DNA of 64,000 bases, taken from assembly GCA_963768055.1 (NCBI GenBank), contig CAVYGN010000002.1, positions 64,001 through 128,000 of the forward strand, read 5' to 3'. The notes below the pieces were generated by a model. It was not told where the DNA came from, did not search any database, and was given only the letters and a program-made list of their open reading frames with translations. Shown here piece after piece: positions 1 through 64,000 of the stretch (position 1 is its first letter; every line of letters begins with the position of its first letter). This DNA comes from an uncultured Spirochaetota bacterium. Lineage in GTDB: Bacteria > Spirochaetota > Brevinematia > Brevinematales > JAOACQ01. The translations under genes were made by a program, and so were the position numbers.

Positions 1-670
1 TTCTGTTGCCTTCATAGCTCTCTGAAAATTTTCTCAGCATGGAGTATTTTTCAAGGAGTACACGATGCCTTGGAATTGCATTGGCGGGAACCATGACATA
101 TTTGGATATATCCTTAGCATAACTTAGCGAGGGCTTTTTTCTCATGGCCCGGGAAAGCCCGACCAATCCCTTCGTATGAGACACCCTGGTTACGGGCCTC
201 AGTATCGCGAGAGTGTCGAATTTTCCGGATACCTCGAAAGCCGTTTTAAGCATATCTTTGGCTTCCTGGCTGTCGGAAGGATCGAAAAGGGGAATTTTCG
301 CAAATTTCGCATAATTCCTCGTATCCTGCTCGTTTTGCGAAGAATGCATACCGGGATCATCGGCGACAACAGCTACCAGACCTGCGTTTACGCCTGTATA
401 AGCCGCTGTCATCATCGGATCAGCCGCAACATTCAGTCCGACATGCTTCATCGTTACAAGGCTCTTCAAACCGGCGATCGAGGATCCAAGGGTAATTTCC
501 ATTGCAACTTTTTCATTTGTACTCCATTCGGCGTCAATTTCCGGATATTTTTCCATAATGGTTTCTATTATCTCGGAACTCGGAGTACCCGGATATCCGG
601 CCGCCACCCAAACCCCGGCCTCGTAAGCCCCCCTTGCTATTGCCTCGTTTCCTGATAATAATTCCTTCAT
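1..670 (-). CDS. iorA: indolepyruvate ferredoxin oxidoreductase alpha subunit (5' part, runs off the window edge)
   Basis: Not in the ORF track. Manual translation from the ATG at 670 gives MKELLSGNEAIARGAYEAGVWVAAGYPGTPSSEI...MKHVGLNVAADP...ADDPGMHSSQNEQDTR, the typical IorA N-terminal motifs. Confidence 0.92.
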   Translation of the reverse strand, partial: MKELLSGNEAIARGAYEAGVWVAAGYPGTPSSEIIETIMEKYPEIDAEWSTNEKVAMEITLGSSIAGLKSLVTMKHVGLNVAADPMMTAAYTGVNAGLVAVVADDPGMHSSQNEQDTRNYAKFAKIPLFDPSDSQEAKDMLKTAFEVSGKFDTLAILRPVTRVSHTKGLVGLSRAMRKKPSLSYAKDISKYVMVPANAIPRHRVLLEKYSMLRKFSESYEGNR

Positions 671-827
671 TTTCCGTGCCTTATTGCTGATTGGATGATT
701 AATAATTGTCAGATATTATAATTGTTTATAATCAAAATATCAAACTTACTTAGTTGACAAGAAACCTCATTAGTAATTAGTATATTATTGATAAAAATAA
801 AAATAGCGGCTTTACCGGCGGAAAAAA

Positions 828-1931
828 GTGATTAAAGTATTACCTTTATTGATCATTCCCGTTTTAACTTTTTTAATGTCCTGCTCGCTGCAATCCAGCG
901 ACTCAAGCGAAGGTATAATCTGGCAAAAGGACCTTAAGTCCCCACCGTCTGCCGGAATTGAGATCCATGCCGATAACCTGTATTTTGCCGATGAATCGGG
1001 AACCATTTATTCCTGCTGGATCGATACCGGCTTTATAAACTGGAAAAGACGGATGATTGATGAAAAGATCAAAATGATCTTTATAACCGATTCTGGTCTT
1101 GGCGTAATTTCACAGAAAATCGGGGGAGGGCCGCGGCCTTCCATCTTCCGCATATTTACCTTTGAAAAGGGTATTGCCGTATTTGAAACCAATTTACAGG
1201 CTAACATAAGGGATTCTTATGATTCGGACAATGCTGATGTAATCGCACATTCGCCGTCCTGTGCGGTCCTGATAAGCAGAACAGGAAAGAATATAAAGAT
1301 CTGTGATCTTTCAAGTTACACAAAAGACATTGTAGCTTTCGCCAGTTGGGGGGGAAGTTACTATGCCATTGACGGAGATTCCAGGATTCTAAGATTTAAT
1401 CCCTCGATGCGCCAGACAGGATCTTACGTTTTTAAAGGAATTTTTAGCGGCGATGCGGTATATGATAACGGAAGGATTTATATTTCAACCGATTCAGGGG
1501 TTAAAATTTTAAACACTGTCACATGGTCCCCTGAAAGCGCTGAAAACGATATTACCGGTTTGTCAAAGCCGGTGCTTTTTGACGGGATGTCCGCAGGTCT
1601 TGTAAAAAAAACAGCCGGTCCCTCACAGAGGTATTTTCTTTTTTCCAACCAGTCTTTCAAAACACCCCCCGGCAGTAATTCTTATTCCCCGATAATATAC
1701 TCGGATACACTCGGGGTAGCCGCTTTTATCGACCAGAAAGGTTACCTGAATATTGTCGACAGCAGGACGGGTTACTTTGTCTATTCGAAATTTATAGGAA
1801 ATATAAACAGGCCTTTTCTCAAGGTTTCCAAAGATTACCGTTCAAAATCCGTTTTCGTACCCTTGTCCAGCCCGGCGAAGATTTTCTGTTATTCCCTTAA
1901 ATTTGCATCGTCCCAGAAAATGCCCCGCTGA
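828..1931 (+). CDS. lipoprotein with PQQ-like/BamB-type beta-propeller repeats
   Basis: Lipobox-like FLMSC, then W-x-K-x-L repeats (IIWQKDL, LYFADESGTIYS, TGFINWK). Confidence 0.6.
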   Translation: MIKVLPLLIIPVLTFLMSCSLQSSDSSEGIIWQKDLKSPPSAGIEIHADNLYFADESGTIYSCWIDTGFINWKRRMIDEKIKMIFITDSGLGVISQKIGGGPRPSIFRIFTFEKGIAVFETNLQANIRDSYDSDNADVIAHSPSCAVLISRTGKNIKICDLSSYTKDIVAFASWGGSYYAIDGDSRILRFNPSMRQTGSYVFKGIFSGDAVYDNGRIYISTDSGVKILNTVTWSPESAENDITGLSKPVLFDGMSAGLVKKTAGPSQRYFLFSNQSFKTPPGSNSYSPIIYSDTLGVAAFIDQKGYLNIVDSRTGYFVYSKFIGNINRPFLKVSKDYRSKSVFVPLSSPAKIFCYSLKFASSQKMPR

Positions 1932-4900
1932 ATAATTCTATTTTATTCCTGCCCGTATTCTTCGCCATATACAAAGCCTTGTCAGCCAATTCGATCAAGT
2001 GATCCGTAATGATCTTTTTTAACCCGTTAACCCGGTCCCAATCGGTATTCTTTTTATCGTCTATTTCAAAAACATCTCTGAGATTGTCTATGCCCAGCTT
2101 ATCCAGTATAGACTTCTCATTGTCGATAAGCGATGATACTCCGAAACTTGCCGTAATACTTGATTTTATTTCTTTAGTCTTCAGTTTCAATCCCAGGATC
2201 GAATGCCTTATCTTTTCAGCGACGAGTCCGGCTTCTCTTATAGACGTTTCAGGAAGCACTATCAAAAATTCATCACCGCCGAAACGCCCGGCCCTGTCAT
2301 AATTCCTTATTGTGTTTTTTATTGATTTCCCGACGTTTACAACAATGTCATCGCCGGCGAGATGGCCATACATGTCGTTGAACGACTTGAAATTATCAAT
2401 ATCCATCATTATAATCGAAAGGGGGCGGTAAGCCCTCATCATAATATGATCGTTTAAAAACCCCGTAATCGAAAGTTTATTCGCAAGGCCGGATAATTCA
2501 TCGATAGACGACTTCATGAGAAGCTGTTTAAATTCCATTTGTTTCATCAAAAAATACTCTACGTTAACCATAAGTTCCTTTTCTTCTATTGGTTTATGGA
2601 GATAAACAATGGCACCCTTTTCCTTCCCCTTCATAATAAGGTTTTTATCCACTACCGCGGAAAGGAAGATGATGGGTGTGTGCTTGAATTCAGGGTTATT
2701 GATCAAACGTTCCTGCATTTCGTCTCCCCGCATCTTAGGCATGTTATAATCGCAGATGATAAGATCGGGCTTGTACCGGTAAATAGCCTCCAGGCCGTCA
2801 GTCCCGTCATACGCCTGGATAAAATTACAGTAGCCCCAATTAGATAGATACGATTTAAGGATGTCATGTATCTGAACATTATCATCGACGATGAGGATGT
2901 TGGCCTTAAAAGGGTCAAATTCATTTTCAAGGTTAGGGTCTTTTATCGACGCATGAAAAGTATTAAGCCCGGTTTTGTCTTCTATGCTTCCCTGGACAGC
3001 CTGCCTGTAATAATCTTTGCTGTCGCCGAATAAAAGATCCGGTTCGCTGTCGAAAACTACCTTTTCATCCGAATAATCGAAAATATCCCTGCCTTTTTTC
3101 AGTTCAATGATAAATTTGGAACCCTTCCCTATTCCTTCCGATTCGGCCCTTAAAGTGCCTTTTAAAAGCGAAACAAGCTGGCGGGCAAAAGAGAGGCCAA
3201 TGCCTGTCCCCTTGTTTTTACCCCGCCCGCTGCTTTTGATCTGCTCAAACCTTCCGAAAATAAATTCAAGTTTGTCAGGGGGTATCCCTATGCCGTTATC
3301 CTCTATTATCAGGCATACCGATTGAGGGCTGTCATGCAAAATAATTTTAATTAAGCCCATACCGGGCTCTACAAATTTTATGGCATTCGAGATAATATTA
3401 TGCAATATCTCGTCCAGTTTCTCTATGTCGGAAAAAAATTCTTCAACTTCATTTTCCGGGAGATCCTTAATAATTCGTATCCCGGAAGAAGAAGCCGCCG
3501 ACCTGTAGAAATCAATAATGCCGTTCAGATATGAACACAGCGGGATTTTCCTGACATGCACTTTCATACCGCTTGCGTCTATCCTTGCAATATCAAGAAG
3601 CTGGTCGATGGAATGTTTGAGAGTTATAGAAGCGTTATAAATAGTTTTAAAACGTTCAGAAGTCACTTCCGCATTAAGGTCCCCGGGATATTTTTGCGAA
3701 AGGTCCGCAAGATTTAAAACAACCGTGAGGGGGTTCCTGAAATCATGTGTCACATTTGTAATAAAATCATTTTTCAGATTATCCAGTTGTGATAATTTTC
3801 TATTGGATTGTTCGAGTTCCTCCGTCTTTCTTCGAATTATTTTCAAATTTTCCGCTATTTCATCCCTGGCCGTTCTCAAATTATCAAGAGTTATTGAACC
3901 GTAAAGGGCGCTGGACAATTGGATTGAAAAACTGTAATAAATTCTTTCGTCCGACTGGTTCGGTTCAAAAAATATAAACCCGAGAAGTTTGCTCCTAATA
4001 TGGAGGATATGAAAATAATAGACATGCCTGGATTGATCCGGAAATAATACCCTGTTGAATTTTTTCGGCAATTTGTCAAGAAGGTAAGATTTACCGTTCC
4101 TTAAGCTGTAAGTCATTCCCTTTTTTTTAAGATTTATATCATTGATCGAATGCAGATTGAAAAAGAGGAGATAATTCATAACCCCGGTCTTCAGCATATT
4201 CTCGTAGAGGACACGGTTGATTTTCCTAATATCATAGGTCGTGACGATATTCTGGCTTGTATCCTGGATCAAGTCGGAAGAACCGCGTTTTAATGCTTCG
4301 TTATAAACCAGGGCGAACTCGGTTTTCTGCTGGAGGAGCAGGAGCACTTTTAATACCATTTTTTCAGCTTTTGAAACCTGTTTCGGGTCGGTGAAATTCG
4401 CAGAGACAAAAGAATAGAACCAGAAGATCTCCTTTTGTATGTCATGAATCACATTGATGGCGCGTACGTGAATGTAAAAGTCATTGTTTTCAAGAGTTTT
4501 ATTTATATAATCGCCAAGGCATTCAAGATAGATTCCATCCTCCAGATTCAAAATCTCGAGCAGTTCTTCACCGTTAAGGACCTGCGGACCTTCGTGTTTT
4601 ATTTTTCGATACCTGTCCAGTAGCCTGTCGGAATCGGCAGATACGCCTATAAGTTTCGCACCGGCCTGTAAAACATTCAATTCGTCAAGGGTTTTACATC
4701 CGCATGAATTACGGAAGTATATCTTCGCAGGAACGACAGTCGCCATACCTGTATCGACGCCATCAATAATATCGGTGATTTTTTTACAACCGGCATAGCC
4801 GATCTCGAAAAACGGGAAATATACAGCGGTTATGGGAGACTTGGCGTATTTCGCCCTGTCGTCATCCTCCCAGCTCACGATGGCTACATCGCCCGGTACC

Positions 4901-5568
4901 TTGTAACCTCTGGCTATCAGATTATCCATTATATATGCGGCCTCATGGGTATACATAGAAATTAATGCGTCTACCGGGGCCTTTCTTTCATCGAAGAGCA
5001 AATTTACGATCTTTTTAGCCCTATTAAATGTATAGTAGTCTTTTTCCACATAACAATCCTCGCTTTTGACAACAAGTTCGGGCTTAAAAATCCCCCTCTC
5101 CTTCATGAAATTTTCATAGCAGATATATCTTTCGTCCGATGTAATAGGCTGGATGAAAACTATATTTCTGTAGTTATGGTAGTCATAAAGATGCGCGAGA
5201 AGTTCCGTCAGATGTTTGTCGGCGTTTATAATTACAGACGGGACGTTTTCGATTCTTCTTCCCAGGCTTACAACAGGCATTTTTTTTATTGACTGTATCC
5301 GTTTTAAAAAAGAACGCTCATTTTTAACCACACGCAGGGTCCAGCCGAGGAACATCAGACCGTCGAGCTCGACTCTCTCGAGGATGCTATAGATATATTC
5401 CATCTGGTGTTTATATGTCCTGTCCCGCTGTTCATGTTCCATAGTGAAAAATAAAAGGTTAATATCCTTTTCCCTGGCCGCTTTAATAACCCCTTCCAGC
5501 ATCTGAATCTGAAAGTTTTCAAAACTCGCTTCGGCAAGATAACCGAGCGTTAATCTGTCATTTTTCAT
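1897..5568 (-). CDS. hybrid sensor: LacI-type substrate-binding domain + HisKA/HATPase + REC + GGDEF
   Basis: LacI-like sugar-binding fold at the N-terminus (KVPGDVAIVSWED, PITAV); H-box THDFRNPL; NAIKF, DNGIGI and GTGIGL boxes; REC ILIVDD/CDYNMP/KP; RNYD...RFGGDEF. Confidence 0.9.
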   Translation of the reverse strand: MKNDRLTLGYLAEASFENFQIQMLEGVIKAAREKDINLLFFTMEHEQRDRTYKHQMEYIYSILERVELDGLMFLGWTLRVVKNERSFLKRIQSIKKMPVVSLGRRIENVPSVIINADKHLTELLAHLYDYHNYRNIVFIQPITSDERYICYENFMKERGIFKPELVVKSEDCYVEKDYYTFNRAKKIVNLLFDERKAPVDALISMYTHEAAYIMDNLIARGYKVPGDVAIVSWEDDDRAKYAKSPITAVYFPFFEIGYAGCKKITDIIDGVDTGMATVVPAKIYFRNSCGCKTLDELNVLQAGAKLIGVSADSDRLLDRYRKIKHEGPQVLNGEELLEILNLEDGIYLECLGDYINKTLENNDFYIHVRAINVIHDIQKEIFWFYSFVSANFTDPKQVSKAEKMVLKVLLLLQQKTEFALVYNEALKRGSSDLIQDTSQNIVTTYDIRKINRVLYENMLKTGVMNYLLFFNLHSINDINLKKKGMTYSLRNGKSYLLDKLPKKFNRVLFPDQSRHVYYFHILHIRSKLLGFIFFEPNQSDERIYYSFSIQLSSALYGSITLDNLRTARDEIAENLKIIRRKTEELEQSNRKLSQLDNLKNDFITNVTHDFRNPLTVVLNLADLSQKYPGDLNAEVTSERFKTIYNASITLKHSIDQLLDIARIDASGMKVHVRKIPLCSYLNGIIDFYRSAASSSGIRIIKDLPENEVEEFFSDIEKLDEILHNIISNAIKFVEPGMGLIKIILHDSPQSVCLIIEDNGIGIPPDKLEFIFGRFEQIKSSGRGKNKGTGIGLSFARQLVSLLKGTLRAESEGIGKGSKFIIELKKGRDIFDYSDEKVVFDSEPDLLFGDSKDYYRQAVQGSIEDKTGLNTFHASIKDPNLENEFDPFKANILIVDDNVQIHDILKSYLSNWGYCNFIQAYDGTDGLEAIYRYKPDLIICDYNMPKMRGDEMQERLINNPEFKHTPIIFLSAVVDKNLIMKGKEKGAIVYLHKPIEEKELMVNVEYFLMKQMEFKQLLMKSSIDELSGLANKLSITGFLNDHIMMRAYRPLSIIMMDIDNFKSFNDMYGHLAGDDIVVNVGKSIKNTIRNYDRAGRFGGDEFLIVLPETSIREAGLVAEKIRHSILGLKLKTKEIKSSITASFGVSSLIDNEKSILDKLGIDNLRDVFEIDDKKNTDWDRVNGLKKIITDHLIELADKALYMAKNTGRNKIELFSGAFSGTMQI

Positions 5569-5758
5569 TTTCCGGACACCCCGATCTGTAAAAAAGATAC
5601 TTAATTATATTTTGATCATATTATAATAAACACTACTGCGCATTGCAAATAAAGCGGAATGGCAGTTATGTTAAAAAATATTTTGATTTTCCCTTGACTT
5701 ATCATCATATAATCACTATATTCGGATATATCAATATTACGATGTATAGGAGGGAAAA

Positions 5759-6238
5759 ATGATTTTAACGAATTTAATTATAAGTTCGATTTTTGCTTTT
5801 GAACTCGAGGGGTCCTCTTCCCGGCTTTTGCAGAATGATGTTTTTTTAGAACAACGGACGGCTCCCGGAAAAATGCTTTTTTTTAGCGATGAGGATATCT
5901 CGAAAACCCTCGATTATGTTCAAGCCTTCAATCTAGTTTACCAGGATATTTATGTATATACCAAACCGGCTCTATATAAAGAATACTCGGTCGACGGTCA
6001 GAACTATACCGCAGGCGAACTCAATCCCGTAGCAAATATGTTCTTTAAAAACAACCTCTGGGATCTAGCTTTCGTTTCAGCCGGCATTTTCAATTATTTC
6101 ATGTTCAACAGCGAATACATCTCCACCGCTTATTCAATAGCTCTCGATATCCTTGAAATATGGGCGATTTCCACCTGGCAGTCTACAACTACCCGCCAGA
6201 TAAGTGTCAACGCAATTATTTACGAAAAGACGTTTTAG
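5759..6238 (+). CDS. hypothetical membrane or exported protein
   Basis: 159-aa ORF with a strong AGGAGG RBS, hydrophobic segments and an ELNP motif. Confidence 0.55.
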   Translation: MILTNLIISSIFAFELEGSSSRLLQNDVFLEQRTAPGKMLFFSDEDISKTLDYVQAFNLVYQDIYVYTKPALYKEYSVDGQNYTAGELNPVANMFFKNNLWDLAFVSAGIFNYFMFNSEYISTAYSIALDILEIWAISTWQSTTTRQISVNAIIYEKTF

Positions 6239-6373
6239 TCTCAATCGAGAGTCGGTCGATAGAGAATAGACAATTGACCGGTAACTGTCGACCACCGGAT
6301 GTTTTGCTACAATTTTTTGATTAAAAATTTTTTATGTTCCATAATATGTTACAGATTTAAGATATAGCGGAGG

Positions 6374-6877
6374 TTGAATACGGTACCCGATCAAATACCT
6401 GATTTTGAATTAGCTCCCTCGGATGTCCTTGAGTTTTCGGTCCAGTTCGAGGAAAGAAGCAAAACTTTTTACGATAATTTGTCAAAATTGATGAAAGACC
6501 AGGAAATAAAGGAGTTATTTTACTTATTGTCCGGCGAGGAGGCGAAGCATATAGACATCTTCAAGAAAATGCTTTCCGATCCGGAAAATAAAGCCAATTT
6601 GATAAAATCTCTTCCCGACCACATAGAATATCTCCATAATTTTCTAAATATGACCATATTTTCAAAAGACACCCTTTCATTAAAACTGCAGAGGGTGAGG
6701 GATATCGAAACATGCTTCGAATTCTCAATGGGCATGGAACTTGACCAGATACTTTTTTATAATGAGATAAGGAATTTCCTTTCAGACAAGCATAAAGGCA
6801 TTATTGACTCGGTGATCGAGGAAGAGAGAAAACATTTCGTAAAGATAATGCAGATCAAGCAGCAAAAGGGATACTGA
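6374..6877 (+). CDS. ferritin-like/rubrerythrin-family di-iron protein
   Basis: EExxH motifs (EEAKH, EEERKH) with upstream E...FY helices. The start codon is uncertain (see findings). Confidence 0.8.
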   Translation: MNTVPDQIPDFELAPSDVLEFSVQFEERSKTFYDNLSKLMKDQEIKELFYLLSGEEAKHIDIFKKMLSDPENKANLIKSLPDHIEYLHNFLNMTIFSKDTLSLKLQRVRDIETCFEFSMGMELDQILFYNEIRNFLSDKHKGIIDSVIEEERKHFVKIMQIKQQKGY

Positions 6878-6881
6878 ATAT

Positions 6882-7823
6882 TCAACCGTCAAGCAATTTT
6901 AGAGACAGTTCAAGGGCTTTCTCCATACTTTTCCCATCAGCAACGCCTTTTCCGGCAATATCGAACGCTGTGCCATGGTCCGGCGAGGTCCTTATCAAAG
7001 GGAGGCCGAGAGTCACGTTGACGCCGTCGTCAAAATGCAGAAGCTTGAACGGGGCAAGGCCCTGGTCATGATACATCGCTGCGACGCAATCGAATTCTTT
7101 TCTGAAGGCCCTGTAAAAAGCGGTGTCCGCGGGAATCGGACCCTCTACACAAAGACCCGCGTCGCGATATTCATTGACAACCGGACTGATAACTTCCATG
7201 TCCTCAGAACCCAGAAGACCGTTTTCCCCGGCATGCGGGTTGAGGCCGCAAACGGCGATCCTGTAAGATTTCCCCTCGTATTTCTTCCCGAATAAAAGAG
7301 CGTTATCCAGTGCAGTCCTCACCGAATCGCCGGTAATTTGTCCGGGAACATTCTTCAGGCTTATATGAATTGTAGCCAGGATTACTTTAAGATCATCAGA
7401 AAAAAACATCATGCTGACCCGCTTGACCCCGAATTCCCGCGCCAGAAAAGTAGTATGATCCGTGAATTCCGGGTGGCCCGATCTTACAATAAGGTCCTTC
7501 GATATCGGTGCAGTTACAATAGCCCCTGCATCGCCATCTTTTACCATCATGACTGCCCTTTTTAAAAAAAGCCAGGACATAGCGCCTGACTGGACATCCT
7601 TAATCCCGGGACTGAAAAGAAAAGAAAGGCCTTCGGGAGGGTCTATCCGGACAAAAGGGATATCCTTTAAGCCCTTAAAATAGCGTGTATATGAAAAATT
7701 GTCGCCTACCAGTATAAAACGCCGTCGTTTATCCGGTGGAAAATTTTGTAACGATTTTGCACATATTTCAGGCCCGATGCCGTTCGGGTTACCGAACGTT
7801 ACAGCGATCTTGTCATTTTTCAT
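6882..7823 (-). CDS. pdxA: 4-hydroxythreonine-4-phosphate dehydrogenase
   Basis: GNPNGIGPE, TAPISK, GLNPHAGE, AMYHDQG and RTSPDHGTAFDIAG motifs. Confidence 0.95.
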   Translation of the reverse strand: MKNDKIAVTFGNPNGIGPEICAKSLQNFPPDKRRRFILVGDNFSYTRYFKGLKDIPFVRIDPPEGLSFLFSPGIKDVQSGAMSWLFLKRAVMMVKDGDAGAIVTAPISKDLIVRSGHPEFTDHTTFLAREFGVKRVSMMFFSDDLKVILATIHISLKNVPGQITGDSVRTALDNALLFGKKYEGKSYRIAVCGLNPHAGENGLLGSEDMEVISPVVNEYRDAGLCVEGPIPADTAFYRAFRKEFDCVAAMYHDQGLAPFKLLHFDDGVNVTLGLPLIRTSPDHGTAFDIAGKGVADGKSMEKALELSLKLLDG

Positions 7824-8196
7824 TATATATTTTAACTATTGTTTCCTTGGCCGGAGAGTTGAGATTGTTGGATATCAGGCATCTTCCTTCGAGTACAACC
7901 CCATTCTGAATGATAAGTTCCGGTGTTTTGATGTCGCCGAGGACACGCGCTGTCGGCATAAGCATTACACGCGTGTTCGCCTTTATGTTGCCGATCACGA
8001 CCCCTTCGATAACGATGGAAGACGCTTCCAGGTCAGCTTTCACTCTTCCTACTGGGCCTATAAAAATTTGATCGACTTTGAGTACCGAACCTTCGAATTT
8101 TCCATTGATCTGGATAGTTCCATTGATTAAAAATTTTCCTTCAAAATACGACTTTTCACCAATTATGCTGTTTGTAAATTCACTTTTTAGCGCCAC
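7813..8196 (-). CDS. bactofilin (polymer-forming cytoskeletal protein, CcmA family)
   Basis: SIIGEKSYFEG...INGKFEG...IEGVVIGNI...LGDIKTPELIIQNGVVLEGRC beta-helix pattern. Confidence 0.9.
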   Translation of the reverse strand: MALKSEFTNSIIGEKSYFEGKFLINGTIQINGKFEGSVLKVDQIFIGPVGRVKADLEASSIVIEGVVIGNIKANTRVMLMPTARVLGDIKTPELIIQNGVVLEGRCLISNNLNSPAKETIVKIYNEK

Positions 8197-8228
8197 TTCA
8201 AATCTCCTGTCTGGAATAATGGGGAAGA

Positions 8229-9044
8229 TTATTCTTCGATTTTACGAAGGTCCGGAAATTTAATATAACTGATGAATTCATGGGTAAATTCCAGGAGGTC
8301 GACAAGAGCGTCCTTCGCTTTCAGGCCCTCTATCATTGAATTTACCCCTTTTATTTCCACAATTTTTTCCGGCTCCATGAAAACCTTTTCCCCTTCCTTT
8401 TCACAGCGAAAAATATCCTCGATAAAATCCTGGATTGCAAAGAGAAAAATGCCAGTTTTCATTATTATATCCCTATATCCCTTATTTTGCACCTTTATCA
8501 GCCTTTCTTTATATTCATTGTTCTTAACGGATTCAGCGGCTACTATCTGTTCAAGAACATTCCCGTAATCTTGAAGGATCCGGATGATCTGATTGTAATG
8601 GTTAAAAAAGCTGTCTCTCTGGTAGGCATGCCCGTAATCGAGTTTCAGGTTCTGCTCGCTTAAAAGTCCCATATACTCGGTTCCGAAATAATTCAAAAAA
8701 GCCCAGATAGTGTTAATATCCTGGCTTTTAGAATAGTCGTTCAATTTTACAATGGGAATGTTTCTCAAAATTTTGTATTTTGTCATATCCTGGATCTGAG
8801 AGTTTTCCAAATAATCCCTCAATTCATCAAAAGTAATATGATATTTCGCCATTTCATCCTCGGCGAATTTACCGGTCTGCAGTTTCTTGATATCTTTTTC
8901 GATTTCATTTACTGATTTTAAAACGTTTTCCTTTTTTTTCCGGTCTGCAGAACTTGAATATATCACCTCGAATTTTCTCTGTGTCTGGACCAGCCTGTCG
9001 GCAATATAATCTCTGGCCTTTACAATCAGGGCAGCGTTTGTCAT
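8229..9044 (-). CDS. hypothetical protein
   Basis: Long ORF in the rpoN-fapA-bactofilin run. The ATG at 9044 follows a GGAGG-rich RBS (the ORF track starts at 9074). Confidence 0.7.
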   Translation of the reverse strand: MTNAALIVKARDYIADRLVQTQRKFEVIYSSSADRKKKENVLKSVNEIEKDIKKLQTGKFAEDEMAKYHITFDELRDYLENSQIQDMTKYKILRNIPIVKLNDYSKSQDINTIWAFLNYFGTEYMGLLSEQNLKLDYGHAYQRDSFFNHYNQIIRILQDYGNVLEQIVAAESVKNNEYKERLIKVQNKGYRDIIMKTGIFLFAIQDFIEDIFRCEKEGEKVFMEPEKIVEIKGVNSMIEGLKAKDALVDLLEFTHEFISYIKFPDLRKIEE

Positions 9045-9123
9045 CCCTCCCCCTCCCCCGGCCAAATTTAGCATTACCCGTTATTTTAAACCTAAACGGA
9101 TAAAATATCCATGTTTTTCCGAT

Positions 9124-11103
9124 CTACACGTTCCTCGACCTGGAAACACCCTTTATTTTTTCTTCCATCTCTTTAGCTTTCTCATATGGAGTAATCTTGA
9201 TCAGCCCTCCCTCCCTGTAAAAAGTAACAAACTTATATTCTGATTTTATTACAAGAGCTTCGTTCCTTATCTTGATCCTTACCCCCGGATAAACCGTTTT
9301 CGAACCCGAAATCCTGGCGTCTTTGGCGATACCCTCAAGATAATCGGCTAACTGTTTGACCCTGTCATCGATGCCTGATAATTCCTGCTTCATCTGGTTG
9401 TTTTTAACGGTAAGCTGATTGAACAGTTCCTGTTTTTCCGGCGGCAGAGGTCCGGTCGAAAGCATCATAGTCAGATTATTCAGCTGGAGGCTTATTTCCG
9501 GTAATTCTTTCTGGATAATTTCCTTCCTTTTATGCATATCTTCTATCTTGTTTTCCCCTTCAATGTCTATTCCCGCCTCAAGGACCGTTTCGGTATAAGC
9601 TTCCGCTCCAAGGAATTTCGCATTGATCTCAAAAAAGGCGGTTACCTTGCCTCCGGCGATCTGGGAGCGCTTGCCGCCGGCGCAGATGACTTTTTTCTTG
9701 CAGTAAATATTCGAATGCAGTATCGTTTCAGTCACGACCACATAACCTTCCGCCCTTACATTAGCCCGTTCGATGAATTTCGCATAAAGGTCCCCTGCGC
9801 AGACTATCTTGGCGACATCCTTTCCCTGGACGCCCTGGCGTACGACAATATTTCCTTCTGCCACCACATCCGCTTTGCCGATGTTACCCTTTATCTCGAC
9901 ATTCGCTCCCGAATAAACCTTGAATGTATCGTTAACATTTCCGTATATTATGACATTACCGGGAAAGTTAATATCGCCCGAAGTGAGGTCTACATCCCCG
10001 TTAATCTCCAGAATGGGCTCTACCTGTACCTTGTTGTTCTTGAATATTACCTGGCCGTTTATATCCGAAATGATCTGAAATCCATCGGGTGAAAGATGGG
10101 TGTTCGGACCCGAAGACATTTTAATGTCTTTTCCGTCCCTTGCCGGAATGATCCTTCCGGTAATGGTTTTTCCGGCCCTTCCCTTTTCCGGAGGTAATCT
10201 TGAAGCCAGGACCTGGCCTACGACTACGCTCTGAACATTATCCAGTTTATGGAAATCGACATTGCCGTCGTCCGAAACTTCAAATTTGACCGCTTCATTA
10301 TCGATCTTGAAATTATATTTTATCTGAGAATCCCTGCCTTCTACCGGCATTTCGCCCTCAGCTACGATTACAGGCATATTGTACAGCTCGTTTTCAACGG
10401 CGTTTACTATAGCGTCTTTTTTTATCCCTACCTGAACGTTCTTCGATCTGAGGGAGGATATGACCTCGTCTACATCTACAATTCTCCCGAATTTTTCCGG
10501 TTTGGTCATGGTCAGATAGGCCTTCATCTCATCCGGGGATATCTGGAGCTGGAAATGACTATCGAATTGAGAGGGGGTATAATCGCCTATCCTTACAGGT
10601 TTCTTTTTCGGGTGATCGGCTTCCCTCTTTACTGCATCCTCGTCATATTTCGTTATTTCATGATTCTGTAAATATCTGATAATTTCAGTTAATTCAACCT
10701 TCTTTCCCTTCCCCAGAGGGGCGTCAATTTCAAGGAAGATACCCTGGTTTGTAATCCTGACCTTAAAGCAACCGTCGCGATTTTTCTGTAATTCCTCTTC
10801 CCGCATCTCCTCTTTGAAGGTCTCATAAGCAAGAGGTTCCATACTTTTTTCCCTCTCGGCAATATAAACAAGGTACTTGTCGGGTTTCCTTCCCAAACCC
10901 ATCATCCCGCCGGTCCCTCTCTCAAGAACCTGGTATTGAAGATTGACTAAATTTTCATTCAAAGCCTTCGCGGCGCTTTTTAAGGCTTCTTCCGCAGAAT
11001 ACGCGTAAACCTCGATTTCCCGTTCCTGATATGATTCTTCCGATGCTTTGGAAATCCCTTCCTTTTCCTGGTCTTCTCCCAGTAAATCTTTCAACCTATC
11101 CAT
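9124..11103 (-). CDS. FapA/DUF342 family protein with N-terminal Jag_N-like domain
   Basis: N-terminal SAEEALKSAAKAL...YQVLERGTGGMMGLGRKP (Jag_N-like); DUF342 motifs VAEGEMPVEGRD, DGNVDFH and GDVDLTSGDINFPGNV. Confidence 0.88.
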   Translation of the reverse strand: MDRLKDLLGEDQEKEGISKASEESYQEREIEVYAYSAEEALKSAAKALNENLVNLQYQVLERGTGGMMGLGRKPDKYLVYIAEREKSMEPLAYETFKEEMREEELQKNRDGCFKVRITNQGIFLEIDAPLGKGKKVELTEIIRYLQNHEITKYDEDAVKREADHPKKKPVRIGDYTPSQFDSHFQLQISPDEMKAYLTMTKPEKFGRIVDVDEVISSLRSKNVQVGIKKDAIVNAVENELYNMPVIVAEGEMPVEGRDSQIKYNFKIDNEAVKFEVSDDGNVDFHKLDNVQSVVVGQVLASRLPPEKGRAGKTITGRIIPARDGKDIKMSSGPNTHLSPDGFQIISDINGQVIFKNNKVQVEPILEINGDVDLTSGDINFPGNVIIYGNVNDTFKVYSGANVEIKGNIGKADVVAEGNIVVRQGVQGKDVAKIVCAGDLYAKFIERANVRAEGYVVVTETILHSNIYCKKKVICAGGKRSQIAGGKVTAFFEINAKFLGAEAYTETVLEAGIDIEGENKIEDMHKRKEIIQKELPEISLQLNNLTMMLSTGPLPPEKQELFNQLTVKNNQMKQELSGIDDRVKQLADYLEGIAKDARISGSKTVYPGVRIKIRNEALVIKSEYKFVTFYREGGLIKITPYEKAKEMEEKIKGVSRSRNV

Positions 11104-11116
11104 ATATTACCTGCCC

Positions 11117-12463
11117 TTATTTGGGGTTCCTCCTCATAAAAGCGGGGGGTATGTTGATCTCCGACCTGTACTTAGCTACAGTCCTTCTGGATAATTGCAA
11201 TCCCTTTTTTTTGAATATCTGAACTATCCTGTCGTCACTCAAGGGATCGTCCTTGTCTTCAGCCTCGATGAAAGTCTTTAATATCTCCTTCACGCTTTTT
11301 GAGGAAGTTTCCTGGTTTCCTACATTGGATGAAAAAAAACTTTTCAGAGCGATCATCCCTTTGTTCGTCTGAATATACTTATCGCGCACTACCCTGCTGA
11401 CGGTTGATTCATGTATATCTAATTCATCGGCAATATCCTTTAATTTTAAAGGAATTTGGTATTGATACCCTTTTAAAAAATAATCTTTCTGCTTTTCCAT
11501 TATTTTTAAAATTACCTTGAAAATAATCTCTTTGCGCGACCGGAGATTTTCAATAAGCATCTTGGCGCTGTCTATGTTTTCCCTTAAAAAGCTCTTTTCA
11601 TCCTTGGAAAGCGATATCCTCCTGCCCTTGAATTCCTCGCTGGTGTACAGGTCTATATACTGTTTATTAAGCCTGATCTCCGGTATGTAATCATCATTCA
11701 GAACGAGATGTATGCCGTTCTTATCGATGTTCACATATGCGTCAGGAACAATGTACTGGGAAAAACCGCTTGAAAAACCTGCGGCGGGGACCATATTGAG
11801 CTTGCTGATATTTGCGATCGTTTCCTCTATTACATCGAAGGAAACCCCAAGTTCTTTAGATAATTTTGTAAACAATTTCTTTTCAAGAAGATCCTTGTAT
11901 TCATGGAGAATCCTGTATTCGAGGCTTTTTACCCCGAATTTTTCCATAGCCTGGAACTCCAGGTATTCCCTGGAATCGAAACAAGCGACGCCGATGGGAT
12001 CGATATGCATAATTATATTTCTGACCCTTTCAAAATCCTCAGGTTTGATCTTTCCATTATCTAAGAATTCCTCAAGTGGAATAGGCCTCATCATTCCCTT
12101 ATTGTCAGCTTTTTGAAGGAGCCCGTTGTCATTAACGCTTGATAAGATTATTCCTGCTATGTTTTTTTCCTCATCGTTCAGAGAAAGTTCGTTTACCTGT
12201 TCCATCATGTATTTATAAAGGCTTTCGTCGAAAACCGATAAATTTTCAAGGTAAGCCTGGCTGTCAAAACCGGAATTTTTTGAACGGACCCTGCTCCTGT
12301 TGTAATCCGGTTTTTTCTTTTCAAGTTTTATTACGGGGTTGAGTTTCGCTTCCTCTTCAAGTTTTTCCTTGAGCTCCATACCAGGCATCATCACCAGTCC
12401 GAGGGTCTGTATCATTACGGGTGAAATGATCTGACGCTGCTCCTGGTTGATTTCCATCCTCAT
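11117..12463 (-). CDS. rpoN: RNA polymerase sigma-54 factor
   Basis: RpoN box SRRTVAKYR, HTH LKDIADELDIHESTVSR, DPIGV, and a Q-rich region I. Confidence 0.96.
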   Translation of the reverse strand: MRMEINQEQRQIISPVMIQTLGLVMMPGMELKEKLEEEAKLNPVIKLEKKKPDYNRSRVRSKNSGFDSQAYLENLSVFDESLYKYMMEQVNELSLNDEEKNIAGIILSSVNDNGLLQKADNKGMMRPIPLEEFLDNGKIKPEDFERVRNIIMHIDPIGVACFDSREYLEFQAMEKFGVKSLEYRILHEYKDLLEKKLFTKLSKELGVSFDVIEETIANISKLNMVPAAGFSSGFSQYIVPDAYVNIDKNGIHLVLNDDYIPEIRLNKQYIDLYTSEEFKGRRISLSKDEKSFLRENIDSAKMLIENLRSRKEIIFKVILKIMEKQKDYFLKGYQYQIPLKLKDIADELDIHESTVSRVVRDKYIQTNKGMIALKSFFSSNVGNQETSSKSVKEILKTFIEAEDKDDPLSDDRIVQIFKKKGLQLSRRTVAKYRSEINIPPAFMRRNPK

Positions 12464-12631
12464 ATTTATAAGGTTATCTCCTCTGCCGTTATTAAGGCTG
12501 TTCTAATAACTCAAGAATATTGCCCTTCCAGGACAAGCCCTTTACACAAACAGCTTAGTGTAAAACCTGTTATATTTGCCCTAGAAATTCATTCCATTCA
12601 TTTTTAAACCATTCGAAGAAAATGTCAAGGG

Positions 12632-12768
12632 TTCGACAGTCGACATCGGTAGTCAACAATCGAATGTCAATAGTATAATCAATACTCAATAGGTGAAAAC
12701 ATGACTGTAGACTGCCGACTAATGACTCCTGACCGGCTTTCGACTGCCGACCCCTGACTGTCGACTCG
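12632..12768. repeat. two facing arrays of degenerate heptamers (TCGACAG-type, then GACTGTC-type)
   Basis: tcgacag-tcgacat...tcaacaa-tcgaatg-tcaatag, followed by gactgta-gactgcc-gactaat-gactcct...gactgcc-gacccct-gactgtc. The units are reverse complements of each other. Confidence 0.6.
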
Positions 12769-12828
12769 TTAATAGACATTTTTTTTATAAAAATATATAA
12801 TAAATATCGTTTTGTTTCGGGGGATTGA

Positions 12829-14025
12829 ATGAAAGTGCTCGTTATCAATTGCGGCAGTTCGTCGCTTAAATACCAGCTTATAGCTACTGAAAATGAATTC
12901 GTCATAACAAAGGGAATTATTGAAAAGATCGGCTGCGGGCCTGAGTACACTTATACTTCGAAGCAGGGAGAAAAGATCAGAAAGACAGTCATTGCAGAAA
13001 ACCATACCGAGGCTGTGCGCGTCGTAATCGATAATCTTATAAGCCCGGAAAACGGTTTCATATCTTCCCTGAACGATATCGAAGCAATCGGCCACAGGGT
13101 TGTCCATGGAGGAGAGGAATTTTATTCGTCAGTCCTTATCACGGACCAGGTCCTGGAATCCGTTGAAAAATTCTCCGAACTGGCTCCTCTGCACAATCCC
13201 CCGAACATTCAAGGCATCCTTTCCTGCATGGAGGTCCTTCCTGGAACAAGGCAGGTCGCGGTCTTCGATACCGCGTTTCACCAGACAATGCCTGAAAGCT
13301 CTTATATTTATCCGCTTCCCTACGAATATTATGAAAAATACAGGATCAGGCGTTACGGCTTTCATGGAACATCGCACTCCTACACTTCGAAAAAAGCCGC
13401 GCTTTTCATGGGCATACCGCTGGAAAAATTCAACTGTATAACCTGCCATCTGGGTAACGGATCAAGCGTTACAGCGATCAGGAACGGTAAATCCGTTGAT
13501 ACATCGATGGGTTATACCCCTCTCGAAGGACTTCCCATGGGGACACGGTCCGGGTCTATCGATCCGGCAATAGCTTTTACCCTGATGCAGAGGGAAAATC
13601 TCTCAGCCATGCAGATCAATGATATCTACAACCGTAAAAGCGGGCTTTTAGGCATATCCGGGGTTTCGAATGACCTTCGGGATATTAACGAAGCCGCTTC
13701 GAAAGGGAACAAGCGGGCTGCTTTAGCCAAGGATATTCTCGTTAAAGGAATACGGAAATATATAGGCAGTTATATGGTTGAACTTGGAAGGGTGGACGCT
13801 ATAATATTCACTGCCGGGATAGGTGAAAACGAGGGTTACATAAGGGAACAATGCATGGAAAACCTCGAAGAATTCGGCATTAAGCTCGATAAGAGCCTTA
13901 ACGATTCAATAAGGGCTAAACTAGCCTATATTAACACCCCGGATTCCAGGATAAAAATCCTCATAGTCCCGACAAACGAGGAACTTATGATAGCTATTGA
14001 AACCGAGTCGGTTCTAAGAAAATAA
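12829..14025 (+). CDS. ackA: acetate kinase
   Basis: VINCGSSSLKY, GHRVVHGGE, LAPLHNP, YGFHGTSH, HLGNG, FTAGIGEN and TNEE motifs. Confidence 0.97.
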   Translation: MKVLVINCGSSSLKYQLIATENEFVITKGIIEKIGCGPEYTYTSKQGEKIRKTVIAENHTEAVRVVIDNLISPENGFISSLNDIEAIGHRVVHGGEEFYSSVLITDQVLESVEKFSELAPLHNPPNIQGILSCMEVLPGTRQVAVFDTAFHQTMPESSYIYPLPYEYYEKYRIRRYGFHGTSHSYTSKKAALFMGIPLEKFNCITCHLGNGSSVTAIRNGKSVDTSMGYTPLEGLPMGTRSGSIDPAIAFTLMQRENLSAMQINDIYNRKSGLLGISGVSNDLRDINEAASKGNKRAALAKDILVKGIRKYIGSYMVELGRVDAIIFTAGIGENEGYIREQCMENLEEFGIKLDKSLNDSIRAKLAYINTPDSRIKILIVPTNEELMIAIETESVLRK

Positions 14026-14158
14026 AGAAACGGTATTCCGCTAAGCCGCGCCAAGGCTGTAAACCCGGATTCGCAGGTAGATTTTCCATTACAATTTATT
14101 TTTTGATAATTCATTTATTCGCGTGTCTTGGCGGATAATCTCCGGTTGAGGTCTTAAC

Positions 14159-14842
14159 ATGAGTATACGGGATAACATAGACAGGGTCAGGGAAATCATC
14201 GAGAACAAAAAGAACAGCCTGGGCCTGCATTACGATATCTCCATCGTAGCTGTATCGAAAAACATGCCATCTTCATATATAATCGAAGCGGCGGCAGCCG
14301 GTATATCCCATATCGGGGAAAACCGCGTCCAGGAGGCCGAAAAAAAGTTCGCGCTTATCAAAGACCTTTCGATTACAAAACATATGGTGGGGCACCTGCA
14401 GGAAAATAAGGCCTTAAAGGCCGCGGTAATTTTCGACATGGTCCAGTCTATAGATAACCCTGACATAGCTGAAAAACTCGATAAAAAATGCGCCGGTCTT
14501 GGAAAAATCATGCCGGTCCTTATAGAGGTAAACACTTCCGGAGAAAAGTCTAAATTCGGCGTCAGACCGGAAGAAGCCGGAGATCTTGCAGCCGCAATTA
14601 CCGGGCTCGGTTCGCTAAAGCTTTCAGGGCTTATGACAATAGGCCCCCTGGGCGATGACCCGGCCGAAACAAGAAAGTCGTTCAGGACCCTATATTCTTT
14701 AAGGGAAAGTCTTGCCGTTTCAATAAAGGCCACGGAACTCCCATTCCTTTCAATGGGTATGAGCGGCGATTTCGAGATAGCTATTGAAGAAGGCTCGAAT
14801 ATGCTAAGACTCGGCCGCGTCATTTTCGGAGATAGGGTATAG
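14159..14842 (+). CDS. yggS: YggS/PLPBP pyridoxal-phosphate homeostasis protein
   Basis: VAVSK, GENRVQE, GHLQENK, GLMTI and LSMGMSGDFEIAIEEGS motifs. Confidence 0.95.
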   Translation: MSIRDNIDRVREIIENKKNSLGLHYDISIVAVSKNMPSSYIIEAAAAGISHIGENRVQEAEKKFALIKDLSITKHMVGHLQENKALKAAVIFDMVQSIDNPDIAEKLDKKCAGLGKIMPVLIEVNTSGEKSKFGVRPEEAGDLAAAITGLGSLKLSGLMTIGPLGDDPAETRKSFRTLYSLRESLAVSIKATELPFLSMGMSGDFEIAIEEGSNMLRLGRVIFGDRV

Positions 14843-15018
14843 GAACCACAGATTACGCAGATGGCACAGATAACTTTATGGCTGGCAGGAAAAGGAACGG
14901 ATTTGGTGGCGTTTTTCCGGATGGGAAATCGGTCATTTGAATGCTTGGAGTGTTATTATTTAATATGGATTTCACAGAAATTAATCCGTGAAATCTGTGA
15001 AATCAGTGGTTCCGATCC
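14842..15018. repeat. inverted-repeat element with 9-bp-period arms (copy 1)
   Basis: Left arm GGAACCACAGATTACGCAGATGGCACAGAT; right arm ATCCGTGAAATCTGTGAAATCAGTGGTTCC, an imperfect reverse complement of the left arm. Confidence 0.75.
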
Positions 15019-15022
15019 TTAA

Positions 15023-16297
15023 TCAATCCTTCCGCCTGAGGATATTATAGTTTTCAAGCTCGACATCGTCTTCCCATGTCAGGGTGAACTCATCGCCGGC
15101 ACGGACTCTTTCAATCGGTTTTCCATCCTTCTCAAAGAAATATTTCATTATAATTTTATCAGGAAACTGTTTTCCGATGATATCAAGAGGACCACCCTGA
15201 TCGATGCGGTTCATGGCTTTAACAACGGCCTTTTTAGGCCCGCCCTTTCCAGGACTTTCCTTTTCAAGCACATGACCCAGGTATGTGAATTTTCTTATAT
15301 ATCCGCTGTCAGAAGTAGGGGCGAGGGCTTCGTTTTCATTAAAATAAAACCCGGTGGAATATTCCCTATGGCTCACATTCTCCAGCTCTGAGAGGACCCC
15401 GCGATCCGGGGTTTTGCCTTCTGCCATTGCGTCGATGCAGTGCCTGTAAACCCTGGTTACGTCAGAAACATAATAAATGCTCTTCATCCTTCCTTCGATT
15501 TTAAAAGCGTCAATACCAGCTTCCCTTAACCTGTCAAGGCGGGCCGAGAGGTTCAAATCGCGGGAACTTAAGATCGCCGTGCCTGCCGCCGCACTTTCCT
15601 CGACAGGTAATAGCGAGTTTTTTCTCGTAGATTCCACAAGAAAATACTGCCACCTGCAAGATTGCGAGCAGTCCCCCAGATTGGCGTCGCGGGTTTTCTC
15701 TTTTTTCATGGAGGAAGGCTTTTCACCCGGTTTATAAATAGACCGGTTTGTAAGATAATTGGAAACCAGGCACCGGCCGGAATAGGAAATGCACATCGCC
15801 CCATGGACGAACGCCTCGAGCTCGATACCAACGCTATCCCTTATTCTTTTTATCTCCCCGATCCCGAGTTCCCTCGCGAGAATAATTCTCTTTACGCCCA
15901 GTCTTTCATAAAAAAGAGCGCTTTCACTATTCGTCGTATTTGCCTGAGTGCTGATATGAACCGGAATTTCAGAGTATTTGTCCCTTACGTATGAGACCGC
16001 TCCAATATCTGATATGACTAACCCGTCGAGGGCTACATCCCGGATTTCCGATAAAAATTCTTTGAACTGCCTCATCTGGGCGTCGTGAAAAAATATATTC
16101 GCTGCCAGGTATATCTTTTTACCGATCGAGTGAGCGTATTTGACGCCGGTGCTTAATTCTTCAGGCGTGAAATTTGCAGCCCCTTCACGGAGTGAAAATG
16201 ATTTTGCGCCGAGGTATGCGGCGTCCGCACCGTATTCAAAAGCGAATTTGAGCTTTTCAGGACTCCCGGCAGGAGAAACTAGTTCGATGGGTTTCAT
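15023..16297 (-). CDS. peptidase U32 family protein (TrhP/YegQ-like tRNA hydroxylation)
   Basis: ELVSPAG, GADAAYLG, HISTQAN, FVHGAMCISYSGRCLVS, GDCSQSCRW and FKIEGRMKS motifs. Confidence 0.92.
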   Translation of the reverse strand: MKPIELVSPAGSPEKLKFAFEYGADAAYLGAKSFSLREGAANFTPEELSTGVKYAHSIGKKIYLAANIFFHDAQMRQFKEFLSEIRDVALDGLVISDIGAVSYVRDKYSEIPVHISTQANTTNSESALFYERLGVKRIILARELGIGEIKRIRDSVGIELEAFVHGAMCISYSGRCLVSNYLTNRSIYKPGEKPSSMKKEKTRDANLGDCSQSCRWQYFLVESTRKNSLLPVEESAAAGTAILSSRDLNLSARLDRLREAGIDAFKIEGRMKSIYYVSDVTRVYRHCIDAMAEGKTPDRGVLSELENVSHREYSTGFYFNENEALAPTSDSGYIRKFTYLGHVLEKESPGKGGPKKAVVKAMNRIDQGGPLDIIGKQFPDKIIMKYFFEKDGKPIERVRAGDEFTLTWEDDVELENYNILRRKD

Positions 16298-16354
16298 ATA
16301 AGTAATTATACCATATTTTCAATATTTACGTGCAAATTTATTCTATTTTTGCTT

Positions 16355-16778
16355 TTAAAAGGCGAATCCGATATCAAGACCTGATGTGAACAGCATGCTC
16401 TCCTGGAAAGCGCCGCACGAGTTTGAAGAGCCCGTCTGAACCAGACCGCCTGCCGTTATTACATAGAGAAATCCCCCCTTGAGGCAGAGAAAAATATTTT
16501 CCGTAAAATATATCGACAAGTCGATTCGTGCGATCCCGCATAGGCCCGCACTGTAACCCTTGAATTGTAAACTCCTGAGTAAGTGATCATCGGTGTCTGA
16601 ACAGTAAACAGGGGAAATACCGGCTCCCTATCTCGTAAAGGGTAAACCCGTACATCCATTCCCCGCCGGTCTCTATATTAAACGAATTTATGTTTTCGTC
16701 ATCCGAGCTGAATCCGGCTGCCGGGGAAGCAGCAAACAGAGTGATTATTAATAATACTGAAAATAACAGCAATTTCAT
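16355..16778 (-). pseudogene. frameshifted (possibly internally deleted) outer-membrane beta-barrel-like gene
   Basis: A signal-peptide ORF (MKLLLFSVLLIITLFAA...) stops at 16587. A +1 frame from about 16629 reads GAGISPVYC...IYFTENIFLCLKGGFLY...SGLDIGFAF* and ends at 16355. The span of 424 nt is 3n+1. Confidence 0.6.
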
Positions 16779-16947
16779 TGATCATTCCTGCAGCTTCATT
16801 GGTAAGCTGTTATTTTATAACTAACAAAGCAAATAATCAAATAAGATTGTCAAGTTCGATATATCAAAATTGATAAAACCAGGGTCCAGGTCTTAAATTG
16901 ATTTTAACCAATTCTTTTACCCGCATCAATTAGCATGTTATTCACAT

Positions 16948-16963
16948 TGGCATATAATTTGCT
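16948..16963 (+). promoter_or_regulatory. sigma-54 (-24/-12) promoter
   Basis: TGGCAT-ATAAT-TTGCT with exact GG-N10-GC spacing, 30 nt upstream of the ATG at 16993 (AGGAGG RBS). Confidence 0.75.
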
Positions 16964-16992
16964 AATATAAATTATAATCAAAGGAGGCTTTT

Positions 16993-17625
16993 ATGAAGAA
17001 AATATTTATTTTAATAGGGCTGATAACTGCTGCCGCAGCGGCCTATGCGGATGAAGAGGTTACAAATTATTCTTCTTTCCAACCTTCAACGGTTTTCGAC
17101 ACGAGTACGGTATTAGGCTTCTACGGCAGCCCGATTTTGCAGGGTTCATATATAGGCGGAAATTACTATTACGGGGGGGGCGTCGAGGGAGGCTTGATAA
17201 TTAACCACTGGCTTGTAATCGGTATCGAAGGAAAAGGATTTGCAAAGCCTATCGTATCGCCGTCAGGTAATGATATCGTATACGGCTGGGGAGGGCTTAT
17301 GCTGGGTTTTATTGTTATGCCCGAAGAATTAGTCCATCCTTATATAAAAGCCGTGATCGGGGGCGGGAGCATCGCCGAGTTTTCGGGAAACTGGTATAAT
17401 CAGGGTAATTATTCGGGATCCAGCGAAACTAATTTGCTTCAATCGGCAAATTTCTTTTCAATGGAAGGCGAACTTGGCATAGAGATCAATGTAATCAAAT
17501 GGATGAGAATCGATATATACGGCGGTTATCATTACATCTACGGGCCTTTGGCCTTCGACGGCTTGACCGATAAAGACTTCATAAGTTATGACGTGGGTGT
17601 GAAATTCGAATTCGGAAGATTCTAG
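16993..17625 (+). CDS. small outer-membrane beta-barrel protein
   Basis: Signal peptide (AAAAYA), Gly/aromatic-rich amphipathic strands, and C-terminal YDVGVKFEFGRF ending in Phe. Confidence 0.75.
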   Translation: MKKIFILIGLITAAAAAYADEEVTNYSSFQPSTVFDTSTVLGFYGSPILQGSYIGGNYYYGGGVEGGLIINHWLVIGIEGKGFAKPIVSPSGNDIVYGWGGLMLGFIVMPEELVHPYIKAVIGGGSIAEFSGNWYNQGNYSGSSETNLLQSANFFSMEGELGIEINVIKWMRIDIYGGYHYIYGPLAFDGLTDKDFISYDVGVKFEFGRF

Positions 17626-17841
17626 GAATCAACTGCAGAGGAAATATATGAAATTACACGTTGACATAATGAAACAGAGGATTTTTGAGGAAAAATTCAA
17701 CTGTCATTTCTTCCAGCTATTCGGTAACAATAATAAAAATTATATAGATAAGAACGGCTCCTATCCTGCGGCGCCGATTCAGCAGACACAATATGCTGAC
17801 GGCGCCGGCAGAAGCCGGTTATAACCAAAGCCTACCGCATT

Positions 17842-18270
17842 TCAGGCCGGTATGCCTAGGTTTGTTTCTTTGCAGGCGTCTGTTATAACACCGGTTTCTC
17901 CGGTTATCGCTCTTTTCCATTCGGCTAATTTATTTATCAAGCGGCAGCTTATCATGTTGTAAGGGCTTGCTATATCTTTTATGATACCTTCCGCGTCCTC
18001 TTTTCTGTTCGACCTGACAAGGTCGATGATTTCTTTAACTTTCAAATGGAATTCCGAATGCATATTTTTAACTTGTTTATAGAATTCATTTGATTTATCT
18101 TCTTCGCTCAATGTATCGCCGTAAAGCCATTTCCCGAATTTGCAATTGTTATCGGTGCCCGCCTTCTCAGGATCTATATCTGAATCCTTGCCGTTTATCA
18201 GGTCCCTGAGCCTCTGCTTCCAGGAGCCATGGGCAATTATCGCGGCATTTATTTCATCCTTGTTTACCAT
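17842..18270 (-). CDS. stand-alone CZB (chemoreceptor zinc-binding) domain protein
   Basis: AHGSWK...NCKFGKWLY...HSEFH, the 3His/1Cys signature. Confidence 0.88.
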   Translation of the reverse strand: MVNKDEINAAIIAHGSWKQRLRDLINGKDSDIDPEKAGTDNNCKFGKWLYGDTLSEEDKSNEFYKQVKNMHSEFHLKVKEIIDLVRSNRKEDAEGIIKDIASPYNMISCRLINKLAEWKRAITGETGVITDACKETNLGIPA

Positions 18271-18369
18271 AAAACACCCCCATGATCTTAATTATTTAAT
18301 ATATTTAATATATATATTTAATATTAATATATTTTCCCATTTAATCAATACTCCATGATTTTCGTAAAT

Positions 18370-18398
18370 TTGACATCGTTTTTTCAAGATTCTATAAT
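18370..18398 (+). promoter_or_regulatory. sigma-70 promoter for hypAB
   Basis: TTGACA-N17-TATAAT, a perfect consensus match. Confidence 0.8.
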
Positions 18399-18418
18399 TA
18401 CCGGTATGGCAGTCAATC

Positions 18419-18763
18419 ATGCATGAATATCCGGTCACTCAAAGGATCGTTAAAATCGCTGAAGAAGCCGCAAGGAACAACAGTGCCCGCAGAATAAAAC
18501 GGATCAATCTTGTCGTAGGCGAGCTTTCCGGTTTTATCGGCGGCTCCATCCGCATGTATTTCGAAGTTCTCTCCAGGGGAAGCATAGCCGAGGGCGCTGA
18601 AATAACCATCAGAACCGTCAAGCCGGAACTTAAATGTTCTGTATGCGGTAAAGTTTTTGTGAAGGAAGACCGTTCATTCGAGTGCCCCGCCTGCGGAGGC
18701 GAAGCGATACTTACGGATAAGGGCAGGGAATTTTACGTTGAAAGCGTGGACATAGAAACCTGA
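18419..18763 (+). CDS. hypA: hydrogenase maturation nickel metallochaperone HypA
   Basis: MHE N-terminus, two CxxC motifs (CSVC, CPAC), VGELSG and GREF. Confidence 0.95.
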   Translation: MHEYPVTQRIVKIAEEAARNNSARRIKRINLVVGELSGFIGGSIRMYFEVLSRGSIAEGAEITIRTVKPELKCSVCGKVFVKEDRSFECPACGGEAILTDKGREFYVESVDIET

Positions 18764-18795
18764 AATAATTTATATAAAACATTGGAGTTGGCAAT

Positions 18796-19452
18796 ATGGC
18801 GGAACAGAAACTGCAGGTAATGGAAGATATATTATCCGAGAATGGTAAAATCGCCCTTTCGGTCAGGAAAAAATTATCGGAAAAGCATGTGCTCGCCGTT
18901 AATGTAATGGGCGCTCCCGGCGCCGGGAAAACGTCAGTCCTTAAAAAAATAATATCAAGAATGCCGGGCCGTTCCTCAGTCATCGAGGGGGACGTCGAAT
19001 CGGATATCGACACCGTGGACCTTAAGAAATCAGGCATACAGGCTTTTCAGATCAACACTATGGGCGGGTGCCATCTTGACGCGCCTATGATCGAGGCCGC
19101 TTTAAACGATTTTGAAATTAGCGAAGGGGCTTACCTCTTCATAGAAAACATAGGAAACCTGATCTGCCCCGCCGAATTCGACATCGGGGAACATCTGAGA
19201 ATGATAATATGTTCCGCAGCTGACGGCAGCGACAAGCCTTACAAGTACCCGCTCGCATTCGAGAGGGCCGACGCCGTAATCGTCAACAAGGACGACCTTC
19301 TCCCGTTCGTCGATTTCGATCGGGAATTCTTTTTAAAGGGCGTCAGGAATCTCAATAAAAACACCGGCGTCTTCTTCACTTCATGCAAAAAGGACACCGG
19401 GTTTGAAGGGATTTTAGAGTTGCTAATTGCTGAAAAAAAGCGTTTGGTTTAA
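18796..19452 (+). CDS. hypB: hydrogenase nickel incorporation GTPase HypB
   Basis: GAPGAGKT, IEGD, GCHLDA, ENIGNLICPAEFDIGE, DKPYKYP and NKDD motifs. Confidence 0.95.
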   Translation: MAEQKLQVMEDILSENGKIALSVRKKLSEKHVLAVNVMGAPGAGKTSVLKKIISRMPGRSSVIEGDVESDIDTVDLKKSGIQAFQINTMGGCHLDAPMIEAALNDFEISEGAYLFIENIGNLICPAEFDIGEHLRMIICSAADGSDKPYKYPLAFERADAVIVNKDDLLPFVDFDREFFLKGVRNLNKNTGVFFTSCKKDTGFEGILELLIAEKKRLV

Positions 19453-19461
19453 GAGATAACT

Positions 19462-20221
19462 GGATCGGAACCACAGATTTCACAGAGATCACAGATTATA
19501 ATTTTTATAAAAATCAGTGAAATCTCTCAGAATTTTATAGTAACATAAATAAAACAGCATTACGTTCATAAATTATTGCTTTTTAATGGAAATTGGATTT
19601 TCAAGATGAGATTTAAGAATTTGAAAAGCATTGTCATATTTATTTTGCCATTCTTTAACTTTTATTTTCTTGGCATTACCATCTTTGTCATTTTCTTCAT
19701 GTTCAGTAATCCAATAATCGGTTAAAATATTGATTTTATCTTTTTTCAAACTCTTTTTTAATTTCATTATCTGTTCGAGATTTAAAAACATTGCAAGATC
19801 ATTAATACATCCCCATACTTCATCTTTCATGTTTTGAGATTTTCTTTCTATTAAAAATACTTCAAACAAAAGTGGCAATTCCAACAAGTAACATTAAAAA
19901 GCCAATTAAGTGCTCACCATTTTTAAGAAAATCGATCATAACTTATCCCTCCTAATAAATTTATTTTATATTCTATGAATTATTTGAATAGCATTTAATA
20001 TTCATTAATTTTTGAAAATATTTGGCAAATAGATAATTGTTAGCATAACTAATCACAATAAATATTAATTTAGTTAGGTATAATTTCCTAATAAGTTTTT
20101 AATTTTTCCTAAATTTATCAATCATTTCTTATAAGTGCATTTAAAAAAGAATTATATTTGCTTATAATTATGTATGGATTTCACAGATTATATCAGTGTA
20201 ATCAATGTAATCTGTGGTTTC
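19462..20221. repeat. inverted-repeat element with 9-bp-period arms (copy 2) enclosing AT-rich cargo
   Basis: Left arm GGATCGGAACCACAGATTTCACAGAGATCACAGATT; right arm ATCAGTGTAATCAATGTAATCTGTGGTTTC. Confidence 0.7.
19573..19939 (-). pseudogene. AT-rich degraded hypothetical gene
   Basis: AGGAGG RBS and ATG at 19939 give MIDFLKNGEHLIGFLMLLVGIATFV*. The downstream part (SQNMKDEVWG...KKQ*) is in another frame. Confidence 0.45.
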
Positions 20222-20227
20222 AACTCT

Positions 20228-21088
20228 TCAAATGTACCTTTTCATTAATTTCTGCAGTACGGCCATGTCGGGCTTCCTCCTGTAAAGAGGCTCACGGCTT
20301 TTTTTATAGACTTCAAGATTTTCCTCGAAAGGCTTTTTATCTTGATTCATATATAAAACTCCGAGGGGTTTAGGGTCCTCTTCGACCGCCCTCTTGAAAG
20401 CGGCGATCCTGTCCGCAGGATCGTAGGAATCCTCAAGATAGTATGTATGGGCCTTGAACCATTGGAATGTGTTTATCTTATTGAACGATACGCAGGGCTG
20501 GAAAATGTCGACAAGGGCCAGTCCCTTGAACTGTATGGCTTTTTTAATTATTTCCCTTGTTTTGTCAATATCGCCGGCAAAAGCCCTGGCAACGAAAGGA
20601 GCGTCCATGGAGATAGCCAGTGCGACAGGATTGACCGGCGACTCGAAAACCCCGAACACCTGCACCGGGGTATGCATCCCTATCTGCGATGTCGGCGAGG
20701 CCTGGCCCTTTGTCAGCCCATAAACCATATTGTCATGAACGATCAAAGTTATATCGGGATTGCGCCTCATAGCGTGTAATAAGTGGTTTCCCCCCTCGCC
20801 GTAAATATCCCCGTCGCCGCTTTCCGCAATGACGGTCAATTCAGGGTTAGAGGCTTTGATCGCTGTCGCCGGGGGAAGGGACCTTCCATGAAGCCCGTTA
20901 AAAAAATTCAGGTCGAGGTAGTGAGGCATCTTTGCCGCCTGTCCTATCCCCGAAACCATAACCGTTTTTCTCTTGTCGAGTCCGAGCTCGTTAAGAGCGC
21001 CTATCAGGGCCTTCCTGATGCCGAAATTACCGCAGCCAGGGCACCATGCTATATCCTCGACTTTGAGTTCGAAACTATCCCCGGTCAT
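20228..21088 (-). CDS. korB: 2-oxoacid:ferredoxin oxidoreductase beta subunit
   Basis: WCPGCGN, LHGR, TPP-binding GDGD...[15 protein letters not shown], and QPCVSFN. Confidence 0.9.
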
Positions 21089-21098
21089 ATCGCCCTCC

Positions 21099-22763
21099 TC
21101 ATTTTAACAAACCGCTTATACGCACGGCCAGTTCTTCAGTAGAAAAAGGCAGGCCGTCGTATTTCAGGACCTTGTTTTTTATTTCCATGCCGGTCCTCTG
21201 CTTCAAAAGGCCGGCAAACTGACCGGTCTCGTTATTCTCAACGCATATTATATTGTCAGCCTTCTTCAGGTATTCCTCCGCACCGGCAGGGACAGGAAAT
21301 ACCTGGGGAAACCGCAAATAAGCGGTTTTCTTACTCGATAGAACTGCCAGCGCCTCGTTAATCATCGGATAGGTGGACCCCCAGCCTATTACCAGGTTCT
21401 CATAGTCTTCAGGCCCTGTCAATAGAGGCTGAATGTCCTCTTTTTCCAGAATAAAGCCCTTCGAGATCCTTTTATCTGTCATTTTCACCCTGATGTCTAT
21501 GTTTTCTGTTATTAAGCCTTCCTCGTCATGTTCGTCGCTATCAACCCTGACAAGACCCTCGCCGAAACCCGGTATGCCCCGTGGTGAAAGAGAGCCTTTC
21601 TCCATTGAAAATCTCTTATATGAAGCGCCGGTTTTAATAAAGTAATTGGCAGGTTCTTTAGCCGGAATTTTAAATTCCCGGGTATTGTAATAAGAGTCGA
21701 CAAAAAACTGATCGGCAAGGATGACCACAGGCACCTGGTACCTGTCCGAGATATAAAAAGCCCTTGCAGTCAGGCTGAAAGCCTCATCAAGGTTTCCCGG
21801 CGCATATACGGCCCTCGGGAAGGAGCCGTGGCCCGCGTAAACGGCAAGGTTAAGATCGCCCTGTTCCGTCCGGGTGGGTTGTCCGGTAGCCGGACCCGGC
21901 CTTTGAGCTAAAAGTATTACCGCCGGAGATTCTATCATACCGCAGAGGCTGAAGGCCTCTATCATAAGGGCAAACCCTCCGCCTGAAGTGGTGACCAGGG
22001 CTTTCGCACCGGCATACCATGCCCCCAGAGCCATATTCAGGGCCCCGACCTCGTCCTCTATCTGTTCAACTATTATACCAGCCTCTCTGGAATAATCGGC
22101 CATTGCCGTTAAAACACCCGTCGAAGGCGACATCGGATAAGCGCATACATAATTGCACCCTCCCGCCAGGGCCCCGAGAGCTATGGCTTCAGCCCCGCTC
22201 AAGACCATTTCAGATGAAACCTTCAGGTCTTTTTCGATTTTTACAGGCAGCTCCGATTTCAGGTAAAGAGACCCCATTTTATACCCCTTGAGGGAGGCCT
22301 CCTTGTTCCCCTTCCTGATCTCATCGCTTTTACCTGTGAATTGCCTTTCTATAATCCCGGTCATAATAAGGCTGTCTATTTCAAGAAGCCCGCACACGAA
22401 TCCCGCAGCAGCGGAACTCGAGTAAATCGGGTTCCCGGCCTCGCGCGCTATACTATCGAAGGGGGCCCCTGTAATGACAAGAGTTTCAGGAGAAATCCTC
22501 TTTTTAACATGAGGGGCCGGTTCTTTCCCGAGGGCGATCAGAATGTCTATCCTGTCTATAAAAGCGCTGACCCTTTCCCTTGAAACCCTTATTTCGGTGG
22601 AGTTTGCCCCGCCCCTGATCCTCGACATGTATTCCTTGGTCGCGAAAAGATTGTAGCCGCCATTTTTCAGGGCCCTTGCAAGGACCGCCTCTATAGACTG
22701 GATCCCCTGCCCGGCTTCGCCTGCGAGGACTATCGATATATCGTCCCTGATCTCCCTTCGCAT
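21099..22763 (-). CDS. korA: 2-oxoacid:acceptor oxidoreductase alpha subunit (gamma-alpha fusion)
   Basis: GEAGQGI, SRIRGG, YPMSPS, TSGGG and [18 protein letters not shown]. The ATG at 22763 follows GGAGG. Confidence 0.9.
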
Positions 22764-22926
22764 ATTGCCCTCCCCTGAAAAACATGATGGAATATAATAA
22801 AAAAACAAAAGATATGTCAATAGGAAATTGATTATTATTTGCGACGACAGGTAAATTTTATTATTCGAGGTTTCGAAAAGAAATCAGAATCTTATGAAGA
22901 AGAAGAAGGCAAAGTTATAATGTGTT

Positions 22927-24102
22927 TTATTTTTTCCCTTTAAGCACAAGGGCGTTTATACCTAGTTTTTTCAGTTCGTCGGAAACGCTCCTGGCCTCGG
23001 TGATCGAGCCGTAGTAGCCGATCTTTATCCTTATCCACTTTTTTCCTTTGACGATATTTTCCGTGGTGAAAACTTCATAGTTCTTCTTTTTTAAGATATC
23101 GTAAAGTTTCAGGGCAGCCGACTCGCTCGTAAAGGCTCCCGCCTGCACTATGTAAGAATTCCCGTTCTCTTCGGGGTTTGACTTTTCAACTATTACATTC
23201 AGCCTGTTTGTGTTCATCTCCGGTTTAATAAGAGCTTCGTTGCTTAAAATTGTATCCGGGTTCACCTCTTTTTCAGTGTAAACAGCATTCGACCCTGAAT
23301 TATCAAGAGCCGGGACCGGCGTTTTTAGAGACGACTCGTCCATGACAAATTCATCGGTGTTCTTCGGCAGGCCGGCTCCGGGTGTAAATGCATTAGTGTT
23401 GGACGCAGTCAGGTCGTTCTCGATAATTTTTTCCTCATAGGGTTCAATATTCAATATATTCGTAATAGGCACGGCGACATAGTTGGTCAGGATAAGCTGA
23501 TTTGTCGAAAACACCTCTACAATATTAGTCGTTACAACGATCTGGTATTTCTGGTTTCCGGCGTTGGAAGCGGTGGACAACGTCCCCTGACCCGGAAGAG
23601 GCAGAGCGCCGGGAAGGGTCGCGTTCGGATTAATAGCAAGGTTTGCGGAAGATGATATTGAGGCGGAAGAAGATGATGATGACGCCGATGAAACGTTCGT
23701 GACGGGGGGCTGCACTATGTCCACTACCTTGTTATCCCCGAGTTTCAAAAGGGTGATCCTCGCATAAACTGTTCCTTTCTTGAGAAAACCAAGATCGTCC
23801 GCGGCTTTTTTTGAAACTTCAAGTATATTGTTTCCGGTGTAAGGCCCCCGGTCGTTCACTGTAAGGGTGACTTTTCTTCCGTTCTCAAGGTTCTCAACGA
23901 CTATCACGGACCCGAAAGGAAAAATCCTGTGGGCGGCGGTCATTTTCTGCCCGTCATATATTTCACCGCTGGCGGTTTTTTTGCCCTCGTAATCATCGCC
24001 GAACCAGGATATGATGCCGTATTCGAATTTCTGGAACTGTGAATATACACTAGAAAAAGCGATAGAGACGAAAACGGCGAGAAAGATCAGCCTTTTGGCC
24101 AT
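22927..24102 (-). CDS. rlpA: septal ring lytic transglycosylase RlpA with C-terminal SPOR domain
   Basis: SWFG...GKKTASGE, TAAHR, VNDRGP; Ser-rich linker; SPOR motif YIVQAGAF. Confidence 0.9.
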   Translation of the reverse strand: MAKRLIFLAVFVSIAFSSVYSQFQKFEYGIISWFGDDYEGKKTASGEIYDGQKMTAAHRIFPFGSVIVVENLENGRKVTLTVNDRGPYTGNNILEVSKKAADDLGFLKKGTVYARITLLKLGDNKVVDIVQPPVTNVSSASSSSSSASISSSANLAINPNATLPGALPLPGQGTLSTASNAGNQKYQIVVTTNIVEVFSTNQLILTNYVAVPITNILNIEPYEEKIIENDLTASNTNAFTPGAGLPKNTDEFVMDESSLKTPVPALDNSGSNAVYTEKEVNPDTILSNEALIKPEMNTNRLNVIVEKSNPEENGNSYIVQAGAFTSESAALKLYDILKKKNYEVFTTENIVKGKKWIRIKIGYYGSITEARSVSDELKKLGINALVLKGKK

Positions 24103-24179
24103 GCTTTCCTCCGGAGAAAACTATTTATTTATCTTTAATTTTATCGGTATAAAATTTTAATTAATAAGCTTAAATGAAC

Positions 24180-24218
24180 TGTCATTTCGAGCTAAGAGCT
24201 TCGCTCCTCGAAATGATA
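24180..24218. repeat. REP-like palindrome
   Basis: TGTCATTTCGAG...CTCGAAATGATA stem with an internal GAGCTTCGCTC hairpin. Confidence 0.55.
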
Positions 24219-24260
24219 AGCTGCATTATATTTGATATTTCACAGAAAATTTATTATCCT

Positions 24261-24394
24261 AACTTAAGGACAGTCCCAATAACTATTATTGTAAATTTTG
24301 TTGAAATTATATCTTAGCATCCGGATCAGGAATGCCCATAAAGGGCAGTAATCTAAAAACCTCCTGCATTGGTTTTTAGAACTGCCCTTAAGTT
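24261..24394. mobile_element. MITE-like element with imperfect terminal inverted repeats
   Basis: Left end AACTTAAGGACAGTCCCAATAAC versus the reverse complement of the right end AACTTAAGGGCAGTTCTAAAAAC (19/23 match). A third, internal copy starts at 24341. No transposase. Confidence 0.45.
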
Positions 24395-24476
24395 TTAAGC
24401 CGGTAAATTAGATCGTCATACTATAAGGAATTTAATCATAAATCTTAAATACTACAAGAGCGGGAAGGCGGTTTTT

Positions 24477-25607
24477 ATGTATGTTGAATGCGGGGGTTCG
24501 CATTACGATATGGGCTTCAAGCAGGGCCAGTCCCTCAAATCCTCAATAAAAGAAGGTTTCGATAATCTGTTCGAATTCGATCCTATAAAAAAGGTCAGGC
24601 CTTTCTACATGAACAGCAGTTTCATCGCCGAAGCTGCGGGTATGATCGCTTATAATTTTCTCATGAGAAAAACGGATGAATTCGATCCTGACACATATCA
24701 AAGGATCAAAGGGATATCGGCCGGTTCGGAACTCCACCTGAACCTCTTCCTTTTTGCCCAGTTTTTCGAAAGCCTGATCTCTTCCCCTTATATGACAATG
24801 TCGGGATGTACGGGGGCGATCCTCGATTCCTCAAGGACGAAAATAAAAAAGAGCCTGCTGATCAAGAATTATGACCTCTTTTCCTTTCTGAGAATGACAA
24901 CATGCGTCAGGAAGAGCAGTCCCTCCGCAAGGCTTAAAAGCCTGGAGCTGATCATATCGCCGATGGCGGGAAGCCATATCGGATTAAATGAAGCAGGGCT
25001 GGCTATATCCTATAATTACGGGATGGAAAAGTCCCACTACAAGAAAAACCTTCCCCCGACCCTGATCTGCCAGTATGTCCTCGAGAATTTTTCAAGGACA
25101 AGGCAGGCCGTGGAATTCATCCGCGACATGGGCGCGTCTAATGGCGCCATTTTCTTTATTTTAGACGATTCCGGCGACGGGATTGTGATGGAAACCCTGG
25201 GTAAGAACTCCGCAATAAGGCCGATGAAGGACGGCATCGTTACGGCGTCGAACATGTTCCTCCATCCGGATATGATGAAATATAATTACAGGGACACCGA
25301 CAGGTACGATAGGATAATTTCGCCGCCTCACTATCATGGGATGCTAATAAACACGACAAACCGCATGCGATACCGGCGGATTTCAGAACTGCTCGACAGG
25401 CCTTTAAGGACCAGGTTTTCGACGATGTACCTGAAAAAGGTCCTTAAGGACCATAACGGCGAAGCCGAGGGAAACGACAATACTATCTGCAGGCATGATG
25501 AAGTCCTTTCGACGCTCGCGTCGGTCATACTGGATATCAAAGAAAGGAAAATGGAAGTAGCGACAGGGGAACCCTGCTGTAATATCTATCAAACCTACCG
25601 TCTTTGA
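24477..25607 (+). CDS. C45 family autoproteolytic acyltransferase/Ntn hydrolase
   Basis: GSHYDMGFKQG, GC(T) cleavage-site Cys, KNYD, GLNEAGL, ICRH and G-x-PC motifs. Confidence 0.85.
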   Translation: MYVECGGSHYDMGFKQGQSLKSSIKEGFDNLFEFDPIKKVRPFYMNSSFIAEAAGMIAYNFLMRKTDEFDPDTYQRIKGISAGSELHLNLFLFAQFFESLISSPYMTMSGCTGAILDSSRTKIKKSLLIKNYDLFSFLRMTTCVRKSSPSARLKSLELIISPMAGSHIGLNEAGLAISYNYGMEKSHYKKNLPPTLICQYVLENFSRTRQAVEFIRDMGASNGAIFFILDDSGDGIVMETLGKNSAIRPMKDGIVTASNMFLHPDMMKYNYRDTDRYDRIISPPHYHGMLINTTNRMRYRRISELLDRPLRTRFSTMYLKKVLKDHNGEAEGNDNTICRHDEVLSTLASVILDIKERKMEVATGEPCCNIYQTYRL

Positions 25608-26755
25608 CGGGCCTTTTTCGATTTTTTTGTGTCTTTAGGGTCTTTCCTCTTTTCATCCGAGCTCTGGTAAAAAGCCAGTTTCCAGGTGTCGTTCCTGTTT
25701 TTTACAGAAGGGGTCCTGTAAAGGTTTGGAGCGTTAAGGACGAATTTATTGAAGCTTTCGCTCGAGGTTTCAATGCGGGCTATGTTATAGATGTTGAATT
25801 TCCTTTCATTAGGGTTTTTAGCCTGCAGGCCCTTTGCGTCGAGGGCCGCCTTAAAATGATATGTGCGCCCGTTGTAAGTTACATCCGGTATGAACTTCCA
25901 GACCTCGGGATTAACGCTCCCGTCGGGATAACAAACCTTGTCGATCGTCGCGGCCCTGTAGCCGAGATAGGACTCGAACATTTCCATCGCCCTGCCTATC
26001 TCGAAAGATGCTCTTTCCCTGTCATGAAGCACATACCATGACATCTTAACATGGCTTACGGTATGGTTCACTATCTCGAATCCCAGGTCGAGGAGCCTGT
26101 TAAGTTTGTCCCTGACATATTGCGGCTGCATGAAGGGCGCATGCTCGAAAGTAACCGCAAAAGCCGCGTTAAGGCGGAAATCCGGATGGGTCTTTGCAAA
26201 ATCCATCATTATTCCAACCGCGCAATCGGGATCTATCACCGGATTGCCCTTTTCATCCAGGCCCTTGTAGTCGAACTGGCCGTAAGGGCCGTCGTCAAAA
26301 CTAAGGACGTAAAGTTTCGAGTCCGGAGGAATGCGTTCGAGAGATTTCAGCTGGCCTTTTTGAAGAGAGATGTATTCGTCCAAGGATATATTCCTGAAAC
26401 CGGCCTCATAAAGACTTTCGAGTTCATACCTGAATTCCGCCGATGTGACCAGGAAGCGTTCCATCCATGGGGCCTTCCTGATAACTCCCTTGCCGAAAAT
26501 TTCCCTGTCCATGTAAGGGGTATCTATCATATGGTACATCAGGATCGGGACCCTTCCGCCGATGCTGTCCAGCACGTCGTTGATGCTATAGTCGGGATAC
26601 TGGTTTAAATAGTCGCCCTCCTGGTCGAACTCCATGGAGGTAGAAGTCATCCAGCCGGAATCCGTAAAAAAATACAGGCTTATTCCCGCCAGAACAACGA
26701 AGCAAAAAATTATTATTATGATAAGGATACGGCTTCTGTTTTTTTTGGGGTCCAT
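25595..26755 (-). CDS. membrane-anchored polysaccharide deacetylase (CE4/NodB)
   Basis: N-terminal TM, VPILMYH, SFDDG, NHTVSH and YPDG. The ATG at 26755 follows GGAGG. Confidence 0.8.
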   Translation of the reverse strand: MDPKKNRSRILIIIIIFCFVVLAGISLYFFTDSGWMTSTSMEFDQEGDYLNQYPDYSINDVLDSIGGRVPILMYHMIDTPYMDREIFGKGVIRKAPWMERFLVTSAEFRYELESLYEAGFRNISLDEYISLQKGQLKSLERIPPDSKLYVLSFDDGPYGQFDYKGLDEKGNPVIDPDCAVGIMMDFAKTHPDFRLNAAFAVTFEHAPFMQPQYVRDKLNRLLDLGFEIVNHTVSHVKMSWYVLHDRERASFEIGRAMEMFESYLGYRAATIDKVCYPDGSVNPEVWKFIPDVTYNGRTYHFKAALDAKGLQAKNPNERKFNIYNIARIETSSESFNKFVLNAPNLYRTPSVKNRNDTWKLAFYQSSDEKRKDPKDTKKSKKARQRR

Positions 26756-26823
26756 CGAGACCTCCGATATTTGGAACATCCTTAATCAATAGTATCGGCC
26801 GGCCCGGCGATTTGATTTATTTT

Positions 26824-27390
26824 TTATTTTCTATTGATTATCACGTCGCCGTAAAGAAGCCTGTTGAAATTACTGAACTCCCGCACGGTTTCGGGAAAAT
26901 CGTTCGTCATTACAGACTGCAGGCCCGAAACCTTCCAGTAAACGTCCTTTGCAAGTTTGGAAGAGTCCTCGTTACCCCTTGTCTTCGACATCTCTGCCAG
27001 GGATATGCCGTAGCGTATAAGGGAAAGAAAATAAAATTTTCTCGATTTGAGACGGTTTTCCGGGAACAGGTATTTTTCTTCGGCGAGTTTGTAGTAGACA
27101 GATGCAAGGTTTAGTATACCCCGGTTGGAGTAAATATTACCGAGATTGAAATAAATATCGGCCTCATCGGGAAGGTAGCGCGAAGCCTCTTCGTAAAACT
27201 TAACGGCGCTCGCATAGCTTTTCTCCCTGTAAAACTGGTCGGCCCTGGCCTTAAGCCGGAGGCCGAGGATCTGTTTTGTGTCTATATCGTTTTCGAAATA
27301 GTATCCGTTAACATAAAGCTGTTTGCCGGCGGCCGCGGAAAATATTAATATTAAACTAAAGGCAGAACATATCAGAGACTTTCCAAACAT
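26824..27390 (-). CDS. exported tetratricopeptide-repeat protein
   Basis: Signal peptide and TPR YASAVKFYEEASRYLPDEADIYFNLGNIY. Overlaps the murC 3' end. Confidence 0.7.
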   Translation of the reverse strand: MFGKSLICSAFSLILIFSAAAGKQLYVNGYYFENDIDTKQILGLRLKARADQFYREKSYASAVKFYEEASRYLPDEADIYFNLGNIYSNRGILNLASVYYKLAEEKYLFPENRLKSRKFYFLSLIRYGISLAEMSKTRGNEDSSKLAKDVYWKVSGLQSVMTNDFPETVREFSNFNRLLYGDVIINRK

Positions 27391-28741
27391 CTCCAGCTCC
27401 AAGAGTTATTACTATGTTTTTTCCCTGGAAAAATGACCTGACCTTTTCAGGTATATCCTTGAGTTCGCTGGTCATGGCGACGTTTTCCCGTCCCTTGATC
27501 CTGACTATCTCGTCATATATCAATTTCGTGCTGATCAGGCCGTCGTCCTTTTCTCTTGCCGCGTATATCTCGGTCAGAACAATACTGTCTGCCCGGGACA
27601 GGGATCGCGCGAATTCCTTGTAAAGGTACTGCGTACGGGAAAACAGATGGGGCTGAAACACAGCTATGAGGCGGGCATGTGTTTTTTCAGAAAGGTTCTT
27701 CGCGGCGTTCAGGGTAGCATCGATCTCGGAGGGATGATGGGCGTAATCGTCGATTACCATGAGGTTGCCCTTGTTGAACTTAAGCTGAAAACGCCTGTCG
27801 GCGTTCTTGAAATTTCTCAGGGTCTTTTCTATAACATCTACTGGAATTCCGTTTACCGCCGCGCAGCCGATGGCAAGCAGGGCGTTGGTCACATTATGCA
27901 TGCCGGGGACGTTTACAAAAAATTCCCCCAGTAAAGCGCCATGTTTTTTAACGATGAAAGAAGATGAAAACTCGTCAAGCCTGATCTTCGAAGCCTTAAA
28001 ATCAGCGCCCCGGCGGATGCCCGCCGAAACGACGTTAGATAAACCCGAGCCTTCGACTACTTTTCTCAGGTTTGCGTCGTCCCTGTTGTAAATAATTTTA
28101 CCGTAAGAAGGGATGTTTTCATGTATGTATTTTGAAAACGCTTTTTTAATATTTTCCAGATTATGGTAATAATCCAGGTGGTCTGAATCGATATTGGTTA
28201 TGACGGCCATCATGGGATGCAGTTTCAGGAAGGAGCCGTAAGCTTCGCAGGCCTCGTAAATAAAATATTTTCCCGCCCCTTCGTAGCCTGAGCCGCCTAT
28301 CTGGTCGATATGCCCGCCGACGGCCAGAGTCGGTTCCAGCCCCGCGGCAAGAAATATCTTCGCGACCATCGAAGTGGTTGTTGTCTTTCCATGGGTGCCC
28401 GAAACCCCGATAGAGAGCTTCGGCGAAGAAAGTTTGTCAAGCATTACCGCACGCTCGTACAAAGCTATCCCCAGCTCCTTCGCCCTTACAAACTCCGGAT
28501 TGTCGCCGGCTATAGCATTGGTATAGACGACGGCGCCTATATCCGGCGTGATATTTTCAGGACTATGGCAAAGCGCTATCTCTATTCCCTGTTTCCTCAG
28601 ATTAAATATAACGGTAGATTCCGCCCTGTCGGAACCCGACACCTCGTAACCCCTGGCTTTAAGGATCACGGCCAGCGCCGACATTCCTATGCCGCCTATG
28701 CCGATCAGGAAAACCTTTTTAGCGCGCCCGGGCTCATTCAT
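27356..28741 (-). CDS. murC: UDP-N-acetylmuramate--L-alanine ligase
   Basis: GIGGIGMS, GTHGKTTT, DDYAHHPSE and FQPH motifs. Confidence 0.96.
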   Translation of the reverse strand: MNEPGRAKKVFLIGIGGIGMSALAVILKARGYEVSGSDRAESTVIFNLRKQGIEIALCHSPENITPDIGAVVYTNAIAGDNPEFVRAKELGIALYERAVMLDKLSSPKLSIGVSGTHGKTTTTSMVAKIFLAAGLEPTLAVGGHIDQIGGSGYEGAGKYFIYEACEAYGSFLKLHPMMAVITNIDSDHLDYYHNLENIKKAFSKYIHENIPSYGKIIYNRDDANLRKVVEGSGLSNVVSAGIRRGADFKASKIRLDEFSSSFIVKKHGALLGEFFVNVPGMHNVTNALLAIGCAAVNGIPVDVIEKTLRNFKNADRRFQLKFNKGNLMVIDDYAHHPSEIDATLNAAKNLSEKTHARLIAVFQPHLFSRTQYLYKEFARSLSRADSIVLTEIYAAREKDDGLISTKLIYDEIVRIKGRENVAMTSELKDIPEKVRSFFQGKNIVITLGAGDVWKVSDMFCL

Positions 28742-29002
28742 AGACCCACTCCTCCTGCATTGACCTTTAATTATAATATATATTTACAATTTCGGACAGT
28801 ATTTTATTATCATCGGCCAAATCGATCAATATTCAAATCTCTTTCCGCAGTAAATTTTTAACGTACAAATCGCAGGCCAGGAGGTGTCCTCCTTCCTGTC
28901 ATCGGTTCCTCTCCTTTTTAATGGAATAAATATTTATCAGGATTTGACAAAGGAAAGCCCTAAGTTTATATTAAACCGTTAATAATGCAGGAGGTAAAAT
29001 TT

Positions 29003-30676
29003 ATGGCTGAAAGATCAAAACGTTTAATAACCCTGCGCTTCAGCATATCCAGCGCTTTTGTAAGCGTTGTCGTATTATCATGCGTTCTCCTGGGAATATT
29101 TACGTTTTACAACGTCCGCTCTTTTCTCCGGCAGGGCATAGAGGAACGCCTCCATGACACCATAGGGGTCGGGGCCCTCCAGATCGACGGAGACCTGCAT
29201 GAAAAACTCGTCAAACCCTCCGACGAGGATTCGGAAGGCTATATGAAGATAAAACTTGTCCTCCGCGATATACGCAGACATACCACGGACGTCAGAGACG
29301 TTTACACGATGAGGATGCTCCCGGACGGGAAGATCATATTCGTAGTCGACGCCGAGAATAAAGCGCATACGAATTTTTTCAGCCACCTGGGAGATGTTTA
29401 CGACAAACCCACGCAGGACCTTCTTGCGACTTTTGCAGACCATAAGGTTCATGTGGAGAAAGAGGTGAGCTCGGACGAGTGGGGAACATGGCTTTCAAGT
29501 TTCGCGCCGATATTCACTAAAAACGGAAAGTTCGACGGCATTGTCGGCATGGATATGTCAGCGAAGAAGATTGTCAGCTACGAGCGGCACTACTTCATAC
29601 TTATCTTCGGGATCTTTCTTGCCGTAAGCGTCATGGTGATCCTCCTGGCCGTTCTCTTCGCCAGAAGGATCTCGAAGCCTATGATCATTCTCGAAAACGA
29701 CCTGGAGAAGGTGCAGAAATTCGAACTTTCCAGCAGGCTGGATATAAAATCGAACATCAAAGAAGTTATAAACATGAAAAACGCCATCGAGAACATGAAA
29801 AACGGCCTCCGGTCTTTTAAAAAATTCGTTCCGGCGGACCTGGTGGCGGAACTTATCAAACTTAACAAGGAAGCGGTCCTGGGGGCCGAGAAAAGGGCGA
29901 TGACGGTGTCATTTTCGGACATCGCCGATTTTACGAGCATTTCAGAGATGCTGCCGCCCGAAAAGCTCGTCGCTAATTTAGGGATATATTTCGAGGGGAT
30001 GACGAAGATCATTCTGGAAAAAAGCGGCACGATTGACAAGTATATCGGAGACGCCATAATGTCGTTCTGGGGCGCGCCGCATTATCAGGAAAACCATGCT
30101 GTCCTCGCCTGCAAAAGCGCGCTGGAGAGCCAGCGCTTCCTCATTCGAATCTCCGAAGACTGGAACGCGAAGGGCCTGCCGATTTTCAAAACCCGTATAG
30201 GTATAAACACCGGGGACGTCATCGTCGGGAACATGGGTTACGAGGAAAGGCTAAATTACACGGTAATGGGCGACACTGTCAACCTTGCGAGCCGCCTCGA
30301 GGGCCTGAACAAGTTCTACTGCACCAGGATAATGATAAGCGAATTCACCAACGAGTCCGTCAAGGGAGAGATGGAAACCAGGCAGCTGGACACGGTGGCG
30401 GTAAAGGGAAAAACACGGGGCATAAAAATTTTCGAACTTATATCCGAAAAAGGGAATATCGATAAGGGTATGACCGAATTCCTGAGCATGTACAACGAAG
30501 GAATGTCCTTCTACGAAAAGGGCGACTGGCCGCGCGCTGTAATGATCTTCGGGGAAGCCCTGAGGCTGGTCCCGGGCGACAAGCCCGGCCAGGCGATGCT
30601 CGAAAGATGCCGTAAGTTCGATAAAGAGGGAACGCCCCCAGGCTGGAACGGGGTGACGGTATTCCATGAAAAGTAA
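29003..30676 (+). CDS. membrane class III adenylate cyclase (periplasmic sensor + HAMP + cyclase + C-terminal TPR-like domain)
   Basis: Two TMs, FSDIADFT, DKYIGDAIM and NYTVMGDTVNLASRLE; K/T specificity residues point to ATP. AGGAGG RBS. Confidence 0.9.
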   Translation: MAERSKRLITLRFSISSAFVSVVVLSCVLLGIFTFYNVRSFLRQGIEERLHDTIGVGALQIDGDLHEKLVKPSDEDSEGYMKIKLVLRDIRRHTTDVRDVYTMRMLPDGKIIFVVDAENKAHTNFFSHLGDVYDKPTQDLLATFADHKVHVEKEVSSDEWGTWLSSFAPIFTKNGKFDGIVGMDMSAKKIVSYERHYFILIFGIFLAVSVMVILLAVLFARRISKPMIILENDLEKVQKFELSSRLDIKSNIKEVINMKNAIENMKNGLRSFKKFVPADLVAELIKLNKEAVLGAEKRAMTVSFSDIADFTSISEMLPPEKLVANLGIYFEGMTKIILEKSGTIDKYIGDAIMSFWGAPHYQENHAVLACKSALESQRFLIRISEDWNAKGLPIFKTRIGINTGDVIVGNMGYEERLNYTVMGDTVNLASRLEGLNKFYCTRIMISEFTNESVKGEMETRQLDTVAVKGKTRGIKIFELISEKGNIDKGMTEFLSMYNEGMSFYEKGDWPRAVMIFGEALRLVPGDKPGQAMLERCRKFDKEGTPPGWNGVTVFHEK

Positions 30677-30685
30677 CGGCCCTGA

Positions 30686-31501
30686 ATGATACAAAAGGAC
30701 CATTTCCTTAAACTCCATCTTAGAAAGCAGATTTACAAGATAGCCGAAACGCTGAGAAAGATCGAAGAGGAAGACGGCGAGCCTCTAACCAAGATACTTT
30801 CGGATCTCAGGAATTATTCGAAATTCCTGCATGAAACCTCGCACCCCAGGCTCATGGCGGTCCGCTCGATCGTCGACGAGTTCCTCGCGTCTTTCCCTCA
30901 AGGACGAGCCCTGACAAGGCCGGCGATCGAGCGGGCGAATTTCGCCTTTCACAGAGTCATGGAAGAGATCGGCTCGGCCCCCGACGAGTCGCGCTATTTA
31001 CCGAGGCACAAGCGTTTCGACACAAATAAGAATTCCGTCAAGTACCCCCATACTGCGATACTCGACAACCTCAGATCCCCCTTCAACACAGGCAGCATAT
31101 TCCGCTCCTGCGACTGCTTCGGCGTCGGGAGCCTCGCCCTCTGCGGAATAACCCCCCGCCCCCCCATGCCCAAACTCGAGCGCACCGCGATGGGAACAGT
31201 AGGCCTGACAGACTGGCAATATTACACCACTACCGCTGAGGCTATCTCTTATTACAAAACCGGCGGCTTCCGGATCATCGGCGTGGAGACCGTCGAAGGC
31301 GCAGCCTCCCTTTACGAAGCCGGCTGGCCCGAAAAGACCGCCTTCGTATTCGGGAACGAAGAGTTCGGCATGACGGAGGAGGCACTGCTTCTATGCGACG
31401 CTTTTATAGATATACCGCTGGTGGGTAGGAAGAACAGCCTCAACGTCGCCAGCGCCTTCGCAGTAGTGATGGCCGAGGCGGGGAGGAGGGGGGGGTGTTG
31501 A
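30686..31501 (+). CDS. TrmH/SpoU family RNA methyltransferase with N-terminal extension
   Basis: LDNLRSPFNTGSIFRS, FVFGNEEFG and KNSLNVA motifs. Confidence 0.9.
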   Translation: MIQKDHFLKLHLRKQIYKIAETLRKIEEEDGEPLTKILSDLRNYSKFLHETSHPRLMAVRSIVDEFLASFPQGRALTRPAIERANFAFHRVMEEIGSAPDESRYLPRHKRFDTNKNSVKYPHTAILDNLRSPFNTGSIFRSCDCFGVGSLALCGITPRPPMPKLERTAMGTVGLTDWQYYTTTAEAISYYKTGGFRIIGVETVEGAASLYEAGWPEKTAFVFGNEEFGMTEEALLLCDAFIDIPLVGRKNSLNVASAFAVVMAEAGRRGGC

Positions 31502-31731
31502 CGGACAAAAAAGTAGTGCACTAAAGAAAGTCTAACAATAAATTTTATTTTTTTGCTAAACAATTGCCGTCCGGCAGGTTTAGTGACCCAGGGTCGGCGT
31601 TTTTAGTGACCCGCCCCCCTGTCTACCTTTTGCTTATCTCATTATTATCTTAATCAGATTTGTTAAAATTATTACAAAGGTGTTTTTTAACAATATTTTC
31701 TTCCTTAACCCCGCTATTTGCGGATTTTCCC

Positions 31732-32745
31732 CTACGGCAGTATCTTCGCCAAAACATTGTTATCGAAAGTCCCCGCGCTCCTGTTGAATACGGCATAAAT
31801 TCCATCGTCATCCCAGATAGCATAGGAGAAGCCGTACTGCTTGCAGAGACTGGCTATATTCCCCAGCCATTTAAGCCGGCTCTGGTAATCCGCGCTTGTG
31901 ACTGTTCCGTATTCTCCCAGGTAGAGGGGAACGTTATGTGCGGCTGACCAATTGGCCGCGTTGAGAAAATCCTGGTCCATGGAGGAATAATCGCCGGCAG
32001 TGCCCCATGTGCCTACACCGTTGCCGCAGAAATTATAGGGATTGTAATAGTGAAATGTAACGATCACATACGGGTCGTTGGGAACTATAAAATTGGTTTT
32101 ATTGATAAGCTCGTACAAAGAAAACCACTGGTCTGGGCCTATCAGGACGTACCTTGTAGGGTTGCTCTTCCGTATGATCGGCAGGATCTTAGAGTCCATA
32201 TCGTTAACCTGGTTCATAGTCATCGGGGCTTGCGGTTCGTTAAGGATTTCGAACATAAGGTTCGGAGATTCGCCGGAAAAATATGCGGCTATCTGCTGCC
32301 AGAGGCTTTCGAACTGGGCAATATTGCCAGCGTAATCGCTGTATATCCAGTTTTCATGATGCGCGTTAAGAATGACTATAAGGCCCCTGCTTAAAGCCCA
32401 ATCCACAACCGTTTTTACCCGCGCCATCCAGGCGGGATCGACTACGCCGCCCGTAATATGATACTGCCATGTCACCGGGATGCGTACATTTTTGAACCCG
32501 GCGTTCGTATAATCGTCGAAATAATAAGCCTGGGCCAGGACTCCGCCTGTCCAGTCCCCTTCTGTAGGAGTGGCGTCCAGTGTGTTGCCGAGGTTGATTC
32601 CCGATCCCATGCCGGTAAGTATGGCGTAAGTATTCGGATTGGAGCCGGAACCTCCGGAACCTCCGGAACCCGGAGGAGTTGAACAGGCTGCGGTCAGGAC
32701 TCCCAGGACGATCAGCAAAACTGAAAAATATTTATTCTTTTTCAT
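31732..32745 (-). CDS. glycoside hydrolase family 5 (endoglucanase-like) lipoprotein
   Basis: Lipobox LTAAC, G/S linker, GINLGN, VRIPV, acid/base NEP, HYY and nucleophile GEYG. Confidence 0.92.
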   Translation of the reverse strand: MKKNKYFSVLLIVLGVLTAACSTPPGSGGSGGSGSNPNTYAILTGMGSGINLGNTLDATPTEGDWTGGVLAQAYYFDDYTNAGFKNVRIPVTWQYHITGGVVDPAWMARVKTVVDWALSRGLIVILNAHHENWIYSDYAGNIAQFESLWQQIAAYFSGESPNLMFEILNEPQAPMTMNQVNDMDSKILPIIRKSNPTRYVLIGPDQWFSLYELINKTNFIVPNDPYVIVTFHYYNPYNFCGNGVGTWGTAGDYSSMDQDFLNAANWSAAHNVPLYLGEYGTVTSADYQSRLKWLGNIASLCKQYGFSYAIWDDDGIYAVFNRSAGTFDNNVLAKILP

Positions 32746-32879
32746 AATATTTCCTTTATTAAAGAACAAATTATAACAGTTTATATATAATAATACTAAA
32801 AATAAATAGTATCAGATAATAAACTTGCCGTTTTATTGTCATTATATCCGTCTCAGCGTCCTTGCGGTGAATCCCCCGA

Positions 32880-33191
32880 CTAAACATTAGCCGAATGCAA
32901 CTTTTTGTATGAATTGATCGCCTCTAATTCATTCTTTAAATGCAGTTCTTCTTCCTCAAGATCAAAGTCGTCCTGCAGCCCCAGCCAGAATTGAGGAGTT
33001 GTCCCGAAATATTTTGAAATCCGTAATGCGATAGGAGCCGTAACCCTTCTTTTACCTTTAATGATATCGGATATTGCTGTTTGCGGTATTTTCGTTTCTT
33101 TTGAAAGTCTGTAACGGGTTATATTTAAAGGAATTAAAAATTCCTCTTTTAAAATTTCTCCCGGATGTATATTTCTTAATCTTTCACTCAT
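32880..33191 (-). CDS. higA: HigA family addiction-module antitoxin
   Basis: HPGEILKEEFL, Xre HTH, and FGTTPQFWLGLQ. Confidence 0.93.
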   Translation of the reverse strand: MSERLRNIHPGEILKEEFLIPLNITRYRLSKETKIPQTAISDIIKGKRRVTAPIALRISKYFGTTPQFWLGLQDDFDLEEEELHLKNELEAINSYKKLHSANV

Positions 33192-33208
33192 ATTTATCCT
33201 CCGATTTT

Positions 33209-33490
33209 TTAATGGTAATCTTCTATTTCAACATCGAACACATCATTGTTTTTCCAAACAAAGCATATTCTCCATTGATTGTTTACTCTAATGCCATGCT
33301 GATTTTTTCTGTCTCCTTTTAATTTTTCTAATTTATTTGCCGGCGGTAATGATAAATCTAATAGGTTATGAGCGTTATTAAGCATCCTAAGTTTCCTTCG
33401 AGCAATGTCCTGAATTTCAGGAGGTAATTTTTTTGATCTCATGCCTTTCCAGATCTTTTCTGTTTCATCATTTTTAAAATTCTTTATCAT
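33209..33490 (-). CDS. higB: HigB/RelE-family toxin (plasmid maintenance system killer)
   Basis: MIKNFK...ARRKLRML...PPANKLEKLKGDR...IRVNNQWRICF...EDYH; lies upstream of the antitoxin. Confidence 0.93.
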   Translation of the reverse strand: MIKNFKNDETEKIWKGMRSKKLPPEIQDIARRKLRMLNNAHNLLDLSLPPANKLEKLKGDRKNQHGIRVNNQWRICFVWKNNDVFDVEIEDYH

Positions 33491-33497
33491 ACGAATA

Positions 33498-33537
33498 ATA
33501 CTAACGCGTCCGATTACTAATGTCAAGAGTTAGTAAT
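33498..33537 (-). promoter_or_regulatory. higBA promoter with palindromic operator
   Basis: TTGACA (33526-21)-N17-TAGTAT (33503-498). The inverted repeat ATTACTAA-N9-TTAGTAAT straddles the -35. Confidence 0.65.
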
Positions 33538-33613
33538 TATTCAATACCAAGTCCTAGGCTCAAATCTTGTCATTTTTTCCCCTTCCGTATAAAATATCCA
33601 AAAATTTCAGGGG

Positions 33614-35158
33614 TTGAAAATGCTGCCGAACCTTCCGGATTTAAAAAAATTTATCGGATCGAGCCTGTTCGTGATATTGATTTTCGCATTCATCAAGCTT
33701 ATACTGCATCTTGTCTTTGCCAACGGCTACGGCTACTTTATCGACGAGCTTTATACAATAGCCTGCGGGGAGCACCTCTCCTTCGGGTATGTCGATATAC
33801 CGCCGCTGGTCCCTTTTTTATCCAGGTTAAGCGGGATTGTTTTCGGATACTCCCTTTTCGGCATCCATATACTGCCTGCGGTCAGCGGGTCGCTTTTCAT
33901 TCTTTTTACAGGGCTTTTCACAAGGGAATTGGGCGGCGGCAGGATAGCCGTTGCCTTCGCCTGTCTTGCAGCACTGCTTGATATAACCTGGCTGATCGAC
34001 GGTTCGATGTTCGCTTACGACAATTTCGATCTTCTCTTTACGCTTATCTTTCTCTTCACTCTGCTTAGGCTTATTAAAACCGGGAACACGAAAATGTTTA
34101 TCCTGATCGGTTTTATCGCCGGAATATGTATAATGACCAAGTTCACCCTGCTGTTCATGGCCATAGCCCTTGTACCATCCCTGCTGCTTACATCCCGGCG
34201 TAAGCTTTTCGCATCGGGCTGGTTATGGGCTGGAATTCTTATTGCAGCGATAATGACGGTTCCTTATCTTTTATGGCAATACAGCCATGGCTGGCCTTAT
34301 CTTGAATATCTCGCCAATTACTCGAAAAGCGGAACTTACCATGCCAGTGTTTTCGAATACCTCGGCATGACGGTTATTTTCGTCAATTTCGCCCTGGGAA
34401 TATGGGTCATGGGCTTTATTTATTTCTTCAGGGATCCCGGAGGCAAGAAATACATGCTTTTCGGTTTTCTGCCGGCGTTTTTATTTCTGGTCCTCTTCGT
34501 CATATTCAAAGCGAAATATTATATGATCATGGTCAGTTACGTGCCGCTTCTGGCGGGAGGGTCGATCATGCTGGAAAAATACGTGACAAAGCCGTTCTGG
34601 ATAGGAGTAAACGCGTTCATACTGTTATTGGGTTTATTTTTCATACCTATAGCGCTTCCGGTATTAACCCCACCGCAGCTTGAAGCCTTTTATTCCGGTA
34701 TCGGGTCTATCAGGGGAGGCATAAAGCTCGATAACTCCAAATCTTCCGTTTTTCCTCAATGGACCGCCGACCGTTTCGGCTGGGAGCAATCCGTCCAGGC
34801 TATAGCCGGCGTCTATAACAGCCTGCCGGAAGAGGACAGGGCCAAATGCGCGATATTCTGCAGCAATTACGGTGATGCTGGAGCGGTCGACCTGCTTGGA
34901 GGAAAATACGGGCTGCCGAAATCTATAAGCGGTATCCTGAGCTATTATATCTGGGGGCCCGGGAATAACACCGCCGAGATAGCCATTGTAAAAGGGGTCC
35001 CAAAGGAAAAACTGGATCTGCTTTACTCCTCGGTTACCGAGGCCGCTCCGTACTATAATAAATACGCCATGCCCTACAGGAACGTGCCGATCTATCTCTG
35101 CAGGGGCCTGAAGAAGCCGATCGGTGAAATCTGGAAGTATTTTAAATATTACAGGTGA
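33614..35158 (+). CDS. glycosyltransferase family 39 (ArnT/PMT-like) membrane protein
   Basis: YGYFIDELY, GYVDIPPL, many TMs, KAKYY and NYGDAGA. Confidence 0.85.
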   Translation: MKMLPNLPDLKKFIGSSLFVILIFAFIKLILHLVFANGYGYFIDELYTIACGEHLSFGYVDIPPLVPFLSRLSGIVFGYSLFGIHILPAVSGSLFILFTGLFTRELGGGRIAVAFACLAALLDITWLIDGSMFAYDNFDLLFTLIFLFTLLRLIKTGNTKMFILIGFIAGICIMTKFTLLFMAIALVPSLLLTSRRKLFASGWLWAGILIAAIMTVPYLLWQYSHGWPYLEYLANYSKSGTYHASVFEYLGMTVIFVNFALGIWVMGFIYFFRDPGGKKYMLFGFLPAFLFLVLFVIFKAKYYMIMVSYVPLLAGGSIMLEKYVTKPFWIGVNAFILLLGLFFIPIALPVLTPPQLEAFYSGIGSIRGGIKLDNSKSSVFPQWTADRFGWEQSVQAIAGVYNSLPEEDRAKCAIFCSNYGDAGAVDLLGGKYGLPKSISGILSYYIWGPGNNTAEIAIVKGVPKEKLDLLYSSVTEAAPYYNKYAMPYRNVPIYLCRGLKKPIGEIWKYFKYYR

Positions 35159-35988
35159 TGTCTAGCTTTCATAATGTAATCGACCATGGTTTGCGGAAGA
35201 AGTTCCAGGAAAGCCGCGGCCCCGGACATATAACCAACCCTGTACCTGTTCTTCGGTTTTTTCGCTGTTAGTGCTTTGTATACCATTTTTGCCGCTTCCA
35301 GAGGGTCGGTCCTTTTTTTATCTAATTCCTTCCACTTTTTTATCTCTTCGCCGATGGCATTTATATAAAGATCGGATCTTTCTTCCGGCCATGTTTTAAA
35401 AGATATTTCAAGCTCCCTGTAGCATCTTTCAACAGATTCCGTTTTGATTGTTCCGCACCGGACCATTATAACCGGAATATTCCATGGCTTCAATTCAATA
35501 TCCAGTGTCCTTGCAATATTATTTACCGCGAAATCGCATGCATGTATGCTCGAATCGAACGGAACGGGCATTAAAGCCGGAGTTGCGATCCATATGATCC
35601 TGCCCCTGTTTTTTCGGAGCATGGGCAGGAATGCCTGCAATAAACCGATCGGGCCTGTCAGTCTTGCTTCCAATTCATTCCTGAATTTATTTAAATCCAT
35701 AAGTTCAATAGGGGAAATAAAACCGCCCCCCGCGTTATTAATGACCGCGTAAAGCGATTCTCCGGCTATCGCTTCAAATATTCGTGGGAAATGTTCGGGT
35801 TTTGTAAGATCGAAAGGGTATAAGGGAATAAGGTTCTTCAGATCGAGACCCCTCAAATTCTGCACGTCCGTTTCTTTGCGGACTGTGGCAAATACCTTAA
35901 AGCCGTTCTTTGCCAGGAACACTGCGCAAGCCCTGCCTATGCCGCTGGAACATCCGGTTATCAGTACGCTTTTCCCATTTTCTTTCAT
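35149..35988 (-). CDS. atypical short-chain dehydrogenase/reductase
   Basis: TGCSSGIG and NNAG are present; the YxxxK position reads IHACD. Confidence 0.85.
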   Translation of the reverse strand: MKENGKSVLITGCSSGIGRACAVFLAKNGFKVFATVRKETDVQNLRGLDLKNLIPLYPFDLTKPEHFPRIFEAIAGESLYAVINNAGGGFISPIELMDLNKFRNELEARLTGPIGLLQAFLPMLRKNRGRIIWIATPALMPVPFDSSIHACDFAVNNIARTLDIELKPWNIPVIMVRCGTIKTESVERCYRELEISFKTWPEERSDLYINAIGEEIKKWKELDKKRTDPLEAAKMVYKALTAKKPKNRYRVGYMSGAAAFLELLPQTMVDYIMKARHHL

Positions 35989-36015
35989 ATCCATCCTCCA
36001 AAATTAATCGTTTGT

Positions 36016-36084
36016 TTTAATCAAGTGATTAAATAATAGCATAAAATTTGCAGAAAGTCAATCGCATGATTAAATCATTTGATT
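36016..36084 (-). promoter_or_regulatory. sigma-70 promoter of the SDR gene flanked by AATC-N4-GATT operators
   Basis: TTGACT (36061-56)-N17-TATTAT (36038-33). Palindromes TTTAATCAAGTGATTAAA (36016-33), AATCGCATGATT (36060-71) and AATCATTTGATT (36073-84). Confidence 0.65.
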
Positions 36085-36682
36085 ACAATTTTGGTTTTAA
36101 ATAATGATCGATCAGGAAATCGATATAGACTTTTTGAATTTCCGGTTTTTTAAGGTCGATTCCGGCGAAATCGTCGAACATGCCCGGGAACATGGCGGGG
36201 AAAAGCATCGCGGAAAGCGTCTGTATGACAATAAGCTTTATATTCATATCGCCGATTTCAGGATGGAACCTTTTTATGTTTATTAACATACTGTCGAGGA
36301 ACTTGTTCTTCCATTCTAAAATATCCCTGTCATAGACCTTCTTTGTAAAAGGGTTATAGAACCTGGCTTTTACTATCTCCGGATAATTAACCATGCCCTC
36401 GAAGTTATGCCTGAAAAAATCCCGGAAAATTTCGAACGGGCTCTTACCTTTTTCCTCGAACATTTCAAAGTTTGCCATAGCGTTTTTCATTGCCAGCTGA
36501 AGAGCCGCTTCGATAAGTTTTTTCTTTGACCCGAAATAATAATTTATCGCCGCGCTGTTCACACCTGCTTCCCTGGCGATGTTCCGGATCGTGACCGAAT
36601 GCAGGCCCTCTTCTTCAATGCAGGCCAGTGCGGAAAGTATTATCCTTTCGCGTGTAGAATGTTCATCCATTAAGAGCCTCAT
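36083..36682 (-). CDS. TetR/AcrR family transcriptional regulator
   Basis: TRERIILSA...TIRNIAREAGVNSAAINYYFGSK HTH. Confidence 0.93.
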   Translation of the reverse strand: MRLLMDEHSTRERIILSALACIEEEGLHSVTIRNIAREAGVNSAAINYYFGSKKKLIEAALQLAMKNAMANFEMFEEKGKSPFEIFRDFFRHNFEGMVNYPEIVKARFYNPFTKKVYDRDILEWKNKFLDSMLINIKRFHPEIGDMNIKLIVIQTLSAMLFPAMFPGMFDDFAGIDLKKPEIQKVYIDFLIDHYLKPKL

Positions 36683-36945
36683 CCGAACTTATAATGCTTC
36701 TTCACCGCTTTATTGATCTTCCATACGCATGAAAGGCCCTGGGGAAAGACCACGAAATCGCCCTGGCCGAAATGAACCGTATCGTTCCCGGCTTTAATAT
36801 CGACGTCGCCTTCGAGGATGTAGCAGCTCTCCTTTTCGTCGTACTGCCAGTCGAATTCGGACGCTTCCTTCGTCCAGACCGGCCATTCGAAGACGCCCAT
36901 CGTTTTCAGAATATCCTCGGAAATCTTTTTTACTTCTATAGGCAT
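36679..36945 (-). CDS. cupin domain protein (DUF861/cupin_3-like)
   Basis: WPVW...FDWQYDEKESCYILEG...GDFVVFPQGLSCVW...KHY; AGGAGG RBS. Confidence 0.88.
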   Translation of the reverse strand: MPIEVKKISEDILKTMGVFEWPVWTKEASEFDWQYDEKESCYILEGDVDIKAGNDTVHFGQGDFVVFPQGLSCVWKINKAVKKHYKFG

Positions 36946-37109
36946 AAGGGCCTCCTTTATATTATTGCACTGCTTTGTACTGCCTGGACGGAATTCGATC
37001 ATATTGTAGGGATATTTTGAGCAATTGTCAAAAGAATTTACAGGAACAGCTGTTTTGACATTACAGGATGCGTTTATTACTTTTAAGCATCGAATGAGAG
37101 GAGGGTTTT

Positions 37110-37601
37110 ATGAATGAAAACAAAAATAATACCATTATGCAGATCAAGGACAACAAGGTGGTTTTTATACGCGAGTACGAAGCGCCAAGGGACCTTGTTT
37201 TCGAGACTTATACCGATCCGGACCTTATACCGAATTGGTGGGGGCCGGAAAAGCTTACAACTGTCGTAGAAAAAATGGAAGTTAAGCCCGGCGGTTTGTG
37301 GCGCTTCATACAGCGAGACGCAGATGGAAAGGAATTCGCCTTCCATGGCGTTTATCACGGGGTTTCAAAACCCTGCCAGATTGTTTCAACCTTTGAATTC
37401 GAAGGCATGCCGGACCATGTAATGCTGGAAACAATGACATTCGAAGATCTCACGGGCGGAAGGACCAGGATTACCGGCTCATCTGTTTTCCAGTCTGCCG
37501 AAGACCTCGACGGGATGATCAAAACGGGCATGGAGAAAGGGCAGAAAGAGACCTATGACCGTTTCGGCGAACTTCTTAGAAGATTTATGAACAGCAGGTG
37601 A
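37110..37601 (+). CDS. SRPBCC/AHSA1 family protein
   Basis: REYEAPRDLVF, WWGP, GGLWRF and STFEFEG motifs. Confidence 0.88.
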   Translation: MNENKNNTIMQIKDNKVVFIREYEAPRDLVFETYTDPDLIPNWWGPEKLTTVVEKMEVKPGGLWRFIQRDADGKEFAFHGVYHGVSKPCQIVSTFEFEGMPDHVMLETMTFEDLTGGRTRITGSSVFQSAEDLDGMIKTGMEKGQKETYDRFGELLRRFMNSR

Positions 37602-37781
37602 GGCCTTAATCAGCCATAAAATCCCGATAAATTAAAATGTTGTATAATAAATAAAAAAGTTTTAGAATAGCAATGCAATTAGTGTCTAATAAAAAAGCGG
37701 GGCTGATAAGTATATGTTTAGGGGGTCGATGTTTTCAACGGGCGGTAGGCCCGGCGATTCATGGAGAGGAATGGGGGTATT

Positions 37782-40532
37782 ATGAAAAGGTTGATTATTA
37801 CAATTGTTATTCTTTTATTTTCTTCCGGTGTATTCCCTTTATCAAAAAATATTTTAATGCTCCCGGTTGTGCCTAAAGACAGCATCAGTGAAACCCTGTT
37901 AAAATTAATCAGGGACAAATTAATCTCGGAACTAAAAAAAGAAAGTTCATTTAATATCAGTGAAAATCCTTTATCCGATGATATTATGGATAAACTAAAT
38001 AAATCAGGGTTCGATGAGAGCGTCTGCAATGAGATCTTCAAGGGCGTTCAGGTCGAGTATGTATTGTACAGCGAGGCATCCTCTGAAAAATATGATGAAG
38101 CCTCATTAAAAATTAAAATATATTCAAAAAAGGCAAAGAAAATAAAAGTCGAATACAAGCGTTCTTGCTCCGGATTTGCCGATGATTTTGAACTCGCCGA
38201 TAGTATCGTTAAAATTACTGCGGATTATATAAAAGAACGCCTTATCATCACAAAGGATAATATTCATGACAAAACCCCCGGCGGCCTTTATATCACGATA
38301 GTTGAAAATGATATCGAAAAAGCGCGTGCTTTGCTTGAATCCGGGGTAAATCCCAACGATCCTTATGATTCCATAATGACAGTACGGCATCAGGGTAAGC
38401 CGGAGGAAAAAATGGATTTAAAAACGTATCCGGCGTTCGCCGTCTTGCAAAATGAAAAAATGCCTGATGAAGATAAAAAGGCATTTATCAAGCTTTTACA
38501 GGAATTCAAGGCCGATTTTAATATTAAAAACTATTTAAACCTTACTCCTCTTAATCTTTTAATGGAAAATTATATCAAAATCACCGATAAAACTGAAATA
38601 ATGAGTTTACTGCTTAACGCGGGGGCCGATCCTAATATTCCCGACGAGTATGGCGATACATTGATCTTCCGGCTGATTAATAATTATGAAAAATGGCCTG
38701 AAGCCGAAGTTTCAGGTATGATAAAAATGATATTGGAACATGGGGCAAATATCAATTTCTTCGAAAAATACGGCCACACCCCCTTAATGACCGCCGTTCA
38801 GAAAGAAGATACCAACCTTGTGCTGATGCTGATAAAAAACGGCGCTGAAATTAACCGTCAGAATGAATACGGTTCAACCCCATTAATGTGCGCCCTTTCC
38901 GATAACCGTAAAAAAAGGATTGAAATGATGGAACTCCTGATCGATAACGGGGCTGACGTCAATAAGGCCGATTATCATGGAATTACCGTCCTCATGGATG
39001 CCGCTTCCGATGATAAAAATATCGATGTCGTCAAATTTCTTGTTTCGAAGAACGCCGATATCAATATCGGAAATGAAGACGGCCTGACGGCGTTGAATAA
39101 TGCCCAGGGCTGTAAAAAAATTTATGAATTCCTTAAAAGCAAAGGCGGTAAATTGTATTCTTTTAAATACCCTGAAGAAAACGATTCCCCGCTTTGTAAA
39201 GCCGTTTTAAATAAAGATTTAAAAGCCTTTTATACTTTTCCGGTTGAAGAATATCAAAAACTGCAGGCAAGGACTTCGCTCGGAGTGCCTGCGACCGTGC
39301 TTCATCTCGCCGTTGAAAAGGGAGACCCGGATGTTTTAAAAGCATTATGCTTGTACAAGGTTAACTGGAATGCTCCGGACCGCTATAAAAGGACCCCTCT
39401 CTTGCTGGCGGTTATGATGAACCGGAAGGATATTGTCAGCCTTCTCCTTGAAAACGGCGCGGATCCTAATTCCTGCGATCTTCATGGAATGTCCCCATAC
39501 GCTTTCGCAGCCGGTAAGAACCCCGAAATGGCGGATCTTTTATTAAAATCGACAAATAAACCTGATAGCAATGTACCGCTGTTCAACGCTGTAATCGCAG
39601 GAAATATCGATCTGGTCAAACTGCTTTACACTTATTCTGAAAAGAGCATAGATTCGAATATAATAGATTTCGCCGTTGATTTCGGCCAGCCTGAAATAAC
39701 TGGATTTTTAACTGAAAAGATCCCGCAAATGCAAGATAAATCTAATGAACTTATTTCCATCGCCCAGTCCAACAGAATCCGTTTCTCGGGTTATGAAACC
39801 GGTTATAAAGCTCCGGCAACTCCCCTGAAAAAGACAGGGGGAATAGCGGATAAAAGAGGCATGTTCAAGTATGTGCTTGAAGAATGGTCGCCGTATTCCG
39901 ATGAAAAGACCGGACTGGATTTGAAAAAATTGCCGGTCGGTGTTTATGTCCCGAAGGATTATACGGGTGTTAAGCCCTTCGGTTTGCTCGTTTTTATTTC
40001 CTGGGATTATCCCGATGCGGAATACAGGAAAATCCTTGATAAAAACGGCATCATCTGGGTCGGATACGACTGTTATAAAATTAATTATGTTCCTTTTACC
40101 AAAGAACATAAGCATGAGGTTTTTTCTCTCGCCATGGTTTATAACATGCTCAAGTATTACAATATCGACTTTGCCAGGATATATATCGCCGGGGCGTCCT
40201 GGGGCGGACGACTTACCGGTGAAATTATTCACCGCCGCCCGGACATCTTTAAAGGCGGGATAGCTTCCTGCGGGTGCCTTACAGACAACTGGGACGAAAT
40301 TGTAAAAGGGTTCATGTCAAATTTGAATTATGCTCAGAAAAATACATCACTCGTCATTACTGCCGGAGATTATGACTACAACCGTGCGGAAGCATTCGGC
40401 ATGTACGATTATTTTTTAATGCGGAATTTTCATAATATTTTTTACATCCAGGATGCCGGTAAATATCATGGAGGATTGAGCGGCACTAATTTCGAAAAAG
40501 CGATCGATCTGCTGGACGCTAACAGGGATTAA
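37782..40532 (+). CDS. exported ankyrin-repeat protein with C-terminal alpha/beta-hydrolase domain
   Basis: Signal peptide; many ankyrin repeats (GHTPLMTAV, GSTPLMCAL, RTPLLLAV); C-terminal RIYIAGASWGG, GDYDYN and HGG. Confidence 0.82.
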   Translation: MKRLIITIVILLFSSGVFPLSKNILMLPVVPKDSISETLLKLIRDKLISELKKESSFNISENPLSDDIMDKLNKSGFDESVCNEIFKGVQVEYVLYSEASSEKYDEASLKIKIYSKKAKKIKVEYKRSCSGFADDFELADSIVKITADYIKERLIITKDNIHDKTPGGLYITIVENDIEKARALLESGVNPNDPYDSIMTVRHQGKPEEKMDLKTYPAFAVLQNEKMPDEDKKAFIKLLQEFKADFNIKNYLNLTPLNLLMENYIKITDKTEIMSLLLNAGADPNIPDEYGDTLIFRLINNYEKWPEAEVSGMIKMILEHGANINFFEKYGHTPLMTAVQKEDTNLVLMLIKNGAEINRQNEYGSTPLMCALSDNRKKRIEMMELLIDNGADVNKADYHGITVLMDAASDDKNIDVVKFLVSKNADINIGNEDGLTALNNAQGCKKIYEFLKSKGGKLYSFKYPEENDSPLCKAVLNKDLKAFYTFPVEEYQKLQARTSLGVPATVLHLAVEKGDPDVLKALCLYKVNWNAPDRYKRTPLLLAVMMNRKDIVSLLLENGADPNSCDLHGMSPYAFAAGKNPEMADLLLKSTNKPDSNVPLFNAVIAGNIDLVKLLYTYSEKSIDSNIIDFAVDFGQPEITGFLTEKIPQMQDKSNELISIAQSNRIRFSGYETGYKAPATPLKKTGGIADKRGMFKYVLEEWSPYSDEKTGLDLKKLPVGVYVPKDYTGVKPFGLLVFISWDYPDAEYRKILDKNGIIWVGYDCYKINYVPFTKEHKHEVFSLAMVYNMLKYYNIDFARIYIAGASWGGRLTGEIIHRRPDIFKGGIASCGCLTDNWDEIVKGFMSNLNYAQKNTSLVITAGDYDYNRAEAFGMYDYFLMRNFHNIFYIQDAGKYHGGLSGTNFEKAIDLLDANRD

Positions 40533-40613
40533 TGCGATTTACCCGATCAAACCGGTGCTCTTCCCGAGTATCCAGTCGAAGATCCTTTCCGGGAGGAGTC
40601 CCGGAGGAGGAGG

Positions 40614-40964
40614 ATGGCCATGAAAGTTAAATCACTTTCTTTCGGCTCTATTAATATCGACGGCGATATTTATGAAAAAGATATCGTCATCGATAATGGA
40701 AAAATCTCTAAAAGAAAGAAATCGGCGTCAAAAAAATACCGTGATACATATGTCCATACCCCCCTGTCGGTTGATGAAAATATTCCATGGGACTGTAAAA
40801 CCCTTATCATCGGCACAGGCCAAAACAAGAACCTGCCGGTAATGGACAATGTAAAGAATCTGGCACTGGAAAAGGGTGTTGAACTCCTTCTGATGAGCAC
40901 TCCTGACGCCGTCAGGCATTTGAACGACAAATCTACAAATTTCGTCCTCCACCTTACCTGCTGA
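40614..40964 (+). CDS. Mth938-like domain protein
   Basis: SFGSINIDG, LIIGTG, TPDA and C-terminal LHLTC. Confidence 0.85.
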   Translation: MAMKVKSLSFGSINIDGDIYEKDIVIDNGKISKRKKSASKKYRDTYVHTPLSVDENIPWDCKTLIIGTGQNKNLPVMDNVKNLALEKGVELLLMSTPDAVRHLNDKSTNFVLHLTC

Positions 40965-41048
40965 CGGACAGGATAAATACTCCCCGCTGATGAAATAAAA
41001 ATGCAATTTATTCGTCACTAAAAGATATAATATCCATGGAGGTAATCG

Positions 41049-41615
41049 ATGTCCTCAAATGAAAAGAACAGGGTCTGCCCGGTCGAACACGCGGGAGCAT
41101 TGGATTCCGGTTTACGCAAGATATTACATAATCCTCGAAAAATTCTAAAACCTTATATATCCGAAGGGATGAAAGTCCTGGATCTTGGCTGCGGACCGGG
41201 GTTTTTCTCCATAGAAATCGCCCGTTTGGTAGGCGGTTCGGGAAAAGTAATTGCCGCCGATTTGCAGGAAGCCATGCTTGAAATAGTTAAAGAAAAAATA
41301 AAAAACTCAGACCTTAAAAATATCATTGAATTGCATAAAACCGGCAAGGACAGGATAGGCTTATCGGAAAAGGTCGATTTCATATTATTATTTTATATTC
41401 TTCATGAAGTCCCCGATAAAGACGCATTATTTCAGGAAATAAAGACATTATTAAAACCCGGAGGGAAAGTTCTGATAATCGAACCGAAATTCCGGGTTTC
41501 AAAAATCGATTTCAGCAATTCAATCGCTATTATAAAGAATAACGGATTCGATATTATCCGACGGCCGAAAGTATTTCTCAGCCGTTCGATCGTTGTAAAT
41601 ACAGCCGGTAAATAA
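41049..41615 (+). CDS. class I SAM-dependent methyltransferase
   Basis: VLDLGCGPG, LHE and LKPGG motifs. Confidence 0.9.
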   Translation: MSSNEKNRVCPVEHAGALDSGLRKILHNPRKILKPYISEGMKVLDLGCGPGFFSIEIARLVGGSGKVIAADLQEAMLEIVKEKIKNSDLKNIIELHKTGKDRIGLSEKVDFILLFYILHEVPDKDALFQEIKTLLKPGGKVLIIEPKFRVSKIDFSNSIAIIKNNGFDIIRRPKVFLSRSIVVNTAGK

Positions 41616-41621
41616 TATATA

Positions 41622-44600
41622 TTAAGACTTGTAATCGACACACAATATGGCCCTGTCGTCATGCAAAGGCGCGCCGCCGCTGAATTCGTTTACATCCAAG
41701 AGGACACACTCGATATATTCCGCGGGAGTCTTTTCCGCACACTTAACTGTCATTTCAAGAAGCCTTTTTGTATCGTAAAGATCGCCATCTTTATTCATTG
41801 TTTCCACTATCCCGTCTGTGAACATCACCAGCCTGTCGCCCTTTTCAAGAAATACTTCACCGCACTTATATGTCGAATTCATTGTCAATCCGATATATCC
41901 GCTTCCTGTTTGAAGCCTCTCGATTTTACCCGTTTTCCTCCTGTAAAGTATGGCCGGCTGGTGAGCGGCGTTAGTAAACTCAAATCTTCCCGTGCCGACA
42001 TCCAGTATCCCGAAGAATACTGTGAGGTCATGCTCGCTCATCTCTCCAACAAATAAACAGATATCCTTATTGACGCTGTAGCAAACTTCGGCGGTCGTTT
42101 TGCCAGTAAGGGCGTCAGTGTTAAAGCTCGCTTTAGCCATTGCCGTCATCAGGGACGCCGACACTCCATGCCCGGATACGTCGGCCATCAGGAAACCGTA
42201 ACGGTTATCGTCGATCTTTATTATATCGTAAAGATCGCCCCCAAGGTCCTCCATCGCTAAGTATTTTCCCGATATATTCAGGTCGGCGCACTGCCTGAGG
42301 GCTTCCTCCTTAGGCAGGAAGCTTGCCTGGACCTTCTGTGCAATCTTCAGTTCGTCGAGCATGGCCTGGTTTTTAGCCGCCAGTTCTTTTGTCCTTTCGG
42401 CAACTTTGACCTCCAGGTTCCTGCTGTAATCCTCGAGCCGGCCGTAAAGCCCGGCGTTCTCAATGGAAATAGCGGCCTGCGAAGACAGTGTGGAAAGAAG
42501 CTCGATCCGCCTTTCAGGGAACGCATTCGTAATTAGATTGTTCTCTATATAGAGGATGGCCACAAGCCGTCCCTGATTTATTATAGCCGTGCAGAGAATG
42601 GATTTGGGCTTATAAGCTTTTATATATTCGTCTCCAGCCCATCTGCCGTCCGATGCGGCATCGTCGATTACGACGCTCTCCCTGCTATTGGAAACATATC
42701 TTACAATAGAAACACATATCTTATCTTCTTTTTCAATTGGTATGTTCTTCAATATATCAGGTTCGTTAACTGTCAATATTTCCGCTTTTGCCTGGATAAA
42801 AAGCTTCCCCCCTGAATCGGGCATTATCAAAAATCCTTTCTGGGCCCCCGCGTTCTCCATCAATATTTTTATTGTCTTGCTGAGCAGAGCTTCAAGGTTC
42901 ATCTCGCCGGCCATAATATTGGAAGACTTTAGAACTGTACTGATATCTAAGGTGCTGCCTCTAGTCGAACTGGAACCTGGTCTTTTACTGGTTGTCGATT
43001 CCGATATGGTCCCGGAATCGAGCCCGGCTTCTTTAACAATGTCGTAATCACTTTCAATGGACGTGATAATGGCAGGGTTCTTTATTCGTAAATCCTGCAA
43101 TTTACCTTTGGCTCCCCAGCTCTGGTAGGTAAGATATGCTTCTTTTAGGTAAAATTCAGAGATCTTCTCCAATCCTATCGATTGATAGAAGAGGCCGGTG
43201 TGTTCCAGAATCATTGCTTTTTCATGGGCAAAGCCGTTCTTTCCCGCTTCTTCCGCCGCCCTTTCGTAGAGCCTCATCGCTTCCTCGTTCTTCCCGAACC
43301 TCGCGATAAGTTCCGCTTCAATGAAAAGCTGCTTGTGCAGGCAGTTTTCTGGGCAGAGCATTGCCCATAAAGTCATCTTTTTCAGGATCGAATCAATCGT
43401 TTTTAAATTTTTCTTCCATAAGTTTTTATTTGCATCAGGATAATTGCCAAGAAGTGACAGGGCGTAGAAATAATAAGAATCTCTATAAAGGCTATTACCC
43501 ATAATGCCTTTAAGGGGCTTTTTTACCTCCAGCGCATAATTTAAAGAGCCTTCGTAATCGTTATACAAATAATGTATAAATTGCTTGAATACCAGGTAAA
43601 AAGCGTACGGATTCATATTCTTGACTTTCTTCCAATAGTCTATGATTGCCTTTTCATCGCAAGAAGGCCCTGAAAAAGAGTATTTGTCATCCTTTGCACC
43701 TGTAAGATTAAGGGCTAAATTCTGCCATAATTTTATTTCTTCAGCTATACGAGGCTGCTTCAATTTTGTGGACTGAATATCGAATAATTTCGCTTTTTCA
43801 CATATTGATTCCAGGTTTTCGCTTAATAAAATAGAAGTCATAAGATTAACATCAATGCTATAGGCAGCGTATTCAAGGTCACCCGTCTCCATACTCAATT
43901 TGTAACTTTCTTCAAATAAAGCAATAGTTTCGCGGAGCGGTTTAACCCAGTGGTACAATAGAAAACCTAGAGCAAAAGTAACTTTACTTTGTACAACTTT
44001 CGTATTTATTTTATTTTTAAACATATATGCAATTTCACCAAGCTGATAACCGCGTTTATAGTTTCCCAGTACCGATGAAACAATATATCCATAAGCCGAA
44101 TAGGCATAAGCGGAATACATGGAGTTTCCATTCCTTAGGGAAAAATTCAGCAATTTTAGTACAATTATTGGTAAATAATCAGCATCGAACATAAAAACCG
44201 GAGAAAGTATTTGTATGAAAAGCTGCGCTATGGCTATTTTTTTAGGCTCATCAAGTATGGGCAAGTTCATCAGAGCCTCGATACCCTTTTTCTTCGTCAG
44301 CTTCTTAACAAGGCTGTTGGCTTTCAGTAATTCATTAATTATATAAATAGGGTTCGCTTTCCCCGGCAATTTCATTCCAAGAAGAGACAAAGCCTTTTTA
44401 CCCTGCTTGATCGCCAATTCCATTTTATTATACGACGTATTCAAAGGTATTTGGATACTGTAAACTTTAACCTCGTCCATTATATCTTTCGCGTTTACCA
44501 TTACTTCATTGAAATGCTTTTCGGCTTTTTCATGTTCTCCAGTAAGATAATCAGCTTCTCCGGCTTCAGTATGAAAGTCTAAGGTTAGTTTATAATATGT

Positions 44601-46895
44601 TTTCCATGAATCTTCAGGAAGAAGTGATAATCCGGCATTCAAAAAATTACTTGCCGAATCATATGCTACCGACATTTTTGCCCTTATCCCCGCTTTTAAA
44701 TTAAGTTCTGCAAGATAGATCTTTTCTTCTTGAGTATTTATAATGCCTATAGCGTAATTTAATTGTGAAGCGACCTCAAAAATCCTTTCATCGACCTGCT
44801 CAGGTTTTAAATTATTGATGAGTGTTTTACCAATCACATAATGGTTTTTTTCTCTTTCTTTCTTATCAATTAAATTGTATACCGTTTCTTTTAACCGGTC
44901 ATGCGCGAACCTTATCTTTTGACCCGAGGCGATCAGGAAACCTTCGTTTACAGCCGGTTTTAAAGCCTCGTATGTTTCTTGTTCTGTCCTGCCTAAGACA
45001 AGGGATAATATATTGATATGAAAATCCGGACCTATGCAAGAAGCTGTCCTTATGAATTTCAAAGTATTTTCAGGAAGTTTTAAAATCTGCCCTGAAATAA
45101 ATTCCGCGACATTCCCGGTAATTTCAGCGTTTTTTATTTTATCGATATCCCATTTCCAGCCATTTCTGAATACTATCATCTCCTTGTCATAAAGGGTCTT
45201 GATCAGACCGTTCACAAAAAACGGGTTACCCCTTGTTTTTAGTTCTATTACATCGGCAAGTTCTCCAGTCGTTTTCACATCACAATACAAAGTATCACTC
45301 AAAAGTTTCGATATTTCACTGGAAGTGAGTTTTGTAAGTTTTAATTCTTCCAAATTAACATTATCCTTATTAATATTATCAATAAATTTCGTTAATTTGC
45401 TTTCCTTTCCAACTTCATTGTCCCTGTAAGCGCCCAGAAAAAGGAAGTGACTGAGACTATTATCAGTTAAAACTGCAGAAAGCAGCTTAAGGCTTGCATC
45501 GTCAGCCCACTCCATCCCATCCAGAAAAAATACGAGAGTCTGCTTTTTTCCGGCAAATACTCTTATAAAATTCTGAAAAACATAGTTGAACCTGTTTTCA
45601 GCTTCCGACGGGGCAAGATCTATAACCTTAGGCTGATCGCCTATGATAACTTTAAGCTGCGGCAGTTCATGTACGATAACATCTCCATTTTCCCCGACAC
45701 CTTCCATAATTCTCTTTTTCCATCCTTTAAGCTTTTCTTCACTTTCAGATAACAGGCGCCCTATTAAACCGTTAAAAGCGTCAATAATAGCGGAAAGCGG
45801 CATTGATATTCTGGCCTGGTCGAATTTTCCCTGAATGAAAAAACCATTTTTCTCGGCCACAGCCTTGCTCATTTCATTTACAAGGCTCGATTTTCCAATG
45901 CCGGGCTCTCCAGTTACAATAACTACTTTCTTTTCACCAGCGGCAGCCTCGTTTAATATTCCCTTTAGATAATTTAATTGCTTTTCCCGGCCGTAAAGTT
46001 TTTCCGGTATAGAGAGCTTTTCAGGAAGATCGTTTTCTCCGGGTAAAAAGTCAGAAATTTTTGATTTTTCTAACAACTCTTTTAAGCATCGCTCCAGATC
46101 CGTTTTTAGACCGTAAGAGCTTTGATATCTCTCTTCCGCATTTTTTGAAAGCAGTTTCATCACAATGCCTGATAATGCCCCGGGAATTTCATGGTTTATA
46201 TCGGACGGGTTTGCCGGTGTTCTGGCAATATGCGCATGCACGATTTCCATCGGATCTTCAGCTTCGAATGGGACTTTCCCCGTCAGCATCTGGTAAAATG
46301 TCACTCCGAGCGAATAATAGTCGGTTCTGTAATCGATTGAACGGTTCATCCTTCCGGTTTGTTCCGGTGATATATATAACAGTGTGCCTTCGAGCTGGTC
46401 ACGCGTTATTATTTCCTGAACTTCCCTTGAAAGTTGCGTCGATATACCGAAATCTATGATCTTGACTTCCGAAGTCTTCCTGTTTAAAAGTATATTATGC
46501 GGCTTTATGTCCTTGTGGATGATATTCTTTTTATGTATTTCCCCCAGAGCCTCTATTATCTTCAAACCGACAGGCAGAAATTCTTTTAACGCAAACTTTC
46601 CCTGCTTTAATATTTTATCAATAGATTCACCTCCGAAATCCTCTTCAACTATTATCAGGGCATTTTCAAGCTTCACGAGTTCGTATACTCCCAGAACTCC
46701 TTCCACGCCTCCAAGGCTTTTCATTACATTATATTCATATTCGAAGTTTTTAAGTTCTTCATGATTTGGATATGAGTTCTTCAGCGTCTTCATTACGACC
46801 TGCCTTTTATTTCGCAGGTCTTCGGCCCTGTAGATTATATTTTTTCTGCCTGAATAAATTTCATCCGATATTTTGTAATCTTTGGGATTGATCAT
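41622..46895 (-). CDS. multidomain Ser/Thr kinase + AAA ATPase + TPR-like region + GAF + SpoIIE/PP2C phosphatase
   Basis: HKDIKPHN, DFG and YISPEQTGR; Walker A GEPGIGKS; GAF PKSILC...LYIEN; PP2C GGDLYD, ADVSGHG, FTDG and DD. Confidence 0.92.
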   Translation of the reverse strand: MINPKDYKISDEIYSGRKNIIYRAEDLRNKRQVVMKTLKNSYPNHEELKNFEYEYNVMKSLGGVEGVLGVYELVKLENALIIVEEDFGGESIDKILKQGKFALKEFLPVGLKIIEALGEIHKKNIIHKDIKPHNILLNRKTSEVKIIDFGISTQLSREVQEIITRDQLEGTLLYISPEQTGRMNRSIDYRTDYYSLGVTFYQMLTGKVPFEAEDPMEIVHAHIARTPANPSDINHEIPGALSGIVMKLLSKNAEERYQSSYGLKTDLERCLKELLEKSKISDFLPGENDLPEKLSIPEKLYGREKQLNYLKGILNEAAAGEKKVVIVTGEPGIGKSSLVNEMSKAVAEKNGFFIQGKFDQARISMPLSAIIDAFNGLIGRLLSESEEKLKGWKKRIMEGVGENGDVIVHELPQLKVIIGDQPKVIDLAPSEAENRFNYVFQNFIRVFAGKKQTLVFFLDGMEWADDASLKLLSAVLTDNSLSHFLFLGAYRDNEVGKESKLTKFIDNINKDNVNLEELKLTKLTSSEISKLLSDTLYCDVKTTGELADVIELKTRGNPFFVNGLIKTLYDKEMIVFRNGWKWDIDKIKNAEITGNVAEFISGQILKLPENTLKFIRTASCIGPDFHINILSLVLGRTEQETYEALKPAVNEGFLIASGQKIRFAHDRLKETVYNLIDKKEREKNHYVIGKTLINNLKPEQVDERIFEVASQLNYAIGIINTQEEKIYLAELNLKAGIRAKMSVAYDSASNFLNAGLSLLPEDSWKTYYKLTLDFHTEAGEADYLTGEHEKAEKHFNEVMVNAKDIMDEVKVYSIQIPLNTSYNKMELAIKQGKKALSLLGMKLPGKANPIYIINELLKANSLVKKLTKKKGIEALMNLPILDEPKKIAIAQLFIQILSPVFMFDADYLPIIVLKLLNFSLRNGNSMYSAYAYSAYGYIVSSVLGNYKRGYQLGEIAYMFKNKINTKVVQSKVTFALGFLLYHWVKPLRETIALFEESYKLSMETGDLEYAAYSIDVNLMTSILLSENLESICEKAKLFDIQSTKLKQPRIAEEIKLWQNLALNLTGAKDDKYSFSGPSCDEKAIIDYWKKVKNMNPYAFYLVFKQFIHYLYNDYEGSLNYALEVKKPLKGIMGNSLYRDSYYFYALSLLGNYPDANKNLWKKNLKTIDSILKKMTLWAMLCPENCLHKQLFIEAELIARFGKNEEAMRLYERAAEEAGKNGFAHEKAMILEHTGLFYQSIGLEKISEFYLKEAYLTYQSWGAKGKLQDLRIKNPAIITSIESDYDIVKEAGLDSGTISESTTSKRPGSSSTRGSTLDISTVLKSSNIMAGEMNLEALLSKTIKILMENAGAQKGFLIMPDSGGKLFIQAKAEILTVNEPDILKNIPIEKEDKICVSIVRYVSNSRESVVIDDAASDGRWAGDEYIKAYKPKSILCTAIINQGRLVAILYIENNLITNAFPERRIELLSTLSSQAAISIENAGLYGRLEDYSRNLEVKVAERTKELAAKNQAMLDELKIAQKVQASFLPKEEALRQCADLNISGKYLAMEDLGGDLYDIIKIDDNRYGFLMADVSGHGVSASLMTAMAKASFNTDALTGKTTAEVCYSVNKDICLFVGEMSEHDLTVFFGILDVGTGRFEFTNAAHQPAILYRRKTGKIERLQTGSGYIGLTMNSTYKCGEVFLEKGDRLVMFTDGIVETMNKDGDLYDTKRLLEMTVKCAEKTPAEYIECVLLDVNEFSGGAPLHDDRAILCVDYKS

Positions 46896-46988
46896 AATAT
46901 CACTCCTTTAAAATTACTTAACGTAGAGACTTTTTGTAAATACAGTTATATTCAATAATTAAAATCATGATTTTATAAGATGATTTCC

Positions 46989-47040
46989 ATATTAGAATAA
47001 AAATATATTTATGTCAATGAAAATGTACAAAATTGTACAT
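46989..47040 (-). promoter_or_regulatory. sigma-70 promoter of the kinase gene with an upstream palindrome
   Basis: TTGACA (47017-12)-N17-TAATAT (46994-89); ATGTACAA-AA-TTGTACAT at 47023-47040. Confidence 0.6.
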
Positions 47041-47139
47041 ATTGTTTAATTAATAATTCACATAAAACAAATCAGACAATTCAGGTCATTACCGATGTAC
47101 TGTAAAGAATAATAAAACAAAGAAAAACAGTTGATATTC

Positions 47140-47826
47140 CTATATATTTTTATTCCATTGATTCCCAGTCGAAGCATCGTAATCAATCCTTTTAATCATA
47201 TTAAGATTTATCTCATTTAGAGAATTTATCAAGTACTTAACTCCAGTCTTAACCATATCTTTTTTCTGATATCCCCATGTATTTGATGAAGGCATTCCAA
47301 TAAAAGGCACATTTAACGACTTTGCAGCCTCGGCTACCATATTGACGTCGTCAATGAACAATGCCTCATTATATTTAAGATTATAAATTTCAGTAGTGAT
47401 TTCTTTTATTCCCGGTCTGAAATCATTTGTACAAACGTACATCGTAAAATATTCGGTATATTGCTTCATTTCTTTACGATAATATGTTTCGGGCAATCCT
47501 CCATAGCAAATTATCAATAAATTAAGCGATTCAATTAATTTTAGCAAATAATCTAAACCTTGATTGAATCCACTTCCATTTCTATTTATAAATTCTTCCC
47601 TTTCTTTAAAATAAATCTTAATTAATTCATCCGTACTAAGATCTAATTTAAATAAATTAATCAGATATTCGGCGGCTTCTTCTCTTTTTTGTGAAAATAT
47701 ATTTCTTTCAATATCCCTGTTATAAGTTCCCCCAAATTTTTCTACCAATAACTTTATTACCGGGCTGAAAGTGTCTTTCAGCAGGACTCCGTCTATATCG
47801 AAAGCAACGAGCTTGAGTGTCTTCAT
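47140..47826 (-). CDS. HAD-superfamily phosphatase
   Basis: Motif I FDIDGVLL followed by DTFSPVI, motif IV LFIDD. The ATG at 47826 follows AAGGA. Confidence 0.85.
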   Translation of the reverse strand: MKTLKLVAFDIDGVLLKDTFSPVIKLLVEKFGGTYNRDIERNIFSQKREEAAEYLINLFKLDLSTDELIKIYFKEREEFINRNGSGFNQGLDYLLKLIESLNLLIICYGGLPETYYRKEMKQYTEYFTMYVCTNDFRPGIKEITTEIYNLKYNEALFIDDVNMVAEAAKSLNVPFIGMPSSNTWGYQKKDMVKTGVKYLINSLNEINLNMIKRIDYDASTGNQWNKNI

Positions 47827-47845
47827 AAATATTTCCTTGTAAAAA

Positions 47846-48613
47846 TCATCTCTGAATACCTGCAAGCGCTCCCCCATCAATAGGGATTATACAGCCTGTA
47901 ATATATGAGGAAGCCTCGGAACACAAAAACATTACAACTTGAGCTACCTCTTCTGTTGAGCCTTCTCTTTGTAAAGGTATCATTTTTTTTATTATTTTTT
48001 CGGAATCCGGACCTGAAAAATACCTTTCTTCGTTGATCGGAGTTTTTATCAAACCCGGACAAATAGCATTAATTCTTATTTTATACTTAGCAAAATCCAG
48101 AGCAAGGGCTTTTGTTAGGCCTATAGCTCCATGTTTCCCTGCACAATAATCCTCGACCAGATTTGTGACTGAAATACCCCAGCCGGAGGATGTATTTATA
48201 ATTGAGCCTCCCCCATTCTTGATCATATATTCAATTTCAAATTTCATACATAACCACAAACCCTTCAAATTAATGTCTATTGAATAATCCCATTCCTTCT
48301 CTGTTCTTTCAAGGATAGTTTTCCGTGATGAAGAAACACCGGCATTATTGAATGCATAGTCAAGCCTTCCGAAATGATCAACCGTTTTCGAAATAAAATT
48401 TGCGACATCGTCAATTTTTGATACATCACATTGAATAAACAGGCAATCACCACCCGCTTTTTTAATATCATTTGAAGTTTCGGCTCCCTTTTTTAAATCA
48501 CGCCCGCAAACCGAAACTTTGGCTCCTTCCTTTGCAAATGAAAAAGCGGCTGCCCTGCCGATGCCGGATGTTCCGCCGGTTATTGCAATAACTCGATCTT
48601 TGAATCTCAACAT
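47846..48613 (-). CDS. classical SDR (FabG/glucose-1-dehydrogenase-like oxidoreductase)
   Basis: TGGTSGIG, NNAG, NTSS, YCAGK, ICPG and DGG motifs. Confidence 0.92.
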   Translation of the reverse strand: MLRFKDRVIAITGGTSGIGRAAAFSFAKEGAKVSVCGRDLKKGAETSNDIKKAGGDCLFIQCDVSKIDDVANFISKTVDHFGRLDYAFNNAGVSSSRKTILERTEKEWDYSIDINLKGLWLCMKFEIEYMIKNGGGSIINTSSGWGISVTNLVEDYCAGKHGAIGLTKALALDFAKYKIRINAICPGLIKTPINEERYFSGPDSEKIIKKMIPLQREGSTEEVAQVVMFLCSEASSYITGCIIPIDGGALAGIQR

Positions 48614-48672
48614 AGCATATCCTTTTTGATTTTAATAAATGTATTATGTGATAATTCCATTTTGAGGGCCGA

Positions 48673-49488
48673 TTATCTTGCGCCGGGGTAGACCCTGTAA
48701 ATCTTTTTTGACCTTTTATCTGTTAAAGCTTTAAATATTATTTTAGCGGCTGCATCCGGAGACATTCTTTTATCTTTAGACTTATTTTGCTCATTTATCA
48801 TTTTATCGAGTTGTTCTGAATAAAACTCCGCTTTATCAGGCTGCAATAGTCCGAAATGCTCTTTTAATTCTTTTACAGCTTTAATTTTTGCACTTGTTTT
48901 AACGCCGCGGCATTTTATTTTGATCACGGGTATTTTCCAGGGAGCCAGTTCATCATTCAAAGTATCAACTAAACAATTCAAAACGGCGTCGCACATATAG
49001 AGGCTTGAAACGAATGGGGAAGTCTTTTTAGAATCTGTTAAAATCCAGACGATTCTTCCATTATTTTCTTTAATCATAGGAAGAAATGTCTGAATCAATC
49101 CGATTGGCCCCAAAACTCTTGTTTCGATCTCTTCCCTTAATCTTTGAAGATTCATCAATTCAACAGGCGATAAGTATGCACCGCCGGCGTTATTAATCAC
49201 TGCGAATAATCCTTCCGGACCGAGTTTATTTAATTTCTCTGAGATAAAATCATGAGCCATAGCAATATGATCCTGATTTCTAAGATCAAACGGAAAAACC
49301 GGTATAAGATTTGGATTATTATAGGATATTAACATATCTGCATCGCTTTTTTTACGGACAGCAGCAAACACGTTAAAACCGTTATCGGCGAATAACAAAG
49401 CACAACTGAGGCCGATTCCCGAAGAAGTTCCTGTTATCAGAATACTTTTTCTTGGAAATGCCGCCTTTAATGAATTATCCCGTTTCAA
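48673..49488 (-). CDS. atypical SDR, paralogue of 35149..35988
   Basis: TGTSSGIG and AVINNAGG...SPVELM; the YxxxK position reads LYMCD. Confidence 0.8.
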   Translation of the reverse strand: MKRDNSLKAAFPRKSILITGTSSGIGLSCALLFADNGFNVFAAVRKKSDADMLISYNNPNLIPVFPFDLRNQDHIAMAHDFISEKLNKLGPEGLFAVINNAGGAYLSPVELMNLQRLREEIETRVLGPIGLIQTFLPMIKENNGRIVWILTDSKKTSPFVSSLYMCDAVLNCLVDTLNDELAPWKIPVIKIKCRGVKTSAKIKAVKELKEHFGLLQPDKAEFYSEQLDKMINEQNKSKDKRMSPDAAAKIIFKALTDKRSKKIYRVYPGAR

Positions 49489-49851
49489 TATTTATTTCCT
49501 TTAATTAATTCGGTAAATAAAATCGACAGAAGATGCAATAATATTTAAATTATGACTTAATAAAATAAATATTACAAAAATCATAGATTTGTGTTTTAAA
49601 ACTTATGCGAGGTGGGAGAAAACAGAGAGGCGATTTTTGATCATGATAATTTCGATAACCTTGACAGGATTATACTCTACTTTATAATAGTATATATTAT
49701 TATTAAACTAATTTAGCTTTTTAAATAGAAAGTAATTGGATTTCAAAAGATCAAGTTTCCGGATATAAAAACAGCTATTATCTACCCTATTTTTATTAGA
49801 GGAATAAATTAAAATCAATCTCCAGCAATATTTTATCAATCGAGGAATATT

Positions 49852-51165
49852 ATGAAAAGGCCTTTGTCTTCTATGGAAAATATACTTTATTTAAGGAATA
49901 AAATAACTCCCTATAATTGTTTTGTAAGCATACATATCAAAGGTACTCTTTCCACTGATGTATTCGAACAAGCTCTTGAAATGACAAAAAAAAGGCACCA
50001 ATATTTATTTTATTACATTCTTGAAAACAATAATGTAGCCGAGTTTTTTTATGATGCCAAAGCAAGCATTCCGGTGAGAGAAGTTTATAATGCTGAAGAA
50101 AATAATTGGGTTGATGAATGCAATGCCGAATTAAATATACCTTTTGATTTGGCTAAGGCTCCATTAGCAAGAGCTGTTATTCTAAGGAAAAAAGATGGAG
50201 CCGATATAATTATTATTTTTTCTCACATAATCTGCGACGCCGTTTCTATGGTCTATTTTGCATATGATCTGCTGAAGGTAATAGATCATTTATATGAAAA
50301 CCAGAGTATTGATTTTCTCGATGAATTACCGGATATTTATCCGGAGGTGAAATATTTACCCGATATATCAAAACAATTACATTCATACGAGAAAATTGAA
50401 AAGACTATAGCATACAATAATATAAGTGATAATAATTACCCCATTGAAAAGCGCTCTACTAATATCATTACCTGCTGGCTGAATGAAACGCAAACCGAAT
50501 ATATTATTAGTCAATGTAAAAAAAGAAATATAACCGAAAATTCTCTAATTGCTGCCGCTTTAATAATAAATATGAAAAATTATATTTTCAATAAATATCA
50601 AATAAATAATAATTTTATGATAAAAACAGGCTCATCATTAAATGTAAGAAAATATTATTTATGTGATATTAATAATTCGCAATTCGGATGCTGGGATAGA
50701 AACGGATTTATTGATTTTAAAGTTGAGGAAATAACAAATCTTTGGGATTGTGCCTTGATATATGATGATCGTTTAAAGGAATTGATTGAAAAAGGCAAGC
50801 CATTTTCAATACAAAAAGAAAGAGTAAATGATTATTCAAATTATTCAATGTCTGATATTATAAAAAAAAATGAAAATTCAACTCCTTTTGTCGGATTAAT
50901 TAATCTTGGAAAATTTGAATTGAATGAATATTTCAATGGAAAGATAAAATTGGAAAAATTAAGTGTCGGAGGGCCGTTACATCTATATTGCAAAAACGAT
51001 TTGGGGTTTGGAATAGTTGATATAACTTATGATAATCGATTAAATTTAATATTTTATTATGTGAAGCCTACACGCACTCAAATTGAAGCGAAAATATTCG
51101 CCATGGATTTTTTAAAATTGATATTCGAAAACAATCAAGATTTACTAAAAGAAATTAATCTTTAA
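49852..51165 (+). CDS. stand-alone condensation-domain/PapA-like CoA-dependent acyltransferase
   Basis: RPLSxxE, PFDLAKAPLAR, HxxxD motif (SHIICDAVS) and NLGK. Confidence 0.8.
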   Translation: MKRPLSSMENILYLRNKITPYNCFVSIHIKGTLSTDVFEQALEMTKKRHQYLFYYILENNNVAEFFYDAKASIPVREVYNAEENNWVDECNAELNIPFDLAKAPLARAVILRKKDGADIIIIFSHIICDAVSMVYFAYDLLKVIDHLYENQSIDFLDELPDIYPEVKYLPDISKQLHSYEKIEKTIAYNNISDNNYPIEKRSTNIITCWLNETQTEYIISQCKKRNITENSLIAAALIINMKNYIFNKYQINNNFMIKTGSSLNVRKYYLCDINNSQFGCWDRNGFIDFKVEEITNLWDCALIYDDRLKELIEKGKPFSIQKERVNDYSNYSMSDIIKKNENSTPFVGLINLGKFELNEYFNGKIKLEKLSVGGPLHLYCKNDLGFGIVDITYDNRLNLIFYYVKPTRTQIEAKIFAMDFLKLIFENNQDLLKEINL

Positions 51166-51197
51166 TAAAAAAATAATTTATATGGAAAATTATCGTT

Positions 51198-51848
51198 ATG
51201 GAAGGATTTTTAATTGATTTTGATGGAGTCATTCTAAAAAATTTCCCTGATCTGGTTTCTAAATTTATTTATAATTATATAAATAAGTTAACACCTATAA
51301 ATTATGAAACAATAATATCGTTTGTACGCCTTTTCATAAGTTTTCCGACTAAGGATTTTTTTACATTTCTTTTTAATTCATTGGGAATAGAAGAACACTT
51401 TGAAGATTTTATAAATAAAGTTTCTAATTTGGAAGATAACGGTGAAATAAAATTCGAAATCGATGATTATTTCAATACTTTCATAGATAAATGTAATAAC
51501 AACCAAATAAATTTTAAAATATTCTCTATGGCTGATACTAGGAGAATTTTAAAAACAATTCATAATATTAAACTGGAAGATATTTATTCTTTATGTGAAA
51601 ATTCCAAATCAAATACAAGGACATTTTCTCATCTACAAAAAGAATTAAAAATTGATTTAAATAAATGGGTTTTAATTGATGACGATCCTTTTTCATTGAG
51701 ATCAGGCAAATTAAATGGAATGTTTACGATTATGATGCAAAATAATGTTTTTGGCGAATCAGAATATTATTTATATAAAGATTATATCGATGTTAAAGTT
51801 AATTCTTTTAAAGAAGTTATTGATTATTATTTTAAAGGCTTTCGATGA
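51198..51848 (+). CDS. HAD-superfamily hydrolase
   Basis: IDFDGVI, FS, K and VLIDD motifs. Confidence 0.75.
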   Translation: MEGFLIDFDGVILKNFPDLVSKFIYNYINKLTPINYETIISFVRLFISFPTKDFFTFLFNSLGIEEHFEDFINKVSNLEDNGEIKFEIDDYFNTFIDKCNNNQINFKIFSMADTRRILKTIHNIKLEDIYSLCENSKSNTRTFSHLQKELKIDLNKWVLIDDDPFSLRSGKLNGMFTIMMQNNVFGESEYYLYKDYIDVKVNSFKEVIDYYFKGFR

Positions 51849-51907
51849 ATATTAATGCCTGTATAATCAAATTAAGGCATGTGGCAAAATAATAATTGGA
51901 GAACAAT

Positions 51908-53203
51908 ATGCCGATTTTAGGCAGGGATTTGAATGAATTGGAAAACGCATGCTATCTGCAAAATAAAAGTGCGCCTTTTAACATTGTTATTTGCTTGCAC
52001 TTCAAAGGCTGTTTGGCGTATGAAACTTTTGCGGAAGCACTGGAAATAAACAGAGCCAGGCATTATTATTTATCCTGCTTTATAGAGGAAAAGGATGGGG
52101 TTCCAAAGTTCGTATATAATAATAATGTCAAAATTCCTATAAAAATTATGAATTCTGATTACGATAACCAATGGGTCAATGAATGTAAGGAACAGATGAA
52201 TTGCCCTTTTGATCTCGGGAAAGCTCCGCCTGCTAAAATAATCTGGATAATAAAAAATAATTCCTCTGATATAATTTTTAATTTTTCACATATAATATCT
52301 GATGGAATTTCCATGATGAATTTTATAATTGATTTATTTAAAACTCTGAATATTTTATTAAAAAAGGAAAAAATAACTATCAAGAAAGAAACCGAAATTT
52401 TTCCAGATATAAGGTATTTTCCTGATAATTTTGATAATTTGAATAAAAAAAAAGATGAATCCCTTATTATGGATTGGCTTGAAAAGGTAAAATCTTATAA
52501 GATTGAAAACAGGTCTTCCAATATAATAGTCTGCCAATTAAGTAAAGAAGAAACAAGGGAAATTATCAATAGATGCAAAAAAGAAGATACTACCATAAAT
52601 TCGATGCTTGCTGCCGCATTAATCTTAAGTATGAAAAATTATATCCTGCAAAAGTATGGTGTAACGGAGGATTTCCTGATTAATACCAGCTCGGGATTGA
52701 ATTTGAGGAAGTTTTATAAATGCGCCGTATCGGATCGTCAATTGGGGTGCTGGGCAGGAAAGGGTTATATTTTATACAATTCAAGAAATGTCGGGTCTTT
52801 ATGGGATTGCTCAAGGGACTATGAACAAAGATTATATCAAAATATCAATTCGGGCGCACCTTTCTTATATCTGAAAAAGAGTTTTGAAATTTTAAAGCGG
52901 TATCAAGCCGGTGAAAAAGCATTAAAAAAAGAAAATAATTTACCAAGTGTAATGCTTACAAATCTTGGTAAAGTAGATTATATCGATCTGTATAGTAACG
53001 AAACAAAATTAGAGAAAATCAGTTTTACTTCGCCGATGTACCGGAATTGGCCCAGTGATTTAGGTTTTGGAATTTGTGCTTTGACATACGATAATCAATT
53101 ATCGATGGTATTTCAATATATGAGTCCGGCATGGATCGATAGCGAAGCTAAAAAATATGTCAATAGCCTATTGAAGCTGATGGATATTAAGGCTAAAAAT
53201 TAG
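51908..53203 (+). CDS. stand-alone condensation-domain/PapA-like acyltransferase (paralogue 2)
   Basis: RDLNELE, PFDLGKAPPA, SHIISDGIS and TNLGK. The ATG at 51908 follows GGAG (the ORF track starts at TTG 51896). Confidence 0.8.
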   Translation: MPILGRDLNELENACYLQNKSAPFNIVICLHFKGCLAYETFAEALEINRARHYYLSCFIEEKDGVPKFVYNNNVKIPIKIMNSDYDNQWVNECKEQMNCPFDLGKAPPAKIIWIIKNNSSDIIFNFSHIISDGISMMNFIIDLFKTLNILLKKEKITIKKETEIFPDIRYFPDNFDNLNKKKDESLIMDWLEKVKSYKIENRSSNIIVCQLSKEETREIINRCKKEDTTINSMLAAALILSMKNYILQKYGVTEDFLINTSSGLNLRKFYKCAVSDRQLGCWAGKGYILYNSRNVGSLWDCSRDYEQRLYQNINSGAPFLYLKKSFEILKRYQAGEKALKKENNLPSVMLTNLGKVDYIDLYSNETKLEKISFTSPMYRNWPSDLGFGICALTYDNQLSMVFQYMSPAWIDSEAKKYVNSLLKLMDIKAKN

Positions 53204-53241
53204 GGGACAGACTGAGAATTTAAAATAAATCTCTAAAATTA

Positions 53242-54516
53242 TCAACCCTTCTTCCTGTCAGTCCTGAGATGGCAGAAACGCTTGACCGCTTGTTTCAGGT
53301 TGTCTTTATCCGCTTTCACAATCCTGTTTATATGAAAACCTCCGAAAAAACTCTCGTTTTCATTCCGGCTCCATCTCTGGTGACATCCTCCCCTGACAAA
53401 ACCGATCACCGGGAAATACATGATGAAGTCGTAATCTTTTTGAGACGCTTCCTCGCCCACGAATTCGCCTATTTCTATGCAGAAACCATTTAATGAAATA
53501 TCTATCAATTTCCCGACATAGTAATCTTCCTTATCGGAACTCCATAGGGAAGTGGGACAAAGTTCGGGATCGACGGGGTAAAACCTGTGAGCGGGGTTTG
53601 TCATGTTCCTTCCCTCGCGGAACCTTGAAAAGAGCTTTTTACTCATAATACGGCCGTCTATATCGAATTCAGTGCAGACCACGCCTTTTTGAAAAATTGA
53701 AACGAGGGCTTTAGCCCATGTCCATTCGCCGTTCTTATCGTCAATTCTTAAAAAATCGGCTTTCATCCCGATGGGATAATGGAGGTCGATGTAATCGATA
53801 AACTTGGCATTGAAAGTATTTAAAGCGATCTGGGAACCCTTTAACGGTATGTTGCCGAAAACATGGCAGCAGGCTATGGTCATCTGCCTCGCCGCTTCCA
53901 TGACCATCATGCCGGGGACATGCTCCTGGTGATGCTCGAAAAAAAAGCTGTGCCGCATATCTACAAGCATTTCGGCGTAAAAAACATTTTCCTTTTTAAA
54001 AGCTTCAATGGATTCGAAAATTTCATAAAGGATCATTTTTTCATGATTGGTGAGGCTGATATCCTTTTTGCTCAGGATATCCTGGATGGCCCTGTCCTCG
54101 AACTCTGAAAGGCTTTTCTTTAACAGGTAGCAATTGTACTTCTCGTTTTTCCTGTAATAGTTCATTAGAAAATCATGGTCTTTTTTAGAAAGCTTCAGAT
54201 CATTTTCAAGAAAATCTGCCTCGATCGTATGCGGTATATTAAAGAGAATATAACATTCCCTGTTATGAATTATCGGATCGGAGGTATCCTGTGATTCTTC
54301 ATTAACGGGCAGCGGAGCGCCCGGTTTATGGAAAATATAGTATTCCAGGAATATCGCTAAGTCCGGGAGCGTTAAAGAGGGTATGATGATGTTTTCAACA
54401 GTTTCCTTTTCGATGCAGTATGGAATGCTCCTTCGGAGACCCCTTAAAAAGACATTCTCCGGGTATTTCTTATGGACATATTTTCTATCGACAGCCTTGT
54501 CCGCGCCATTACGCAT
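53242..54516 (-). CDS. AfsA/ScbA-related hotdog-domain protein with C-terminal PilZ-like domain
   Basis: VDRKYVHK...ENVFL and HSFFFEH-x3-HVPGMMVMEAARQ are AfsA-family motifs. The C-terminal LIDISLNGF...VRG...RW...GFH reads as a PilZ-type barrel. Confidence 0.82.
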   Translation of the reverse strand: MRNGADKAVDRKYVHKKYPENVFLRGLRRSIPYCIEKETVENIIIPSLTLPDLAIFLEYYIFHKPGAPLPVNEESQDTSDPIIHNRECYILFNIPHTIEADFLENDLKLSKKDHDFLMNYYRKNEKYNCYLLKKSLSEFEDRAIQDILSKKDISLTNHEKMILYEIFESIEAFKKENVFYAEMLVDMRHSFFFEHHQEHVPGMMVMEAARQMTIACCHVFGNIPLKGSQIALNTFNAKFIDYIDLHYPIGMKADFLRIDDKNGEWTWAKALVSIFQKGVVCTEFDIDGRIMSKKLFSRFREGRNMTNPAHRFYPVDPELCPTSLWSSDKEDYYVGKLIDISLNGFCIEIGEFVGEEASQKDYDFIMYFPVIGFVRGGCHQRWSRNENESFFGGFHINRIVKADKDNLKQAVKRFCHLRTDRKKG

Positions 54517-54741
54517 AAAAAAGGTCTCCGTGGGTCGCAGTTAAATCCCCCGTACAAAAGACCCATGTTTTATTATAAAAACAAATAAATAAAAATATCA
54601 AGAATTGAAATATAACTGAATTGAAAAATAACATTTTTTCACTGAAAAAAGCAATAGAAAAAGGTTATAAAATTTATTTGACATAACGATATTGATTTAT
54701 TAAATTAAAAACAATATTTTACACTCTTAAAGGAGGGATGT

Positions 54742-55152
54742 ATGAAAAAAATCGTGATTTTAAGCTTTCTGCCCATAGTTTTGATCGCGGCGATGGCACT
54801 GGCGGCATCTAAAACTGCTGTTTACAACGGTTATTTATCCGACACTCTGTGCTATACTAACAAGGACAGCATAGCGTTCGACGGGGCGAACATGAAGACG
54901 AACCCTGAAAAACACACTGTAGTCTGCCTGAAAAACAAGTCTTGCGCGGCTTCGGGATACGGACTTTTAATCAAGAACGACAGCGGCACTTACGATTTTA
55001 CAAAATTCGACAATAACGGCAACAAGCAGATAAAAGCCTTGCTGAAATCGACAAAGAGAACAGACAACTATTATATTCAGGTTAAGGGCGTTATGGCTAA
55101 AAATATTATCAGAGTAGTGAAGATCAGCGAAGCCCAACCGGCCGGCAATTAA
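54742..55152 (+). CDS. small exported hypothetical protein with conserved Cys/His motif
   Basis: Signal peptide AMALAA; GYLSDTLC...HTVVC...CAASGYG; AGGAGG RBS. Confidence 0.7.
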   Translation: MKKIVILSFLPIVLIAAMALAASKTAVYNGYLSDTLCYTNKDSIAFDGANMKTNPEKHTVVCLKNKSCAASGYGLLIKNDSGTYDFTKFDNNGNKQIKALLKSTKRTDNYYIQVKGVMAKNIIRVVKISEAQPAGN

Positions 55153-55178
55153 GCATTCCAAAATCACAATTCAAAGCG

Positions 55179-55221
55179 TCGTCCCAAAAGCTTAAGTTCA
55201 AAGCGCTTTTGGGACGATTTC
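55179..55221 (+). terminator. strong hairpin (terminator or REP-like)
   Basis: TCGTCCCAAAAGC / GCTTTTGGGACGA perfect 13-bp stem, followed by only a short T run. Confidence 0.5.
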
Positions 55222-55257
55222 ATATATGGGTCAGGATAAGGGTATCAGGAGGGTCTT

Positions 55258-57123
55258 ATTAAATTCAATTCCATCCAGACAAAAATACTTTCGTCTCTTT
55301 CAGCCCTTTTGGTTGCGGCAGTAGTATTGATAATCGTCTTTATAGTATATAATCAGCGTGCGAACCTCCTCGATGAAAATCATAAAAACGTTAAGGTAAA
55401 CCTGGAATCCCTCATCGTGTCGCTTAAAAACATGATGCTCACAGGAAACGCCCCCGTCCTGGTCAATACCATGAGAGACCTTTCAGGGGAAAAGCTTTAC
55501 AAAAAAATTAACATATTGAGAATGGACGGGACCATCGCCTTCAGCGACGATCAAACTATCAAGGCCGTTAACGCAAAATCGGGCCAGTCGTTTGAAATTT
55601 CCGAAAGGCTTGCCGACGACAGGAGCGATTCTGAAAAAGCAAAGGATTCTCAAAATATTATTTTCGTTTCAAACACACAGGGTTTCGTTACAAAATCAAA
55701 TCCAGGGCAGGGTGAAAACGATTATTACCTACCGATAAAATTCGAAAATTCCTGCGCCCTCTGCCATGAAAGCGGCCGGATTTTCCGCGGCGTGGCCCAT
55801 ATTACCCTTTCGACTATGGAAATTAACGATAAAATCACGGGGATGCGTAATATTCTTTCTTTGTTTTTTATCGGTGCCGGTGCGATACTGCTCATGTTTA
55901 TTTTCCTTCTTGTTAAAAGGCAGATAATTACACCGATCCTGAAAATCAGCGAAACGGCTGAAGAAGTCAGCAGGGGCGATTTCACCAGGCGGTTCGACCT
56001 TAAAAACAGGGACGAAATCGGCGACTTCGCGGCTAACCTGAACGATTTCGTGGGCAATCTGAACGGCGATATCCGGCAGGTTAAAAGCGCGTCCGAAAAA
56101 ATCAACAGCCTTTCAAACAATTCGATCCGGCTCATGGAGGGCAAGGTTAAAAACAATATAATGGAGATTGAATCCAGTATCAACCATATTGACGGACAGA
56201 CTGAAAGAACCACTACAGGCGTCAACGAACTTACCACCACAGTCGAGGAAATCGTACGCAACCTTCAAAGCATTATGGGCAGTATAAAGAACCAGGCCGT
56301 TGCCGTCGAGGAATCTTCAAGCTCTATCGAAGAAATAGTCAGGACTATCGAAAGGACAACCGATATGTCCACCCAAACCCGGAGCATAGCGGACGAACTC
56401 AATAAGGTCGCTAAGGATGGAGGCGAAGCTGTCAAAAATTCCGTATCGGCGATCAGGGAAGTATCCGAGTATTCGCAGCAGATCATCAAGATCCTGTCCC
56501 TCATCACAAACGTATCGAAGAATACTAACCTGCTGGCCATGAACGCTGCTATAGAGGCCGCGCATGCCGGAGACGCCGGAAAAGGTTTCGCCATTGTAGC
56601 TGAAGAGATACGTCATCTTTCAGAGGAAACCGGCAAAAATGCCCGCGAAATCGGCGAAGTGGTCAGTACAATTGTCTCCCGGATCGATGTTTCAGTGAAC
56701 CTGGCGGAGAAAGCCGGGATAGGACTCGAAACTATAATGGCTTATTCAAGCCAGAGTGCAAAAATCATAGAACAATTGAATGTAAGCATGGAAGAGCAGA
56801 ACCATGGGGCAAAGGAGATCCTGAAAGCGATCCAGTACCTCGTTCAAATCTCGGAGGAGGTTAAATTCTCTATCCAGGAACAAAACAAGGCGACGGACGA
56901 ATTCGCGGCGGCATTAAAAGAGATCTGCGACCTGACTTTTAAAAATAAAGACGATGTGAAAATGCATATAAATAACCTTGAGAGCCTCATAAAGGCGGTT
57001 GAAGAGATCAAAAACAATATAAGCGTAAATCAGGAGCTTGCAAAAAACCTCAAATCCCTGATGGACAAGTTCAATACCGGAGAAACAGAAAGTGAAAGAT
57101 CGGAAATGAGGCTTGTCGAGTAA
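55258..57123 (+). CDS. methyl-accepting chemotaxis protein with periplasmic c-type heme motif
   Basis: Two TMs, periplasmic CALCH, HAMP (RDEIG) and signalling TNLLAMNAAIEAAHAGDAGKGFAIVAEEIR. Start probably ATT at 55258. Confidence 0.92.
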   Translation: MKFNSIQTKILSSLSALLVAAVVLIIVFIVYNQRANLLDENHKNVKVNLESLIVSLKNMMLTGNAPVLVNTMRDLSGEKLYKKINILRMDGTIAFSDDQTIKAVNAKSGQSFEISERLADDRSDSEKAKDSQNIIFVSNTQGFVTKSNPGQGENDYYLPIKFENSCALCHESGRIFRGVAHITLSTMEINDKITGMRNILSLFFIGAGAILLMFIFLLVKRQIITPILKISETAEEVSRGDFTRRFDLKNRDEIGDFAANLNDFVGNLNGDIRQVKSASEKINSLSNNSIRLMEGKVKNNIMEIESSINHIDGQTERTTTGVNELTTTVEEIVRNLQSIMGSIKNQAVAVEESSSSIEEIVRTIERTTDMSTQTRSIADELNKVAKDGGEAVKNSVSAIREVSEYSQQIIKILSLITNVSKNTNLLAMNAAIEAAHAGDAGKGFAIVAEEIRHLSEETGKNAREIGEVVSTIVSRIDVSVNLAEKAGIGLETIMAYSSQSAKIIEQLNVSMEEQNHGAKEILKAIQYLVQISEEVKFSIQEQNKATDEFAAALKEICDLTFKNKDDVKMHINNLESLIKAVEEIKNNISVNQELAKNLKSLMDKFNTGETESERSEMRLVE

Positions 57124-57136
57124 GTGTGCGGAAGGT

Positions 57137-57340
57137 TTAAAACTCAAGATAGGCCCTGTTGATCCCGAATTCGCTGAACCTGGACCATGGGATGCCGTTG
57201 TCCCTGAAAACCCCTTTAATGATTTCCTGCCAGTTATCCCATGTCGCATGGTGAATATATGATCTTTCTTCCCCGATAATGACAATTATATCCAATGTTC
57301 CACGGACCCTGTCTATGTTCCCTAATTTCACGCAATTCAC
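57137..57340 (-). CDS. small hypothetical protein
   Basis: 67-aa ORF whose start overlaps the stop of the upstream gene (GTGA). Confidence 0.5.
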   Translation of the reverse strand: MNCVKLGNIDRVRGTLDIIVIIGEERSYIHHATWDNWQEIIKGVFRDNGIPWSRFSEFGINRAYLEF

Positions 57341-57852
57341 AGGCTTTTTATTCCAAGTTTATCGAATAATTTAATAAGGCCATAGAAATTATTTTCTAAA
57401 CCGGCTTGTTTTTTCAATATGAAGAAAATATTTTTTTCAGGATAGAGCAGGATAAGATCGCCTGAATGATAATAACCGTAAAAGTTATTTATGCCGGTTT
57501 TGCTCTCTTCATTGTTTTCCCTGGCTTCGCATGACCCGTCATCAAAGAATTTTAAAAACATTTCACTGCCGTAATTTTTATCTTTTTTTGCACTTTTAAG
57601 AATTTTTCTTATATAAAACCATTTTTTGAATATAATGCTTATGCCATAGACTATTAAACCTATGTCGGCAATGACAAAGAGTATAAACTTACCGGAAAAA
57701 CGAAGCAGTAAAATATTTAACATTATTAAACCTGCGATTGATAATATAATACCCAGGATCGGAAAGATAATGTTGATTTTATTCCTCCCGTAATGGATCG
57801 ATGCCGCCTTTTTATAATCATTATCTTTTAATATCTGAGAAAATTCAATCAT
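57337..57852 (-). CDS. YcxB-like membrane protein
   Basis: Two TMs, then a soluble domain with LILLY...FFILKK. Confidence 0.65.
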   Translation of the reverse strand: MIEFSQILKDNDYKKAASIHYGRNKINIIFPILGIILSIAGLIMLNILLLRFSGKFILFVIADIGLIVYGISIIFKKWFYIRKILKSAKKDKNYGSEMFLKFFDDGSCEARENNEESKTGINNFYGYYHSGDLILLYPEKNIFFILKKQAGLENNFYGLIKLFDKLGIKSL

Positions 57853-57868
57853 ATCGAAACGTCCGCCT

Positions 57869-58981
57869 TTACTTCATTTTCTTTATCAGCATAAGATTAC
57901 GTGCATGGTCTTTTCTCCGGTAGCTGTATTCGAAATCCAGGGGGATCTTCGGAGCCTTTTCATAAGCGTCCCTTAAATCTTTCTGGAGGAATCCCCGAAA
58001 CAAAAAATGGGGTTCATGATAGATGCCGAACAGGGTTATTTTCCAATCACTGCCGAAATATTTATAGGGAATGGCGCTGTCATCCTGGACTATAACATCC
58101 ATGTTTGTCAATGATATCCCCCTGATAATTGAGAAATTATCCATATGCGGCAGATAAGAAGCGGCTTTCAAAATACCGGCGGTCTTTCCCAGGCCGGTCA
58201 GGTATTTTCTCCATGAAATTTCTTTGGACAATGACGGATTCGACAGGTCTAAATGAAGGAAGATCACCTGTTTTTTCACACCGTCCGAATCAAGAAACTC
58301 GATTGCTCCGCTCCTGCACTGTTCGCCGTTTTTCAGTTTAATGAATGAAAGCGATCCATCGCTTTGAACGTCTACCTTATAAAGGGCGACAGGTGTTATG
58401 CCAAGCCAGCTCATTTGCGCCAGAATATGCGGGAACACTCCCCTTATAGGGGATTTTTCCAGGTCGCTTGCCATATCTTTTGTCGTATAATAGTTCCAAT
58501 AAATCAGATAATCGTAACCCGCGATCATTTTTAAAAGGCTTTTGTCCATGTCCTTCTTCGAAATGTTTAACAGGTCGGGTATTCCTCCCGCCGTTTCAAG
58601 CCCTATCAGAATATAAGTTTTTGCGCCGGGGAAAAAATCATGGGCGTTGATGAAATCCGCTCCGGCGAATGGATAAAAACAGACGCTATGATTTTCATCT
58701 TTCAGCCATTTCTCCCTCCACGAGCGAACAGGCTGAAATGTTTTCGACTCGTAATAATTCCAGTAATCGTTCATCTTTTTCTTGAATTTAATGTAATTCT
58801 CGTCGTCTGTTAAAACCCGGAGCGCGCTTCCTTCAGGAAGTTCCCCGCCGGAAAAAAACTTCGCCGCTTCAAGCGGGGTGTATTCGATTGCCGTTTTATT
58901 ATCATCGGTAAAAGCACATGATAAAACCGTCAATAGCAATATCGATAAACCGATTAAATTAATTTTAAGATTGTTATGCAA
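57869..58981 (-). CDS. hypothetical lipoprotein
   Basis: Lipobox LTVLSC; enzyme-like motifs FYPFAGAD, IGLE, KAASYL and QDDSAIP. Confidence 0.7.
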   Translation of the reverse strand: MHNNLKINLIGLSILLLTVLSCAFTDDNKTAIEYTPLEAAKFFSGGELPEGSALRVLTDDENYIKFKKKMNDYWNYYESKTFQPVRSWREKWLKDENHSVCFYPFAGADFINAHDFFPGAKTYILIGLETAGGIPDLLNISKKDMDKSLLKMIAGYDYLIYWNYYTTKDMASDLEKSPIRGVFPHILAQMSWLGITPVALYKVDVQSDGSLSFIKLKNGEQCRSGAIEFLDSDGVKKQVIFLHLDLSNPSLSKEISWRKYLTGLGKTAGILKAASYLPHMDNFSIIRGISLTNMDVIVQDDSAIPYKYFGSDWKITLFGIYHEPHFLFRGFLQKDLRDAYEKAPKIPLDFEYSYRRKDHARNLMLIKKMK

Positions 58982-59176
58982 GAAAAACCTCCGACATACT
59001 TTTAATAGAAGATATTTTAAAGGAAGCCTGAAAATTTATCCATAAGACAGGGAATTGTATTATGGGCCCTTCTAATAACCCCCGGACAAGCCGGGATAAA
59101 CGCCTTTTCACGCCGAGCAAGTCGGCACAAGGGCGGCAAGGTTGGGCCCATAGGGTTTATGACAATTGCCGATCCG

Positions 59177-60010
59177 TCATTCACCTGTCCATGAGGCTAT
59201 ATATTTCAAGTCTCCGGTATCGATGCCGGGTTTTTTGCGGCTAAATGCCCCTTTCAGCCCCAGTTCCCATGCGGCGAATTCGAAATGGCAGATAGCTATA
59301 CCCATATCGATGTTCTGAAGTTTTATATCCCTGAAGATATTGTTATACATTACATTCTCGTTAAGATAGAAGTGAAAACCAAGGCTTTCAGGCTTCTCCC
59401 TGATGATCCTCCAGGGCTGCCTGTTTGATGCGGAAGGGGCGGCCCTGACCGCTTCAAGGACAGTTCCGTACTGCCCCGCATCTTTTTTTAAGAGGGGGTT
59501 GTCAAAAGACCTGTCGAAAAAGAGTTCTTCAAAGCTCTTCCGGTTTCTAGCGCCTTTAGACGATCCGAATATTCCTACAATGAAAGAGCTTTTATCACCG
59601 GGGTAACCGAGCGGGGTAACTGCAGGAATAACCTCCCCGGGCATAAGGCCGATCCTTTTCGCGAAAGCGCTTCTTGAAAGCGTGCCGGCAATCCAGCAGC
59701 TTCCGAGCCCTAACCCGGTAGCCTTCAACACGCCTGCTTCCATGCAATACCCGAAATCTTCCATTGACATTTCGCCCTTTTTAACTGCGCCTGCAAGATA
59801 AGAAACCGCCCCCTTTATCATCAAACTAGTCCCAAGGTTATTTCCTTCCCCCTGTCCTACAAGCCTGAAACGCACAGTGTTTCCGAACGGACCTTTTTCG
59901 AAAGATTTTAGATAATCCATCAGGGAATCCTTTTTTTCGTTTTCCACATCCCTGCCGTCGTAAGCCCTTGTAGAATGCCTGCGGAATATCAGGTCTATCA
60001 TCGATTCCAT
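59177..60010 (-). CDS. nitroreductase family protein
   Basis: RRHSTRAY, GLGSCW, APSASNRQPWR and IDMGIA motifs. Confidence 0.9.
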   Translation of the reverse strand: MESMIDLIFRRHSTRAYDGRDVENEKKDSLMDYLKSFEKGPFGNTVRFRLVGQGEGNNLGTSLMIKGAVSYLAGAVKKGEMSMEDFGYCMEAGVLKATGLGLGSCWIAGTLSRSAFAKRIGLMPGEVIPAVTPLGYPGDKSSFIVGIFGSSKGARNRKSFEELFFDRSFDNPLLKKDAGQYGTVLEAVRAAPSASNRQPWRIIREKPESLGFHFYLNENVMYNNIFRDIKLQNIDMGIAICHFEFAAWELGLKGAFSRKKPGIDTGDLKYIASWTGE

Positions 60011-60207
60011 AAATCACACTCCTTTATGAAGATATCATTATTTGGAAAAAATCTTCCGCGAAGCCGCACTATGGCGTCTTATAATTTACCACTTATTTTG
60101 ATATTACTTCGCGTTGATTAGTGTAGCCTTGAACAAAAATATTATAATCATAAATGCAGAAAAAATAAAAATAATGTAAAATTAACGGGGGCCGGGAATA
60201 ATAACTT

Positions 60208-61506
60208 ATGAAATCATATCTGTATCTTATCTGCTTTTTTTTTCTTTCCTGTACTGTCGTCCCTAACTCCCGTTACACAGGCGATTTTAATCTCAAAGAA
60301 TTTAGCTGGCTGTGCGGCAGAAAAATTTTCCTGGACCCGGGCCATGGGGGGACGGGAAAAAGCGACAGTTTCAGGGTGGCGCCCAACGGCCTCACCGAGG
60401 AAGAGGTAAACCTTAAAGTATCCCTTATACTGCGCGATATGCTCACAGGCGCCGGCGCGGTTGTATGTATGAGCCGGGAAAGCGATGTTAAAGTACCGCT
60501 TAAGTCCAGGGTGGAAAAAGCTCACGATTTCAACCCTGATATTTTTATAAGCATGCATCACAACGGGAGCCCCAGAAGGATTGACGGCGTAAACTATCCC
60601 CTGGTTTTGATCTGGGGCAACGCAGAATGCAGGCCCGAAAGTTATGAGTTTGCAGGGCTTCTCCTTGAGGAATTCGAAAAGATCATGAAAAAAAAGGGGC
60701 TTATAGTTTCGGATCTTTCTTTATTTACTGAAAGCGGATCAATGGTTTTAAGGGAAACCCGGGCCGATTGTCCGGGAGTTATCGGAGAAGCAGGTTTTTA
60801 TTCCGATTATGATTTCGCGGAAAGGCTTAAAGACAAAGAATACAATCAAAAGGAAGCCGAAGCCTATTTTACTGCGATATCAAGGTATTTTATAACAGGA
60901 GTCCCAACAGCTGAGGTAATTTTACATGCCGGGATGTTTGCCGGCCCCATGATCGAAATTTCCGCCGATCCCGGGATAAAAGAGGCCGGGATCGAACCGG
61001 CTTCCATAACGGCCTCGCTTGACGGCCTTCCTGTCAAAATAAAATTATTGAAAGATAATAGATTCATTATCGATTATGGTAAAACTGTTTACCCGGGCGA
61101 TCACGAACTCAGGTTCCATTTCAGGAACACACTAGGCCGTTCAAGTATGTTCTATACCGCATGTTTTTCTATACCAGTCGGAAAGGGCGATTACCGGAGG
61201 CTCATTCGAAACGGCCTCGGCCTTATCAATAAAAAAGGGGCGTCAAATACGGCCGAGGGCCTTAAAATGCTCCTTTCCGCTTATTCCTTATCGGTTACGG
61301 ACCCTGGATCGGACGATATCCTTTGGAGTATCGCGTCCGCTTTTAACTACCTTGGCGAAAGGGGCAAAGCCTATTATTATTACTCCCTTCTTCGCGAGGG
61401 TTACCCGCAGTCAAAATACAGCGCCTTGCTCTCGAAATACGACCTGGGAGACAAATTGGTCGCAGATTACAAGGGCAAGGTCATTTATGCGAAATACGAG
61501 CAATAA
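60208..61506 (+). CDS. N-acetylmuramoyl-L-alanine amidase (Amidase_3) lipoprotein with C-terminal TPR-like region
   Basis: FFLSC lipobox; LDPGHGG, EEEVN, SMHHN and GEAGF zinc/catalytic residues. Confidence 0.87.
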   Translation: MKSYLYLICFFFLSCTVVPNSRYTGDFNLKEFSWLCGRKIFLDPGHGGTGKSDSFRVAPNGLTEEEVNLKVSLILRDMLTGAGAVVCMSRESDVKVPLKSRVEKAHDFNPDIFISMHHNGSPRRIDGVNYPLVLIWGNAECRPESYEFAGLLLEEFEKIMKKKGLIVSDLSLFTESGSMVLRETRADCPGVIGEAGFYSDYDFAERLKDKEYNQKEAEAYFTAISRYFITGVPTAEVILHAGMFAGPMIEISADPGIKEAGIEPASITASLDGLPVKIKLLKDNRFIIDYGKTVYPGDHELRFHFRNTLGRSSMFYTACFSIPVGKGDYRRLIRNGLGLINKKGASNTAEGLKMLLSAYSLSVTDPGSDDILWSIASAFNYLGERGKAYYYYSLLREGYPQSKYSALLSKYDLGDKLVADYKGKVIYAKYEQ

Positions 61507-61707
61507 AGGACTCGATTCAGAAACGATATGCTGTTCCAAAATCGAATAAGATCGTCCATTCAAAAGAACTCCCGCGGACATATTATGTTAAGATAGGAAA
61601 GTTTGCCGATTATACCGAATTATGTTATATTTTATAATTGTTATTATATGAAATAAAGAAGGATACCTTTATTGAAGATAAAAGATAACCCTTCATCAAG
61701 GAGTATT

Positions 61708-63072
61708 ATGATGAAAAGAATATTAATTATGCTGTCGGTTCTTATGCTTACCGGAAATATCTTTGCAGAGATAAGGACCATCAACCTCTCCAACGCTATT
61801 GAACTTGCAATCCGGAATAATCTTTCCATAGCAAAGTCGGAGAAGGAAATAGGCATAGCAGAGGCGCAGTACAACGAGTCTTTAGCCGATTTCGCGATGC
61901 CTTCAATAAACGGGAACGCAAGTTTCACCGAACTTGACCCGCAGACGGTCCAGGATGGAATTCTCAATTTCCCTTTGCCCCCGCAGTTTGCAGGATTGTT
62001 CCCGACGATCACCAATGTTTATCCCGATAATTACCATGCAGGAATATCGGTATCCAAGACCCTGTTCGCGGGATTCAGGCTCTGGAATTCCCTTTCAGTC
62101 AGGAAGGCGTATCTCGATCTGGCAAAGGCTAAGCTCAAAGACATGAAAAACGAAGTGGTTTCAAGCGTTACAACCTCTTTTTATAACCTTTTTCTTATCA
62201 GGGAAACAATTAAAAGCCAGGAGGATTATAACAGTTCCCTGAAAGACCATGTAACTTATACGAGCAACAGTTATATATCGGGAAATGCGACAGAGTTCGA
62301 TTTTATCACGGCTAACCTCAGATACAAGCTCAATATCCCGAAATTGACCGATCTGTCGAACAATCTTCTTAATGAAAAGCTGGTATTTTGCCAGCAGATG
62401 GGCATAAATGATCCCGGATCTGTCGAGATCGTCGGCGATCTTCTCGATACAACTAATATTTCTCTTCCTGTGACCAATAAGGACCAGATACTCAACCTAG
62501 CCCTTTCCAACGACATCAATCTGATGAGCATCGATGCTTCAATTAAAATAGCTAAGCTTTCCAAAGAAATCGTGGAGGGCGGAATGTATCCGTCGCTTTC
62601 AGCTTTCTTTAATTACGGATACGACCTGGGTAAGACAAATACTTTTGCCCCTGTGGAAAGGACATGGAATAGTTCCTGGAGCGCGGGCCTGCAGCTTTCG
62701 ATGTCTTTCGACAGCCTGATCCCCTACGCTTCGAAAACCTGGAACAGCGCCGATGAGGCGGAAAAAAATATCGAATCCCTGCTGTTGCAGAGAAGCATGA
62801 CCACTAACTCTGTGACCCTCCAGGTTCAATCGCTTCTCCTCCAGCTGGAAGAAGGCAGGGAGAATATCAGCGTTTCACTGGACGATGTCAATCTCGCTAA
62901 ACTGGGTTACCGCCTCGCTGACGCGAGGTACAAGGCGGGAAATTCGACAGAGCTTGAAGTAATCGATGCGGAGAATTCCGAGGTCGAAGCCGAGGCAAGG
63001 TGGTTTAAATCAATTTTCGATTATTACAGCGCCAACGTAAGACTTAACCGTCTTATCGGAGGGTTGTATTAG
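61708..63072 (+). CDS. TolC family outer-membrane efflux protein
   Basis: Signal peptide, LSNAIELAIRNN, YPSLS and RYKAGNST...DAE. Confidence 0.9.
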   Translation: MMKRILIMLSVLMLTGNIFAEIRTINLSNAIELAIRNNLSIAKSEKEIGIAEAQYNESLADFAMPSINGNASFTELDPQTVQDGILNFPLPPQFAGLFPTITNVYPDNYHAGISVSKTLFAGFRLWNSLSVRKAYLDLAKAKLKDMKNEVVSSVTTSFYNLFLIRETIKSQEDYNSSLKDHVTYTSNSYISGNATEFDFITANLRYKLNIPKLTDLSNNLLNEKLVFCQQMGINDPGSVEIVGDLLDTTNISLPVTNKDQILNLALSNDINLMSIDASIKIAKLSKEIVEGGMYPSLSAFFNYGYDLGKTNTFAPVERTWNSSWSAGLQLSMSFDSLIPYASKTWNSADEAEKNIESLLLQRSMTTNSVTLQVQSLLLQLEEGRENISVSLDDVNLAKLGYRLADARYKAGNSTELEVIDAENSEVEAEARWFKSIFDYYSANVRLNRLIGGLY

Positions 63073-63131
63073 CGGCTATTTGGCGTAACTTTTTATAATT
63101 ATTATATTTTATTATAATCATAGAGGTAATT

Positions 63132-63602
63132 ATGACTGAACCTGTAATCGATACATTGGTAGATTCTTTTTCTTCCCTTATCCCCGTATTTATGAAGGTC
63201 CTCAAGCAAATCCAGTCCGAAGTACTTCAGGACAGTGAAATTTCAAGCGTTCATATGCAGATAATGTTTATTCTTAAACATGAGGGGCAGCTAAACATGT
63301 CGGCCCTGGGTAAAAAGTTAATGGCCCCAAAACCCAACGTGACGGTCTTTATCGATAAACTGATAGAACATGAATATGTGGAAAGGCTATACAATGATTC
63401 GGACAGGAGGGTTATTTCTATAAAGCTCACTGAATCGGGCCAAAACAGGATAGACGAACACCTGAAAGAAATGAAAAAATATTTCAGGCAGTTTATGAAA
63501 AGATTCAGCGAAGACGACCTGGAAATGCTGAAAAAATCGATTGAAAATGTAAATTATTTTGTTGAAAAATATAAAAATGACAAGGAGAAAAATAATGGCT
63601 GA
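63132..63602 (+). CDS. MarR family transcriptional regulator
   Basis: KPNVTVFIDKLIEHEYVER...SDRR...LTESG. Confidence 0.92.
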   Translation: MTEPVIDTLVDSFSSLIPVFMKVLKQIQSEVLQDSEISSVHMQIMFILKHEGQLNMSALGKKLMAPKPNVTVFIDKLIEHEYVERLYNDSDRRVISIKLTESGQNRIDEHLKEMKKYFRQFMKRFSEDDLEMLKKSIENVNYFVEKYKNDKEKNNG

Positions 63603-64000
63603 AAGACCTATGGGCTCGAAAGAAAAAAAAGGAAATAACAAATATCTCATTGGATTGATCGTTTTAATCGCCTTATTAGCAGGGGGCTGGTTCTGGTATG
63701 TGTTCGTTAACGGTTCCATAACAATAGACGACGCTTATATCGATAGAGACAAGGTTTCAATCAGCCCGAAGATGCTCGGTAAAATCGCCAGATTTTACGT
63801 ACAGGAAGGGGACAGGGTAACAAACGGCCAGGTGCTTGTAGTACTCGATAAATCGACCCTTTTAGCGCAGGAAAGCCAGGCCATGGCATCTTACAATGTC
63901 TCCCTGGGCAACATTGAATCGGCAAAAGTAAACCTTGAAAGGGCGCAGGACGATTACACGCGCGCGGATACACAGTTTAAAAGTTCGGTTATTACGGTCG
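63595..64000 (+). CDS. HlyD/EmrA family membrane-fusion protein (5' part, runs off the window edge)
   Basis: Not in the ORF track. Manual translation gives MAERPMGSKEKK...TM...IDDAYID...ISPKMLGKI...VQEGDRVTNGQVLVVLD. Confidence 0.88.
   Translation, partial: MAERPMGSKEKKGNNKYLIGLIVLIALLAGGWFWYVFVNGSITIDDAYIDRDKVSISPKMLGKIARFYVQEGDRVTNGQVLVVLDKSTLLAQESQAMASYNVSLGNIESAKVNLERAQDDYTRADTQFKSSVITV

Follow-up and report, generated by a model that had tools for sequence, protein, structure and literature searches.

The locus at positions 47140 to 54516 of the window, the 64,000-nucleotide stretch of spirochaete DNA that was analysed, can be read as the spirochaete form of an AfsA-type ('phosphorylated butenolide synthase') pathway that is wired into signal transduction. 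We regard this reading as probable, if only just. At its centre stands a non-canonical AfsA protein that carries a PilZ-fold domain.

Gene content of the locus

An earlier note on this DNA had described seven adjacent genes and named their families. The seven open reading frames were recovered with the same coordinates and strands, their Pfam matches agreed and the gene cluster is confirmed. The features are as follows.

41622 to 46895, minus strand: giant signalling protein of 1757 aa, with Pfam domains given below
47140 to 47880, minus strand: HAD1, 246 aa from a TTG start, Pfam HAD_2
47846 to 48613, minus strand: SDR1, Pfam adh_short_C2
48673 to 49488, minus strand: SDR2, an atypical SDR, Pfam adh_short
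49661 to 49688, plus strand: promoter-like site, 12/12 sigma-70 consensus, upstream of AT1-HAD2-AT2
49852 to 51165, plus strand: AT1, Pfam Condensation, HIICDA motif
51198 to 51848, plus strand: HAD2, Pfam HAD_2, four phosphatase motifs
51896 to 53203, plus strand: AT2, Pfam Condensation, AATase and PapA_C, HIISDG motif
53242 to 54516, minus strand: AfsA-PilZ protein, 424 aa, Pfam AfsA and a PilZ-fold domain
54572 to 54601, minus strand: promoter-like site, 11/12 consensus, upstream of the AfsA-PilZ gene

Both promoter-like sites are consensus matches alone, and the total of such sites in the region was not above that of shuffled sequences. A domain search of the window found no ACP or acyl-CoA ligase, as had been cautioned, and no KSIII either. 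When the locus was checked for a ScbR-type receptor, none adjoined the AfsA-PilZ gene.

The AfsA-PilZ protein

The protein was recognised by the Pfam AfsA model (3.3e-19, 69.7 bits; cut-off, 24). It had been taken for an enzyme of the AfsA/ScbA/MmfL type, but it is not a canonical one: it has a single repeat, and the NCBIfam ScbA/BarX equivalog gave 55.6 bits, far below the cut-off of 200. We conclude that it is a non-canonical AfsA. Alignment by hhalign with the second repeat of eight Streptomyces AfsA proteins gave a probability of 98.7 and 40% identity over 85 columns, which include HVPGMM-EAARQ. The catalytic-type motif HVPGxxxxEAxRQ is retained, with E207 and R210 present in all 88 long-form relatives and Q211 and H199 in 87 of the 88. 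A quick tree placed the protein in a clade apart from the Streptomyces repeat 2 (SH-aLRT 99). Its sequence assigns it to AfsA and not to the thioesterase or FapR families. No single-repeat AfsA form is known to have been assayed.

The chain begins with beta1 of the hotdog (residues ~12-30), followed by a helical insertion of ~145 residues, the rest of the hotdog (~176-292) and, after an Arg-rich linker, a PilZ-fold barrel (~307-418). The single AfsA-type hotdog is complete, being formed from residues 8-30 and 175-292, and it matched FabZ (1u1z_A) with a Z of 12.8 and an rmsd of 2.9 over 129 aligned residues. A 175-aa relative with a single hotdog matches in two parts: residues 177-303, and residues 3-69 (E 5e-7), where the close match covers ~3-30. 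At similar Z values of 10.7-13.7, the hotdog fold matches FabZ, thioesterases and FapR, a regulator that senses acyl-CoA. The AF2 model of the protein was moderately confident, with a mean pLDDT of 74.8.

The C-terminal PilZ-fold domain had been overlooked in the earlier note. The top Foldseek hits of the protein are PilZ effectors, and the barrel matched PP4397 (3kyf_A; Z 13.2, rmsd 2.6, 109 residues aligned) and BcsA (4p00_A; Z 12.0, rmsd 2.3). The PilZ Pfam score of the window's protein is below the cut-off (12.3 against 22.5 bits). Motif inspection of the domain found (D/N)xSxxG and no canonically spaced RxxxR. The domain looks like a c-di-GMP sensor and may bind c-di-GMP. No published description of a fusion between an AfsA-type hotdog and PilZ was found in the searchable literature.

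Gene neighbourhoods in related genomes

The neighbourhood of the AfsA-PilZ gene was surveyed at 24 loci of 21 genomes, in Brevinematales-, Spirochaetales- and Leptospiraceae-titled records. HAD1 and/or HAD2 adjoin the AfsA-PilZ homologue at 11 of the 24 loci. HAD2 is the commonest enzymatic partner (10/24), HAD1 was found at 7, SDR1 at 5 and acyltransferase homologues at 3, so that SDR1 and the acyltransferase genes are missing from most loci. In the Leptospiraceae locus L028, the AfsA-PilZ, HAD2, SDR1, acyltransferase and giant kinase genes are all present again, and in L009, a congener, the AfsA-PilZ homologue is flanked by the same gene families. The linkage of the AfsA-like gene to HAD, SDR and acyltransferase genes, for which a neighbourhood check had been proposed, was thus seen in relatives.

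Seven of 41 related genomes carry the AfsA-PilZ gene. HAD1 occurs in 4, HAD2 in 5 and the acyltransferase in 3 of the 41, always together with it, and no homologue of the three was found in the 34 related genomes that lack it; since the related genomes are not independent samples, these linkage counts overstate the support. The grouping of the genes exceeds chance. The earlier note had named three outcomes that would speak against its interpretation. Two were looked for, a missing AfsA match and a missing gene linkage, and in both cases the opposite was found.

The AfsA-like gene has a GC content of 42.8% (window, 42.0%) and is, as had been remarked, richer than its neighbours AT1 (28.4%), HAD2 (23.3%) and AT2 (32.3%). 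The same contrast appears in L009 and L028, two other genomes with this gene set, and the GC difference is therefore no argument against linkage.

The accompanying enzymes

HAD1, like HAD2 a HAD-fold hydrolase, passed the Pfam HAD_2 cut-off narrowly (24.3 against 23.8 bits) and has the motif DIDGV, of the subtype DxDGV...DTFSP. Its homologues all begin at Met19, so the true start is likely at 47826. When 72,556 plasmid records were searched with HAD1, 21 matched, every one from Streptomyces and with 35-43% identity. On each of the six Streptomyces plasmids inspected, ScbA/BarX and ScbR genes lie no more than 3 kb from the HAD1-like gene. One of these loci, of the SRB type, has the order hydrolase, ScbA/BarX, P450, HAD1-like, ScbR, SDR. 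This is the order srrH-srrX-srrO-srrP-srrA-srrG, described in PMC7564063, with the HAD1-like gene in the srrP position; HAD1 is 38.9% identical to it over 91% of its length. The statement of the earlier note that a DTFSP-type HAD occurs beside AfsA-like genes proved right, and it holds for the srrP position and for canonical ScbA/BarX-ScbR loci of Streptomyces. We conclude that HAD1 corresponds to the 'HAD family phosphatase' found in Streptomyces ScbA/BarX loci, the srrP position included. Of the 9 family members aligned, 3 have Asn at the nucleophile position, as do 4 of the 5 Streptomyces plasmid homologues that could be read, the srrP-position gene among them; the 'phosphatase' label is therefore uncertain for this subtype.

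HAD2 (Pfam HAD_2, 26.1 bits against 23.8; motif DFDGV) carries all four phosphatase motifs, and DFDG, S, K and DDxP are unvarying in the 9 aligned members of its family. Examination of 25 loci and 6 plasmid loci gave no Streptomyces counterpart of HAD2.

SDR1 (adh_short_C2, 2.5e-62) passed NCBIfam NF005559 with 223.1 against 215 bits and is a classical FabG-like short-chain dehydrogenase and probably the ketoreductase. In three Streptomyces ScbA/BarX loci the HAD is followed by an SDR to which SDR1 is 35-39% identical, and the HAD1/SDR partnership is shared across phyla. With the SDR in the SrrG position SDR1 shares only 26-27% identity. SDR2 (adh_short, 2e-22) has the cofactor motif and had rightly been called atypical, as its YxxxK lacks the catalytic Lys (YMCDA). 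The SDR at 35149-35994 is its paralogue. A search of six relative loci, L009-L014, gave no match to SDR2.

AT1 (Condensation 3.7e-12, AATase) and AT2 (Condensation 2.1e-15, PapA_C 1.9e-9, AATase) are 39-40% identical to each other and, judged by their sequences, are predicted O-acyltransferases of the condensation/PapA5/alcohol-acyltransferase superfamily. The families that had been assigned to them stand, and acyltransferases occur at only three loci. Together with the lack of SDR2 matches in L009-L014, this marks the acyltransferase and SDR2 genes as accessory. AT1 and AT2 are best read as lineage-specific tailoring genes.

Signalling genes beside the synthase

The giant kinase, a commoner neighbour than the SDRs or acyltransferases, lay outside the coordinates of the earlier note. 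Its Pfam domains are a Ser/Thr kinase, an AAA_16 (STAND) ATPase, a TPR-like region, GAF and a SpoIIE-type PP2C phosphatase. Full-length homologues with 29-58% identity adjoin the AfsA-PilZ gene at 11 of the 24 loci, and its own genome of 3.69 Mb has just 3 giant paralogues. A hybrid histidine kinase was found at 5 loci, and one or the other kinase at 15. Apart from the HADs, signalling proteins are the commonest neighbours of the AfsA-PilZ gene. At L034, the giant protein ends in GGDEF-EAL and adjoins the PilZ-bearing synthase, and at L022, L023 and L025 STAS/HATPase_c_2 partner-switching genes are nearby.

At L011, L014, L020 and L022, the synthase gene has as neighbours a lipoprotein, weakly matched as PDC/Cache-like, and a hybrid histidine kinase that has two TM segments and a receiver domain. 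With the queries used, no such module was found in the window's genome, where the giant cytoplasmic kinase occupies its place. Nine loci have no kinase partner, six of them on pieces of at most 10.4 kb, and seven of the nine also lack HAD1, HAD2, SDR1 and the acyltransferase; L036 and L037 retain SDR1.

Comparison with known systems

The locus resembles the SRB/SAB-type butenolide (AHMB) systems of Streptomyces, SrrX/SrrP/SrrG(/SrrO) on pSLA2-L and SabA/SabP/SabD, in combining an AfsA-family enzyme with a HAD-type 'phosphatase' and an NAD(P)-dependent dehydrogenase. The Streptomyces synthases have two fused repeats, whereas the spirochaete one has one repeat, an insertion and a PilZ-fold domain. 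The spirochaete locus has no adjacent ScbR/TetR receptor or P450, adds HAD2, the atypical SDR and two acyltransferases, and belongs to an anaerobic spirochaete. With AfsA/ScbA/BarX (gamma-butyrolactone) and MmfL (furan; with MmfP and MmfH) it shares the AfsA hotdog, the HVPG...E..RQ motif and nearby phosphatase and reductase genes, but it differs from AfsA/ScbA/BarX by its single repeat and by failing the ScbA/BarX model.

The same long-form architecture, in the same clade, is found in proteobacterial 'AfsA-related hotdog domain-containing proteins' (~360-400 aa) of Photobacterium, Pseudoalteromonas, Rhizobium, Brenneria and others, which antiSMASH flags as 'butyrolactone' clusters and which make up the closest Atlas clusters (0.97 and 0.96). 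Residues 189-413 align with them, and the aligned part takes in the C-terminal domain, which has a DIGLSG motif. Proteobacterial single-repeat long forms sit with KSIII, an OYE ene-reductase, an asparagine synthase-like gene and SDRs, in contrast to HAD1/HAD2 and giant kinases in spirochaetes. Functionally, these proteins are uncharacterised (PMC13433383).

Like the PilZ c-di-GMP receptors that are fused to or control enzymes (BcsA, Alg44, YcgR, MapZ, PlzA), the protein has a PilZ barrel with (D/N)xSxxG; here c-di-GMP binding is putative, the RxxxR is non-canonically spaced and the partner is an AfsA-type hotdog. LuxS/LuxPQ and CqsA/CqsS are pairs of an autoinducer synthase and a membrane sensor. 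The synthase genes beside a lipoprotein and a hybrid kinase in L011, L014, L020 and L022 may be likened to them by arrangement, with no sequence relationship.

Alternative explanations

The genes might instead serve a lipid pathway. An AfsA-like hotdog would acylate DHAP, or some other polyol phosphate, with no cyclisation step; the acyl-DHAP would be reduced by an SDR and dephosphorylated by the HADs, and PapA5/WS-DGAT-like acyltransferases would add more acyl chains. Such a pathway would yield a neutral or envelope lipid, its synthesis tuned by c-di-GMP. The acyl-DHAP route runs from acyl transfer to DHAP through reduction to dephosphorylation, an order that is resembled here. The superfamily of AT1 and AT2 includes PapA5 and wax-ester and alcohol acyltransferases, two HADs and two SDRs exceed the needs of a minimal butenolide route, and a ScbR-type receptor is not adjacent. 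We nevertheless find this explanation unlikely, since acyltransferases occur at 3 of the 24 loci as against 15 for signalling proteins, the specific homologues of HAD1 and the SDR lie within Streptomyces autoregulator loci and not lipid loci, and the E/R/Q motif that marks AfsA repeats does not vary.

Equally doubtful is a regulator in place of a synthase. The AfsA-PilZ protein would then be an effector of c-di-GMP or another ligand whose hotdog binds or hydrolyses an acyl thioester, like FapR or a thioesterase, within a kinase/PP2C partner-switching pathway; the association of the metabolic HAD, SDR and acyltransferase genes would be a loose one. The fold matches to thioesterases, FabZ and FapR, the PilZ effectors leading the Foldseek hits and the prevalence of signalling neighbours, STAS/HATPase_c_2 genes included, are consistent with this. 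The sequence, however, points to AfsA and not to those hotdog families, HAD1 and HAD2 strictly co-occur with AfsA-PilZ, and the plasmid homologues of HAD1 that were inspected lie in autoregulator biosynthesis loci. That a resident AfsA-like gene merely came to lie beside an unrelated, horizontally acquired low-GC AT1-HAD2-AT2 island, to which it is convergent and from which it differs by 10-20 points in GC, is very improbable. This idea is disfavoured: L009 and L028 show the same flanking families and GC contrast, HAD2 adjoins at 10 loci, and HAD1, HAD2 and the acyltransferase follow the AfsA-PilZ gene across genomes.

Proposed pathway

According to PMC7756379, PMC6930871 and PMC12301235, AfsA-like enzymes condense DHAP with 3-ketothioesters, SAB butenolides require SabA, the phosphatase SabP and the ketoreductase SabD, and expression of sabAPD in E. 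coli yields SAB butenolides. In the butenolide pathway that we favour, the AfsA-PilZ protein, probably a homodimer in place of the two fused repeats of canonical AfsA, would draw a 3-oxoacyl group from a fatty-acid-synthase thioester and pass it on to dihydroxyacetone phosphate or a keto-sugar phosphate similar to it. The resulting ester would cyclise to a phosphorylated butenolide, whose phosphate would be removed or processed by HAD2, whose phosphatase motifs are intact, by the SrrP-like partner HAD1, or by both. SDR1 would reduce the side-chain ketone, and in this lineage AT1 and AT2 may O-acylate a hydroxyl of the lactone or butenolide product; SDR2 may be non-catalytic or have another role. 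The PilZ-fold domain could couple synthesis to c-di-GMP or a partner protein, and the pathway is possibly c-di-GMP-regulated. The giant kinase-STAND-GAF-PP2C protein may control the synthase or sense its product.

The interpretation of the earlier note is partly supported by these results. Taken together, the unusual AfsA relative, the helper enzymes known also from Streptomyces hormone clusters and the giant signalling kinase point to an undescribed small-molecule signalling system.

Genes of the locus

An ORF check together with Pfam and NCBIfam searches confirmed the positions and families of the seven open reading frames that the earlier note had described at 47140..54516.

Genes and promoter-like sites of the locus
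41622-46895, minus strand: giant kinase, 1757-aa Ser/Thr-kinase-STAND-GAF-PP2C protein
47017-46989, minus strand: promoter-like site before the giant kinase gene, 10/12 consensus match
47140-47880, minus strand: HAD1, HAD_2 match, weak yet over the threshold
47846-48613, minus strand: SDR1, classical, FabG-like SDR
48673-49488, minus strand: SDR2, atypical SDR, catalytic Lys missing
49661-49688, plus strand: promoter-like site before AT1, 12/12 consensus match
49852-51165, plus strand: AT1, acyltransferase of the condensation/PapA5/alcohol-acyltransferase type, HxxxD
51198-51848, plus strand: HAD2, HAD_2 match, weak yet over the threshold
51896-53203, plus strand: AT2, same acyltransferase type as AT1, HxxxD
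53242-54516, minus strand: AfsA-PilZ, 424 aa, Pfam AfsA hotdog, 69.7 bits against a cut-off of 24
54601-54572, minus strand: promoter-like site before the AfsA-PilZ gene, 11/12 consensus match

SDR1 exceeded the cut-off of the NCBIfam 'glucose 1-dehydrogenase' subfamily (223.1 vs 215 bits) and has the classical SDR motifs TGxxxGxG and YxxxK as TGGTSGIG and YCAGK. SDR2 reads YMCDA, without the Lys, and is not a classical SDR by these motifs. Both acyltransferases scored above the Pfam Condensation cut-off of 30.6 bits (46.1 and 56.8), and HxxxD[GA] was kept in all four AT homologues. The phosphatase motifs of HAD2 (DFDG, S, K and DDxP) were invariant in nine of nine aligned members. HAD1 of the window carries DIDGV and FIDDV; its true start is probably at 47826, because every homologue begins at the Met19 of HAD1.

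The AfsA-like gene had been described as more GC-rich than its neighbours, which was correct: its GC content is 42.8% (window, 42.0%), and AT1, HAD2 and AT2 have 28.4, 23.3 and 32.3%. An equal contrast was found for these families in two further genomes (L009 and L028), indicating that the low GC content belongs to these genes and is no sign of an unrelated insertion. Judging by the well-placed promoter-like sites, which are consensus matches only, the locus may have three or more transcription units. An Rfam scan of the whole window gave no RNA family, riboswitches included, at or above its gathering score. As the earlier note had cautioned, the window encodes no ACP and no ligase; it also has no KSIII. 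An anaerobic spirochaete fits with the pyruvate:ferredoxin oxidoreductase, rubrerythrin and acetate kinase encoded in the window and with the Spirochaetota or Brevinematales titles of the relatives' records.

Several other genes of the window were recorded. At 37761-40532(+) lies a 923-aa ankyrin-repeat protein, unusual for a bacterium, with a weak C-terminal peptidase S9 match. Divergent from the AfsA-PilZ gene, 54742-55152(+) encodes a 136-aa protein of no family with a signal-peptide-like N-terminus; the next gene (55309-57123(+)) codes for a HAMP-type methyl-accepting chemotaxis protein. An MCP gene likewise lies directly upstream of the AfsA-PilZ gene in the homologous locus L037.

One AfsA-type hotdog and a PilZ-fold domain

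The description of the 53242-54516 product as AfsA-like stood for its domain membership. Residues 174-287 matched the Pfam AfsA HMM PF03756 with 69.7 bits against a gathering score of 24, and this single copy is the only PF03756 match of its genome. A canonical AfsA/ScbA identity did not stand, since the protein has one Pfam AfsA stretch, where the Streptomyces proteins of about 300 aa have two in tandem, and since it missed the NCBIfam ScbA/BarX equivalog NF041195 (55.6 vs 200 bits). When an 11-member family profile was compared with eight Streptomyces AfsA proteins by hhalign, the second repeat alone matched (probability 98.7), with 40% identity over 85 columns that include HVPGMM-EAARQ.

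Conservation was analysed in 88 long-form relatives, which are the members of P0001-P0121 with 380-480 residues. E207 and R210 were present in 88/88, and Q211 and H199 in 87/88. E207, R210 and Q211 align with E256, R259 and Q260 of the Streptomyces alignment. The Glu and Arg of the repeat motif reportedly have a catalytic role, from mutagenesis of ScbA. With E207 and R210 invariant and Q211 and H199 nearly so, the hotdog looks like a selected enzyme. By analogy, we infer that AfsA-PilZ would condense DHAP with a 3-ketoacyl thioester.

The AlphaFold model (mean pLDDT 74.8) starts with a short strand followed by helices and short strands to about residue 170. It continues with a single hotdog at 178-292, from which an Arg-rich, disordered linker leads to a beta-barrel at 312-399 and a C-terminal helix. 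In VIA-align, whole single hotdogs matched the model range 8-292 with only about 128 residues aligned (FabZ 1u1z_A, Z 12.8, rmsd 2.9; YhdA 3gek_A, Z 13.7). Similarly, a 175-aa single-hotdog AfsA-like protein aligned in two pieces, to residues 3-69 (E 5e-7; close match at about 3-30) and 177-303 (E 4e-16). Together, the model and both alignments indicate one AfsA-type hotdog with an insertion of about 145 residues after beta1, followed by a PilZ-fold domain. We also considered whether the first 170 residues hold another AfsA repeat in degenerate form. This was rejected, since they form helices and short strands in the model and the N-terminal strand is part of the single hotdog; the absence of a second match by hhalign further excluded it.

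A profile search of solved structures found no AfsA-family structure and gave weak matches only, to the Brr2 helicase (in the insertion, E 0.012) and to PP4397 (E 0.23). The Brr2/U5-200K match covers insertion residues 103-177 (DNA about 53986-54210; E 0.012-0.025) and lies in a helical region of the helicase; it probably reflects a helical motif present in both proteins.

The PilZ beta-barrel fold was recognised by VIA-align at model residues of about 306-420, with Z scores of 10.3-13.2 to nine PilZ structures. These included PP4397 (3kyf_A, Z 13.2, rmsd 2.6, 109 residues aligned), BcsA (Z 12.0, rmsd 2.3), YcgR, MotI, MrkH and Alg44, and the best Foldseek matches were PilZ proteins as well. 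In the window protein, Pfam PF07238 stayed below its gathering score (12.3 vs 22.5 bits, E 0.22); nine of the 11 family members matched it at E<=1, the best with 2.4e-5, and one relative has a precomputed PF07238 annotation. PilZ domains bind c-di-GMP by the motifs (D/N)xSxxG and RxxxR. The window protein has DISLNG, and in the 88 long forms D/N339 was found in 61, S341 in 72 and G344 in 74. A canonically spaced RxxxR is missing; conserved instead are R298 (67/88), R300 (83/88) and R311 (66/88). Binding of c-di-GMP by the PilZ-fold domain is plausible. The window also encodes a 1223-aa protein at 1897-5568(-) in which a periplasmic-binding-protein-like domain is joined to histidine kinase, receiver and GGDEF domains, so that the genome has a capacity for c-di-GMP synthesis near the locus.

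Distribution of the AfsA-PilZ family

The family profile was searched against 1.84 billion representatives and gave 1296 matches at E<=0.001 and 110 at E<=1e-30, the best of them mostly 400-430 aa long. Among species-representative genomes, 59 loci were confirmed. In twenty of these, all from records with Spirochaetota-type titles, the match extends over 72% of the protein or more. Another 14, in Proteobacteria, Nitrospirae and other groups, match in part, and the other 25 are Streptomyces AfsA genes in which the motif region alone matches.

Proteobacterial proteins of 360-386 aa have the long-form architecture in common with the window protein, aligning over residues 189-413 with the C-terminal DIGLSG included. 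A quick tree was built from 69 domain rows, with only every fourth long representative used and domain matches under about 60 model positions left out. In it, the proteobacterial and spirochaete long forms were one clade (SH-aLRT 99), apart from the Streptomyces repeat 2 and the short single-hotdog forms. The nearest ESM Atlas clusters were the same proteobacterial ones (0.97 and 0.96), with the AvrD-family clusters farther off (0.77).

Short single-hotdog AfsA-like genes with histidine-kinase-like matches close by were seen in two loci titled Nitrospirae and Thermodesulfovibrio (L045, L047); in L047, the AfsA-like gene at 2300-2700(+) is directly followed by a receiver-domain gene. In Photobacterium (L039:4669-11324(+)), an apparent operon holds KSIII, an asparagine-synthase-like gene, a long-form AfsA, an OYE and two SDRs.

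Gene neighbourhoods in relatives

We compared 24 loci of 21 genomes (the window, L009, L011, L014 and L019-L038), where L019-L021 are duplicates of L010, L012 and L013 and were counted once. Neighbours were counted by tblastn with fixed coverage thresholds.

Neighbours of AfsA-PilZ among the 24 loci
HAD1: 7
HAD2: 10
HAD1 or HAD2: 11
SDR1-like: 5
AT: 3
Giant kinase: 11
Orthologous hybrid histidine kinase-receiver: 5
U334 (334-aa lipoprotein): 4
Giant kinase or hybrid histidine kinase: 15

The relatives thus tie AfsA-PilZ to the HAD genes and, in fewer loci, to SDR1-like and AT genes, in line with the clustering proposed in the earlier note. These counts overstate the support, because the related genomes are not independent. 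A kinase partner was missing in nine of the 24 loci. Seven of the nine were also without HAD1, HAD2, SDR1 and AT, the other two (L036 and L037) kept SDR1, and six of the nine are pieces of at most 10.4 kb. Among 41 related genomes, seven have the AfsA-PilZ gene; HAD1 occurred in four, HAD2 in five and AT in three, all within these seven, and no homologue of the three was found in the 34 AfsA-PilZ-negative genomes.

The congener locus L009 has the order kinase(-), AT(+), HAD2(+), SDR1(+), HAD1(+), AfsA-PilZ(-). The Leptospiraceae-titled L028 has about the gene set of the window at 30-47% identity (AfsA-PilZ, HAD2, SDR1, an NmrA-like gene, AT(-) and the giant kinase). SDR2 homologues were not found in the relative loci searched, L009-L014. 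Other genes beside or near AfsA-PilZ were fragments of a group II intron reverse transcriptase/maturase just upstream in L028:6573-7520(+), a LytB/IspH-like protein in L011:8180-9220(-) (E 4.7e-6) and L036:1771-2691(+) (E 8e-13), and two OYE-type ene-reductase genes downstream in L038:10028-12357(+).

No TetR receptor of the ScbR/ArpA type was found within the cluster. The nearest TetR-family gene (36083-36682(-)) is about 17 kb off, beside another SDR. Among the Pfam-annotated loci (L009-L014 and L022-L038, except L032 and L033), only L037 has an adjacent TetR gene. The SDR beside the TetR-family gene of the window, at 35149-35994(-), is a second atypical one, a paralogue of SDR2 with His for the catalytic Tyr, no Lys and a DUF1776 match.

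Putative signalling partners

The giant kinase has Pkinase, AAA_16, GAF and SpoIIE domains in Pfam. The genome of 3.69 Mb has only three paralogues of it, so that the repeated adjacency to AfsA-PilZ is unexpected by chance. In L034:10167-16463(+), a 2098-aa variant with a PAS-GGDEF-EAL output replacing PP2C directly follows AfsA-PilZ and HAD1. Genes for STAS/HATPase_c_2 partner switching were also present in L022, L023 and L025.

In the relatives, the hybrid histidine kinase contains a HAMP domain along with two TM segments. U334 carries a signal of the lipoprotein type, and its match to a PDC/Cache sensor is weak and below threshold (E 5e-4 and 3e-3). In genome G006 (L085, contig C13, about 8900-18900), AT, a 51%-identical SDR1, another SDR, U334 and a hybrid kinase are clustered with a sensor-HAMP-PP2C protein whose N-terminus is that of the relatives' hybrid kinase, on a contig other than that of the AfsA-PilZ gene of G006. 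We searched the window's genome for an orthologue of the relatives' hybrid histidine kinase and rejected the best match, which had 34% identity in the kinase core alone; U334 was not found there with the query used. For these queries, the lipoprotein/kinase sensor module is absent from the window's genome.

HAD1 and SDR1 homologues in Streptomyces autoregulator loci

HAD1 matched 21 of 72,556 plasmid records, all of them Streptomyces, with 35-43% identity and at least 89% coverage. Full-length homologues (38% identity) also lie beside two-repeat AfsA genes in two of the 25 Streptomyces loci. Six plasmid loci were inspected (H1, H2, H3, H8, H11 and H20), and in all six ScbA/BarX and ScbR-family genes were within 3 kb of the HAD1 homologue. 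In H1, H2 and H8, a 'glucose 1-dehydrogenase' SDR directly follows the HAD gene. An SDR is nearby in H11 and H20, and none is listed for H3, the PLSDB gene table being incomplete.

The gene order in H11 is alpha/beta hydrolase, ScbA/BarX, P450, HAD1-like, ScbR and SDR. This is identical to the order srrH(orf86)-srrX(85)-srrO(84)-srrP(83)-srrA(82)-srrG(81) given for pSLA2-L (PMC7564063). The gene in the srrP position of an SRB-type plasmid locus, flanked by those for the P450 and ScbR, was 38.9% identical to HAD1 (E 3e-45), SRB being a Streptomyces butenolide autoregulator. SDR1 was 35-39% identical to the post-HAD SDRs of H1, H2 and H8 and just 26-27% identical to SDRs in the SrrG-like position.

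The DTFSP signature, which the earlier note had given for this HAD subtype, was borne out in nine of nine aligned HAD1 members and six of six plasmid homologues. The motif I nucleophile is Asp in six of seven spirochaete members. Asn occupies this position in three of the nine aligned members (L014 and both chromosomal Streptomyces members) and in four of the five readable plasmid members, the one in the srrP position included. Members of the HAD1 subtype may thus be something other than conventional phosphatases. By its motifs, HAD2 is better placed as a candidate for a dephosphorylation step, and no counterpart of HAD2 was found in the Streptomyces loci examined.

Discussion

In actinomycetes, autoregulators of the AfsA type are the classic 'bacterial hormones'. 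The reaction of AfsA-like 'phosphorylated butenolide synthases' is a condensation of DHAP with 3-ketothioesters, an activity assayed for the PBS domain of GdsF, and in the available text the only AfsA-like domain assayed outside actinomycetes is a PKS-embedded one (PMC7756379). The SAB butenolides are described as needing SabA, the phosphatase SabP and the ketoreductase SabD, and sabAPD in E. coli suffices (PMC7756379, PMC6930871); SrrP, SrrG and SrrO are proposed to act in the SRB route (PMC12301235). PF03756 has been reported from 12 phyla as uncharacterised, in a main text that does not contain 'spirochaet' (Creamer et al., PMC8209734). Many AfsA matches in other phyla are described as uncharacterised (PMC8209734, PMC13433383), and the proteobacterial long forms appear solely as antiSMASH 'butyrolactone' predictions in the part of PMC13433383 that we could consult. 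Our literature search found nothing on AfsA together with PilZ and nothing that joins AfsA, butyrolactones and spirochaetes. The one paper found to combine AfsA, hotdog and c-di-GMP deals, by its title and the opening of its abstract, with Chromobacterium quorum sensing.

Compared with the Streptomyces SRB/SAB and gamma-butyrolactone systems, the locus has a like logic and two helper families in common. Its synthase lies outside ScbA/BarX as defined by two repeats and by the score for the equivalog, and a TetR receptor is missing from the locus. We propose that the single-repeat hotdog, inferred to be a homodimer, would perform the AfsA-type acyl transfer and cyclisation. HAD2 and/or HAD1 would process the phosphorylated butenolide together with SDR1 in the fashion of the SRB/SAB triad, and AT1, AT2 (AT being present in three of the 24 loci) and SDR2 would be lineage-specific tailoring genes. 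Through the PilZ-fold domain and the neighbouring kinases, signal transduction would control the pathway or lie downstream of it. We regard this four-part mechanism as the likeliest reading and hold it with slightly more confidence than doubt. DHAP is assumed to be the acceptor by analogy, and the AvrD relationship hints at other keto-sugars.

Other readings of the same genes were weighed. Acyltransferases and SDRs could serve a lipid pathway; set beside the HAD1 and SDR1 homologues of the Streptomyces autoregulator loci, we think this unlikely. To the same degree we doubt that AfsA-PilZ is a non-catalytic effector. A mere chance juxtaposition of the genes we consider most improbable.

Beyond the four-part mechanism, the locus could belong to an undescribed cell-signalling system of Spirochaetota. 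Here, a c-di-GMP-gated, single-repeat AfsA-PilZ and its dedicated HADs would make a butenolide-type signal, O-acylated in this case, which would be sensed without a TetR-family repressor. In some lineages, the lipoprotein paired with the hybrid histidine kinase would be the sensor; in others, this genome included, the giant kinase would sense the signal by its GAF domain. We put this forward tentatively, as a possibility that is rather doubtful at present; if true, partner-switching control would be linked both to the second-messenger state and to a signal that is extracellular or a lipid.

Taken together, the sequence comparisons give good evidence for a probable AfsA-type pathway, and neither the PilZ fusion nor the kinase coupling had been expected. 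The locus is a directly testable Spirochaetota case, with a minimal set of the synthase, two HADs and one ketoreductase, and its helper genes are demonstrably common to this locus and the Streptomyces autoregulator loci. In the searchable literature, a single-repeat synthase and a PilZ-fold domain on the synthase are undescribed for such systems, as is the replacement of TetR receptors by a conserved coupling to kinases of the giant STAND or the hybrid histidine type. If the chemistry holds, butenolide-type signalling would be older than, or would cross, the actinomycete boundary and would be tied to c-di-GMP, and the locus would offer a first way into the function of the giant spirochaete proteins of the kinase-GAF-PP2C type.
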